This document shows positions 1 through 64,000 of a DNA stretch of 64,000 bases, one piece after another. This stretch comes from Eledone cirrhosa. Its lineage: Eukaryota. The position numbers and the translations under genes were made by a program. Within the stretch, counting starts at the first letter, position 1. Each line of letters begins with the position of its first letter. The notes beneath the pieces were generated by a model, which saw nothing but the letters and a program-made list of their open reading frames with translations, was not told where the DNA came from and made no database searches. The stretch covers positions 51,336,001-51,400,000 of the forward strand of contig OZ024750.1 of the NCBI GenBank assembly GCA_964016885.1, in the 5' to 3' direction.

Positions 1-877
1 TTATGCCGCCTAGCCAAAGAAGTAAAGTTTACCCGTTTATTTATTTCTATTTGTGTTCTTTTTGTCATACGTAAATAATTATTTAGTGCATTTATTTAAA
101 ACTATATTAAATCACTGACTTTTTTCTTTATGATCTTATTACATCTTTATATCTTATTTCCCCACCCGTATAAATCTAGGTCTTCTACCAAAATCAGAAG
201 CAAACAAACAAATATATTTTTTTTAACTAAATTTTTCTTTCTTTATTGATTTATTATATATTTTCCAGCATCGTTAAGAAGTAAATGTAATTATTATTGG
301 ACTGTCTGTGTATATCAGAACTTATGGAATTATTTGAGACTTTTTCCTAATTATATTCGATATTGATTATCTTCAAATGCACATTTATTTATTCAGTTCT
401 TTTCGTGTCTTTATTTTCTTTTCTTGCTTTTCTTGAAGTCGTTCAGAAGGTATAGAATTTCCTTGAAAGTAAATTACAGTAGCTAATATTTTAAATTGGA
501 GTCTTTTCTGAAATAAAATACAACAAGGCTTAACATACAAGTACCAAGAGACTTGTATAAATAAGGTTAATAGGGGAACTAATTTTGTATATTGGTTGGC
601 ACTGCGTATCTTTTGAAAATGTGAGTGTGCTTATATTACGCATATAATCTTATATATACCAGAGGCATATGTAAATGCATAGACAATATGTTTATTATAG
701 TGAAGGCAATGTGGTTTGTCCTTGAGCAAGTCACTTTATTTCACATTGATAGTATCAGCAATGCAAAGACCAATGAAAACATAATTTTCTTGGTTTGATC
801 TGACGAGTTCCACCCGACTCGGTAAGCCAATGAGGTCTGAAAATTTGTCGATCTATCTCTTCCATAGCAAACATATA

Positions 878-1069
878 CAGACCTGTCAACTCTCACCCGT
901 CCGATGGGGAGATCTCCCACGCACTTTCGGGTGACAGATGTCTTCTCTTGTGAAAATAGGTATAGCTATCATAATTTAAAATCTCCCCATTTTGCCTCAT
1001 TTCTCCCTGTTTTGGAGGCGCTTTTTTCATGGTACTCCTCGTTTAGGTTTTCAGAGGTTGGCAGATCTG
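878..1069. mobile_element. Short non-autonomous DNA transposon (hAT-like MITE)
   Basis: Imperfect TIRs cagacctgtcaac / gttggcagatctg. Flanks catata / cataca resemble a 6-bp TSD. Confidence 0.5.
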
Positions 1070-1264
1070 CATACACAAGTCTCAGTATTAGAATTCTAAG
1101 AGGCAATGTATTTAGTTAAACATACAGATCTAACTACATATTTCTTCCACGTGTGTTACATATTCCATGGGACTGCTCTGGTAGGAGACATAAACACACA
1201 CACGCACACATAAACACATGCATATATATATATATATATATACATGTGTTTATATATATATATC

Positions 1265-1417
<153 letters not shown>

Positions 1418-1455
1418 CTCCCTAATGACTGGCTACACAAGTTGCAGGAACATGA

Positions 1456-1524
<69 letters not shown>

Positions 1525-2014
1525 TTGTGTGATTATGTGTAAATTTATGTATCTATTTCTATGTGTATATGTGTGTGCGTATGTATGTAGGTAATGTACA
1601 CGATAACAAGGCCAGAAGTAATAAAACTATTTATCACTTGAATACAAATCTCTCTGATGATAAAATGTTGTTTATATTTTGAATTTATCACTTTCATCCA
1701 CCACGGGACCTATAACGATATACAGGTTTGTAATTTATGTACATATAGAGACACATACATACATTCATACATACATACATATATACATACATACACACAT
1801 ATATATGTACGTACATACATACATACATACATACATACATACATACATACATACATACATACATACATACATACATACATCTACGGTTAAAATTTGTGAA
1901 ATTATAAAACCAGAAGAACATACATACAAACATACATACAAACATGCATACATACATATATACATACATACATGTATACATGCATACATATATATATGCA
2001 TGCATACATGCATA

Positions 2015-2290
2015 CATGGTGGCTGCCAACTCGTTTTCGAGTACGACCACTACTTTATATCCATGTAGGAGAACCCCTACCGATGCGCTGAACGAGTGTG
2101 ACTTTTTCGTCCAGCCAGCGACTTGAAAACTCTGGTACAAACACTACACTTGTGACAATTATTGACACATAGTGCTGGGCCCATGGTGACGACAAGTGCA
2201 GAGAGATCTCCAGATATAAAGCAATGCCTGTGCCGTGAAGCTTTTATAGTGAGCAAAGGCACTGCACAAAGCCAGTCCCACTCTCTTAAC
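2015..2290 (-). mobile_element. RTE-derived non-autonomous element (L2 type) retaining one C2H2 finger
   Basis: Minus strand encodes CSVCTRVFKSLAGRKSHTRSAH, then a 3' end ctcgaaaacgag...gcagccaccat followed by (gtat)n. Near-identical to 56068-56290 and homologous to the RTE end at 60600-60887. Confidence 0.75.
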
Positions 2291-2387
2291 CAAGATGATA
2301 TTTACCAAAAATATTTTTGATATTTACGTACATACATACATACATATAAACATACGTACATACATACATACCTGTATACATACATAC

Positions 2388-2645
2388 ATGATGACTGTCC
2401 CCTCGTTATCGCGTGTGTCCTTTGCATGGTATAGCATTATTAATAATTATTAATTAATTCTATCGTGCAATGCCTGTGCGTGAAGATTGTTTTAAAGTGA
2501 GGAAACTACTGAGCCGCAGGTTTTATGTCGGAGTTATCCCAGTTTCTTGAGTTCCTTTCTGCTAGAAGAATGCCCTGAAAAAGGCTAGGGATCCTTCACT
2601 CCCAGTGGTTTAACCGCGCATTCTGGTATCCAGTCCGATTATTTC
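2388..2645 (-). mobile_element. RTE-tailed non-autonomous element (L1 type), internally deleted
   Basis: Matches 55403-55745 apart from a ~95-bp deletion after aaagtgaggaa. Ends in (gtat)n. Confidence 0.75.
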
Positions 2646-2854
2646 TATATACATACATACAGACAGATAGACATATACGTACATATATACATACATAAAT
2701 ACAAACGTACATACATATATACATACATACAAACGTACATACATATATACATACATACAAACGTACATACATACACACGTACGTACATACATACATACAT
2801 ACATACATACATACATACATACATACATACATACATACATACATACATACATAC

Positions 2855-3452
2855 CAGGAAAATTAACACGAAATGCCTGATTCACAAAAGAGACAGGGAT
2901 GCGGGCAAAACACCTAGATGTGATAGCAAATGCAGACTCTGCAGAACTAATATCGAGGATATCACCCATGTCATCAGCAGCTGTCCAAAGATGTCATGGC
3001 GGTACTATCTACCTATGAGGCATGATGTAGTGGCCAAAATACTGTACAATACAATCCGTAAAAAAGAAAAACGCATTAAAAGTTACAGCCATGTGGAAGA
3101 CATACATATACATAATATGAAAGAGTACTAGTGGAATGTTCCAGTAAAAACCCCAATAAAATGCAGGCATAACAGACCAGATATTATGATATGGGACAGG
3201 GAGAAGAAAGCATGCACAGTAGTGGAAGTTAGCTGCCTAGCAGATGCCAATATAATATCAAAGATTAGTGAAAAGGAGAATATTTATGCAGAACTGATGA
3301 GAAATCTGCAGATACTGCACCCCGATTACACCTTCAGATGTATGCCTGTGATTATTGGGGCACTGGGGTATGTTAGTAACTGCCTCAATACAAATCTTGA
3401 GAAGCTAGGCTTCACAGGAACAGAAAGAACACAACTAGTTAGGAAATTATAA
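2855..3452 (+). pseudogene. C-terminal fragment of an RLE-type non-LTR retrotransposon (R4/Dong-like)
   Basis: Translates to CRLCRTNIEDITHVISSC (CCHC knuckle), RHDVV and RHNRPDIMIWD...VVEVS...EK (PD-(D/E)xK nuclease). Has a frameshift and stop, its 5' junction lies in (CATA)n, and its 3' end is cut by the family F insertion. Confidence 0.85.
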
Positions 3453-4086
3453 CGGGATGTTTGTTTACAAACACACCGAGCATTATAATAAATGTTCGGT
3501 GAATCCATACGTTCTTTATATATGTGTGCATGTATGTATATATATATATATACTACTGTACATCTGTATACATATATGTATATACGTGTACATACTTATA
3601 TTTAAGTAACAGCCGTACTAAGAGTGGGAAATGAAATTTCGTTTCATTTTTTCCGTTTATCGTTTTCGGTGCACCCGGCCGATTAACCCTCTCAATATGC
3701 AAATTGGGCTACCCAGCCGTTAATATGCACAAGTTAAGTATATACTTTCAGACGTTCAACAATCTGGCAGGAAGGTATACGTTGCTGACGATAGCTAATA
3801 AGCTTGAAACTAGTACAGCGTTCCTTTGTCAGTGTTGAACAAGCGAGCAATGATGGTTGCTAGACACTACGGCTTAATACGGGATGTTTGTTTACAAACA
3901 CACCGAGCATTATAATAAATGTTCGGTGAATACATACGTACATATATATATATATGTGTGCATGTATGTATATATATATACATACTACTGTACGTCTGTA
4001 TACATATATGTATGTACGTGTACATACTTATATTTAAGTAACAGCCGTACTAAGAGTGGGAAATGAAATTTCGTTTCATTTTTTCC

Positions 4087-4088
<2 letters not shown>
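3453..4088 (+). mobile_element. Family F: ORF-less ~430-nt HHR-bearing unit, ~1.5 head-to-tail copies (retrozyme-like)
   Basis: 3453-3656 is repeated at 3880-4088. HHR at 3779-3821. Ends at (TA)n. Confidence 0.8.
3779..3821 (+). ncRNA. Minimal type I hammerhead ribozyme, intact core
   Basis: acgttg CTGACGA t agct aata agct t GAA ACTAGT A^ cagcgt: stem I, stem II, and palindromic stem III ACTAGT. Confidence 0.85.
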
Positions 4089-4157
<69 letters not shown>

Positions 4158-4160
<3 letters not shown>

Positions 4161-4830
4161 CAAATTTATACGGGAACAAAACAGAGAGGCAGACAAATAA
4201 AGGTATATTAGGTTCACGCTTTTGAGAGTGGCGGGGGGGGGGGGGCAGCGACGTTTCGGGCATAAGCCCTTCTTCAGGAGTAAATAGGTTAGGAAGAGAG
4301 TTCAGAGGGTGTGTGGAAATACATTTAGAAAAAAGGGGGATGGACAACAAATAAAAATAAAAATAAACGTAAAAATAAACATAAGAATAAACAATAAGTT
4401 GGACAAGTGGTGGAAGGGTATGAGGCGTGTAAGGGTGGTGGCGGGTGGAGTTGGGAGAGGGAGGCGGGGGTCGAAGCGAGGAATTCTGAAGGTGGTGCTT
4501 GTGTATGTGTGTAGGGGTACGTGAGTGCGTGTGCGTGTGTATGTGAGAGTTTGAGGAAGAACGAGGATCCATGTTCAGGAAAAGGTGTGTGCGTGGGGTG
4601 GGGTGTAAGTCGGTGTGTGCGTGCGTGTGAAAGGAGAGGGGCCGGGGGGTGGGGGAGGTGGCGTGTGGATTCCGGAGGTTGTGAATATGTGGGGGTTCGC
4701 ACGTGTGTGTTTGTGTTTATATGTGGTGTGGATGCGGGTGGCGTGGTGCGAAAAAAAATGTGAGTGTAGGTTCGTGGGAAAGGTTCTCCGGTAGTTACCT
4801 CAGATGTGTGGAGAGATGCTGGTGGCATAA
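4158..4830 (-). mobile_element. PLE-type 3' end (pLTR) with HHR at 4250-4281
   Basis: Reverse complement reads CTGAAGA a gggc ttat gccc GAAAC GTC, then the motif agcgtgaacctaatata, and ends at (TA)n. Stem I is weak and the upstream boundary is uncertain. Confidence 0.6.
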
Positions 4831-5183
4831 ACACTGCACGGCGTAATTCGGGCTGTTTGTTTGTTTACGTACATACATATATGTATACAGACGTACAGTA
4901 GTAGTATGTATATATATACATCATTGCACACATATATATATGCACGTATCGGTTTACCGAACATTTATTATAATGGCCGGTTTGTTTACAAACAAACCGA
5001 GCATTATAATAAATGTTCGGTAAACCGATACGTGCATATATATATGTGTGCATGTATGTATATATATACATACTACTGTACGTCTGTATACATATATGTA
5101 TGTACGTATACACACATACATACTTACATTTAAGTAAGTGCCATACTAAGAGTGAGAAATGAAATTTCGTTTCATTCTATTCC

Positions 5184-5185
<2 letters not shown>
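4831..5185 (+). mobile_element. Family F partial copy with internal inversion (hairpin ~4867-5107)
   Basis: Same terminus ...tactaagagtgagaaatgaaatttcgtttcattc followed by (TA)n, with an inverted internal segment. Confidence 0.8.
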
Positions 5186-5258
<73 letters not shown>

Positions 5259-5621
5259 TCATTAAAGTATTACCAAATACAATTTTACACCAAATATTGA
5301 TTTACAATTGCTTCTTTCTTAGGACTTATCAAAATCAATCATTTTATGAACAAATACTTCAACATGTTCATCTCACTACACACACCAAAGAAATCACAGT
5401 GAAAATCTTGACGTTGTTTAAGCAGCCATTATCTACCAACACAAGCTTGTTTGAAAATGTTCTTTTCTGGTAGTATGATACAGAGACGATGTACAGTTTA
5501 TGATAATTATGTAGTTTATTATAATAAATAACTGTATTTTGGGCTGATATAACTTTTCTACCTACTTCTCTCCAGTTTTTATATTTGAAAAAGAATTTCT
5601 TCATATATATATATATGTATG

Positions 5622-5845
5622 TAAAAGGTAAACAGAAACAGCAACACAATCGGTACAGTATATGGAAGGTATATATTAGGTTAACGCTTGATATAGCAGG
5701 AAGAGGGTCTTAACGTTTCGGACGCTAGTCCTTCATCAGAAGAAAGAATGAGAAATAAAATAGATTAAGGGGACCGGCGGGATGGAATTGGAAAAAAATG
5801 TCTTTAGATAAAAATAATAGGTCCATTCATGTTGACATCATCGCT
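5622..5845 (-). mobile_element. Family B PLE 3' end (copy of 28870-29089)
   Basis: Near-identical reverse complement of 28870-29089. Ends in a TA-rich tract. Confidence 0.85.
5708..5743 (-). ncRNA. Minimal type I hammerhead ribozyme, intact core
   Basis: Reverse complement: tctt CTGATGA a ggac tagc gtcc GAA ACGT T^ aaga. Confidence 0.85.
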
Positions 5846-6035
5846 ATAAGTTTTCAAGTAGTGACTATGTCACTGAGTTAGTCTCGGAAGTGACAGTCAC
5901 TTTAAAACTCATAGCGAATGGTCTTCAAAATGTTTTTAAATAAACATACAGTATATGAGCAAATATGCTATACATACATTCATACATCCATCGCTTTTTC
6001 AGAGCACCAATACTAATTCATATATATATATAGAC

Positions 6036-8393
6036 AGTCGACGACCCGACAACAGGACCACCAACAAGACCCGTATGCGGGGCTAATATAGCTAGCAACT
6101 ACAGGATCTCCTACTTCCTCTCAATGGTTATACGCCCCATAATCAAGATGTCCCCAGATGTATGTGACAGTACAGAGGACCTCCTCAGCAGAATCAGTGA
6201 GTGCAACAAAAACAGGAGCCTATCCAACTGCATAATAGGCAGCATGGATGTGGTGTCACTGTAGCCATCCATTAACATTGATTTTGCTGTGAAAAGATGT
6301 GTGGAGATGATCATTGAGAGTGAGGTGGAGTTCTGCGACGTCGACACAGACGAACTGGGCCTCCTACTTAGACTTACCTACGACACTGACTACCTAGACA
6401 GCCATGACCTTAGATGTTTCTGCTCTAGTAGACCTATAAGAGGTAGACCCCCCACCATAACCTCAATGGCAAAAAAGACTCCCATGGGAAGGTGGATTGG
6501 GTGGACCAAAGCTAGACGGACCCCCCCAAAAAAACAATGAACAGGTAAGAAAAATGGTCGCACATGCAATAGGGGCTAGTATCGAAACTACCCTAAAGGG
6601 CCACATATTTAAGTTCAACGAGAAGATCTACACTCAAAATGAGGGAGCAGCCATCGGCGTCAGCATAGCTGGTGATGTTGCCAAACTTTTCATGGTATGG
6701 TGGGAAAGGAGACTTAAAGATCTCCTGAATGAGAGCTCCATAGACCTCATCATGTACTCTCGTTACGTAGACGATATCAATATAGTTATAAGAACACCCC
6801 CACTAGAGAGCACTAACAAGTTTGATTTAGAACGTAGCACGATGGAAAGCATCCAGCAGATAGCTAATTCCATACACCAGAGTATAACTGTAACTATCGA
6901 CTTCCCTTCCAAACACTCTAACAATAGACTAACTGTATTAGACACAGAACTCTGGATTAACACTATAGACGAGAGAGCCCAAATTCTCCACTCACACTAT
7001 GCTAAACCCATGGCCTCCAAATACCTGATACTCAAAAACTCAACAATGTCCAGTAGTGCTAAGTTTAATATTCTGATCGCAGATTTCGTACGAGTGATGA
7101 AGAATGTGTCCCGCATGTGCGACCCAACAGAAATGGAAAGACACATCCAACACTTCATCAACCGCATGCAGTTCTCTGGCTACAACCAAAGAGACAGAGT
7201 CAGAGTATACGAAGGAGCCATGGAAAAGTATAAGACCCTCATAGAACTGGACATGAAAGGAATTTGCCCATTATACAGGAACAAATCATGGAATAGCTTA
7301 GATAGGGCAAGACATAAGATAGGGAAAGCCACCTCATGGTACGACAACCAGAGATACCAGAGTGTCATGTTTGTGGACGCCACCCCTGGAGGGAAATTAG
7401 CTAACCAGTGTAGTAAGGCCCTGAGAAAGACCCACTTAAAAATAAAGGTGGTAGAAAGGACAGGAACCACCATAAAATCCCTGATCAGCAAAACCTACCC
7501 TTTTAAGAAAACCCACTGTACCAATAGGAAATGTATCATATGTAAGGTGAACCCTCGGATAAACTGTAAAACTAGAAACGTAGTCTATAGCATAAGATGT
7601 ACAGAGGGTACTTGCAGAAACATGACAATAGGTGAGACAGCTCGTAGCATAGTTGAAAGGATAGACCAACACTGGGGGGAACTAAAAGGACGAAAAAACG
7701 GGTCAGTATATACGAACATGCTAGACAACAACATGACGGTAACATAGACAACATAGAAATTAGAATAGTATCTAAACATAGAAATGACCCAGCAGATAGG
7801 CAAATCAGAGAGGCCAGTGAAATAGAAATTAGAAGACCAAGGCTAAACAGAAAGAATGAATGGAATAACAACAACACCCAAACAAACAACACTGACCTAA
7901 GAGAAGTATAAATAAGTAAATAAAATAAAATAAATAAATAAATAAATACATACACAAGCACAATAACAACAAGCACATAAACACACACTAGTCACCCATC
8001 ACACAGCAAACAAAACACTATACACACACGCAAACACATGCGCAAAGAAGACAAAATAAAATAAACAAACAAGCAAATAAATAAATAAATATATAGACAG
8101 ACTGAATAAAAATGGCGTAGACATACAATACAACAGGAGGAAAATATAACACCACTGACGATGTTGCAGATGTGCAACGAAAGATTTATGATAAACTATA
8201 TATATGTGTTTGTGTCTATATTGTATCTGTATTATTTTTGACCGTCGGTCAGTCAATGGCAACATTGAGGACCGAGTAAGTTAGATTACCGATATAAAAG
8301 ACACAGAAGCGAGAAGCGAAAACCAACCAAACAATGAGTGTGTTCTGTTATTAATTCTGGCAATATTACACAAATATGACCCTCCCCAAGTAT

Positions 8394-8399
<6 letters not shown>
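6036..8399 (+). mobile_element. Penelope-like retroelement, family C (5'-truncated), flanked by (TA)n
   Basis: RT plus GIY-YIG pseudo-ORF, then a 3' UTR with an HHR at 8152-8190 (CTGACGA t gttgca gatg tgcaac GAAA) and the terminus ...ccaagtataacaa followed by (TA)n. Confidence 0.9.
6050..7910 (+). pseudogene. PLE reverse transcriptase / GIY-YIG endonuclease, disrupted
   Basis: Motifs TRPVC, GSMDVVSL*PSI (A), QNEGAAIG (B'), YSRYVDDI (C), a Cys-rich linker, NVVYSIRC...IGETARS and LNRKNEW. Stop at ~6262, frameshifts at ~6530 and ~7695. Confidence 0.92.
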
Positions 8400-8482
<83 letters not shown>

Positions 8483-9115
8483 TGTGTGTGGTTGAGATGT
8501 TAGTAGTTAACACAAATAGGACCTTTATTCTACTTAATGCCCTTTACTTAAGAAAAGTGCAGATATTTTGAGGATTTCTGGCATTGTCTCCAGTCCAAAG
8601 CTTTTTCGTTTGTTTTTAACATTTTGAACTGGTATCCACTGTCATTTCCTATGGGAGTAAATTTAATGAATAATTCTGTTGGATTGAGGGATTTGTGGCT
8701 GACGTTGGGTGTGGGTGTTGTGTGGGTGTTGTGTGGTGGAGTGGTTCTGGAATTGGTTTGTATTTGGATGAATTAGATGGTCACTGCAGGCAAGTCGTGA
8801 TAGCCACAAAGTGTGTCACTCCAATCAAACTGAAGCGGGTGGGAAACTTACCTGTACATTGTGTGGCATGACCAGGTAAATCATGACCATGGTTTCATGG
8901 ACCATCTAAAGCGACATCAGCAGCAACAACATCAATAACAAGTTTTTACTTATGTCTGACGTTTCTTTCTAAGAAATGGTCGGACACGAACACGAGTTGA
9001 CTTTCACCATATTTTTACTTTTTTCTATTCATTTCTTTTATTTTTTACCTTTTAACTTCCTTCCTTAACCCTCCCTTACAACCCCTCGGAGTTTCTGTTC
9101 TTCCCCTATCCGAAA

Positions 9116-9151
9116 TTTCCCGATGAAGGACAACTGTCTGAAACGTCGAAA
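9116..9151 (+). ncRNA. Minimal hammerhead ribozyme (U4C variant)
   Basis: tttc CCGATGA a ggac aact gtct GAA ACGT C^ gaaa, followed by gtgtggacctaatata and a TA-flanked end at ~9216. Confidence 0.7.
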
Positions 9152-9433
9152 CCTCCCCCACTTCCACCAAGTGTGGACCTAATATAACTGTGTTTTATTT
9201 GTTTATTTTCAGCTACATATATATTTGTGTGTGTGTTCGTGTGTATTTGTGTGCGTGGGTGTGTGCGTGTGCATCAGTGTGTATGTGTGGGTGTGTGTGT
9301 GCGTGCGGGTGAGTTTGTGTGTATGTGTCCATCTGCGTATCTGTGTGTGTGTGTGTGTATGTGTGTATGTGTGTGTGTATGTATGTGTGTGTGTGTTTGT
9401 GTGTTTGTGTGTTTGTGTGTGTATGTGTGTGTG

Positions 9434-9464
<31 letters not shown>

Positions 9465-9528
9465 ATGTATGTGTCCATCTGCGTGTGTGTGTGGGTATGT
9501 GTGTATGTGTGTGTATGTATACTAGAAT

Positions 9529-9599
<71 letters not shown>

Positions 9600-9612
9600 G
9601 ATATATATATAT

Positions 9613-10410
9613 ATAATATAATTTATAGTTTACACTCAGGGGTCAATTACAATTATTCCGCTCTAAGAAAGAAGCATTTCTGAGCAGTACAATAGAAGTT
9701 AATATAAATAAATATATGATCAACTCTTATGTGTTTTTACTGCAAATTGACAATAAATTAGCTAGAATGAAATATCTTAATTCAAATACATATAGTCTGC
9801 CTGTATTGATCTAAAAAATAATACATCTATACTCACAGACGTATAACGGCAATGGCCTGGTGACTATACAAGTTTAAATTTCAAAATTCAAACCTTTTCC
9901 GTAGATCAGTCCGAAACTCAAAACGTAAACCTGTTTCACAAGGGATGGTATAATATTGACATAATTAATTAGTTGTGAAATAATTAATTTTCTGTGATTC
10001 TCAATAGGCACCCAGAAAAATTAAAGTTACTTCACCTCGGAGAAATATCTAAGGTCTGGTTTATCGTATGCTAAATACATCTGCTTTTGCACACGATTAC
10101 TTCCTGCATTCTAGCTCATGCTCATGGCGCTAGAAATAACAGCCGTTTATATGAGATTACGAATTCAGCTCGACCGGGGGAGCAGTTTGTATAATATAAT
10201 TTAGAGTTTACACTCAGGGGTCAATTACAATTATTCAGCTCTAAGAAAGAAGCATTTCTGAGCAGTACAATAGAAGTTAATATAAATAAATATATGATCA
10301 ACACTTATGTGTTTTTACTGTAAATTGACAATAAATTAGCTAGAATGAAATATTTTAATTCAAATACATATAGTCTGCCTGTATCGATCTAAAAAATAAT
10401 ACATCTTCGA
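9613..10410 (-). mobile_element. ORF-less ~579-nt unit, ~1.4 tandem copies, candidate HHR at 9923-10009
   Basis: 9613-9828 is repeated at ~10190-10406. Reverse complement reads gccta TTGAGAA ... GAA ACAGGT T^ tacgt. (TA)n on both sides. Confidence 0.6.
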
Positions 10411-10427
10411 TATTTCTACCAAACTTT

Positions 10428-10479
<52 letters not shown>

Positions 10480-10503
10480 ATATATTAGTTTTATGTAAGT
10501 GTG

Positions 10504-10547
<44 letters not shown>

Positions 10548-11389
10548 AAGTTCACAAATTTAAAACCACAGTGATTCGAGCCAGCAATCCCAAAATTAGA
10601 ACTGAACCACCTGGATTTTAACGTATGGAATACACACCATCATACCGCTATTAGCTGTCAAACAGCCAACTGGTCACTAGATCATAAATCTCTTAACATC
10701 TATTTCACCCTCTCTCCCTGAAATCGCATCAACCCCAATAAGACAAGACAATCAGCAAAACATTTACCACACACATTTGTCAAACCTCCCTTCAACATCC
10801 ACCCTAAACATTGGGTCTCATACTAGTATCTCCCAATTAATATCTAATTTATTGCTTTTTCTTTTATCTGTCACTACATCAGACTCTCTACACGTATCTA
10901 TGTATGTTTCGAATATGACTTTTCATGTTAGCACAAAATCCACCACAGCATCCTTAAACAGACACTTACTCACCACCACCACTATCATATTCTGTACTTA
11001 TATGCTCTCACTTATCCTTATTTCTTTATATTTCTATTATTTTTCCATTTCTTTTACTTTTTGACTGTATCTTTTTTCTTTCTTTTACTTTTTACATCTA
11101 TAAATTCTTTACCTATTTATCATATATATTTTATTATTGATGTTATTGTTTTAATTATACGCTATTTCTCTATATATATCTTGCCATGTATAAATTATTT
11201 TTGTTTTCCAAGGATTTGATCAGAGGTAAATAATGTAATGGAGATCGAGTGACGCAACTTCGAGCGATTAGCGGGCTCTAGACTCATCTGATCAATGAAA
11301 CAATAGTTAATACCTGAAATAAAGCCCCATGTTGTACATCCAACCATGTTACTATTCATTCTTTCACTATATATATATATATATATATA

Positions 11390-12240
<851 letters not shown>

Positions 12241-12243
12241 TAT

Positions 12244-12309
<66 letters not shown>

Positions 12310-12343
12310 TTATATATATATATATAAGTTTTATGTAAGTGTG

Positions 12344-12381
<38 letters not shown>

Positions 12382-12588
12382 CGCACATATATCTATATAT
12401 ATTATTCAAAATATTAACAAATGAAAGATATTCACATAATCAAAATATATGCTTTATTATATATATTTCAAAGGTACTGTGTTGTTGTTTTTTTCGGTAC
12501 GTCCTCACCAGATAAAATATATGATTTGATATATACCGCTACGGTCTTGATTATACAATTCCAGTATTGGCAGTGTTATATATATATA

Positions 12589-13460
12589 CTAGCAGTGGTA
12601 CCCGGCGTTACACGGGATAAGGTATTTTGGAACGCGGGCCGCCAACAAACCTAATCGTTGAAAAACTGCATCCCCGACAATATGTAAAGAAAATAAATCG
12701 AATACTCTGATGGCTGGATAATCTTTAAGATTTTCCTCGATGAAGCAGGAAAAATGTAGGTTTTCACCCAGGGGATCAAGAAAATGAATTTTTTTTATGT
12801 GCATAATATGCCTCGAAATTTCGGGAAAATCGGCTAGACGTAACGCCTCAAAAAATCCCTAAAAAGCTAATGGCCATAAAAAATTTGGATTTTCTTTGCT
12901 CACGGTATGAAGAAGTGACTGACTAATACATAGTTACAATTTCAACGAAATCGGTTTGACGTAACGCCTAAAAAAAACCTAATAACCTGAAAAACGCAGT
13001 TTTTCACCTAATGCGGGCCCTAGGGGATCAAAAGGTTTTATGTGCATAACACTCCCTGAAACATAAGTAATACACAAGTAAAGTTTGAAAAAAGTCGGTT
13101 GGGTATTTCTCGTGTTTTATTGATTCAAACTCACACACACACACACACACACAGACATACTCAGGGAAGTGACGTAATGCAGACAGATATTATAAGGGCG
13201 CGACATATATGTATGTATCTATCTAAAATGAAAAAGACTAAGAATTATAGAGAGAGATCGCTAAATCGCCTAATGCGGTCATTGCCTAATGTAGGGCATT
13301 GTAAATTTGAAATTTTTTTGTTTCAGAACACTCCCTGAAACATAAGTATTACATGTGTAAAGTTCGAAAACAGTCGGTTAGGTGCTTTTCAATTTTAAGG
13401 ATTCAAACTCAGACACACACAGACAGACATACTCAGTTTTATTTTTATATATATATATAT
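12589..13460 (-). mobile_element. Non-autonomous Helitron-like element
   Basis: Minus-strand 3' end has the hairpin cccgtgtaacgccggg followed by CTAG|T, the same end type as 51444-52394. Internal duplication 13050-13165 / 13325-13437. Confidence 0.7.
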
Positions 13461-13835
13461 AAATCACATATATTTTTATTTTTTGACCCGAATTACTTGG
13501 TCGTTTTTTTTTTGGCTGTGCGGATGATTTGTTTAACCACCATCTCAGTGTGTTTGGCCCTTAACGTATGTTGTTGCTCTGATTCATATGAATCAACAAG
13601 CGCTTGCCACACATCTCGGAAGTTGTTTTCGTTAATTCCTGAGCTGAAATACCATTCTCGCTAATTTATATTTATATATATATGAGATCAAAAGATGGTT
13701 AAAAGAGTTCTAACCATCTTTTGATCTTATATTATTTATACTCCAGTCCTACAAACCGTAGAGTGCTACTTATCCGATATTTGCATTGCTTTATTGTGCA
13801 ATAAAACTCACCTCCTACATATATATATATTTAAG

Positions 13836-14024
13836 AAAAAGTATGACCCCGACGGCAGAGCTCAAGCCGTTTTGACGGCTATTTGTGGACAGAAATAGCC
13901 TTCGAAACGGCTTGAGCTCTGCCGTCGGGGTCATACTTTTTCCTATTTCCCACTCTACTACCCTAAGCATTGGGTACTCTGGTGCGTTATGGTCCGTCTG
14001 GTTCCTTACCACATTTCCTTTGTT
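13836..14024 (+). mobile_element. Family A fold-back insertion
   Basis: Inverted arms 13836-13941 plus a tail ending ...gttccttaccacatttcctttgtt at (TA)n. Other copies at 31873, 32856, 36626, 45690 and 49027. Confidence 0.85.
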
Positions 14025-14035
14025 ATATATATATA

Positions 14036-14481
14036 TATAAACGTTTGAATATGTGTAATAAGGCCAAAACAATGCAGTTATGGACATAGAAAAAGGAATG
14101 CAATAGTGAAAGATATTGATGAGAATTCGTCTTTCACCTTGAATTTATTTAAATGTCCTTAATTTTCGAGATAATATCTCTTCTTCGGAGGGAAGTAAAG
14201 ATCTCAAACCAGCGTCTTTAAATCTCTAGCCAAGCCATATGGCTTGGCTAGAGATTTAAAGACGCTGGTTTGAGATCTTTACTTCCCTCCGAAGAAGAGA
14301 TATTATCTCGAAAATTAAGGACATTTAAATAAATTCAAGGTGAAAGACGAATTCTCATCAATATCTTTCACTATTGCATTCCTTTTTCTATGTCCATAAC
14401 TGCATTGCTTTGGCCTTATTACACATATTCAAACGTTTATACCTCATTACACAATGCTTCAAGTGAACTATAACCTCCTCC
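14036..14481 (+). mobile_element. Family D: ~406-bp spacerless palindrome plus 40-nt tail, with an HHR in each arm
   Basis: Axis at 14238/14239. HHR cct CCGAAGA a gagat att atctc GAA AATT A^ agg at 14286-14320 (+) and 14157-14191 (-). Confidence 0.85.
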
Positions 14482-14501
14482 ATATATATATATATATATA
14501 T

Positions 14502-14902
14502 GCAAAAGTTCTATTTAAAGTTGTTGGGATACAACAAATAAATATATTTATAACCGACATAAAGCACTCGACAAATTTTTGGAGTCGATATACGATATTA
14601 ATAAATGGAAACTATATTTATAAAACCATATTTCTTTCATTATACATATTTCAGGGATACCACATTAAATTTTGGTATGCCTTCATCAGATAAAATACAA
14701 TATATAACAGTTTTACAAATAGGTTTGACGTACCCTTTAAAAAATAAAGCCATTACTTTTGTAGGCTGTCTGGATATTTGTAAAACTGTTATATATTGTA
14801 TTTTATCTGATGAAGGCATACCAAAATTTAATGTGGTATCCCTGAAATATGTATAATGAAATAAATATGGTTTTATAAATATAGTTTCCATTTATTAATA
14901 TC

Positions 14903-14904
<2 letters not shown>
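14502..14904 (-). mobile_element. Family E fold-back insertion with HHR-like motifs in both arms
   Basis: Inverted arms ~14592-14720 / 14775-14904. CTGATGA aggcatacca...tggtatccct GAAA at 14807-14847 and its mirror at 14638-14695. Stem I register is unclear. Confidence 0.75.
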
Positions 14905-14961
<57 letters not shown>

Positions 14962-14967
<6 letters not shown>

Positions 14968-15246
14968 TATTGAAGTTTGCTTGAAGCATTGTGGAACAAT
15001 AAGTAAATATCTTTAAGTCGTTTGGAAGCCTCGACAATGCAAATGGGTAAATCTCCGGGTAACAAGGTCCGGTGGTGGAGAGAGAGATGTAAGTGGGTGT
15101 ACGTTGAGATGCGTGGTGTGTATAACATGAGTGAGATGTGTAGAATGAAGGGAAGAGTATAAAGGATAAAAATAAAAATAAAAATAACAACACAAGAGAG
15201 AGTTACCTTGGGAGAGATTTAATAGTCCCTATATATTTCGGATTCA
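14962..15246 (-). mobile_element. Family G pLTR 3' fragment
   Basis: Reverse-complement match to 47990-48259. (TA)n on both sides. Confidence 0.85.
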
Positions 15247-15570
15247 TATATATATATATACAAATGAATATATGAGAGGGATGAACACCGATACAAGTAT
15301 ACATGTGTTCGAATTGCAAATGACCAAGTGAGCTAGGTTGAAAAATACTCATTTAAAACAATATGGTTTGCCTGACTCGATTTAAAGTAATAAATCAATA
15401 AAAATAACAAACCTGTATTGGGCAATACTTGTATCGATGTCCATCCCTCTCATATATTCATTTGTATTACACGGCTCGGAAATATTCCCTTCTTTGAGCT
15501 ATTTAATTGTAAAAGACTATTTCGAGTTTATAACTCAATATATGATATATATATATATATATATATATAT

Positions 15571-16013
15571 ATTTCGTTTCTGAATTTGTTTAGCAAGATT
15601 CTTTATCTGAAATCGTGTGTTGAAACCGATATTGTTATGCTTTGGGAGGGTCATGTTGCCAATAAGAAACACACGCACCAGTTGATTTCACTTCAATTTA
15701 TTATAATAAATTTATAATTTATAATACCCGGATGTGGCGCATGCGCAGACTGAGCACACAGCACACACACACAGAAACAAAATAGCGTAGGACAGACCAA
15801 AGGAGAGTCACAAAAGAATCCCCAGTCACTGAAGAGGTCACAGAATGTGTGACGAAAGAACTTTGACAATATATAAACAACTATCTGGTTGTGGAACCAA
15901 CCAACCAACCAGAAATTTATAAATTCCTAAATTTATAAATGTATTATAATAAATTGAAGTGAAAACAACTGGTGCGTGTGTTTCTTATTGGCAACATGAC
16001 CCTCCCAAAGTAT

Positions 16014-16019
<6 letters not shown>
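15571..16019 (+). mobile_element. Family C (subfamily 2) pLTR with inverted arm; HHR at 15825-15867
   Basis: gtca CTGAAGA g gtcaca gaatg tgtgac GAA AGAACT T^ tgac. Matches 33455-33810. Confidence 0.85.
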
Positions 16020-16055
<36 letters not shown>

Positions 16056-16088
16056 CGGGTAAAATTCCTGATATATATATATATATAC

Positions 16089-16122
<34 letters not shown>

Positions 16123-16133
16123 AGAAGTTTACC

Positions 16134-16272
<139 letters not shown>

Positions 16273-17451
16273 ATATATATTATATATATATATATATATA
16301 AATATACATATGTATATACACATATATATATACATGCGTATATATGCATATATATGTACATATATATATATAGATACGTATATAGACACACATATAAATA
16401 TACACATATCTACATAACCACCTAATCGTTGTTATTCTCCATCTTATGAATTAAATGCAATCTTTCTACCCTTCCTTTCTCTCGCTCTCTCTTTCTCTCT
16501 CTCACACCCCCTCTCTCACACTCTCTTCCTCCCTCTCTCACTCTCTCACTCCTCTCTTTCTCTAACACCAACGCCTCTCTTCCAATTCTTTCTCTCGCTC
16601 TCTATTTCTCAATTAATATCTCACTCCCTCTCTCCGCCTCTCTCCCCCTCTCTCCCTCTCTCTCTCCCTCTGTCACTCTCTCTTCCTCCCCCCCCCCCCG
16701 CTCTTTATTTCTACCCGTTTACATTTTCTTCATGCTTTGCATTATACTTTACTTTCACAAAGTAAATAAATATATTTTTGAATTTATATTTATCTATTAT
16801 ACATTTATTTATTTATTCAGGGAATATTTCAGTCTAGAAATTAAATTATTTTTATTCATTTATTCATAAAATTTTTGACTGTTTTATTATGAAGTTTCCA
16901 ACAAAAATATGTTTGCTGTTCTTGTTATTGTTGTTGTCATCCTTCTTGTTAATGCTTTTGTTGTTATTGTTGTTGTCATCCTTTTTGTTAATGCTTTTGT
17001 TGTTGTTATTTTAAAATATTTCACAAAATTTAAAATAAAATGGAATTCAAGAAATATTTATGACGTTTTCATTCTTTATTCATATATTTATATATGTATA
17101 TATTGATTATTTTCGAGAATCAAACTTGATAAATAAAGAAAATGAATATATCCATATCTATTTATCTATACATATATCTTTATATGTATGTGGGTATATA
17201 TATATATATATACCCCCCCCCCATACACACACACATATATACATATATTATGTATATATATAAAAATAGAGAAATTAATGTGAGCAAGAAGCTAACAGTA
17301 TTTCATAATTACGTATATATATTATTATGTATATATAGATATAGATATAGATATACTTATATATCTATAGTTATATATATATATGTAAGTATGTATATAT
17401 TAAGTGAGTGCCGTACTAAGAGTGAGAAATGAAATTTCGTTTCATTCTATT

Positions 17452-17523
<72 letters not shown>

Positions 17524-17555
17524 CACATACAGAGACAGAGATAGAAACTTATATA

Positions 17556-17587
<32 letters not shown>

Positions 17588-17678
17588 CATATATATATAT
17601 ACATGTGTGTGTGTTTCTTGGTAAATCTTTCGGTAATTCTTCACTGTCGCCACCATATAAATAAATATTATGTATGTA

Positions 17679-17711
<33 letters not shown>

Positions 17712-17869
17712 TAGTGGCGACAACGAAAAATTACCGAAAAATTTAAAATTTACTAAATTTACCAAGAAAAGAAAATGTAGAAGGATTTCTTGATTTTTTT
17801 TTTCCCGACTCATTATATTTTATTTTTACTGTTATCTTATTCCCATTATATATTTAATTTTTATCTTAT

Positions 17870-17966
<97 letters not shown>

Positions 17967-18061
17967 CGCACACATGTATATATATATATACATATATATA
18001 TATACACATACATATAGATTTAATATATATATATGTGTGAATGTGTGTGAATGTGTGTACA

Positions 18062-18093
<32 letters not shown>

Positions 18094-18330
18094 TACATTT
18101 GTTTGTCGTTTTGGAAATGGTGATTTTAGTTTTATGTTGTTAAACATAAAATTAGTGTTTAAAAAAACTCTGTAAAAATAACTTATAATCAATGTATTGA
18201 ACATTGGTGATGAATTGAGAGGAAGGAGGGCTGATTGGTTTTATGGCGAGGTTCTTTTGTTTGGTTAGTTGTTGTTGTTTTCATTTACTGAGGTTATTTA
18301 CTGATTAATGACGTGGTCGTTGTAGTGATT

Positions 18331-19545
18331 ATAGAGAGTGGAGAGAATATAGGAATAGAGGAATAGAGGTTTGGAGGTAATAGAGAGTGGAGAGAATATA
18401 GGAATAGAGGAATAGAGGTTTGGAGGTTATAGAGAGTGGAGAGAATATAGGAATAGAGGAATAGAGGTTTGGAGGTTATAGAGAGTGGAGAGAATATAGG
18501 AATAGAGGAATAGAGGATTGGAGGTTATAGAGAGTGGAGAGAATATAGGAATAGAGGAATAGAGGTTTGGAGGTAATAGAGAGTGGAGAGAATATAGGGA
18601 TAGAGGAATAGAGGTTTGGAGGTAATAGAGAGTGGAGAGAATATAGGAATAGAGGAATAGAGGATTGGAGGTTATAGAGAGTGGAGAGAATATAGGAATA
18701 GAGGAATAGAGGATTGGAGGTTATAGAGAGTGGAGAGAATAGAGGAATAGAGGAATAGAGGATTGGAGGTTATAGAGAATGGAGAGAATATAGGAATAGA
18801 GGAATAGAGGTTTGGAGGTTATAGAGAGTGGAGAGGATATAGGAATAGAGGAATGGAGGTTATAGAGAGTGGAGAGTATTTAGAAATAGAGGAATAGAGG
18901 ATTGGAGGTTATAGAGAGTGGAGAGAATATAGGAATAGAGGAATAGAGGTTTGGAGGTTATAGAGAGTGGAGAGAATATAGGAATAGAGGAATAGAGGAT
19001 TGGAGGTTATAGAGATTGGAGAGAATATAGGAATAGAGGAATAGAGGTTTGGAGGTAATAGAGATTGGAGAGAATATAGGAATAGAGGAATAGAGGTTTG
19101 GAGGTAATAGAGAGTGGAGAGAATATAGGAATAGAGGAATAGAGGTTTGGAGTTTATAGAGATTGGAGAGAATATAGGAATAGAGGAATAGAGAATTGGA
19201 GGTTATAGAGAGTCGAGAGAATATAGGAATAGAGGAATAGAGGTTTTGAGTTTATAGAGAGTGCAGAGAATATAGGAATAAAGGAATAGAGGTTTGGAGG
19301 TTATAGAGAGTGGAGAGGATATAGTTATAGAGGAATAGAGGATCGGAGATTATAGAGAGTGGTGAGAATATAGGAATAGAGGATAGAGGATTGGAGGTTA
19401 TAGAGAGTGGAGAGAATATAGGAATAGAGGAATAGATGATTGGAGGTTATAAAGAGTGGAGAGAATATAGAAATAGAGGTATAGAGGATCGTAGGTTATA
19501 GAGAGTGGAGAGAATATAGAAATAGAGGAATAGAGGTTTGGAGGG
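18331..19545. repeat. 49-bp purine-rich minisatellite, ~25 copies
   Basis: Unit agagagtggagagaatataggaatagaggaatagaggtttggaggttat, with starts at 18333, 18382 and onward. Confidence 0.95.
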
Positions 19546-20389
19546 AGAGATGTAAAGAATTGTTGCAGGGGGTGGAGGGGGGAAAGAAAGACAGACAGAG
19601 AGAAAGAAAGATATTGCGAAAGTGTAAATGAATGAAGGAAAATGTTTGAGAAGGAAATTAAAGAAAAGTGGAATAAAAAAAGAAAAATCTAGAAATAAAT
19701 AAATAAAATAAGGATAGAAAGAAAGAGAAAGAAAGAAAAGATGAAAATTGGTTGAATTAGAATGAAAGAGGAATAATAAATAGTAGGACATTTTGTGTGT
19801 GTACGTGTGTCTGGGTGTGTGTGTGTGTGTTTGTACGTGTCTGTCTGTGTGTATGTGTGTGTGTGTGTGTTTGTATGGGAGTGTGCGTGTTTGTACGCGT
19901 GTGTGTGTGCGTGGTTGTACGTCTGTGTGCTTGTGTGTGTACGTGTGGGTGTGTGTATGTGTGTGTGTGTGTTTGTATGTGTGTTTATGTGTGTGCGGGG
20001 GTGTGTGTGAGTGTGCGTGTGTGGGTGTGCTTGTGTGTGTGTGTGTGTGCGTGTGCTTGTGTGTGTGTGGGTGGGTGTGTTTGTGTGTGTGTGCGTGTGT
20101 GTGGGTGGGTGCGTGTGTGTGAGTCTGTGTGTATGTGTGGGTGTGCTTGTGTGTGTGTGGATGTGCTTGTGTGTGTGTGGGTGTGCTTGTGTGTGTGTGT
20201 GTGAGTGTGTGTGTGTGTGTGTGTTGGACCACCGTCAGTTCCGACGATGTGTGTTTCAGTTGTTCCAGCAAAAGAACAGCCTGCAAGTGTCCTAGCATTC
20301 CACCAACGTTGTTCTCAGTGGAATACAGCTGGATATATTGTATAAGAAGGTGACCTTTTGAAATACAGCTACGACATATTTGTTGTGGG

Positions 20390-20762
20390 TAAGTACTCCC
20401 CAAAGGAGACGCTCAGGGGCGGCCTTTTCCCGTCCTTGCCAAGTGATGTTGGCTGCCATCAGGTCTTCTTGAAACGTTTGTCGCCAGGTCATCTTGGGGC
20501 AACCCCCACTTCCATTTGCCGCCAGGTGGAGTCCAGTCCATCGCTGTTTTAGAGTGTTGTTCGTTGGGCAGGCACAGAATATGGCCAGCTAGGCGGCACC
20601 GGTGCTCCGTGACCCACCCCCCTCTGTAGCGTCCACTACTCGGCTCTCTGCAGGATTTCCTCATTTCGTACTCGGTGGCGCCAGGACACACGAAGGATCC
20701 TTCGCAGTCACTGCTGGTGGAAAGCGTTCAGCCGGCTCTCTATCCCTGCCGTGCTCTTCCAT
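20390..20762 (-). pseudogene. RTE-like LINE C-terminal fragment
   Basis: Translates across frameshifts to WKSTAGIESRLNAFHQQ*LRRILRVSWRHRVRNEEILQRA, RLAGHILCLP...WTPPGGK and TWRQTFQEDL. Confidence 0.8.
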
Positions 20763-20979
20763 TTATATATAATATATATAATATATATATATATATGTAT
20801 ACTGTCTTGCTCAAAAAGATATGGTGCCTCTGTCAGTTGAAATCATGGCCTTGTGGTCGTCTGCCGATCAACCTAACCACTAAGCCACGCGCCTTCACCA
20901 CTACGACCCTTACATATTAGGGACCAACTATCATAAGATTATCAGAACATCTCTGGAAGAATATATTTAGGAAAGATTG

Positions 20980-21375
20980 AGAGAGATGGATAGAGAGATA
21001 GAGAGATAGAGGGAGTGAGTGAGAGAGATGGATAGAGAGATAGAGAGATAGAGGGAGTGAGTGAGAGAGATGGATAGAGAGATAGAGGGAGAGAGTGATA
21101 GAGATAGAGGGAGAGAGGGAAAGAGTGAGAGAAATGGATAGAGAGATAGAGGGAGAGAGGGAGAGAGGGAGGGAGATGGATAGAGAGATAGAGAGATAGA
21201 GGGAGTGAGTGAGAGAGATGGATAGAGAGATAGAGGGAGAGAGTGATAGAGATAGAGGGAGAGAGGGAAAGAGTGAGAGAAATGGATAGAGAGATAGAGG
21301 GAGAGAGGGAGAGAGGGAGAGAGATGGATAGCGAGATAGAGGGAGAGAGGGAGAGAGTGAGAGAGTGAGAGAGAA
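20980..21375. repeat. GA-rich compound minisatellite
   Basis: Repeated gatggatagagagatagagggaga blocks. Confidence 0.9.
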
Positions 21376-21599
21376 AGACTAAAAAGCAGGAGAGGAGAAG
21401 AGGAAGATAGAGAGACGTGGAGAGAGTGAATGAAAGTTAGAGGAAATATTAGAGTTGATAAATAAATGACCTAGTGGAAATAAGAAGTATTTAACCTTTA
21501 GGTTCAACTAATTTCCACCTCTGCACATATATGGAGGGAAGGGAATGAACGCCCCATAGTCACATATACACATATACACCCACATACATATGCACACAT

Positions 21600-21661
<62 letters not shown>

Positions 21662-21677
21662 ACACACATATATATAT

Positions 21678-21751
<74 letters not shown>

Positions 21752-21754
<3 letters not shown>

Positions 21755-22028
21755 AAAGTTTTATTTAAAATTGTTGGGTTACAACAAGTAAATATTTTAT
21801 AACTGATATAAAGCACTCGACAAGTTTTGGGAGTAGATATACTACCAAGACAGCCTTCTAATTTAATGGTCGCGTATATTATGGTACGTCAAAATTATTT
21901 ATAAAACTGTTTATATATTGTATTTTATCTGACGAAGGCATGACATATTTTTAATATGGTAACCCTGAAATATGTATAATGAAATAAATATGGTTTTATA
22001 AATATAGTTTCCATTTGTTTAATATCGT
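21752..22028. mobile_element. Family E second copy (inverted structure) with HHR-like motif at 21923-21980
   Basis: Same tail as 14502. CTGACGA aggcatgacatatt...aatatggtaaccct GAAA. Short arm again ends at aatatcg followed by (TA)n. Confidence 0.75.
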
Positions 22029-22046
22029 ATATATATATATATATAT

Positions 22047-22171
<125 letters not shown>

Positions 22172-22618
22172 TGTATATATATGTTTTTCCACATGTGCGT
22201 TTTATTTTCATAATCACGCATGATGTTAAACTAGGCTGCTTTTAAATTCCCTTTTTGGCATATTAATCAGTGAGAACTTGGCTATCGTGTTGAGCTCTGC
22301 TGACGATTGAATTCAAAGCGTGACCACTGAAAGTGTTCATGAAATAGTCTTTTCAAGACTATACAGACCATTTGTAGTTGTCTCAAATTGAAGGATGGGT
22401 ATTTTAAACTTTATTTTAACATGAGGTAAGGCTCTATTGATTTCTCCCTGGATTTCACTAAATTCTGTTGGATAAATCTACATCGTGATTCTCTTTGAAT
22501 TGAGTTTGAATTATTTTTCCCACATCTTACGTTAACTATTTTCCCATTTTAACGCTATAGTCACTTATATATTATGGAATACTGTTGGCTTCTTGCTACA
22601 ATACTTTCTATACCTTTC

Positions 22619-22663
<45 letters not shown>

Positions 22664-22829
22664 ATAATAATAATGAGAAGTATACAAATATATGTGTATA
22701 CATACATATACATGTATATATAAACATATATTTTTCACAAGTATGTGAGATTGTATGTTGTCGACCTTAACCAGTGTTACTCTATGATTATGAGAGACAA
22801 AATAATCGAAATAATTAAATTGACTATGT

Positions 22830-23338
22830 AAAATATTATAAAAAGGAATAATAGATACAATATACCTATTTTTTCTTTCGTCCCGACTGTACAGTTTCGC
22901 TGGTCACTATGCAAGAATGTTATATCATAGATATGTAGCATTGTTGTGAGGTAAGCCAGCTTATCAAGGGAGCACTTCAGGGAAGTATAGTGACTGCTTT
23001 CAAGCAAACACTATATACACTTATAGTCAACCTTACCACCTATCATTCAATATCTCTCTCTGCCTTCTGAGATATTTTCACTGCTACAAGGGATTAATCC
23101 CCTTTCTTGACCGGTGTATCACGTGATAGAGTCTCCCTCCGCCTTTCTGAGATTTTCTCGCATGCTACGGACGTATGTAGTTAGGGCTCTTCCCTGAGGT
23201 GCTCCCTTGCAACAATGCCTTAACTCACAACAATGTTACATATCTATGATATAACATTCTTGCATAGTGACCAGCGAAACTGTACAGTCGGGACAAAGGA
23301 AACAAATAGGTATATTGTATCTATTATTCCTTTTTATA

Positions 23339-23345
<7 letters not shown>
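22830..23345. mobile_element. Inverted-repeat insertion (arms ~22830-22985 / 23188-23345)
   Basis: Arms are reverse complements. The left arm carries a UUGAUAA HHR and the right-arm core is decayed. Confidence 0.8.
22881..22971 (-). ncRNA. Type I hammerhead ribozyme with U3-A8 core
   Basis: Reverse complement: tccc TTGATAA gctgg ...(52 nt)... ccagc GAA ACTGTACAGT C^ ggga. Confidence 0.8.
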
Positions 23346-23424
<79 letters not shown>

Positions 23425-24400
23425 ATACAATAACAGAGATAGTTTAAAGCTAAACTCTGACTGGTAACCATCTCACTCAACAAACATTAGGTTATATTTT
23501 AATATGAACCCAATTTAAGTGTTTGGGGTGCTAACAATATGTATTATGTGGAAAAGCCAGTTGTATTATTTTATGAGATATAATTAAAGTTAAAATACAT
23601 CTCTCTTTCCAAACAATTGTTTCATTATAAGTTTTCTACAAATTGGGAGAATATTTCCAGTTTATGTAGAAGCCTAATATACATTCATGTAAGAATATAT
23701 TTAGGTGGGCGTTTATAAATCATCAGTGGAAGCCCATTAAACTTTGATATAAGAAAAACATTCTTACCGCAGTCAAAAATCGTGTCTGTTAATTGCTCCT
23801 TCTCGCCTCGAATGACCGCCAAATTTGAAATTCCAGCAGTTTTTGACTGAGGAAGTATTTTAGCGTCACGAAGCGGGAAGGGGAGACAACTACGATCCAC
23901 GAAAGGGGGAAAAAATAATATACACGCGGGTTAATTAGTTTTATCGAAAACATTATCAACCCAACGTGTTAAGAACTCAATTGAAATAAAAAAAATAAAT
24001 ATATGCGTGTATAAATTACACACGCATATAGATATTTTCTTAGGCTAAAAACAGAAGTTGTACCCGAATAAGAAACTGCATCTCATAACCGTAGTAAATA
24101 CGGAAAGTTATGTTTTAAAGGGCAAATGGGAATAAATCTCCGGCCGAATTAAGAGTAAAATATAAAGCACACGCGGGTTAATTAGCTATTTCAAAACTAA
24201 TATCAATTCCTCGTGTAAAAACTCAATTAATTTTAAAAAATAAATGTATGCATGTAATTATATACATAGGCATATATATATTTTCTTAGGCTAAAAACAG
24301 AGAAGTTACAACCAAAAAAAAACCACAATAATCCACAACAGTAATAAATACGGAAAGTCAAATTTAAAAGGTACCTGGAAATAAACACCTCTGACCAATT

Positions 24401-24423
<23 letters not shown>

Positions 24424-24431
<8 letters not shown>

Positions 24432-24824
24432 CAGGAAAGAAGAGTGACACGGAGAATTCTCACAAGAAGAGTGACACGGAGAATTCTGACAAGCTCCGAT
24501 GAATTGACTGGTTATAACTTTGTATTGGTGATCAAATAACGCGAAAACAAGCGGGTAGCGATCTCTAGACCTACTAGTTCAGAGAAACAATTGTCAGCAA
24601 TGAGATTAAAAACCTTTTTTGTATAGCAAACCGTGTCACTCTTCTTTCCTGATTTATCATTACTCCATGTGTTTACAACATAGGAATTACAGCGTACTCG
24701 CAGCATCACTACGGAAACGCCTTGTTGAGTCAAACTGAGCCAAGCGTTGATATCATCCACTACCCGGAGTACCATAACTGGACTACACTTAAGTGGACTA
24801 CCTATAACAATAATTTGTTACCCC

Positions 24825-24826
<2 letters not shown>
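24424..24826 (+). mobile_element. TA-flanked element with short inverted 5' arm; candidate HHR at 24493-24598
   Basis: 24425-24453 is inverted at 24631-24657. gct CCGATGA ...long stem II... GAA ACAATTGT C^ agc. Confidence 0.55.
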
Positions 24827-24868
<42 letters not shown>

Positions 24869-24926
24869 ACAAGGAAAAAGAGACGATTATTAGGAAGAAA
24901 AATATATTTTTTCCTTTTTTTGTTTC

Positions 24927-25503
24927 TCTCTTTTTTTTCTGGGTTAGAAAATGATTAAAACGAAATGTTTTACTTTGTGTGAAGTGTTAAGGTATTAGTT
25001 GATTTATTTATTTGCCCCCATCATGGAGTCATGGATCAACTAAGCACTCTTGCTATATTAACACATTTTGATCTGCTTAACTTCAATGACTTTGCTTGTA
25101 ACTAACATTATTTTTTCTTCCACATTGACTTTTATGTTCCACATTATGCCCGTTTGTTTTCCTTTTTCTTTTTTCTTTTCACTTCATAAACCTTGTTTGT
25201 ATATAACATTATTCTTTCTGTACCTTCTGTTTAACATGTGCGACACCACACTAATACATTTCACTATCATTTGATAATGCATAAAAATGCTGAAACCGGT
25301 AATAGACAATAATTAAATATATAAATAGATAAATAAATGCCATTGTTAAATAATAAATAAATCAACTAATACCTCACCACTTCACACAAAGTAAAACATT
25401 TCGTTTTAATCATTTTCTAATCCAGAAAAAGAGAGAGAGAGAAACAAAAAAGGAAACAAATATATTTTTCATCCTAATATTCGGCTCCTTCCCCATATTT
25501 TCA
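24927..25503 (+). mobile_element. Inverted-repeat insertion; candidate U3-A8 HHR at 25264-25305
   Basis: Arms ~24900-25010 / 25355-25470. TTGATAA t gcat aaaa atgc t GAA ACCGGT A^ atag. Confidence 0.65.
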
Positions 25504-25677
25504 TATATATATATCCTAACACGTGTGCTTCCTCTCCACATTTTATTATTATATATATATATGGTAATAATAATAAATTTGAAGATTAAAATCCAAAGAG
25601 GGCTCGATAAGGATAAATATATATCAAGTATATAAGAACCGTAGAGCAAATATTTATTAAAATAACAGATTAAAGTT

Positions 25678-25837
25678 TAAGCAAAGAATCGTTGCTTTCA
25701 CCCTTAACGGGATCTTCTGAGTGTCAGAAGATCCCGTTAAGGGTGAAAGCAGCGATTCTTTGCTTTATTTGTTGAGTGCTTTATATCAGTTATAAAAATG
25801 TTTGCTTGTTGTATCCCAACAATTTAAATAGAACTTT

Positions 25838-25840
<3 letters not shown>
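25678..25840 (+). mobile_element. Short hairpin (25678-25766) plus a family-E-like tail
   Basis: About 42-bp arms around a small loop. HHR-like CAGAAGA t ccc gttaa ggg t GAAA. The tail resembles the reverse complement of 14502-14573. Confidence 0.65.
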
Positions 25841-25884
<44 letters not shown>

Positions 25885-25958
25885 TTATATAGACAGATAG
25901 AGAGATATAGATGTGAATCTATATAAAGGTATACGTACATATACATATACATATATGA

Positions 25959-26014
<56 letters not shown>

Positions 26015-26015
26015 G

Positions 26016-26101
<86 letters not shown>

Positions 26102-26142
26102 CGAAACATAAGTCAATTGCATGAACTCATAATCCTTTATTT

Positions 26143-26198
26143 ACTGCTATATATATTTCGATGATAGCCATTGAATGGCTATGACCTCATCAGGCAGT
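26143..26198 (-). ncRNA. Type I hammerhead ribozyme, intact core
   Basis: Reverse complement: actgc CTGATGA ggtcatagccat tca atggctatcatc GAA ATATATAT A^ gcagt. Lies ~45 nt from (TA)n. Confidence 0.85.
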
Positions 26199-26540
26199 TA
26201 GTCAGTTCTTAGATATGCCAGCTCTGGGTTTATGGTGTTGTGGTATCAGAGCCTTGGGACATATGACCTTGTTAGGAATAATTTAATGTTGTCAGCAGGA
26301 ATTTTTTTAATTCTCATTGGTCAGTTTGTAGATGCAGGTAGGGTTGGTATTTGACCTCGAAGAGGCAGGTGGTGTTGTAAAGTTCAAACCGACAGGCAAG
26401 ATGACAATAGTTCCATATGACTGATTTTCACAAAAAGCATTCCTGGTCAGATATATATTCAATTGACGTTTATAGTATGAAATTCGATACTACAGGTCAT
26501 ATATGACGGCGATGAATTTGTTTTGCGAGGTTTTTGAAAA

Positions 26541-26821
26541 AATGGCATAGATATACAATACAACAGGAGGAATATAATAGTACCACTGATGATGTTGCAG
26601 ATGTGCAACGAAAGAATTTTGTTAGACTATATATAAGTGTTTATATATATATATCTGTATTTTTGACCGTTGGTCATTCAATGGTAAACATTGAGGACCG
26701 AATGAATTAACTGTGGAGATATAAAATATACAGAAGCGAAAACCAACCAAACAGTGAATGGCTTCTGTTATTATTTCTGGCAATATTATTACAACAATAT
26801 GACCCTCCCCAAGTATAACAA
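26541..26821 (+). mobile_element. Family C solo 3' end; HHR at 26583-26622
   Basis: Homologous to 8110-8399. CTGATGA t gttgca gatg tgcaac GAAA. Confidence 0.85.
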
Positions 26822-27087
26822 TATAGTTATATATATCTGTATATTTATATATATGCAGCGAAATCTGCCCACGCCTTGAACCCTGGGTGACACCTAAAAG
26901 TCAAATTCTAGGGCACCACCCTTTTGGCGTGGACAGATTCATGTGTGAGCGATCCCTCGAGGCGGGAGAGGGAAAGCGACAGGTATAAACAGTCTGTATC
27001 ATCCCACGTCTAACACACAGATTCACTGCTATCTACAGGCCGCTGAGGTCTACAGACAACCACAGACCATTACTCTCTCTCTCTCTC

Positions 27088-27151
<64 letters not shown>

Positions 27152-27321
27152 GGTCTAGACTAGCCTCATGAACCAACAACAAAATAATATTGTCAACCTT
27201 CGCAACTCGTGGTAACTTGTTTATTGTTCTTTTTGACTGAATTGAAGTAAACCTTTTTATATATAAAGTAAATCAGCTATTCTTATGATTTCATCTAACA
27301 ATCACTACTAATACACTTCGT

Positions 27322-27375
<54 letters not shown>

Positions 27376-27532
27376 AATTAATAAAAATAATGAATAAAAA
27401 CAAAGAAACAGTTCCTTATATTAAAAAATTCATCATTTTACGATCGTTTCTAGGATATATATGTTTGTGTTGGTATGTATATCATATAGATCTATGTAAA
27501 TCTTTTACAAACTATCAGAGGGAATATACATA

Positions 27533-27583
<51 letters not shown>

Positions 27584-27705
27584 ATATATATATCCAAAAT
27601 TAATTAAATTAAATTAAATTGAGGGAGTCATGTCCGAGACATGCGCCATATCCACCGTAGAATAAGCTCAAAGATTCCAATGAATAGATCCGAGCATTTT
27701 ATATC

Positions 27706-28187
27706 AACTAGATTGATTGACATATATATATTTTAAAAAAACACATGAAACAATCACAGGGGATAATTTGTAAAGGGTGTAATCACACATAGCTAGGTAG
27801 GTAACTAATTAAAGTTTAACTTGAGCTTCAAATATTACCTTTAAAAAATGATTAATCTTCCTTGTATATATTTCTTGTATATATTTCACAGTAGTCAAAA
27901 CTCGGACTCATTTGATGTGTAAACACAGATAGTTAAATCTTTTCCCTTGCTGAAGATCCGGTTTGACTACTTTGACTTTACGGATTAATGGTGAAATATA
28001 TTTCTTTAATGAAATATATACAAGGAAGATTAATTATTTTTTAAAAGGTAATATTAGAAGCTCTAGTTAAACTTTAATTAGTTACCTACCTAGCTATGTG
28101 TGATTACACACTTTACAAATTATCCCCTGTTATTGTTTCATGTGTTTATTTTCAATATATATATATGTCAATCAACTTCTAGTTGAT
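27706..28187. mobile_element. Inverted-repeat insertion; rearranged HHR at 27945-28025
   Basis: Arms ~27706-27900 / 27962-28187. ccttg CTGAAGA ... GAA ATATAT A^ caagg. Confidence 0.7.
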
Positions 28188-28228
28188 ATATATATGTGTG
28201 TGTGTGTGCGTATGTGTGTACATATATA

Positions 28229-28271
<43 letters not shown>

Positions 28272-28275
<4 letters not shown>

Positions 28276-29089
28276 GCCGTATGGCGGACCGTTTTGCCGA
28301 ACATTTGAGGGACATCAGACTCGGTTTGGATACTCCTGTCGCCCGTAATTTCTGTTCTCCTGGTCATTCTTCCCTACATGTTTCAGTCCTGGGTGTCCTT
28401 TGACATCATGGATCACAGGCCTCGCGCACCAGGACTGAACAAAGTCTGATTCACTGCCTTGGGTCCTATTCCCCTCTTGGACTCAACTGACCTCCCCAAT
28501 TTCTCTAATACCCCGTCCATTATCACACCCCTATTTTCATATCGCTTTCTCTTGATCATTCGCACCTTCTCTTACAACTAATACATGCTGATACATACTT
28601 TTACTTATAGCTTCGTAATTACATGTACACACACTCTTTTACTCACATATACACAGTCATTTTTTTTTAGCTTCGTACAGACTTATAATAACACACACAC
28701 ACACACACATACACTGACACAGATACACACACACAAACACAAGCTTACGCAAGTACTCAAGTTTAGCTCTTTTTACAAAACGGTTTATTTTCCATTTCAG
28801 GTAGACGCGCTCCATCATCCACTTTTCTAAAAAACAAATCATACACAAAACGCTAGCACCAATAGTTTTGCAAGAGATGTCAACATGAATGGACCTGTTA
28901 TTTTTATCTAAAAACATTTTTCCAATTCCATCCCGCCCATCCCCTTAATCTATTTTATTTCTCATTCTTTCTTCTGATGTAGGACTAGCGTCCGAAACGT
29001 TAAGACCCTCTTCCTGCTATATCAAGCGTTAACCTAATATATACCTTCCATATACTGTACCCATTGTGTTGTTTCTGTTTACCTTTTAC
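28272..29089 (+). mobile_element. 5'-truncated PLE, family B: GIY-YIG C-terminus, 3' UTR and HHR at 28970-29005
   Basis: Translates to RRMADRFAEHLRDIR...TPVARNFCSPGHS...EQSLIHCLGSYSPLGLN*. HHR as at 5708 but with A9U. (TA)n on both sides. Confidence 0.85.
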
Positions 29090-29223
29090 ATATATATATA
29101 TATATATAATGGAAAAATTTGAACAGGAACAAAACAGAGAGGCAGTACAACGAATGTTTATTAATTTCACGCTCTGGAGAGTGGGGTGTTGGTGGGGTAT
29201 ATATATATGTATGAGTGTGTATT

Positions 29224-29258
<35 letters not shown>

Positions 29259-29553
29259 GTGGGTGGGGGTGCGGTGTATACGTACTTACAAATACAAACA
29301 TATACACAGATCTATCTATGTATGTATATTTACATATATATATACGTATGTGAGTATGTGCACATGTGTGTGTTTATGCATTTTTAAGATGATAAAAGTA
29401 TTTTTATTACTTTGGAAGGTTTGAGCGAAGATTTTCTTTTTCTCAAGAGAACTTCCTGCAGGCAGTTTGTTATTTACAATTATATACAAGATATCTTTAT
29501 CTCCATATAGTCATGTGTGGGGGGGGGGGGGGGTATGTGTGTGCGTCTGTATA

Positions 29554-29584
<31 letters not shown>

Positions 29585-29748
29585 TTGTGTGTGTACATGT
29601 GTGTGTAAATGTGTGTGCGCGTGTCTGTCTGTATGTATTTGTGTGTTTGTGTTGAAAGAGAGAGAGTGTGTGAAGGGGGAGGTGTATGTGTGTGCGTATA
29701 GATGTGTGTATGTGTCTGCATGTATGTGTGTTTGTGTGTTTGTGTAAG

Positions 29749-29808
<60 letters not shown>

Positions 29809-29873
29809 GGGTATGTGTGTGCGTGTAGATGTGTGTATGTGTCTGTCTGTATGTGTTTGTGTGTTTGTGTAAG

Positions 29874-29951
<78 letters not shown>

Positions 29952-30009
29952 GGAGTATGTGTCTGTGTGTAGATGTGTGTATGTGTCTGTCTGTATGTGT
30001 TTGTGTAAG

Positions 30010-30054
<45 letters not shown>

Positions 30055-30340
30055 GGGGGTATGTGTGTGCGTGTAGATGTGTTTATGTGTCTGTCTATAT
30101 GTGTTTGTGTGTTTGTGTAAGTGTAAGTGAGACAGAGAGAGAGAGAGTGGGGGAGTATGTGTCTGTGTGTAGATGTGTGTATGTGTCTGTCTGTAACAGT
30201 CTGTGTGATTGTGTATGAGAGAGAGAGAGAGTATGTGTGTGTGTGCGTGTCCGTGTGTGTCTGTTTATGTGTCTGTGTGAGTGTGGGAGAGATATTGCAT
30301 GTCCATATATATTCTATCAAAGTATTATTTGTAATAATAA

Positions 30341-30945
30341 GGGCGGTGGATTGGCAGTATGGGTAGAGGGTCGGACGCCATGCTTTCCAGCATAGTTACG
30401 TCCCTTTACGATCTGAGTTCAAATCCCGCCGAGGTTGACTTTGCCTTTCATCCTTACGGGGTCGATAAAATAAAGTACCAGTAATGCACTGGGTAATTGC
30501 TGGCCTTGTGCTAAACGTAGAAACAATTATTTGTAATAATAAGGGCGGTGGATTGGCAGTATCGGTAGGGGGTCGGACGCCATGCTTTCTAGCATAGAGT
30601 TACGGCCCTTGCTATTCTGATTTCAAATCCCGCCGAGGTTAACTTTGCCTTTCATCCTTACGGGGTCGATAAAATAAAGTACCAGTAATGCACTGGGTAA
30701 TTGCTGGCCTTGTGCTAAACGTAGAAACAATTATTTGTAATAATAAGGGCGGTGGATTGGCAGTATCGGTAGGGGGTCGGACGCAATGCTTTGCAGCATA
30801 GAGTTAGCTCCCTTTACAGACTGAGTTCAAATCCCGCCGAGGTTAACTTTGCTTTTCATCCTTACGGGGTCGATAAAATAAAGTACCAGTAATGCACTGG
30901 TTAATTGTTGGACTTGTGCCAAACGTAGAAACAATTATTTGTAAT
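30341..30945 (+). mobile_element. Three head-to-tail tRNA-type SINE copies
   Basis: Starts at 30341, 30543 and 30747. A-box-like tggcagtatcgg, B-box gttcaaatcc, core ttgcctttcatccttacggggtcgataaaataaagtaccag. Confidence 0.9.
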
Positions 30946-31374
30946 AATTGTTTCTACTTTTGACACAAGGCCAGCAATTATCCCAGTGCATTACTTGTAA
31001 AACATCTGATTTGGTAGAAATTATATATGTATCCATAGGGAGATGGATTAGAAGTATCGGTAGAGAGCTAGGCACCATGAAGCCTTGCACATACGTCGAC
31101 TCAACAAGCAAATAAATAATAGATTAGAACTCAGCACACAGTACTTGACATAAAAAGACTCACCCACCGCACCCACAGGCACACAACTAAACATCTCATA
31201 CAGAAAAGGAAATTTATTTCGTGAAATACTAAATTGGCAATTGACGTCATTCCCGTGGAAAGCGAAGTAACCCTCGAAAAATGCTTGAAAACGACTTAGA
31301 AAAATTGTTAATCAAAATCAAACGTTTATCCCAAAGAGAGGAAATTGAAACGTTATCCACTGAAGGTTCTTTAG

Positions 31375-31412
31375 ACCCTGATGAAGGGACTTTTAGGTCC
31401 CGAATTATTGGA
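31375..31412 (+). ncRNA. Degenerate minimal hammerhead motif
   Basis: cc CTGATGA a gggac ttttag gtccc GAA TTAT T gg, with A15.1 changed. TA-rich end ~120 nt downstream. Confidence 0.55.
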
Positions 31413-31810
31413 CAGATAAAAGAACAACAACAACAACAACAACAAAACAAAGATTACCAGGTAACTTTTACTTTTCGTTACCTCATCTTACAGTCCATTT
31501 TGTATTGTTTAGCCTTCTATATCTTTTAACGTTATATATTATATACAATGCGTCAAGCAAACTATAACATTATATATATGTATATATATATATATACATA
31601 TATATATATAATTGGAAATCAGTAAAATAGAATCTCTGGCGGTTTGCAAGTAAATTCGGCCTACTTATATGAAATGATGAGTTAGCAAAGCACTCGATAA
31701 GATAGGACCTCAGAGTAATAACATACGTTTAAATAGCTTGAGAAATCGAACATTGTGGTAGGCGAAACTAACACACAATACGTACCAAAGAAACGATAGA
31801 ACTAATCAGG

Positions 31811-31872
<62 letters not shown>

Positions 31873-31875
<3 letters not shown>

Positions 31876-32178
31876 CCAGTAAGACCCCGACAGCTGAGCT
31901 CAAGCCGTTTCGACGGCTAATTCTGGACTAAATGAAAATTTATCCTGGTATTTAAATAGCCGATCTTCTCAAGAGGTAATTCCATATGGAATTACCCCTT
32001 GAGAAGATCGGCTATTTAAATACCAGGATAAATTTTCATTTAGTCCAGAATTAGCCGTCGAAACGGCTTGAGCTCAGCTGTCGGGGTCTTACTGGTTCCT
32101 ATTACCCACTCTACTACCTCAAGTATTGATTACTTTGGTGCGTTATGGTCCACCTGGTTCCTTACCACATTTCCTTCG

Positions 32179-32181
<3 letters not shown>
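31873..32181 (+). mobile_element. Family A: 226-bp spacerless palindrome plus tail; U3-A8 HHR candidate at 31995-32072
   Basis: Axis at 31985/31986. TTGAGAA gatcggcta...tagccgtc GAAAC GGCT T^ gag. Confidence 0.85.
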
Positions 32182-32247
<66 letters not shown>

Positions 32248-33065
32248 TATTGAAGTTTCCGCTGAAAATTGAAAAAGTCATAGGAGTGAAGAGTGCTCTA
32301 TGTAAGTACCAGAGCTAAATTTAATGTATAATAAACAATACAATATAATTACCTCATTACCAGAGGTTTCCCGAATAAGACGAATACAAGAAACGTCATC
32401 TTTCGTTCGTCGGACAAGGCAATTTAAAATATAGTGAAATATTTGAAAAATCTCCTCAAGAAAGCCAAAAGTTTAACGGGCAAAAAAAAAATATATATAA
32501 AAGTAATGCAAGAGATATATAAAAATAAAATAAGGAAATATAGTTAGGGTATGTGTATAAATGTGTGCATATTCACTCACAAATACATATGTACATATGT
32601 GTGTATTAAGAAATGCATGTGTATAGTGAAAAAATGTTTGCTTAAGTAGATATATGAGGGCAAGCATAACAGTGTATGTGTGACCACAAATACGTATGTA
32701 ATATATGTTGAAAAAGAAATTGTAAGATAATAGAGTTAACGTACATCCAGAGTCAGGTACTAAGGATTGAAATATATACACATACAAGTATGAAAGCACG
32801 CGTATAAACACACACACACTCGCAACCACATACATGCGAGGAGTGATATATACAGGGTAGGGTAGTAGAGTGGGAAATAGGAAAAAGTATGACCCCGACG
32901 GCAGAGCTCAAGCCGTTTCGACGGCTATTTCTGGACTGAGTGTGCAAGGCTTCATGGTGCCTGGCTCTCTACCGATACTGCTAATCCACCTGAGTCTAGA
33001 AATAGCCGTCGAAACGGCTGGAGCTCTGCTGTTGGGTCGTACCTTTTCCTATATACATATATATA

Positions 33066-34329
33066 TATTGTTATACTTGGGGAAGGTCATATTTGTGTAA
33101 TATTGCCAGAATTAATAACAGAACACACTCACTGTTTGGTTGGTTTTCGCTTTTCGCTTCTGTGTCTTTTATATCGGTAATCTAACTTACTCGGTCCTCA
33201 ATGTTGCCATTGACTGACCAACGGTCAAAAATAATACAGATACAATATAGATACAAACACATATATATAGTTTATCAAAGTTCTTTCGTTGCACATCTGC
33301 AACATCGTCAGTGCTGCTATTGTTTCCTCCCGTTACATTGTATGTCTATGCCATCTTTATTTAGTACCCAAGTATAACAATATTTGTTTCGACACACGAT
33401 TTCATATAAAAAACCTCGCAAAACTAATTCATATATATATATATATATATATATATTTCGTTTCTGAATTTGTTTAGCAAGATTCTTTATCTGAAATCGT
33501 GTGTTGAAACCGTTATTGTTATACTTTGGGAGGGTCATGTTGCCAATAAGAAACACACGCACCAGTTGTTTTTACTTCAATTTATTATTATAATAAATTT
33601 ATAATAAATTTATAAATTTATGGTTGGTTGGTTCCACAACCAGATAGTTGTTTATATATTGTCATAGTTCTTTCGTCACACACTCTGTGACCTCTTCAGT
33701 GACTGGGGATTCCTTTCTTTGTTTCTGTGCCTCTCCTTTGTTCTGTCCTACGCCATTTTGTTTCTGTGTGTGCGTTGTGTGCTCAGTCTGCGCATGCGCC
33801 ACATCCGGGTGTCTGTGTGTGTTTATGTTCATTTATTTATTTGTTTATTTACATGTTACTGGTTGGTTGTTTGTTCTATGTGTGTGTGTGTTTTCATTTT
33901 GTCCTTAATTGTAAGTTGTGATGTTGCTGTTCCACTCATATTTTCTATTTAATTTTGGTTGTAATTCTTTTATGTTTATTGCCTCTGTAATTTGTCTAAA
34001 CATTGCGTCTTTTCTGTGTGTAGATTCTATTTTTACTTCTATGTTCTCTAATTTACCCTTGTGTTCTATTTTAGCATGTTGGTAGAGTACAGATGATTCT
34101 TTACTATATTGAAGTTCTCGCCAGTGTTCATTTATCCGTTCCTCTACACTACGAGCTGTCTCACCTATGTACACTATATTTTTGTCTCTACATTGTCCTT
34201 CGGTACATCTTATGCTATACACTACACTTCTAGTTTTACAGTTAATATGGGGGCTTATTTTACAGGTTATACATTTCTTATCTATACATGAGGGTCTTTG
34301 AAAAGGGTATGTCTTGCTAATAAGTGTTT

Positions 34330-34332
<3 letters not shown>
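33066..34332 (-). mobile_element. Family C cluster: subfamily 1 3' end (33066-33356) and subfamily 2 element with endonuclease fragment (33905-34332)
   Basis: Translates to KTYPF..C..KKCITC...CKTRSVVYSIRC...YIGETARS...LNRKYEW. HHRs at 33275-33313 and 33661-33703 (gtca CTGAAGA g gtcaca gagtg tgtgac GAA AGAACT A^ tgac). Confidence 0.9.
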
Positions 34333-34379
<47 letters not shown>

Positions 34380-34830
34380 TAGACGGACAGAGAGAGCCTG
34401 TTGAGGTTACCTTTCGGAATTGACTGCAATGTAACTCTCCGTTCATTAGGTGCTCCGCGCCATCTTATTATTATATGCAAACTTATTCTTAGTTAAATAA
34501 ATCATACTCAGACAGGCTAGGAGATTTAACAAAAGCAGGAAATTAAATTGAAGAGTTGAAAGCTTGTTACCAAGAATAATTCATATTTAATTAAAATATC
34601 GATTTCTAGTATAGGCAAAAGGTCATAGGAGTGGAGATGAGGAGGAAAGGAGTGCAGGTAAGGAACAGTGATGTAATCGAACTCAGTACATGAGTGGTAT
34701 TTACATTATTTTATCGATCCGCAGAAGATTGAGACATGACGTCGACTTGGGTTGTATTTCATTGTATAATATAAAGAGATCTTACTGAACAGGACACCTT
34801 ATTTCTTCCGGTCAACTATACAGTATATTA

Positions 34831-35138
34831 CAGGCATGGGCAACCTTTTTCGAGAAGAGGGCCGCATAAGATATGAATCATTGTCAGGCGAGCCGCAAAC
34901 TCTAGTTTACATTCGTCCCCACATTAAAAAAAGGCTGTAACTCAGGTTTGTATTGATTTGTTTCATCAGAATTCGTGCACGTTGTTTTCCTCGATCTTAA
35001 AAATGATAGAAAGATAAATTACGACTGAAAAGTTGGGGTAAAAAATTCAGAAAGATTTCACTTAGGGGACTTAGGTGAGCCATTGAGAAAGCTTCTCAGG
35101 GTGCATGCGGCCCGCAGGAAGCAGGTTGCCCATGACTG
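34831..35138. mobile_element. hAT-family MITE
   Basis: TIRs caggcatgggcaacct / aggttgcccatgactg. 8-bp TSD gtatatta / gtctatta. Confidence 0.85.
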
Positions 35139-36625
35139 GTCTATTATCTACTGGCTTTATTTATAAATTGAATAATTTTATGGATATAGCATGGCCGCAT
35201 GGTTAAGAAGTTTCCCTCGCAATCACATATTCCCGAGTGTGTTCGGTTCTAGTGTGAATGTCTTGATCAAGTGTCATTTAACCATAACTCCAGCATGATC
35301 TAAGCCTTGGGAGAGAATTGGGGTAGAGAGGGACTGTTTCAAAGTCATTGGGGTCACATGAACATTAATCAAAATATCAGTCTTGTCACACATTATATGA
35401 AGCTTCTGACTTCGAATTACATTGAGAGTACACGTGACTGCGGAATGCTGAGCTACTTGTACGTTAACCCTAACCCTAACCCTAGCCCTACCACCTTGCT
35501 AATGGGTATTTATAGTGGAATTCACTCTTGTGCAATCATTTAGACATAGGTGATTAGTTTGACGATACCTTCCTCCCTCAATCCATCCCAAAACAAAGGA
35601 ACGTGAAAAGAGATTTGGAGGATTACTTTCCCCTTCCCTTAATCAACAGTAAAATGAAATTCATGAGCAAGCTATTCCTGAGATCGAACAACCGAAACAG
35701 TCTCAGTAGAAACCGACGGAGGTCGATTCCATTCCAAATTATTCCTTGATAAATGAGAAGAAATAGATAAACAGTAATGTAAACTTAATGTTTTTGATTT
35801 TAATTAATATTTACAGACAACCCCAACCCTTTCTCATTATCTCATGAAAAACTAATATTTTCACTTTGTTATTGTTGTTATTATTGTTGTTGTCGTCAAT
35901 ATTTTTATAAGTATCTCAATTATCCAATTTATTTACGTAAATTATTTTTGAATCAGGAAAACACGAATTATAATATCGATTATTTATATTGATACAAAGA
36001 TTGGCATAATCAATGCGGTATTTAGTTACAGCCATTTATGGTATGGGTTCAATCTCCACTGCTGTCACCTTTCTTCTTCTTCCTTCTCGAGGCTCAATGA
36101 AATAAGCTCTAGTTTAGTTCTGGGGTCGATATATTCGACAATGTTTGATCCTCAGTATGCTTCGATGATGAACATTCAGTTGTTCAATCAACTAAACATT
36201 ATCGTTAAATTAGCGTGCAACTGATTGACTTAGTATTCCACTGACACGAGTAGCCTTAACATTATTCTCGTGCTGATCTTTACATTACAGATACAACCCC
36301 TCCAACAATTTTCTATTCAGTTTCTATCTTAAAACTTGTATCAACTCGATCAAAGATCAGTGAGAGATGTATATTGAGTAAAATGTTGGATTCAGCAATA
36401 ACAACATTAGTTTATTCTATTATTTTAATGGTTTCTGCCATTAGACAGCGGCCATGCTAGGACATCATCTTTATTTAGTCGATCATATCGACACCATTAC
36501 TTATTTTTTGAAGTCTAATACTTATGTTATCGATTTCTTTTTATTAAACACAGACACAAATATAAACATAGACACCCATATAAACTCACCCACACACTCA
36601 TATATATATATATATATATATATAT

Positions 36626-36818
36626 AACGGAGGAAATGTGGTAAGGAACCAGGTGGACCATAACGCACCAAAGTACTCAATACTTAGGGTAGTAGAGTGG
36701 GTAATAGGAACGAGTAGGACCCCGACGGCTGAGCTCAAGCCGTTTCGACGGCTAATTCGTCCAGAATTAGCCGTCGAAACGGCTTGAGCTCAGCCGTCGG
36801 GGTCCTACTCGTTCCTAT
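36626..36818 (-). mobile_element. Family A fold-back insertion
   Basis: Hairpin 36704-36818 plus tail 36626-36703, TA-flanked. Confidence 0.88.
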
Positions 36819-36827
36819 ATATATAGT

Positions 36828-36944
36828 TCAAGAAAAACAAGGCAAACACAGAGATACAATAATATAAAGTTTTATAGTTTCGCGCTGTCTGGTAAAGAAA
36901 AAGGAATATTTCAATGTCTCGGACATTAGTCCATCATCAGGAAA
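36828..36944 (-). mobile_element. PLE-type 3' end with degenerate HHR at 36909-36944
   Basis: Reverse complement: tttc CTGATGA t ggac taat gtcc GAGAC ATT gaaa, with downstream agcgcgaaactataaaa. Confidence 0.65.
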
Positions 36945-37304
36945 GACCAAAGTTCGAAGAAACAGGAGTTTGGAAATTTGGAGAAATGAAATTTTATTAG
37001 GATGAATGAGAAGGGTAAGCAAATAGTTCAGCATGTGGGAGTGAGGCCGAGGAGGAGAGTCTGGGTGCATCATTGGTGCCGTTATGTGTGTACAGATAGA
37101 TTGCATTTCGTGTGTGTCGTTGATGTTACTTGGTGAACTTCTACAGTATCCTAAGTCATTGGTCAACCCAAGGCAATATTAAAAAACACTTGACCAACGT
37201 AACCCACAGCAGAACTGAACTTAGAACCACATGGCTACAAACCGAACTCCTTAATCAGACAGCTATGTCTGCACCTGTAGTCACATAAAGCAACAGTTAA
37301 TAAT

Positions 37305-37692
37305 GTTTTCTACTTTTGACACAAGGCCAGCAATTACCCCAGTGCATTACTGGTGCTTTATTTTATCGACCCCGTAAGGATGAAAGGCAACGTTAACCTC
37401 GGCGGGATTTGAACTCGGAACATAAAGGGACATAACTCTATGCTTCATAGCATGGTGTCTGACGCTCTACTGATACTGCATGGCTTTTGATTTAGGCCCA
37501 AGGCCAACAATTTGGGGAAAGGGGAAAGTTGATTAAGTCGATCCCAGTGCGTTACTGGTACTTTATTTTATCGACCAAGTAAATATGAAAGGCAAGGCTA
37601 ATCGCGGCGGGATTTGAACTCAGAACGTAAAGGCACGTAACTATATGTCGTAAAGCATATTGGCCGACGATCTACCAATATTGTCAATCCCT
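37305..37692 (-). mobile_element. Two adjacent tRNA-type SINE copies
   Basis: Reverse complement of the SINE at 30341 (ggatttgaactc B-box, atgaaaggcaa core). Confidence 0.88.
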
Positions 37693-39259
37693 AAAATATT
37701 TGATAATATATAAAACTAACAAACAATACAGAACAAGTTAGGAAACAAGTACCGTGTCCCCAAACATCGACGGAAAACATTTGGTGATATGGATAACTCC
37801 TCTAATAGTTATCAATACTATTAGTCAGATCATAAATTGAAATGTCAGATTAAATATATATAAATAGTGGCTATCTTGAGTGACGACATTCTTTCCTTAA
37901 ATTATAAGGCACAATCTCTTATACACCAACGGTAATTCAGTGGAGGGCGCAGCCATATGCCTTCACTGAACTGCAAAGTATGTAAATGGCAATATTTACT
38001 TCTCACAGACGCAAGAGATATATACACAGTATTAAATGTCCGTTGATTCTTTTTATAAGTTTGTTTGATTTATTTGTCTTGTCTGTTTTGTTTTCTTTTT
38101 GGTTTGGTTTTTTTTTTGGGGGGGGGGGCTGTGAAGGGTATTTCATCTTACATGTTCTATAAAAAATCATCTTGTTTATCAAGAAGGTTTGGTGGGTTTG
38201 ACGGTTTAGTCGTCTACAGGTTGTATAAAAATTATCCTGTTTATCAATATTTGCCGGTTTAGTGACTGATGAGCCGAACACTGTATACTGATTCACATGG
38301 CAGAATAGACAGAGTATTGGACTCGGCATTTGTTCCGGTTCTCTGCGTTTCGAATCCAAATCCCGTCGAATTCAACTTGGCTTTTCCTCCTTTCTAAGTC
38401 GATGAATAAATTACCTGTATAAGGGCTGTAGATCGGTTAAAGTATTGAAAAGTTGACATCTCATCCGCCTTTATGCGTTCAAAGTTCAAATTCGTCCTCC
38501 TTCCGCCAGGAAATGTGACCGACGGATATTTTTAGCAATTGAAAGACCCAGAAAAATAGTTTTCCTTGGCTTGATCTGAGGATCGGCTTCTTTTCTTCTT
38601 TTGCTTTGTTTTGCTTTTTACAAAATGTATAATGATTTTTGAAAAACCTCAAAATTGCTATGAAACACAAATAAATCTCCATCTGGCCAAACACCATTGT
38701 AATCATTTGTATATCTTCTCCTACTCCAAAATATTAAAAAAAAAGTATTTTCATTGCGAATTACCATTGATATTTTACTTTCCATTAAAGATATGTGTTA
38801 GTTTGCGTTTTATTTTATGATTATGTACCTAGTTAAATACGAAATCTTTCAGCGAATAGATTCCTGCAAAGCAGTTCTATTTGTTGACATTTTAAGTATT
38901 ATAGTGTTTTATAAGCTTTCACTCTAGTTATATTGAATCAGTCCTGCAGAACAAAATTTTATTTCGTGGCAACAATAATGAATAGAATAAGATGACTGAT
39001 TCACAATCGATCGGGTCCATCAGTTCATATTCCATCAATGGGGTTTCAATAAGTGTCTCACTCTTGTTAAAATATTCCCAGTTAAGTACACAATTAGGAA
39101 AATGTGTCCAAACAAAGACATACTATGTCTACCGAAAAGGGAAAGTGTTGAATGGAGATCGCATTGTTAGCATTGCAAGCTAATGAAACACATCTATTTG
39201 AAACACTTGTTGCTATTTACAACTATAATCCAGTTTGATATTCCAGGCGAAAATCAAAT

Positions 39260-39307
<48 letters not shown>

Positions 39308-39698
39308 TGAGGAGAATTGAGTGCTGCGAGGTTGCACATGGGTTACATATGAAAGAAATTAGTCCTTCATCAGTGATTTTCCAACTATCATTGGTATTTC
39401 ATCGCTTTGAAAATCATATACCTCCAGTTGGTGCGAGCAATAGCTAAATAAAGCTATTGGGACAAGTAATATCGCCAAAAGCGAGCGAGACAAGTAAACA
39501 AACAAAAATGGTATAGCAACTGAAGGAGAGGAAGAAACAAGCACATGATATCTATTCAGCTTAAGCTGGGTGAATTTCATGGGCGAGAGAGATATACAGA
39601 CCATCCGACGTGGGTGAGGTGAGAGAGAAAGGACCCCACACAGGCAGAGAGAGGGGGGATAGATAGATAGATATATGGGGGGTGTTTGAGTGTGTATG

Positions 39699-40203
39699 TG
39701 TGTGAATGTAGTGCATCTAAAGATATACGGTACATTTAATAAATAAATATTTTGAAAGACTCAGCTATGAATAGAAGGCTGACGGCCAACATCTTCTAGC
39801 GGAATCCAGCAGAAGCAAGGGGGATAATTGTCTGTGCATTTCGAACTTAAATGGTCTCTTCAGGACAACGATTCCTTCTACCTTCAGCCTGTGTAAATGG
39901 GATGATTAACCTCATTTGCATACGAAGCTGTATAAGTTGGCTCAACTTATAGTAGAATTAGAATTTAGTTTCGACATAGCTGTATACATATATGTGCGAG
40001 GATTTTATACATCTAAAGATATACGGTATCTTTAATAAATAAACATTTTGAAAGCCTCATCTAAGAATAGAAGGCATATTTAGCTGTACGTCAGCCTTCT
40101 ATTCCTATCTGAGGCTTCCCAAATATTTACTTACTAAGCCTACCGTTTATCTTTAGATGGACGAAATTCACACACATGTATGTATACAACTATATAGGAG
40201 CTA

Positions 40204-40205
<2 letters not shown>
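39699..40205 (-). mobile_element. ORF-less ~296-nt unit in partial tandem plus an inverted arm; HHR at 39828-39868
   Basis: catctaaagatatacggta at 39714 and 40010, with an inverted copy at 40088-40205. Reverse complement: ttgtc CTGAAGA gaccatttaagttc GAA ATGCAC A gacaa (U16.1C). Confidence 0.7.
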
Positions 40206-40234
<29 letters not shown>

Positions 40235-40240
40235 ATTATT

Positions 40241-40902
40241 ATATCTACCAACATATGTATACAGATGTATACCCATGCTAGCAAATATATATGTTATGTC
40301 TTAGTACCTTTGTGGTTCTATGCAGGGGGATGCAGAACAATTATATGAAAGACGTAAAATAAGAAAATTTTAAAAATTAAAAATTAACTTACTTACTAAA
40401 ATTTTCACTCCAACTAATTAGTTTCTTTAAGGGAATAAATATAGTTACGTAATGTAACTATAGAGAAGTCCTTACGTCATCAGGGAGTCTATTCTCAGCT
40501 AAGTTCCCAGGCAATGCGCGGACACTAGGAACCCATATACAAATAATAATTCAGTGGATGGAATAAAGCTAGCGGGGATTAAATTCCAGGGCACTGAAAA
40601 AATTCACTGCCTACTTGGTCAGTGGCAAATTCTAAAGAATCAATCACGTGACACTGAGATTAATCAGTGAGGAGTGGGGTGGTATTATGACAAGAGCCTA
40701 ACTACTACCATGAACCATAGCAGTAAATTTTGGCAGGTTTTGCTCAACAAATAATTTGGAGATAAATATAGAGGATTAGTATATCTACCAACATATGTAT
40801 ACCTATGTATACCCATGCTAGCAAATATATATGTTATGTCTTAGTACATTTGTGGTTCTATGCAGGGGGATGCAGAACAATTATATGAAAGACGTAAAAT
40901 AA
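40241..40902 (-). mobile_element. ORF-less 540-nt unit, ~1.2 tandem copies; HHR at 40408-40487
   Basis: 40241-40362 is repeated at 40781-40902. Reverse complement: ctcc CTGATGA ...tatagttac/gtaactata hairpin... GAA ACTAATTAGT T^ ggag. Confidence 0.75.
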
Positions 40903-41061
40903 AATGTTTCGGCGAAACAATTGTAACACGCAATAAACTGAGTCCAGATGCATCACTGATTTTTCGTTTTTTTATACTATTCACACTCTGCTCTGTATGA
41001 ATATTGAGTGCTAATTTTGGCATACCGCCTATGGAAGCACTATAGCACCCATTATACACAC

Positions 41062-41127
<66 letters not shown>

Positions 41128-41199
41128 ATTCCTCTTTGATTGAGAAAGACGTCACTCAATACAAGAACTGCTTCATGTTGTATTTTCTTTTCGCTACTC

Positions 41200-42223
41200 C
41201 AGTTTCATACAATTGCGATCTGCAGCAAAACGAAAAAACAGACAGAATAATTTGATATCACAATGGGATCTAACGACTCAGCGCAAATAACGGACTTGGT
41301 GGGAATATATATAGCGCACAACTTACATAAGGAATTCAATAACCTCCAAGGAGGAATTTACAGAGACGATACACTCCTTCTACCCAAAAACTTAAATAAT
41401 CAGAACATGGAAACATAAAGAAAAAACATCAGAGTATTCTTAAAAACTAAGCCTAGGTATCACTTTCGAACTTAACTCTAAAAAAGCAAATTTCTTAGAT
41501 GTAACTCTCAACCTAAACACAGGATTAAGAGATCCCTTCCATAAGAATAACGAAAATCTAGCATACATTAGTTATAACTCAAACCACCCCCGATCTATAA
41601 TTAACTCCATAGCACATAGTATATCCCTCAGAATAACCCGTCTATCTTCGATCCTAGAAATGTTTAATGAACACGCAAACTATTATAACATAGCTTTACA
41701 TAAGGCTGGACATAAAGAGAAACTGGAATACATACTAGATAGAGACAACAATAACAAACCTAACAACAGCAACACTGCCCGCTCATATAGAAATAAAAAG
41801 CATAGGACTAAACATACAGTTAGACAACGAACACCAAAAATGACCGAACAAAACACTAATATAAGTACCCCCCAAAACTATAGAAGATCCAGAGATAGAA
41901 AGTACCTATGGTTCAATCCAATATTCAACTCCCCTATAAAAACTAAACTACCTTCTACATTCTTTAAACTAATAGATAAGCACTTCCCTGCACTACACAA
42001 ATACCATAAAATCTCCAATAGAAAAACTATAAAACTTTCCCACTCTACTGTAGCCAACATAGAATCGCTCATACCTAAGATCAACCACAAAAATATCTCT
42101 AAAGAAATTAACCTACCAACATACACCAAAGCACCAAATACAAAACACAAACACATAACAACATCACAACCACAAACAAATCGGAACACATCACAACAAA
42201 ACATTAATAGGCCTAAATCATAA
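41200..42223 (+). pseudogene. PLE reverse transcriptase fragment (WFNP-motif type), frameshifted
   Basis: Translates to FDITMGSNDSAQITDLVGIY, GGIYRDDTL, FLDVTLNL, SNHP and WFNPIF...KHFP...KLSHS. Confidence 0.88.
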
Positions 42224-45065
42224 CCCACCCACATTAGGGGGTTTGAGGGCGAGGTAAGACCTACGCAATCGATGTTTGCATGCAGTTACAAGTTCGTCTT
42301 TTTTGTTGAGGAGTTGGTCCTTCGTAAACAGCATTTGTAATGTTTCCTCCGAGCATAAGTTACACGGACGGCGTCCCCCCGTGTAGGGGTTAGCCCTGGT
42401 CAGTAAGCTAGAAGTAAGATTGTATGATATGTTATTGTCTTGGAGGTCTCAGATGTGGCCCGAAAGAGTATTGGCATGGCGCCGGGCCGGGTTTCGGAAC
42501 GTATGTCGGTGTTGGTAGAGCCGGGTCTTAAAGTCACAAGCGGTTAATCCTACATAGGCTTTGTTGGAGGTGCTCGTCCTCACGTTGCATTGGTAGATCA
42601 CGTTACGTTCTCGGCATGTGTTGTTGAGGGGGCGCGTAGATCTATCAAGGCAGTTACACCTCCTGTTCGGCTCTTCACTAATGTCTAGGTTGTTTCTTCC
42701 ATAGGGGTTGAGTTTTTTGTTGTTTGAGGAGGCGATGTTTTGTACAAAGTTGGGTGTGGTGCTATAGGAGAGTTTGATAGTGTTTTTGTTGATTATGTTG
42801 TGGTAGCGGTGTTGTGGTGGGAAGTGTTTTTCGAGGAGCCTAAAGAAGATTTTCCCGATAGGTGTTGCCACCTCGGCCTTGTGGGGTGGGTTGAACCACG
42901 TTAGGTCGCGTGAGTGGCGGCGTCGCCTGCTGGTTCCGCTAAGGGAAGCTGGGTAAAAGGACATTTCCTCTCGGAAGCCACTTCGCTTGGGGGCCTGGTT
43001 GTAATGAGGCTCATGTTCATGGAATATCTGCTCATTAACGGACAAACGAGATATGCGTAGGGAAATGTTTTAACCAGGTTATTGGTGATGTTTCTAGTAT
43101 GGTTAGAGCGGCGATGGATGTAGTGCGGATTGTCGTTGGTTTCCCGTATGGGTAGTACAGATCATTTTCGAGGTTGAGGGTAACGTCCAGGAAATTGACT
43201 CGGGTTAGGGACCTTTGGAGGGTGATTTTAAAACGCCAGTCACGGTAGAATTTGATTAGTTGTTTACGGCCCCGGTCTATACTACTGGGGTTGTACCCTT
43301 TGAGTGTAAGGAGCCCATCGTCTCGCTACAATCCACCGCCGAATGCAGGAAACATTTCCGTGAGTTTATATAGTAGGTATAACCCTATAAGATCGGTCAC
43401 TTCGGCCAAGTCGGTCGCGCCCATACTGACGTCGAAGGGGAGTGTCGGGAACTCTCTTTATCCACTTGGAGTTGTCGAAAAGGAGGAGTCTTCCTGACGT
43501 GGAGAATGATATTTCTTTTCCGGTCGGTGATGGGTGTGAGTGTTTTGGCAAAGTCCAAGCCTCCAACTCGGGGACACCGAGCGCACCGAACCCCTCGAAC
43601 CACGGACTCCCTACTTCACACTGAAGGACCACAAATCCGACTTCGACCGCAAACCATCCACCAGGCTTATAAACCCGACGAAGTCGGACATAGAGAAAAT
43701 TAGTAAAAATATCCTAGACCGCGTTATACCAGAACTTAAGCAAAACGCGAGACTTAGCTTAAGGGACAACACACAGGAAGTAATCTCATGGTTCAGGAAT
43801 ATTGAGGATAAACAGGACACCAAATTCATCCAGTTTGACATAGAGAGTTACTATGCATCTATTATTTTACTGCTCCTTACGGCCGCTTTGGACTTTGCCA
43901 AAAGACTCACACGCATCACCGACCGGGACAGAAATATCATTCTCCACGCCAGGAAGACAGACCTTCTTTTCGACAACTCCAAGTGGATGAAGAGAGTTCC
44001 TGACTCCCCCTTCGACGTCAGTTTGGGCGCGAACGACTTGGCCAAGGTGACCGATCTTATAGGATTATATAAACTACTATATAACCTCACCGAAATGTTT
44101 CCTGCAATTTCCTGGACGTTACCCTCAACCTCAAAAATGATCTGTACTACCCATACGGGAAACCAAAAGACAATCAGCACTACATCCACCGCCGCTCTAA
44201 CCATACTAGTAACATCACCAATAACCTGGTTTAAAATATTTCCCTACGCATATCTCGTTTGTCCGCTAATGAGCATATATTCCATGAACATGTGCCTCAT
44301 TACAACCAGGCCATCAAGCGAAGCGACTTCCGGGAGGAAATCTACTTTTATCCTGCTTCCCTTAGCGGAAACAGTGGCTCATGCCATGTAAAGTGGTTCA
44401 ACCCTCCCCACAATGTCGAGGTGGCAACACCTATCGGGAAAATCTTCTTTAGGCTCCCCAAAAAACACTTCCCACCACAACACCGCTACCATAACATAAT
44501 CAACAAAAACACTATCAAACTCTCCTACAGCACCACACCCAACTTCGTACAAAACATCGCCGCCTCAAACAACAAAGAAACGCAACCCCAATGGAAGAAA
44601 CAACCTAGACATTAGTGAAGAGCCGAACAGGAGGTGTAACTGCCTTGATAGATCTACGCGCCCCCTCAACAACACATGCCGAGAACGTAACGTGATCTAC
44701 CAATGCAACGTGAGGACGGGCACCTCCAACAAAGCCTATGTAGGATTAACCGCTTGTGACTTTAAGACCCGGCTCTACCAACACCGACATACGTTCCGAA
44801 AACCCGGCCCGGCGACATGCCACTACACTTTCGGGCCACATCTGGGACCTCCAAGATAACATACAATCTTAGTTGGAACTTACTGACCAGGGCTAACCCC
44901 TAGATGCGAGGACGCAGTCCGTGTAACTTATGCCGGAGGAAACATTACAAATGCTGTTTACGAAGGACCAATTCCTAAACAAAAAAGACGAACTTGTAAC
45001 TGCATGCAAACACAGATTGACTAGGACTTACCTCGCCTCAAACCCCCCAATGACCCGGGTGGGTA
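42222..45065 (+). mobile_element. PLE (WFNPP type) as a ~2.8-kb inverted duplication; RT and GIY-YIG pseudogene in both arms
   Basis: Plus arm 43580-45020 encodes TLKDHK..RLINP, FIQFDIESYY, WFNPP, CNC and NVIYQC..YVGLT. Minus arm 42222-43560 mirrors ~43870-45065. Confidence 0.92.
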
Positions 45066-45689
45066 GATAATGGCTGCAACATCCTACTTTTCCCACCCTG
45101 CCGAACAAGATAGGGGAAACCCCAGCTAACATAAGTAGATGTACCTCTTTTCTTTTCCTTTCTATTTTCTTCTTCCCTTTATCTGTTCCTATGACTTACT
45201 TCCACTCCATATCCTCTTCCTTTGCCTTTTCCCCCTTTCGCCTACCCGAAGCAGCCCATCGGGCTTTCGTAGCCTCAGTACCCCCACCCTAGTAAATTAT
45301 AGATAGTATTGGCCGAAAACGCAATAGCAACTAAATATAGCAGCTGTTTCAGACTCTAGAGATTTTTTTATCACTACTTACTATCCAATTTTATATTTTT
45401 ATATATATTTATTTATTATCTTCTAATCTCAATTGATTTACCTATTCTATAACGCCCCTTCTCTATTTTCTCCAGAATCTTTTTCGCCTGCTTCCTCTGG
45501 CCTAGTTTCATACACAATCCTTAGAAATTGCTGTATAGAATTCACTTTCAACGCTTGACCGGCTCCGCCCACTCCCGCATTGTTCTACAGGCAAGTTCAG
45601 CCACCCCTCCACCCACTTCCATGATAGACTTAATTGTGTTTACAAGAAATGTTGACCAATCCTCTTGACAACTACAATCTTCCCATATA

Positions 45690-45885
45690 AGGAATTACCC
45701 CTTTGAAAAGTTCGGCTATTTATTTACCACGCTAAAAATTCAAATTTAGTCCAGAAATAGCCGTCGAACCGGCTTGTGATCTTCCGTCGTAGTCAAACAT
45801 TTTCCTATTACCCACTCTACTACCCTAAGTATTGAGTACTCTGGTGAGTTTTGGTCCATCTGGTTCCTTACCACACTTCCTTTGT
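45690..45885 (+). mobile_element. Family A linear copy with TTGAAAA-core HHR remnant at 45699-45778
   Basis: Homologous to 31988-32181. Ends at (TA)n. Confidence 0.8.
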
Positions 45886-46740
45886 TATATATCTATATAT
45901 ATAAATATATATATACGAGCAAATGAGGTTTATTTTCCATAAAAGTCCCAGGAAATTAACAATGAAGTTATAAAAGTTTAAATTAATGCATGCAAGATTT
46001 CACAGCTGTTGCATCAATGCTTCATAGTAAGCATACGAACGTTTCAGCAGTCCCGCATATATATATATGGAAATAATAAACAAAAATAGGAAATAATAGG
46101 CAAAAATATGTCTAGTTTTTATTCAACGTCCCGACAGCAGTTTAGCCAATTGTCTTACAGGCAATGCTGCAGTAAAAAAGTGCAACATCGCTGTAAGGTT
46201 ATAAGGCTTATCAAGAGACTCCTCAATTTAGTCGACTGTTTCTTGACTCGAACGTTATAAGTGAATATTTCTAGGGTGGGATAAATTATCACGTGATACA
46301 GCGGTCACAGAAGAGAGGTGACAGCAGGACATTTAGTGAGTACCATATTTGCTAGAAAAAGTAGTTAGCACGCACCTATTTAAATCTACCAATAGGGAGT
46401 TTGGGACAATATAATAATGAGATACACACATAAATACATAGGTATATGTGTGTGTGGTGTCCACGTCGGCCTGTTTTGCTCAATGACCGAAAGAGTTAAA
46501 CTAATCAAAAGAATTTAACTAATCAATTAATCAGAGCTATTCATCAAATCATAAATGCCAGGAAATAATAGACAGAAATATACCTATTTTTTCTTCAAAG
46601 TCGTCCAGACTGACCACACACCCTTACCTATGCCCCGGTGTGTGTATCTCATTACTATATATATATATATGTGTGTGTGTGTGTATGTGTGTGTATGTTT
46701 ATATATATATATATATGTGTGTGTGTGTATATATATATAT

Positions 46741-47725
46741 GGTAAATTTCTTTAAGTCGTTTGGAAGCCTCGACAATGCAAATGGGTAAATCTCCGGGTA
46801 ACAAGATCCGGTGGTGGAGAGAGAGATGTAAGTGGGTGTACGTTGAGATGCGTGGCGTGTATAAGACGTGTACAGGAATGAAGGAAAGAGCATAAAGGAT
46901 AAAATAAAAATAACAACACGAGAGAGAGTTACCTTGGGGGAGATTTAATTGTCCCTATATATTTCGGATTCACATCCATCAATGGGTTTTTTTTCCGGGG
47001 TGGGGGAAAGGTTGTCTGTCGGAAAGGTGCGAAAGGTGCGAAACGCGTCCTCCGCTGTTTGTTGTTTTGAATATTCCTTAAAATGCCACACCTGGGCGAG
47101 AATACCACCAACGCTATCCGCAAGGCTATACGGAGGGAGGGCCTCGACATCCACCTGGCCCACTCGGGCTCCTCCTTACGAAGATGCCTCTCCAGGAAAC
47201 CCGTGAAATCAACTGACGCGTGCTCCCTCAGAGACTGCCCGATGCGCCATGCGAACTGTTGCCTACGCACATACGTCGTGTATAAGATAGAATGTAACAA
47301 GTGCAACCAATACTATATAGGTAGCACAATCCGACCTTTGCACATCCGGATCAAAGAACACACTAAAACCAGGGCCTCGTCTTTCCGGAAACACATAGAC
47401 AAATGCGGAAACAAAGACGGAAGGCCCATTGTCACAATTCTAGCAACTGAAAGAAACGTCGGCACGTTACGTATCAAGGAAGCACTTTGCATCAAACGCC
47501 TAGCGCCACAAATAAACAATCGATCCGAGAGAAGCGAAATGAGGTGGTTGGTATAAGTTAACAAACGATGAAGCAACACACGCACACACACGCACACAAT
47601 CGAGACAACAACACACACACACACACACACACACAGTAGCATTCCACCATACTACACTGCCAATACAGAGGAACAAGGCAACAACACACGCACACACACA
47701 CAGTCAAGCGAGACAACAACACAGG

Positions 47726-47757
<32 letters not shown>

Positions 47758-48257
47758 CATTCAACAAACAGGCAGAGAATGGACTGACAGCTAGCGCCAC
47801 CCCACTCCCACAATTGAAAGAACTACTTCGGCCGCTGACCTCTGCCCGACCGACCCCATTTCACTCGCACGCGCGCTCTGCTGAATACCTCAGATATTCA
47901 AAACAACGAACAGCGGAGGACGCGTTTCGCACCTTTCCGACAGTCAACCTTTCCCTCACCCCGGAAAAAACCCCGAGTTGATGGATGCGAATCCGAAATA
48001 TATAGGGACAATTAAATCTCTCCCAAGGTAACTCTCCCTCGTGTTGTGATTTTTATTTTATCCTTTATGCTCTTTCCTTCATTCCTCTACACGTCTTATA
48101 CACGCCACGCATCTCAAAGTACACCCACTTACATCTCTCTCTCCACCACCGGATCTTGTTACCCGGAGATTTACCCATTTGCATTGTCGAGGTTTCCAAA
48201 CGCCTTAAAGAAATTTACCTTATTATTCCACAATGCTTCAAGCAAACTTCAATACTG

Positions 48258-48259
<2 letters not shown>
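46741..48259 (+). mobile_element. 5'-truncated PLE, family G, with inverted pLTRs
   Basis: ORF 47083-47556 encodes C.L..C...CLRTYVVYKIECNKCNQYYIGSTIRPLHIRIKEH...EALCI...QINNR (GIY-YIG). 46741-47075 mirrors 47893-48219. Only the 3' half of an HHR is recognisable (ggat gcga atcc GAA ATATAT A ggga). Confidence 0.92.
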
Positions 48260-48329
<70 letters not shown>

Positions 48330-48335
<6 letters not shown>

Positions 48336-48406
48336 AAGTATGTATGTATACGTACATACATATATGTATACGTACATACATATATGTATACAGACGTACA
48401 GTAGCA

Positions 48407-48466
<60 letters not shown>

Positions 48467-48840
48467 CAGGTACACATACATATATGTACGTATCAGTTTA
48501 GCGGACGCTTATTATAGCGCCCGCTTTGTTCGTTTGTAAACAAACTGAACAGCCTGAATTTATGCCGTACGGTGTTAAGGCAACCACGTCACCTTTTTGT
48601 TCAACACTGACACAGGAACGATGTACTAGTTTCAAGCTTGTTAGCTATCATCAGCACCGTATACCCTTCTGCCAGATGGTTGAACGTTCGAAAGTATATA
48701 CTTTCCTTATGAAAATTAACGGCTGTATACATATATGTATGTACGTCTGTATACATATATGTATGTACGTATACATACATACTTACATTTAAGTAAGTGC
48801 CGTACTAAGAGTGAGAAATGAAATTTCGTTTTCATTTTAT
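48330..48840 (-). mobile_element. Family F copy with inverted terminal arm; HHR at 48619-48659
   Basis: Reverse complement: cggtg CTGATGA t agct aaca agct t GAA ACTAGT A^ catcg. Plus-strand F terminus at 48727-48840. Confidence 0.85.
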
Positions 48841-48845
48841 TACAA

Positions 48846-49214
<369 letters not shown>

Positions 49215-49439
49215 ATATATATTATATATATATATATATATATACGGTAAATATGCTGACTAGACGGGGTTGACCATGTAACGCACCAATCAGAAAATAA
49301 TAATGCAATTTGATTCAAGCACTCGCCGTCATGTTCTTTCTTCTAAATATGATGATTTTTAAGTCAGTGACAGAGTATATATGGAATAAAGAAAATGTTA
49401 AGTTTGGTGTAGATGTTAAAGAGTCCTTTCTTAACAAAG

Positions 49440-49516
49440 CTGTGACATATTTCAATGACGATCGTGACTACATCATTGTTCAATCAGGTAACCGGTCACG
49501 CGATCTCATCAGACAG
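49440..49516 (-). ncRNA. Candidate hammerhead with branched stem II
   Basis: Reverse complement: ctgt CTGATGA gatcgcgtgac...gtcacgatc gtcatt GAA ATATGT C^ acag. (TA)n ~195 nt downstream. Confidence 0.6.
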
Positions 49517-50019
49517 TATCATTATGTAATATGTTTTCGTGTCCGAGGCAATCCAGTCTAAAGAGAAAGGAACGGACAAAAATAATGTTTTCATAGCCGA
49601 TGTCCGCTCCCTTGAGAACTTTAATTCCACTCCACAGCTTTGTGCAGGCGTAGAGTTGATGGACTGGCTAACCAACTGTCTACCACCCAATTCCATGCCA
49701 GAACCTAGGGCCACATAGACGATCTATTTCCATACCAATCCTCCCTCACCACAGTCGGTGAGATGCTACTGTCACAGAGCTCAATTCAGCCAACATCTTT
49801 TAGATTACTGTTACTCTAGCTTCCGGCAGGCGCCCGCACCAATATCATCGCCCCACCTACTACCACTATTTTATGGCGGGATAACTCATGCCAACATGTA
49901 TCTCATGGCAATATATATCACAACTTTGTTAATAAACGGCTCTTTAACATCTACATCGAATTTCGCATTCAGCATATTTTTTATGTTTCAATAAATAATT
50001 TAGCTGGTAATCTATGTGT

Positions 50020-50920
50020 ATCATTGATTGACCAATAGTTTAAAATATAAGTATAATTATAGTTTCTCAAAGTTCTTTCGTCACACATATGTGTGACATC
50101 TTCTGTGATTATCATGTTCCCATGTTTCTCCCGTTGTGTTCGTTCCGATATTGTTTTTTTATTTTATTTTTTGTTTGTTTTTTTGTCTCTGTTTGCGCAT
50201 GCGTTTATATACGTATATTCTGTTTGGTGTGTGCCCGTGTGTTCGTGTCTGAGTATGTGTGTGTTTATGTGTTTATATTATACCGTGGGTCACTAGTGTG
50301 TGTTTGTGTGTGGATGTTGTTATTGCATTTGTGTATATTTATATTCTATTTTAAATCACGAATGTGTGTATGTGTATGGTTGTTGTTATTCTATTCAATT
50401 TATCTATTGAGCCTAGACTTTCTTAATTCTGTTTCAGTAGCCTCGCTAACTGTATAATTGCGGAATCATTCCTATGTTTAGATATTAATTTAATTTATAT
50501 GTTATACATTATTATGTCGTGTTCATGCAGTACTGAAGTCCTTTTAGTTGACTCCAGTGTTCATCTATTTCCACTCATATGCTTGGGGCTGTCTCACCTA
50601 TGTATGTCATCGTTATGTTTCTGCAGGCACCCTCTGTACATTTTATATATAGATTACATTTCTAGTTTTACAGTTTATTTGTGAACTTACACTACATATT
50701 ATACATTTCTTGTGTACAGTGGGTTTTCTTAAAGGGGTAACTTTTACTGATCAGGGATTTATGGTAATTCCTGGTTTTTCTACCACAATATTTTAATAGA
50801 TTTTTTTTTTAGTGCCTCTCTAAACTGATTAACAAGTTCACCTCCAGGCGTTGCATCCACGAACATGAGACTTTGGTATCTATGTCTGTCGTTCCATGAG
50901 TTGGCTTTCCCTATCTTTTG
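50020..50920 (-). pseudogene. Decayed family C PLE (linker, endonuclease, 3' UTR); HHR remnant at 50067-50108
   Basis: GKANSWNDRHRYQSLMFVDATPGGEL matches the 6497 ORF. Reverse complement: tca CAGAAGA t gtcacac atat gtgtgac GAA AGAACT T tga. Confidence 0.85.
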
Positions 50921-51112
50921 CTTAGATTGAAGGAAAATGTGTGACGCTTCCGTCTCCAAGAATCGAACTATGCAGGGGGTGTATTACGGACAACCGCTCA
51001 GAAACAATTAAAACAATGCCTGAAATATTTTAACATGAAATTTAACGTATATAAATGCGTTAGCGAATTAAATTGCAGCATTGTTCGTATTGTCATATCG
51101 CGTGACGATCAA

Positions 51113-51330
51113 GAGCGGTGGATTAGCAGTATCGGAAGAGCATCGGACAACATGCTTTGTGGCATATAGTTACAGCCCTTTACGTTGTGAGTTGAAATCC
51201 CGACGATGTTAGCTTTGCCTTTCATTAATACGGGGTCGTTAAAATAAAATACCAGTCATGTACTGGGGTCGATTTAATCGATTTTCCCTTCCCCCAAAAT
51301 TGCTGGCCTTGTGCCTATATAAGAAACCAT
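51113..51330 (+). mobile_element. tRNA-type SINE
   Basis: Homologous to the 30341 family. Confidence 0.85.
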
Positions 51331-51443
51331 TATTACATGATGATCAACAGAGCAGAAACCATCTAATGAACAACGCTAATGTTATCAACACACCTCAGTC
51401 TAGTACCGAGTATCTATGTTATCTGAGATAATCCCAAATTAAA

Positions 51444-52394
51444 TCTATATATATAAAACTGTGGTTGTCTGTCTGTCTATCGATTTTTGGCACACATCTC
51501 CTCTTAGAATCTCTCACGGAATTGCACCGAAATTGCTATACTTGTACATTGAGCCCTAGCGAAGACATCGGAAAAAAAAAATTTCAAATTGACCCACCCT
51601 ATGTGACGAAATCGAATATAATGTATCGATTTTTGAGCGTAAGTGATCAGTTATTTCCCTTTGTTCTGTTTACATTGAGCGTCTTACGTAAAAAATTACG
51701 CTGGCTTTAACAGTTGTCGAGCCAGCAAAATATTGACCTGCAAAATTCATCAGTTCGAACACTAAGCTTCCGTTTTGCTTCATTTCCATTTAAAAGCATT
51801 TTAAAACAATATTTTTACTTGAAAACAAGTCTATTTAAAGACTACGTAAAACAAGCAAATATTTCGTCATTAGGCGTGCAGACAGACAGTTGTGCAGACA
51901 GACAGTCGTGCAGAGAGGTGATATACGCGTGCAGACAAACAGTCGTGCAGAGAGGTGATATAGGCGTGCAGACAGACAGTCGTGCAGAGAGGTGATATAG
52001 GCGTGCAGACAGACAGTCGTGCAGAGAGGTGATATAGGCGTGCAGACAGACAGTCGTGCAGAGAGGTGATATAGGCGTGCAGACAGACATAACTGATAAT
52101 TTGGTTACGCTAATGTTTTTCTCTGCGTTGCAGTGTTTACATTTTCGATCTTTGTTAATAAATAACCAGTGCAGTTTCTATCCCCAGCATCCTCTTTTGT
52201 TATAACATTCGGGTTATCGTTATGTTTTCTTAACTTCATAAGGCATATTGTTGGTTGAGGGAATATTAATCAAAAACACCACATGCAAGTCTGCACAGTA
52301 GACACTACAGTTTTTAAGCCAAGAAAGAAACTTAACATTGTAACTTTAACACAGCTACTGGGCGACCCCGAGCAACGCCGGGCTTTACTGCTAG
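51444..52394 (+). mobile_element. Non-autonomous Helitron-like element
   Basis: A|TC 5' end. 3' hairpin cccgagcaacgccggg followed by CTAG|T. No TSD. Confidence 0.8.
51871..52088. repeat. 37-bp minisatellite inside the Helitron-like element
   Basis: Unit taggcgtgcagacagacagtcgtgcagagaggtgata, with starts at 51961, 51998 and onward. Confidence 0.92.
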
Positions 52395-52528
52395 TATATA
52401 ATATAATGGTTATGATTTCTATGATAAACTTCAACGTAAATGATAGATATATGTAATTCAAGCTAAATGTGATTGAAAAGATGTGACAGTACTGCTTGTA
52501 GAAGTCGAATCAAGCACCTGTTGTACGC

Positions 52529-52660
<132 letters not shown>

Positions 52661-53495
52661 CGTGCGGATTGATGTTTTTCTCCTTTCTTAGAATGAAGAT
52701 AATTCTTTTCAAACGATTTATTTTACTTTGCAAAATTCGAAGAAGAACAAATTTTAAAAACAAACAATATTTTAAATTCATTTTGTATTTTTATTCAGTT
52801 ATTGTTTTAATATTCCAAATTCTAAAGGTATTTCCACCTGTTAGGTTTCGCTCAGTACAATTCAGAAATTCAAACTTAAGAATTGTTATATTTGTGGAGA
52901 TAAGATGAAAGTATTTTTCAGTTCAAAAGATATTATTTGTCGAAACATTAAGACTATAGAAATAGAAATCTAACTAGTTTAGTTCTTTCAATACCAACCT
53001 ACCCGAAAGACACCGCTGCCCTTATGGAACGAAGCCACCTATTTTAAATGATTTTCACATAAAATTAAAATCTTCTAACATAATTTCATTTAAGAACCAT
53101 TTGTTATGTTAGAAATACTATCCTAATAATTGAAAATTTAGTGAATCTTTCGAAATGCTTTAGTAATTAATTCGAAAGCAGTGTATTTCATAAGAATGAA
53201 AGGGTTAGATTATGAAGAATGTATACTCATTTACGTTCTTATTCGTCTTCTTGCTCCAATACAAGACATGTGTTCAGTATATAGCCTTCTCTCGCGTGTG
53301 GCTTAATGGTTAGAGTATTCGGCTCGGGATCGTCAAGTAGTGAGTTCAATTACTGGCGATACCTTCAGTCCTGGAGGAGACAGATTTAACCCATTTTGTT
53401 AACATAATTTTAATGTAATTAACTGCCTTTAGTTGAAAATACTTTAGGCAATATAACTAACTTTCTCATTATTAAGCTGTTGTTTTTAACATAGA

Positions 53496-54380
53496 CACCA
53501 GTACTTTATTTTATCGGCCTCGGAAGGACGAACTGTAAAGCTGAACTTGGAGGGTTTTGAACTGAGAACGTAACTAAATGTTAAACTATCGCAGTAATAA
53601 GTATTCCTACTTTTACCACAAGGTCAGCAATTTGAAGAGGAGGTGAAAGTCGATTAAATCAATCCCAGTGCATTACTGTTACTTTATATCATCGATCCTG
53701 TAAGGATGAAAGGCAAAACTAATCTAAGTGTGATTTGAACTTAGACCGCAAAGGGCCATAACTATATGCCACAAAACATTTTGCCCGACGCTCTACCGAT
53801 AGTGCCAATCCACGGCCCTTAATTCTGCGATAATGGTTTCTGATTTACGCACAAGGCCAGTAATATTGGGGAATGGTAAAGTCTATTAAGTCGACCCCAG
53901 TGAATTACTGATACTTTATTTTATTGACACCGTATGTTTCCGTTGGTCTTTCCATTTGCTAGTACTATCTATCGGTCGCAACTCCAGGTAGAAGGAGCAA
54001 CGTGAAATAAAGTGTCTTGCTCAAGGACATAACGCATCGCCTGGTGCAGGAATCGAACTCACAACATCACGATGGTTAGATAATTGGATTCACAATCGTG
54101 ATGTTGTGAGTTCGATTCCTGCACCAGGCGATGCGTTATGTCCTTGAGCAAGACACTTTATTTCACGTTGCTCCTTCTACCTGGAGTTGCGACCGATAGA
54201 TAGTATTAGCAAATGGAAAGACCAACGGAAACATTGTTTCCTCGGTCCGATTTGACGAAAGTCGATCGTCCAAAAAAAGGATGAAAGGCAAAGCTACACA
54301 TGGTGGGATTTGAACTCAGAACAGCTATATGCTGCAAAGCACGTTTTCCGCCGCACTACCGAAGCTGTCAATCCACCACC
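53496..54380 (-). mobile_element. Cluster of tRNA-type SINEs, the last interrupted by a palindromic second SINE type
   Basis: SINE pieces at 53496-53575, 53600-53820 and 53835-53933 plus 54277-54380. Inverted repeat at 53934-54234. Confidence 0.8.
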
Positions 54381-55306
54381 TTTGACGCTGTAATAATAGA
54401 AACTTATTATACTGGATAAACTGCCATCTTTCACCACCACACCACCACACCACTCCCACCACACCACCACACCACTCCCTCCACTACCCAACCCACTTCC
54501 ATCCCTTAATATGTTTATTCTTTGCAATTTCATTCACTTCAATTCTAAGCTGGTCTTCTTTCTATTTTTATAACTACACTGATTCTACAAATAACATATT
54601 TTGAACTAAAAAAATTCTTTCAACCTATTTCATCTTCACAACTAAACAAATATAATTGCTTTATTTTTTTTGTTGTTTTTTATGTTTTTTTTGTTTTTTT
54701 TTTGTTGTTTTTTTGTTGTTGTTTTTTTTGTTGTTGTTTTTTTGTTGTTTTTTATGTTAAATTGCCAAATTGTACTGAGAATTTCCTTGTGACGTACCAT
54801 CCAGCTAAGGGTGTAGAGACTGCCCCACCACATCCACAATTCTCAAACGCCTTCTTTCTTTATTTTCTTATTCTATTTGTCATTATGGTATTTTAAATAT
54901 AATTTAATATAATTGCACTGAACAAAATCTAACAGAGAAACAAGTACTATAAAATTGGAATGTTAGATCTGTAGATAACTAGATTAACACAGTCCTTATT
55001 TTTTTGTTCATCAAATATAAATTTTCGAATTTCTAAAATAATATACATCGTTACAAAAGAAAAAAAAACTAGCTTTATTTTATAAAAGGAGTTAATAACA
55101 AACCTAGATGTATTGATCAAACGGATCTTTACCTCTATACAAGGCAGGTGTATCTAGCAATACGGTCACAACCATCTTACAACGAAACAGTGGCACCACC
55201 ATTCTATATGAGATCACTACTGCGTTATACACTCACTACTCTTGTAGATAGATAGTGAGAGAGAAAGGGAGATATACATATACATACATACATACATATA
55301 CATACA

Positions 55307-55340
<34 letters not shown>

Positions 55341-55360
55341 CATACATACATACATACATA

Positions 55361-55394
<34 letters not shown>

Positions 55395-55402
55395 CATACA
55401 TA

Positions 55403-56363
55403 CATGATGGCTGCCCCCTCGTTATCGAGCATGGCCATTGCACGATATACCATTATTAATAATTATTAATTAATTTCATAGAGCAATGCCTGTGCGTGAA
55501 GATATTTTTAAAGTGAGGAAAGATTGTGCACTGAGCCAATCCCACTCTCTGAGCGACAGTAGCTATAACCTGAAAAGAAGAAAAGATCAACATCATCTGT
55601 AACTACTGAGCCGCAGGTTTTATGTCGGAGTTATCCCAGTTTCCTGAGTTGCCTTCTCCTAGAAGAATGCCCTGACAAAGGCTAGGGGTCCTTCACTCCC
55701 AGTGGTTTAACCGCGCGATCAGGTGTCCAGTCCAACTATTTCTGTGCCCCCGCGCATATACATACACATGCACCCATGCATATATACATATACACACATA
55801 TGTACATATGTCTATATATATTTACACACTTTTGGATGGCCGTTGACTCTTATGAGTTTTTCCGCTCTTTGTCAGGTTTTGTGTTTTGTCCTGCAGGGTA
55901 TCCATATCTCCCTCCTCACCAAGTAAACTTGGTGGGGTTGCCGGTTTAGTCGCCGACGACCCGGCCATGCTACAGGTTGCACTGGGTTATATGCTACCAG
56001 TAGCACTCAAGAGTGACTCGACATAACATACATACATACATACATAGATACATAACATACACGCATACATGGTGGCTGCCAACTCGTTTTCGAGTACGGC
56101 CACTACTTTATATCCATGAAGGAGAACCCCTACCGATGCGCTGAACGAGTGTGACTTTTTAGTCCAGCCAGCGACTTGAAAACTCTGGTACAAACACTAC
56201 ACTTGTGACAATTATTGACACATAGTGCTGGGCCCATGGTACCATGTGACGACAAGTGCATAGAGATCTCCAGATATAAAGCAATGCCTCATACATACAT
56301 CCATCCATCCATACATACATCCATCCATCCATCCATACATACATACATACATACATACATACA

Positions 56364-56396
<33 letters not shown>

Positions 56397-56690
56397 GATG
56401 GCTGCCCTCTCGTTATCGAGTATGGCCATTGCACGATATACCATTATTAATAATTATTAATTAATTCTATCGTGCAATGCCTGTGCGTGAAGATATTGTT
56501 AAAATGGGGAAAGACTGTGCACTGAGCCAATCCCACTCTCTGAGTGACAGTAGCTCTAACCTGAAAAGAAGAAAAGATCAACATCGTCGGTAACTACTGT
56601 TTTTTGTCCTGCAAGGTCTCCAACATCACCCTCCTCACCAAGTAAACTTGGTGGGGTTGCCGGGCTAGTCGCCGACTACCCGACCAAGCG
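55403..56690 (-). mobile_element. Cluster of RTE-tailed non-autonomous elements (55403-56020, 56068-56290, 56395-56690) in (TACA)n
   Basis: Shared 3' end tcgtgcaatggccatrctcgataacgag...gcagccatcat plus (gtat)n, essentially matching the RTE end at 60838-60887. Confidence 0.8.
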
Positions 56691-56733
56691 GCATACATAC
56701 ATACATACATACATACATACATACATACATACA

Positions 56734-56789
<56 letters not shown>

Positions 56790-56790
<1 letters not shown>

Positions 56791-56829
56791 ATATTTCTTT
56801 ATTAGCCACAGGGGCACAAAAGAAGGGGA

Positions 56830-56860
<31 letters not shown>

Positions 56861-56874
56861 TATAGATAGATAGG

Positions 56875-56949
<75 letters not shown>

Positions 56950-57267
56950 GTTTCTTTTATTTGCCACTAGGGCATCAAAAGTGGGACAAGTACAAAGGGG
57001 GGAGTTTACACAAAAAGGCGTCCTCAATAAGGAGGAGGCAATAACAAAATATAAAAATAAAATAAGATATAACAAAAAATAAAATTTTTAACAAAATCCT
57101 CAATAGAGAGGAGGCGCCTTGGGGGGTCGCACACACCCCCGAAAAAAGTGTGCAACCCTTTTCCTCAGGAGCACAGAGAGGGGGTGCTCCCTCGTTCCTT
57201 CCTCTTTTCCACCTACAGGCTTATGTAAAGAGAAGGCCCATTCACACGGGCCATTCTCGCCACTTTC

Positions 57268-57269
<2 letters not shown>
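56790..57269 (-). mobile_element. Two LINE-like 3' ends embedded in (GATA)n, possibly Tx1/L1-like
   Basis: Reverse-complement ends ...gcccctgtggctaataaaga and ...gccctagtggcaaataaaaga, each followed by (tatc)n. Short coding remnant MKVARMARVNGPSLYISL*. Confidence 0.45.
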
Positions 57270-57299
<30 letters not shown>

Positions 57300-57304
57300 G
57301 TAGG

Positions 57305-57347
<43 letters not shown>

Positions 57348-57724
57348 GTATGGGGGCTGGGATGTAATGTAGAAATGTTAGATATCTAAAGAGAAGAGAG
57401 TGTAGACAGAATGATAAAAATGGAGAAAAATAATGTTCACTTCGATGAATTATGAATGAGATTCATTCATTTTAAAAGACTAACACTTCCCGTTCCAATA
57501 CGAACTGTACATAACAGAGATAGAAGTATTACAGAGAAGATAAGTAAATTATGAATGGGAATCGTAGTAGGAGTTAAGTGGGGGAAGGAGGGTGAGAAGG
57601 GGAGGAGTGGGATCAGAAGGAGAGGAGCTTACAAGGTTTGTGTGCATGCATATATATACATATATACGCATATACGCACATACATGTATACACATATATA
57701 TAAATAATATACGTATATTTAAAT

Positions 57725-57735
57725 GTATACATACA

Positions 57736-57768
<33 letters not shown>

Positions 57769-58553
57769 GCATACATGCATACATGCATACATACATACAT
57801 ATGTACATACATACATATATACATACATACATACATTTATACATGCAAACATACAAATAGATAGATAGTGAGACAGAGACATACATGCATACATACATAC
57901 ATACATACATGCATACATACATACATACATACGTACATACATATATACATACATACATGCATACATACATACATACATGCATACATACATACATACATAC
58001 ATACATACATACATACATACATACATACATACATACATACATACATACATGCATACATACATATATACATGCATACATACATACATACATACATACATGC
58101 ATACATACATACATACATACGTACATACATATATACATACATACATGCATACATACATATATACATGCATACATACATACATGCATACATACATACATAC
58201 ATACATACATACATACATACATACATACATGCATACATACATACATACATACGTACATACATATATACATACATACATGCATACATACATACATACATAC
58301 ATACATACATGCATACATACATACATACATGCATACATACGTCCATACATATATACATACATACATACATACATACATGCATACATACATACATACATAC
58401 GTACATACATATATACATACATACATGCATACATACATACATGCATACATACATACATACATGCATACATACATACATACATACATACATACATACATAC
58501 ATACATGCATACATACATATATACATACATACATACATGCATACATGCATACA

Positions 58554-58587
<34 letters not shown>

Positions 58588-58805
58588 CATACATACATAC
58601 ATGCATACATGCATACATACATACATACATACATACATACATACATACATACATACATACGTCCATACATACATACATACATACATACATACATACATAC
58701 ATACATACATACATACATACATACATACATACGTCCATACATACATACGTCCATACATACATACATACATACATACATACATACATACATACATACATAC
58801 ATACA

Positions 58806-58839
<34 letters not shown>

Positions 58840-58840
58840 C
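57725..58840. repeat. ~1.1-kb (TACA)n array with TGCA/TATA/CGTA variants
   Basis: Read directly from the sequence. Confidence 0.98.
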
Positions 58841-60089
58841 ATAGATATATTTATCTTAATGCTAGAGGATTGAGTTTATACAGATCAGTTCTGTTGGTGT
58901 TTGTGAACGAAAGAAGCAAAGAATGAAGATGGTAAGATTTATGTTTAGCTATCATTGAGTGCAAAAGTAAAATTGAATGAAGATATCACAGGAAACCAGC
59001 ACATTATGTCCGCCATTTGTAAGCGCTAATATTTCATTCAAGGAGTTAATATTTAATTCCAAGCTTTAACGCAAGCAACGTATATCGTTTATTTTCTTCG
59101 TTTGTTTTCTTTTTTCGTCTTTATATATAGTATAAGCAAACTATTGTCTTTCCTGTTCTCAAATACAATTCGATTTCACAACAGCTGCACATATTGTATA
59201 TCATATTCTGCTACATCTAATATAAAACTATATACATATTATATACAATCTCCTACATTAACACTGCTACGTTCACCACATCCCTCTTCTTACATGTGGC
59301 CATGTTTTTAACATTGAATTTTGTTCCTATGCTGATCTTGTTATTGTTTCTTATATGCATACCAGCCATGAATGTATGTATGTATATCTTTATGTGTGTA
59401 TGTCTTTGTGTATATATGTATGTGTGTATATCTAGGTAAATGTATGTACGCCTATACGTATGTGGATGTATATCTGCGTATGTATGTGTGTGTGTGTACA
59501 TACGTATGCATGCATGTATGTGTGTATATACGTATGTGTGTACATATATATGCATGTATGTATGTGTGTATATGTTCTTCTGGTTTTATAATTTCACAAA
59601 GTTTTACCAATAGAGAGAGAGTCGGTTTCTAACATAGACACAAGACTCTCTCATTGGAATTTACACATCAACTAGGTAGATTATGTATGTCTGCATGCAA
59701 GTGTAGATATGGATGTTATTGTATGTGTGAATGTGGATGTTTTGAGTTGTATGTGTGCATGTGTATATGCTTTGCATCTGTACATGTGTATATGCAGTTA
59801 TTAGATGCAACATTTTTGGAATGTTTTACATGTTTTTACTGTTCCATTAATGGATTGTACTTGTAATTTTCTAACTAGTTGTATTATATATGTATGTGTG
59901 TACGTATGTATGCATGTATGTATGTGTGTATGTATGTATGTGTGTATGATTGCGTATGTATATGTATGTGTATAAGTATGTATGCATCTGTGTATGTGAG
60001 CGTATGTATCCATGTGTGCGTATGTACGAAGGTATGTATGTATATGGATGAAGGTATGTATGTATATATGGATGAAGGTATGTATGTAT

Positions 60090-60887
60090 GGATGAAGGAT
60101 TCTAGAATACCGAAACAACTCTTTTATGGAGAGTTAGTTAAAGGAAAACGACCTCCGCATAAACCAAAATAGACGTATAAGGATTCGTTGAAAGCATCTT
60201 TGAAAGACGCTAACATCTCTGCTGGTACATGGGAAAGTGTAGCTGCTGATCGTAATAAATGGAGAAAGACTGTATATGAGGGAAAAGTTGCCTTTGACGC
60301 ATACAAGAAAGTAAAGCGGGATGTGAGGAATGGCATTGCTGTTGCACTTCCAGACGGCGAAGGTCCTCCTATGGTGCTGACATGCAGCGTCTGTGCGAGA
60401 CTCTGCCTAAGCAAAGCTGGACTCGAAAGTCATCTTCGCAGTCATAAAGTGAGACCAGTGGTTGACTACCAGGCTGCTGTTGGAGATGCTTACTCATCGT
60501 AACTGTCAAGCATGTGGAAGAGAATGTAGATCAGCAGGAGGGCTCAAGCGACATGCAAAAGTACATGAACTCCAACCACAGCCGGCTATTCCCAGTGAAT
60601 GTTTTGGTTGCCGACTCTGCGTAAGACATTTTAGATCATTGGCTGGGTTAAAAAGCCACATTCGATCGCAGAGCTGTAAATTGCTATCGTGTGTGTGTGT
60701 GTGTGTGTGTGTATGTATAAGTATGTTTATGTGTGTGCGTGAGTGTGTATATATATATGTATATTATTATTGTTGTTGTTGTCGTTATTATTATTGTTGT
60801 TATTATTTTTATTATTGTTATTATTATGGGGTTTTTTTCTCGTGCAATGGCCATACTCGATAACGAGGGGGCAGCCATCATCATCAT
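60090..60887 (+). pseudogene. 5'-truncated RTE-like LINE: post-RT domain, three C2H2 fingers and 3' UTR
   Basis: Translates to RIPKQLFYGELVKGKRPPHKPK*TYKDSLK...WESVAADRNKWR, CSVC...SHLRSH, CQAC...RHAKVH and CRLC...SHIRS. Tail (cat)n(gtat). Confidence 0.88.
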
Positions 60888-61341
60888 GTATGTATATATA
60901 TGTTTGTGTGTGTGTGTGTATCCGTGATAATATCTGTGTTTTATTGTGTTTGACACAACACCGGTTATTTACCCGGTGTTGTATCAAAAAGCTATGTTAA
61001 ACACTAGATAAATATAAATTGATACAAGAAGTACCAGACTGCAATGAATTTGTATTTGCATTGATATGATCGACCAAAAGCCACCCAAACCATTGAAGAT
61101 TGTGCTGCAGTATGGTCGCAGTCAGTGACTAAAGAAAATAAAAGAATGAAATAAAAGTGTTATGTGTTCGGTGAACGATTTTCATGGCGGCGAATTCTGA
61201 GTCGTTGGATCGCCGGAAAGAATGATTTGCTGCCGTCTTTTCCAATCTCGGCTCTCTAAGTTCAAATTCCACCAAGGTTAACTTTGCCTTTCATCCTTTC
61301 AAGGTCGACAAAAATATTACCAGTCTAGTAGGGTAGTCGAT

Positions 61342-61435
<94 letters not shown>

Positions 61436-61735
61436 CTCCCCCTCTCTCTCTCTGGATCAAATCGGAGGTATTCAGACATGGAAAGGAGATGTGTTCCGCC
61501 AGGTTTCAAATGCCAAAGAAGCGTCCCTACGACTCCATCATCAGGAAGCACCGGTAACCAGAGACATACAGAGAAAAGGTTTCCATTACTAGCTTTCTTT
61601 TTCTTTTTCTTTTCTTTTTCTTTTTTTTCTTGTCATTTTGATATTCTAAGCCTACTATGTAAATTGTTATTATATGTTATTATATGTTATTATATGTTAT
61701 TATATGTTATTATATGTTATTATATGTTATTATAA

Positions 61736-61922
61736 GGGCGGTGAATTGGCAGTATCGGTAGAGGGTCGGACGCCATGCTTTCCAGCATAGTTACGTCCCT
61801 TTACGATCTGAGTTCAAATCCCGCCGAGGTTGACTTTGCCTTTCATCCTTACGGGGTCGATAAAATAAAGTACCAGTAATGCACTGGGTAATTGCTGGCC
61901 TTGTGCCTAAAGTAGAAACAAT
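61736..61922 (+). mobile_element. tRNA-type SINE (an older copy at ~61185-61342)
   Basis: Nearly identical to 30341-30530. Confidence 0.9.
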
Positions 61923-61940
61923 TATATGTTATTATATACT

Positions 61941-62820
61941 ATTTGCCACTCATATATATTATTGCCACCCATATTTCACGATATAGCCGTATATTATTGC
62001 CACCCATATTTCACGATATAGTCGTGTATTATTTGCCACCCATATTTCACGTATAGTCGTATATTATTGCCACCCATATTTCACGATATAGTCGTGTATT
62101 ATTTGCCACCCATATTTCACGTATAGTCGTATATTATTGTCACCTATATTTCACGATATAGTCGTGTATTATTGCCACCCATATTTCACGATATAATCGT
62201 GTATTATTTGCCACCCATATTTCACGATATAGTCGTATATTATTGCCACCCATATTTCACGATATAGTCGTATATTATTGCCACCCATATTTCACGATAT
62301 AGTCGTGTATTATTGCCACCCATATTTCACGATATAGCCGTGTATTATTGCCACCCATATTTCACGATATAGTCGTGTATTATTGCCACCCATATTTCAC
62401 GATATAATCGTGTATTATTTGCCACCCATATTTCACGATATAGTCGTATATTATTGCCACCCATATTTCACGATATAGTCGTATATTATTGCCACCCATA
62501 TTTCACGATATAGCCGTGTATTATTGCCACCCATATTTCACGATATAGTCGTGTATTATTGCCACCCATATTTCACGATATAGTCGTATATTATTGCCAC
62601 CCATATTTCACGATATAGTCGTATATTATTGCCACCCATATTTCACGATATAGCCGTGTATTATTGCCACCCATATTTCACGATATAGTCGTGTATTATT
62701 GCCACCCATATTTCACGATATAGTCGTGTATTATTTGCCACCCATATTTCACGATATAGTCGTATATTATTGCCACCCATATTTCACGATATAGTCGTGT
62801 ATTATTGCCACCCATATTTC
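61941..62820. repeat. 35-bp minisatellite, ~25 copies
   Basis: Unit attgccacccatatttcacgatatagtcgtgtatt, with no spacers. Confidence 0.95.
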
Positions 62821-62870
62821 AGTATAAACGAAAATGAAAATATATTGCTATTTCACAACGTTTCTGTTAA

Positions 62871-63133
62871 CCCTCTCTTTACCGTATTTTTAATGAAAGA
62901 CATTGTCAGTAATTTTCAAATAATTTTGAAAATTATTAAGATTGTGAAGGAATTTAGTATCTTAACTAACTTTCTCACTTTTGAACTAGTTTTTGGAACA
63001 TAAATTAACAAAGGCTCTTACATAAAATTATGATTGGAGGTTTTTAGATAGATACACACTCTTTAAAACAAATAGTTTTGTACCATAGAATCATAGAATT
63101 AAGGTGAGCTCAGTTAGTTTGGTACCGAAAGGG
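62871..63133. mobile_element. piggyBac-like MITE
   Basis: TTAA|ccctctctttacc ... ggtaccgaaaggg|TTAA. Confidence 0.75.
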
Positions 63134-63676
63134 TTAATGACCACATGTGAAAGATAACGGAAGAGGGTAGGCTCATCATTTTTGGCATCGTCAGTATCAA
63201 ATGTAATATCGCTTTACAATCAAATATTGTATCATCAATTCAATATTTAACATTGTTGCCTGGCGCAGTTGGCATCATGTGACATTGTTTGCCACCAATT
63301 TTTCCTCAAACACAAACATTTCCTTGATGTGTTTGTTCAGCGGTGCGTGGAGTTCTTTCGCTCTGTTGATTAACTTCAGTTCATTTACGGCTGGTAGTCA
63401 GTGAGGTTTCCTGTGTGAGAGAGTTAGGAGAGTTATAACTAATGTTGTGAGAAAGATATGTTGGCCTGTGTGTACATCGTTTTAATCAGGTTGTTTTCCT
63501 ATCCTGTATGTGCTATTATATTTATTCAAGATTCCTCTATCTTTATCTACTCTATAGTGTCAACAAGCCACCCAGATATCCTTTACATGGGCTCTTCTAG
63601 CTGATGGAACTAACGCCCAAACCTTTCTAAAATCTTTCTTTAAAGAAAGAAAGACACCTTGGATAATGTAGGTTTA

Positions 63677-64000
63677 CAAGGGTCGGCTGAAAGACTCATA
63701 GGCTGAAAGGTAGTACACTCAAGAGTTTTGAGACTTAATCTTTCTGGCACTTTAATTGTCCTACGTAACTGTAACTCTAATACATCCTTGATATGGTTAT
63801 GATTTAACATGGCAAATCTTTATTTTTTTTGTTTTCACGCTGAAGGTTCGGGGCGCTACAACACTTTAAACACTTTAAACACTTTAAAGTCATACACGTC
63901 TTGTCACATCTGACTGGTTCCACAATACAGTCGGGACGTGAGGACAACTTGGAGGCTTGGTATGCAATAAGGCTTTGTGTCAAGCTCGGCAAAAACGCTG
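63677..64000 (+). mobile_element. Tc1/mariner 5' end, running off the window
   Basis: TA|caagggtcggctgaaag candidate TIR. LEAWYAIRLCVKLGKNA at 63948-63998 resembles the mariner transposase N-terminal HTH. Confidence 0.7.

Follow-up and report, generated by a model that had tools for sequence, protein, structure and literature searches.

Element F in the window and across the genome

The stretch of DNA analysed here (the window, 64 kb) harbors multiple copies of a non-coding repeat of ~430 nt, termed F, which carries a hammerhead-ribozyme (HHR) motif and sits in TA runs. Approximately ten F arms were counted at six sites, in line with an earlier note on this DNA that had put the number of pieces at seven or more, and three hammerhead cores are present. 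Insertion 1 comprises a 5'-truncated partial unit representing its first lap (3453..3656, plus strand, unit positions u224-432), followed by a full 432-nt unit (3657..4088, plus strand, u1-432), whose long site abuts a (TA)n target run 3' of the insertion at 4089..4157; unit numbering sets u1 at window position 3657. The partial unit is 95% identical to positions 3880-4088. Insertion 2 likewise joins a partial unit (11390..11482, plus strand) to a full 435-nt unit (11483..11918, plus strand, HHR core at 11611) with its long end on (TA)n, the two laps differing in subfamily state at u385-387 (TCA and AGT, respectively). As the earlier note had proposed, both insertions (3453-4088 and 11390-11918) exceed one unit, read through one common head-to-tail junction from different start points, and are independent of each other; their flanks differ and their identity is 87%.

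The remaining sites hold inverted pairs and shorter pieces. A head-to-head inverted pair occupies both strands at 4859..5186, with its junction at a palindrome near u230; the minus arm (4997-4859) ends close to the short site, the plus arm (4980-5186) has the long end, and an extra F scrap lies beside the pair at 4816-4862. Two short 3' pieces with long ends are found on the minus strand at 12029..12313 (12145-12029 and 12313-12148), surrounded by TA runs, and a further one at 17304..17446 (plus strand) with its long end on (TA)n. An inverted pair on both strands at 48417..48838 is composed of a minus arm starting at 48725, which contains the third HHR (48654), and a plus arm (48740-48838) with a long end. 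The coding capacity of F is confined to short stop-to-stop frames, subfamilies differ by frame-breaking indels, and the RT plus GIY-YIG endonuclease ORF of autonomous EN+ PLEs is absent.

Several other elements neighbor these copies. Positions 2853-3452 (plus strand) contain a fragment of an abundant LINE, which we take from its motifs to be R4/Dong-like; copies of this LINE end in (CATA)n, and the fragment breaks off where it meets the 5' end of F. Short TA-flanked pieces at 14689 (-), 14807 (+), and 21929 (+), including an inverted pair at ~14480-14900, belong to a further type I hammerhead family, which may be a PLE pLTR or a second retrozyme. Hammerhead-like motifs of at least three more families were observed at 26193 (-), 15829 (+), 33699 (-), 5739 (-), and 4277 (-), the 15829/33699 type belonging to a second Neptune-type PLE present in loci L082 and L107. 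A 204-bp SINE-like unit occurs in three tandem copies at 30324-30948 (92% matches).

Searches of the 3.0-Gb genome (1,796 contigs) returned 24,001 exact matches to a 31-letter hammerhead-core pattern and none to the reversed control, dismissing a chance origin of the core; a 17-mer just 3' of the predicted cut matched 32,547 times compared with once for its control. F is thus real and abundant beyond chance. Copies were sampled from 30 best-hit loci, the loci of the first 100 core matches (contig C1), and those of the first 100 17-mer matches; the C1 sample favors an intact core but has no bias for ends. The head-to-tail junction is crossed by 63 of 124 de-duplicated chains, and at least twice by 11 of the 124. 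Full units range from 415 to 509 nt, arrays reach seven full units, and subfamilies diverge by up to ~16%. Upstream of u1, the 124 chains contain F tail and, as judged with one PLE query, no ORF; four of them begin at the first bases of the unit, the tail piece being left unresolved by the script. Six PLE protein matches, obtained in the sampled loci with one PLE query, are not joined to F. An accumulation of 5' ends (14 of 87 at risk) lies directly beyond the junction at u403-432 (window 4059-4088); a conserved hairpin in this interval may stall the RT and so give this excess.

Hammerhead motif and predicted fold of the F unit

The type I hammerhead motif of insertion 1 lies at 3779..3821 (plus strand), with a 6-bp stem I, a core starting at 3785, and predicted cleavage at 3815/3816, which reproduces the site named in the earlier note. 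Stem I stays paired in all three window copies, as had been reported there (GTTG/CAGC, GATG/CATC, and GGTG/CATC; cores at 3785+, 11611+, and 48654-), and one of its pairs covaries among 96 copies (UG 60, GU 20, AU 12). The description of the HHR as intact holds for the catalytic core, but not for the adjoining helices: the 4 bp of stem II sit on top of a U.U pair (96 of 97 distinct copies), and in the same set of 97 a palindromic CUAG loop caps a stem III of just one A-U pair. At gathering score, an Rfam scan found nothing in the window, and at E<=10 none of the 79 matches within 3400-4400 was a hammerhead. The catalytic monomer fold is predicted at -1.4 kcal/mol, compared with -8.2 kcal/mol for the best fold of that stretch. 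Owing to the U.U pair and the 1-bp stem III, the F hammerhead probably needs a dimer for cleavage, and hammerheads with such motifs have been reported to work as dimers (available text of PMC4209133 and PMC7229834). From its sequence, we infer a type I ribozyme with putative cleavage activity. At least two hammerheads are held by 14 of 127 chains, most F insertions containing none or one. The window copies carry one hammerhead apiece and so lack two consecutive complete hammerheads; an “active” retrozyme in Li et al. has two or more successive units whose hammerheads are complete (accessible part of bioRxiv 10.64898/2026.07.22.740005).

A consensus fold was predicted from 17 related units covering all subfamilies, with the TA hairpin omitted. 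It comprises 93 pairs, nine of them with two-sided changes; two-sided-change cells number 38 compared with 12.1 ± 2.9 after shuffling (reached in 0 of 500 shuffles), and the pair count was reached by 8 of 500 shuffles. Covariation supports a conserved F fold, short of proof, because the structure was derived from those same related sequences. In this prediction, an extended stem I (3754..3840, plus strand) of ~22 bp in four helices, with mostly invariant pairs and one showing a two-sided change, would hold both ends of a cleaved monomer. Helix Pa (strand 3687..3693, u31-37, plus) would pair with tail positions 4054-4060 or, across the junction, with the tail of the previous unit, and is C-G in one subfamily and U-A in others. 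Helix Pb (strand 3868..3874, u212-218, plus) would pair with tail positions 4043-4049 and includes two pairs with two-sided changes. Folded as a circle, the F unit reaches -130.6 kcal/mol (z -6.3), and its non-TA part alone, folded linear, gives z -3.8.

Paired 3' ends and the Neptune-type PLE

F has two 3' ends ~58 nt apart, both leading into (TA)n. They delimit an optional ~58-nt tail (4032..4088, plus strand) between a short end at ~4032-4036 and a long end at 4088 plus up to 4 nt. The identical end point that the earlier note had described is correct for insertions 1 and 2 but not for the family, where the 127 sampled chains divide into 57 with a long end (u420-436), 45 with a short one (u366-386), and 25 that end elsewhere. 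Among long ends, 70 of 80 are followed by TA, and among short ends 48 of 57 (118/137 together, drawn from all 168 chains); F ends lie inside these runs, which would mask any target-site duplications of >4 bp. Head-to-head inverted insertions combine a long with a short arm in 25 of 25 classifiable pairs (p 2e-8 vs independent pairing); 44 pairs were kept after removal of two duplicate rows and one chaining artefact, 19 of these having an unclassed end. Several inverted junctions fall at palindromes, e.g. u80, u229, and u365. PLEs carry their tail at just one end, have an inverted arm with palindromes at the junction, and target TA (available portions of PMC8557442 and PMC3846280), and for an anole PLE two RT start sites flank the tail in vitro (PMC11167929). 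The short and long ends of F are thus inferred to be a pair of RT start sites.

A PLE at 6034-8398 (plus strand) of the window is a 5'-truncated copy of a young, abundant Neptune-type family (150 scored matches at >=96%, best of 20,804 candidates). This copy has a hammerhead-like motif at 8155, and the family has three alternative ends into TA. For the PLE protein neighboring F, the closest atlas cluster is mostly of molluscan origin (11 members). The 4-kb element encodes a 1,217-aa ORF with an Asn-rich insert, full elements being found in locus L193, and occurs as tandem units with identical ORFs; a length beyond one unit, which had been put forward as a circular-template signature, is consequently not specific to such templates. 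Ends at 30 loci were classified as 14 short, 6 mid, 8 long, and 2 unclassed, and the long tail measures ~58 nt. Tailed and untailed arms are combined in 10 of 12 inverted pairs by script and in one more by eye; one of the 12 has an end outside the stretch, and none is of same type. As the combination of long and short ends in inverted pairs of F is also the rule of the Neptune-type PLE, we conclude with high confidence that a PLE enzyme moves retrozyme F. Four more Neptune families with a CX4CXXC linker also terminate in TA, and two of them have hammerheads built like that of F, with U.U and a palindromic tetraloop. Three classical Neptune families (L241-L290) contain hammerhead-like motifs that have CCGG as loop III and an altered core (UUGAUAA or UUGAAAA rather than CUGANGA) and would escape canonical descriptors.

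The view that F is just the pseudo-LTR of an ORF-bearing PLE has in its favor that every pLTR-type end feature is present in F and that Xenopus retrozymes match pLTRs (available text of bioRxiv 2026.07.22.740005), yet it is very unlikely, given that the 63 of 124 chains crossing the junction lead into further F and none enters an ORF. A pLTR-only sequence or a junction unique to this locus had been named beforehand by the earlier note as the outcome speaking against its proposal; the junction proved to be shared across the family, and none of the sampled copies is joined to an ORF. By blastn, F lacks similarity to the main Neptune-type family and its pLTR, a candidate sequence parent that was rejected on this ground, and to the terminal regions of 30 GIY-YIG loci (from 50 taken of 150 listed), bar one separate F insertion. 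T-rich tail similarity between F and Neptune is weak (best p 0.007 among 14 uncorrected tests). Where the base after the long end is changed (37 matches, 25 loci inspected), 21 loci continue as F, four run out into TA-rich or unrelated DNA, and no ORF opens at this point; matches with a longer stem II (66, judged from their listing) or another stem II sequence (5) are F mutants, chance matches, and two Neptune variants. No partner PLE family or sequence parent of F was found among the families compared, and the pseudo-LTR view is largely refuted, a rare ORF-bearing ancestor being possible. That F spreads as simple satellite DNA, or with a LINE like the R4-like one next to it, is equally improbable and largely refuted: although an R4-like fragment adjoins the F 5' end at 3452 and local duplication does occur, neither route accounts for inverted pairs in which a long end is combined with a short one, and 19 of 19 other R4-like loci run from the ORF into their own 3' UTR instead of F. 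With a different 3' end in all these loci, the R4-like LINE was rejected as owner of F, the fragment at 2853-3452 being unrelated flank. Features of a LINE-dependent SINE are likewise absent, as the window contains no tRNA gene and the F 3' end is not common with the adjacent R4-like LINE. Copy counts, ends, and inverted pairs rather bear out the earlier proposal of a non-autonomous element of the retrozyme kind that is targeted to (TA)n, copied beyond one unit, and moved by a PLE.

Template of F and relation to known systems

cDNA copies of F read through the cleavage site without a pile-up of 5' ends. Reading 100 sites just 3' of the cut by eye, 11 were flagged, comprising three indels and eight true 5' ends within u147-171, and 5' ends within 2 nt of the cut were found at 2 of the 100. 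Second-lap 5' ends near the cut amount to 2/38 and 1/36 at risk, and the sequence spanning the cut is intact in common haplotypes. With few 5' ends at the cut and low second-lap hazards, the end point is not usually a cleaved linear monomer; read-through fits a circle or an uncleaved multimer alike. Comparison of the partial with the next unit of one insertion revealed no subfamily-diagnostic difference in 18 of 25 cases, compared with 32 of 529 random pairs (497/529 differ), whereas 7/25 differ at diagnostic sites and 5/25 at two or more. Diagnostic differences total 14 within insertions vs ~6 expected and 18 between inverted arms vs ~9 expected, several of them in an unstable part of the alignment (columns 206-207). 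Insertion 2, left out of the 25 comparisons for its short overlap, carries different subfamily alleles in its laps (TCA, 8 loci; AGT, 23 loci) and is therefore not what a single lap of one monomer circle would produce. Rare variants shared within an insertion number 1.2-1.4 per kb, which is no excess over nearest-neighbour controls (1.1 per kb), so that a single template is not singled out. The units of array L087 are 0-1 changes apart; as a counterpoint to a circle, homogeneous arrays can also arise by later local duplication, as happened after insertion in L106. This period-2 array was discarded as a sign of a dimer circle, because private changes of the unit expected to match its 5' piece are missing from that piece, and the period-2 array L119 is ambiguous in this respect. 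Collectively, the DNA shows that the template is multimeric or circular and that some mixing occurs.

Template jumping occurs with target-primed RTs, and an RT that leaves a cleaved linear monomer at its 5' end and jumps to the 3' end of that monomer or of another one would account for mixed-allele insertions and for a conserved hammerhead; the lack of accumulated 5' ends at the cut and the intact sequence across it make such a template improbable. A stronger contender, although we place it below an even chance, is PLE-driven insertion from a linear, uncleaved multi-unit transcript, with circles, if any, as by-products. It accounts for read-through, mixed-allele insertions, and the weak hammerhead, the anole PLE used and preferred unprocessed RNA in vitro (PMC11167929), and the 4-kb Neptune-type element with its identical ORFs is tandem as well. 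However, daughter arrays would never be longer than their source and would need rebuilding by local duplication, the units of most insertions belong to one subfamily type, and the fixity of the core across subfamilies would be left unexplained (most sampled loci having been picked by that core). The reading we favor, for which the balance stands even, is that F may be copied mostly from circular RNA by a Neptune-type PLE enzyme, into (TA)n with two 3' ends. Its preference over an uncleaved multimer derives mainly from analogy with circle-making retrozymes: coral, mussel, and axolotl retrozymes produce circles, and one axolotl retrozyme has U.U (available text of PMC7229834). Speaking against a circle, eight of nine Xenopus retrozyme dimers showed no cleavage in vitro (accessible part of bioRxiv 2026.07.22.740005), and F chains with two or more hammerheads are few (14 of 127).

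Copying from a circle would begin with transcription of a locus holding at least two F units, of which two hammerheads would pair via their CUAG loops and excise a monomer. The long stem I would hold the monomer ends and a host ligase would close the circle, while the weak hammerhead core would prevent self-cleavage of a circle on its own. The structured tail would be bound by a dimeric PLE protein, which would nick both strands of a TA run; one cDNA would start at each of the two sites and proceed beyond one unit, and the cDNA ends would join one another, forming an inverted pair, or host DNA through microhomology. Template switches or two-unit templates would account for mixed-allele insertions. 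More tentatively, and with somewhat less than even confidence, we suggest that F is a protein-free RNA circle with a complete PLE docking site, both enzyme subunits reading one circle from sites 58 nt apart and rolling for more than one unit, and the weak hammerhead cutting in multimers only. If so, its ends would make F the first retrozyme with a legible insertion mechanism, and rolling-circle target-primed reverse transcription would have in F a minimal substrate.

In F, an element lacking an ORF, the PLE footprint is directly visible, and the same genome provides a positive control. F also supplies a 430-nt substrate, a covariation-supported predicted fold around the start sites, and natural insertions by the tens of thousands, which opens two questions to testing: whether circles are copied by PLE enzymes, and what purpose the hammerhead serves. 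New here are the two F ends ~58 nt apart and the long/short rule in inverted pairs; our literature search, with most subscription papers, Dfam, and Repbase outside its scope, found no paper on the F family or on paired ends in retrozymes.

On sequence grounds, F is assigned to the metazoan non-LTR retrozymes as a new member showing their testable features. In both, units of a few hundred bases that code for no protein and contain one type I hammerhead apiece are arranged in tandem; both occur in thousands of copies with a strongly self-paired fold, and coexist with PLEs in the same genome (available text of PMC7229834 and bioRxiv 10.64898/2026.07.22.740005). F differs in its PLE tail and paired-end rule, which the same portions of these two sources do not report for retrozymes. 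In the parts at hand of PMC7229834 and bioRxiv 2026.07.22.740005, co-occurrence and kinship with pLTRs are the grounds for naming PLEs as likely mobilisers, with the mechanism left open. In contrast to the model of Li et al., as far as its accessible text goes, no parent pLTR was found for F among the families compared. The U.U at the base of stem II resembles axolotl HHR_Amex2, and the 1-bp stem III with palindromic loop resembles axolotl HHR_Amex1 (available text of PMC7229834); unlike the known metazoan retrozymes described there, F unites both weak features in one ribozyme. EN+ Neptune-type PLEs share with F partial tandems, an inverted 5'-truncated arm, palindromic junctions, a one-end tail, (TA)n targets, and a hammerhead 5' of the 3' ends (available portions of PMC8557442 and PMC3846280), whereas F is devoid of an ORF. 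The F tail of ~58 nt matches the Neptune-type tails of this genome, compared with 30-40 bp for the PLE tails given in those portions of PMC8557442 and PMC3846280; in PLEs the tail is located at the ORF start, in F in a predicted multi-helix RNA structure.

Follow-up and report, generated by a model that had tools for sequence, protein, structure and literature searches.

A type I hammerhead motif with a U3-A8 core in a high-copy, probably Penelope-like, repeat family of Eledone cirrhosa

The window analysed here, a 64,000-nt stretch of the Eledone cirrhosa genome (contig OZ024750.1), is AT-rich and microsatellite-rich animal DNA with many dispersed repeats. Among the 103 open frames scanned, two gave GIY-YIG matches above the cut-off and one gave a weak RVT_1 match. 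At least three kinds of broken RT and GIY-YIG genes, all Penelope-like, are found at 6034-8416 (+), 33050-34492 (-), 46656-48320, 49950-50929 (-) and 41250-43560, some of them with a cysteine-rich linker ahead of the endonuclease. An abundant short interspersed repeat occurs at 30324-30948 (three tandem units of a 204-nt repeat), 37299-37690, 51108-51333, 53501-54397 and 61255-61936; we take the 204-nt repeat to resemble octopus SINEs. Minisatellites occupy 18329-19544 (49-nt unit, 25 copies) and 61957-62821 (35-nt unit, ~25 copies).

Table 1 Hammerhead-like motifs and associated features, in positions of the window
Feature	Position	Strand	Remarks
Family A type I hammerhead motif	22881..22971	-	U3-A8 core 22967-22961; 52-nt helix II insert
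Helix II insert, family A	22904..22955	-	Internal loop and distal hairpin of ~12 pairs; alignable with the 46.2 kb relative
Inverted arm of family A insertion, with tail	22780..22985	-	Read coverage at least to 22780
Body between family A arms	22986..23188	+	High-copy in reads
Second family A arm	23189..23350	+	92% identical to first arm; ends in (TA)n
Diverged family A relative, A2	46128..46219	-	TTGATAA core 46214-46208; 5-bp helix I; long helix II hairpin
Family B small hammerhead motif	25267..25306	+	Core 25271-25277; 6-nt palindrome 25295-25300; helix I damaged
Family C type I hammerhead	31994..32087	+	Core 31999-32005; 48-nt helix II insert; 6-bp helix III
Inverted arm of the same family C insertion	31884..31977	-	99% identical; core 31972-31966; no independent copy
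Decayed family C copy	45698..45790	+	Core TTGAAAA 45703-45709
Site D	9925..10010	-	Core 10004-9998; hammerhead-like motif order; all helices defective
Broken RT and GIY-YIG gene, Penelope-like	~43300..45100	+	~600 nt upstream of the 45703 core, same strand

The minus strand at 22881-22971 holds a full type I layout, here called family A (Table 1). Helix I comprises 4 bp (22971-22968 with 22884-22881) and is followed by the core heptamer TTGATAA, with U3 and A8 where ordinary hammerheads have C3 and G8. Helix II, of 5 bp (22960-22956 with 22903-22899), closes the long insert, and GAAA (22898-22895) runs into a 10-nt palindrome (22895-22886) that constitutes helix III, has A15.1 and U16.1 as its ends and borders C17 at 22885. 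The preliminary description had reported this core at 22961-22967(-) together with helices I and II and the palindromic helix III, all of which we found as claimed. The cut is predicted to fall between 22885 and 22884.

The motif sits in one arm of a fold-back insertion, in which 22985-22825 is paired with 23189-23350. In the plus arm, 10 nt across the core and helix II (23210-23219) are replaced and the hammerhead is thereby broken; this second arm is missing from the preliminary description. We found no coding remnant in the body between the arms. A decayed piece of the family A 3′ end and tail is present at 46564-46612 (-), 82% identical over 49 nt, and a search of JGI metagenome contigs with the family A pattern gave 0 matches.

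A diverged relative with the same heptamer, A2, was likewise absent from the preliminary description. Its local alignment to family A scores 128, against a maximum of 90 in 1,000 shuffles. Overall identity is 58/93 (62%), 10 of 11 core positions are kept, and seven of the ten changed pairs still pair, three of them via changes on both sides. This copy is dead, as it has T in place of G12 (46144) and a disrupted helix III palindrome.

Family C, at 31999, has the hammerhead as the minimum-energy fold of 31994-32087 and scores at least 24 with the type I descriptor, which bears out the TTGAGAA hammerhead proposed there. The 45703 copy does carry a TTGAAAA core and is 82% identical to the 31999 family, but the motif has decayed, with an extra T before the core, GAAC for GAAA, and broken helices I and III. 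Eleven aligned arm fragments of family C occur in the window, in fold-back pairs whose tails are unequal, one short and the other long, and end at (TA)n; 8 of the 11 start inside helix II and lack the core. Four insertions have both arms coreless (13816-14039, 32858-33068, 36600-36825 and 49012-49246), and truncation in these seems to cluster inside helix II. The gene at ~43300-45100 encodes RT and GIY-YIG look-alikes, families that were assigned on a minority or part of the cluster members, and its link to family C is by position alone, with an AT-rich stretch between the 45703 core and the gene.

At site B (25271), a TTGATAA core is joined by a helix II of one U.U mismatch plus 4 bp, by GAAA and by a 6-nt palindrome, in a single copy in the window. 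The heptamer claimed earlier is thus present. Contiguous pairing in helix I is limited to 2 pairs, and the score over the three helices together is 20, at which 0.86 matches are expected per shuffled window. A helix-I-free descriptor, written after site B had been seen, gave six matches including site B, against 0.016 U3-A8 matches and 0.094 of any class per window in 500 shuffles. The build of site B is that of the C3-G8 family at 3785, 11611 and 48654. The U.U mismatch at 10.1-11.1 is common to site B and that family (3785+, 11611+, 48654-), and an inverted copy of the sequence downstream of site B lies at 24853-25012. Site B is a probable third U3-A8 family.

The TTGAGAA hammerhead described at 9998-10004(-), site D, did not hold up. 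The heptamer is present, and the score of 17 (among 34 cores scored) is at chance level, shuffles giving 4.5 matches at 16 or above and 2.0 at 18 or above; with three helices defective as well, we rejected site D as a ribozyme. The element that holds it (9621-10434) resembles a partial tandem: (TA)n tracts enclose direct repeats of 208 nt that are 97% identical, and no convincing ribozyme was found in it.

The full set of core features (N3-U-G-A-N-N8-A with a Watson-Crick 3-8 combination, G12-A13-A14, A15.1-U16.1 and H17) is present at 22967(-), 31999(+), 31972(-) and 25271(+) and incomplete at 46214(-) and 45703. Helices I, II and III around an unpaired core can form in family A as a dimer and in family C as a monomer; helix I is weak at 25271, and all helices are weak at 10004(-). 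Leaving aside the broken family A arm, three of the six U3-A8 copies in three families are damaged (46214, 45703 and 25271).

Positions 3 and 8 are reported to pair in the active core, U3-A8 to be active in vitro and to occur naturally, and Penelope-like elements to carry hammerheads. The type I descriptor was run on the repeat-masked 64-kb window with each of the 16 possible nucleotide combinations at positions 3 and 8. At a score of at least 24, ten matches were C3-G8, three were U3-A8 and none fell in the other 14 classes; one G3-A8 match scored 21. Occupancy of only these two complementary classes is the prediction of a kept 3-8 pair. The three U3-A8 matches are 22967(-), 31999(+) and 31972(-), the latter two being arms of one fold-back insertion, and 0.02 such matches are expected per shuffled window (100 dinucleotide shuffles, same score). 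Whole-motif folding energies were no better than those of shuffles (z -1.06 for A, 0.17 for C, -0.11 for B and 0.89 for D), so the case stands on motif order and pairing rather than on stability.

Similarity between A, B, C and D is at shuffle level in every pairwise comparison except that of the A plus arm with B (34, shuffle maximum 32), and the four are therefore counted as separate families. A short, similar-looking motif lies ~100-145 nt upstream of the core in A, A2 and C (23107-23145 (+), 45555-45575 (+) and 46287-46312 (-)), a resemblance that could hint at common ancestry.

C3-G8 hammerhead-like cores occur at 3785+, 4277-, 5739-, 8155+, 11611+, 14689-, 14807+, 15829+, 21929+, 22300+, 26193-, 26586+, 27950+, 33311-, 33699- and 48654-; such ordinary cores, in several other repeat families, exceed U3-A8 cores in number. 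At the gathering score Rfam gave 0 matches in the window, C3-G8 hammerheads being missed as well. Rfam hammerhead searches of 22780-23320 and 31975-32175 gave none at E-values up to 10, and there is no hammerhead among the 150 of 461 rows listed from an E-value run over the whole window.

Sequencing reads bear on whether U3-A8 is the state of family A as a whole. Four of eight sequencing runs were aligned to 22780-23188 at 80% likeness. Two RAD-seq runs yielded 5,875 and 6,505 reads and one contig set yielded 300 records, at 80-100% likeness, which makes family A high-copy; RAD reads sample only copies close to the RAD cut site and at least 80% alike, and their variants are unphased. The core is covered by 1,591 and 1,732 reads. 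Among the 40 of 153 variant rows listed, which reach down to a share of ~10-15% and leave 21 indel rows outside, none affects position 3, 8 or 9, GAAA, helix III, C17 or proximal helix II. Only two of the rows listed touch the core or proximal helices: the free position 7 varies (369/1591 and 403/1732 reads), and in helix I a C is replaced by U, which leaves a wobble pair (469/1522 and 611/1683 reads). The expectation that the family consensus carries both changes is thus upheld for family A as far as these rows go. Had C3 or G8 been more frequent than this, the variants listed would probably have included it; a minority class may exist. A single contig under a second organism label has seven substitutions, all listed and none in the core, and one of its six gap letters is listed. 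U3-A8 looks like the norm of family A and not like decay.

Folding predictions differ between families A and C. Two family A copies, cofolded without constraint, adopt a dimeric hammerhead with a shared 10-bp helix III at -53.4 kcal/mol, against -44.4 kcal/mol for two monomers. The monomer hammerhead has a probability of 0.0015 in family A, where the single-strand minimum-energy fold hides helix III and the cut site, and of 0.42 in family C. The palindromic helix III duplex is predicted at -13.4 kcal/mol in A and -8.3 kcal/mol in B, and the near-palindrome of C at -26.3 kcal/mol. The copy at 22881-22971 is itself probably an inert, truncated insertion, since its sole neighbour is a broken copy on the opposite strand and any minus-strand transcript reading through the locus would include 160 nt complementary to the motif.

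The setting of the motifs is that of Penelope-like insertions, for which fold-back pairs, tails and microsatellite flanks have been described (Craig 2021, PMC8557442). Inverted truncated copies, unequal tails and insertion at microsatellites were all found, as were many dispersed, variable copies, often in opposite-strand pairs (the reads of A, the 11 arm fragments of C). Copies of A and C form inverted pairs, and the window contains no head-to-tail tandem hammerhead units. Neither A nor B has an RT or GIY-YIG gene attached within the window, and the Penelope-like assignment of family A accordingly stands on its anatomy. The strict descriptor that Cervera and De la Pena (2014, PMC4209133) published for minimal Penelope-like hammerheads limits loop 2 to 3-10 nt and the interior of helix III to two bases. 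We rejected this strict class for A and C, given their 48-52-nt inserts and longer helix III; site B has loop 2 in range and four bases inside helix III, and so falls outside as well. A, B and C belong with the variants of Penelope-like hammerheads.

With its full type I layout and U3-A8, the 22881-22971 motif likely represents the ribozyme in the terminal repeats of a high-copy Penelope-like family. By prediction, cleavage after C17 requires two copies joined by the palindromic helix III. In the mobile ancestor, one RNA with two same-sense repeats, or two RNAs, would have formed a dimer via helix III and then cut itself. The element's own protein possibly aided dimer formation or cutting, and selection on the self-cutting step would have retained the 3-8 pair. 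This explanation draws on the anatomy, on family-wide retention of U3 and A8 (in the reads listed and in A2) and on the fold-back arrangement.

Common descent without any such selection would be the strongest competitor. If U3-A8 arose once or twice in founders and was inherited while the elements spread without cleavage, the motif would be a passenger. Precedents exist, since hammerhead mutants spared insertion in one in vitro Penelope-like system, the Poseidon element PAc of Anolis carolinensis (Frangieh 2024, PMC11167929), and Naiad elements spread without canonical hammerheads (Craig 2021, PMC8557442); several copies here are broken, too. The reads speak on both sides. Over the whole family A arm the contrast is modest, with 1/38 constrained positions variable against 17/123 others (p 0.043, or p 0.07 once two rows found on a single contig are removed), whereas within 22878-22976 it is 1/38 against 14/61 (p 0.004). 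A passenger would also have to account for the lack of any U3-G8 or C3-A8 core among the strong matches, and for the retention of core and pairing in A2 at its low identity. We regard this explanation as improbable.

Somewhat less probable still is that family A is a non-autonomous tandem hammerhead repeat of the metazoan retrozyme or satellite type, making circular RNA, rather than the end of a coding Penelope-like element. Such repeats share a palindromic helix III and the dimer fold (De la Pena 2017, PMC6155905; PMC4209133), and no coding remnant lies beside family A in the window. Against this, family A copies are inverted and not head-to-tail, their tails and (TA)n flanks are Penelope-like, and the lengths of helices I and II depart from the canonical 6 and 4 bp. 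Least credible of all is that the U3-A8 cores, in a genome this AT-rich, either decayed from C3-G8 hammerheads or resemble them by chance. The window does contain 64 bare TTGANAA sites, changes from C to T and from G to A are frequent, and neither site D nor site B, when scored in full, rises above chance. For A and C, the number of matches expected in shuffled windows, the read-wide retention among the variants listed and the diverged relatives with the same core refute this view as far as the read variants listed go; it holds for D and may apply to the core of B. A functional ribozyme in the ancestor of family A remains our preferred reading. The earlier claim of a compensatory 3-8 change that characterises whole families instead of marking decay is supported for A and C by the class scan, the reads, A2 and the 82%-alike C copies, and lacks support for D, which is at chance level. 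Likewise, of the four U3-A8 families proposed, A and C are firm, B is probable and D is unsupported.

The helix II insert offers a further lead. Compared with shuffles, its folding gives z -6.07 in A2, -1.97 in A, -2.22 in C, -3.58 in the 45703 copy and -0.24 in the broken A arm. In the window copy's own fold, three read variants break pairs in the family A insert. In an A2-informed structure, which was picked after A2 had been seen and so gives no independent test of pairing, five of the six read variants in paired extension columns keep or restore pairing and one breaks it. Covariation in the extension across three sequences was not significant (48/500 shuffles). A long helix II extension with compensatory changes may be a small new point, as a lead and not a result. 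It is conceivable, if rather unlikely, that a Penelope-like lineage couples U3-A8 to a conserved long extension (internal loop plus ~12-pair hairpin) that serves as a tertiary brace or protein docking site, and that two sequence-unrelated families in one genome converged on this design. U3-A8 plus extension would then define a new structural subtype and would test in nature how peripheral elements offset core changes.

The core change in itself is not new. Natural U3-A8 cores are published, which removes the novelty implied earlier: C3-G8 covaries to U3-A8 in several natural examples, with earlier in vitro activity cited (Perreault 2011, PMC3088659), and Schistosoma Penelope-like hammerheads with U3-A8 gave ~1,300 hits that a first descriptor had missed (Cervera and De la Pena 2014, PMC4209133). 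The latter report agrees with the proposal that CUGANGA searches overlook such cores. A and C escape searches for other reasons as well, since the published descriptor caps loop 2 at 10 nt and the interior of helix III at two bases. Descriptors used in hammerhead censuses need to admit both U3-A8 cores and long inserts in helix II. The families described here are new examples in a new host; we found no dedicated study of cephalopod hammerheads in the literature searched. The published variant gains a host and two or three families. Since a monomer fold is predicted for family C, it would lend itself to bench work in which U3-A8, C3-G8 and the single changes are compared, with the extension present or removed.

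Among known systems, PAc likewise has its hammerhead in a Penelope-like repeat, and its cleavage depends on the 3-8 pair and is protein-assisted, insertion in vitro being unaffected in hammerhead mutants (Frangieh 2024, PMC11167929). Its core is C3-G8 and its activity demonstrated, whereas the cores here are U3-A8 and their activity is predicted. The variants of Perreault 2011 (PMC3088659) share U3-A8 and, with site B, the U10.1-U11.1 mismatch; unlike those variants as described, the motifs here sit in what are probably Penelope-like repeats. Palindromic helix III variants, opposite-strand pairs and low dimer activity are also reported by Cervera and De la Pena (PMC4209133). The palindromic helix III of A and B resembles that of the Drosophila virilis Penelope, rotifer, shrimp and mosquito variants described there, and family C, predicted to fold as a monomer, resembles the fungal and protist variants with a large helix III; unlike these as described, A and C combine U3-A8 with ~50-nt helix II inserts. 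Another close parallel is Cercyon of Schistosoma mansoni (PMC4209133). A and C differ from minimal Cercyon hammerheads in their 48-52-nt helix II inserts and their 10-nt palindromic or 6-bp helix III, and also in lacking an extra base after A9 and in their host. They share with Cercyon the same core change, the type I arrangement, mostly truncated copies, a predicted dimer and opposite-strand pairs 100-700 bp apart, and the heptamers of 22967/25271 and 45703 are printed in the supplement of that paper.
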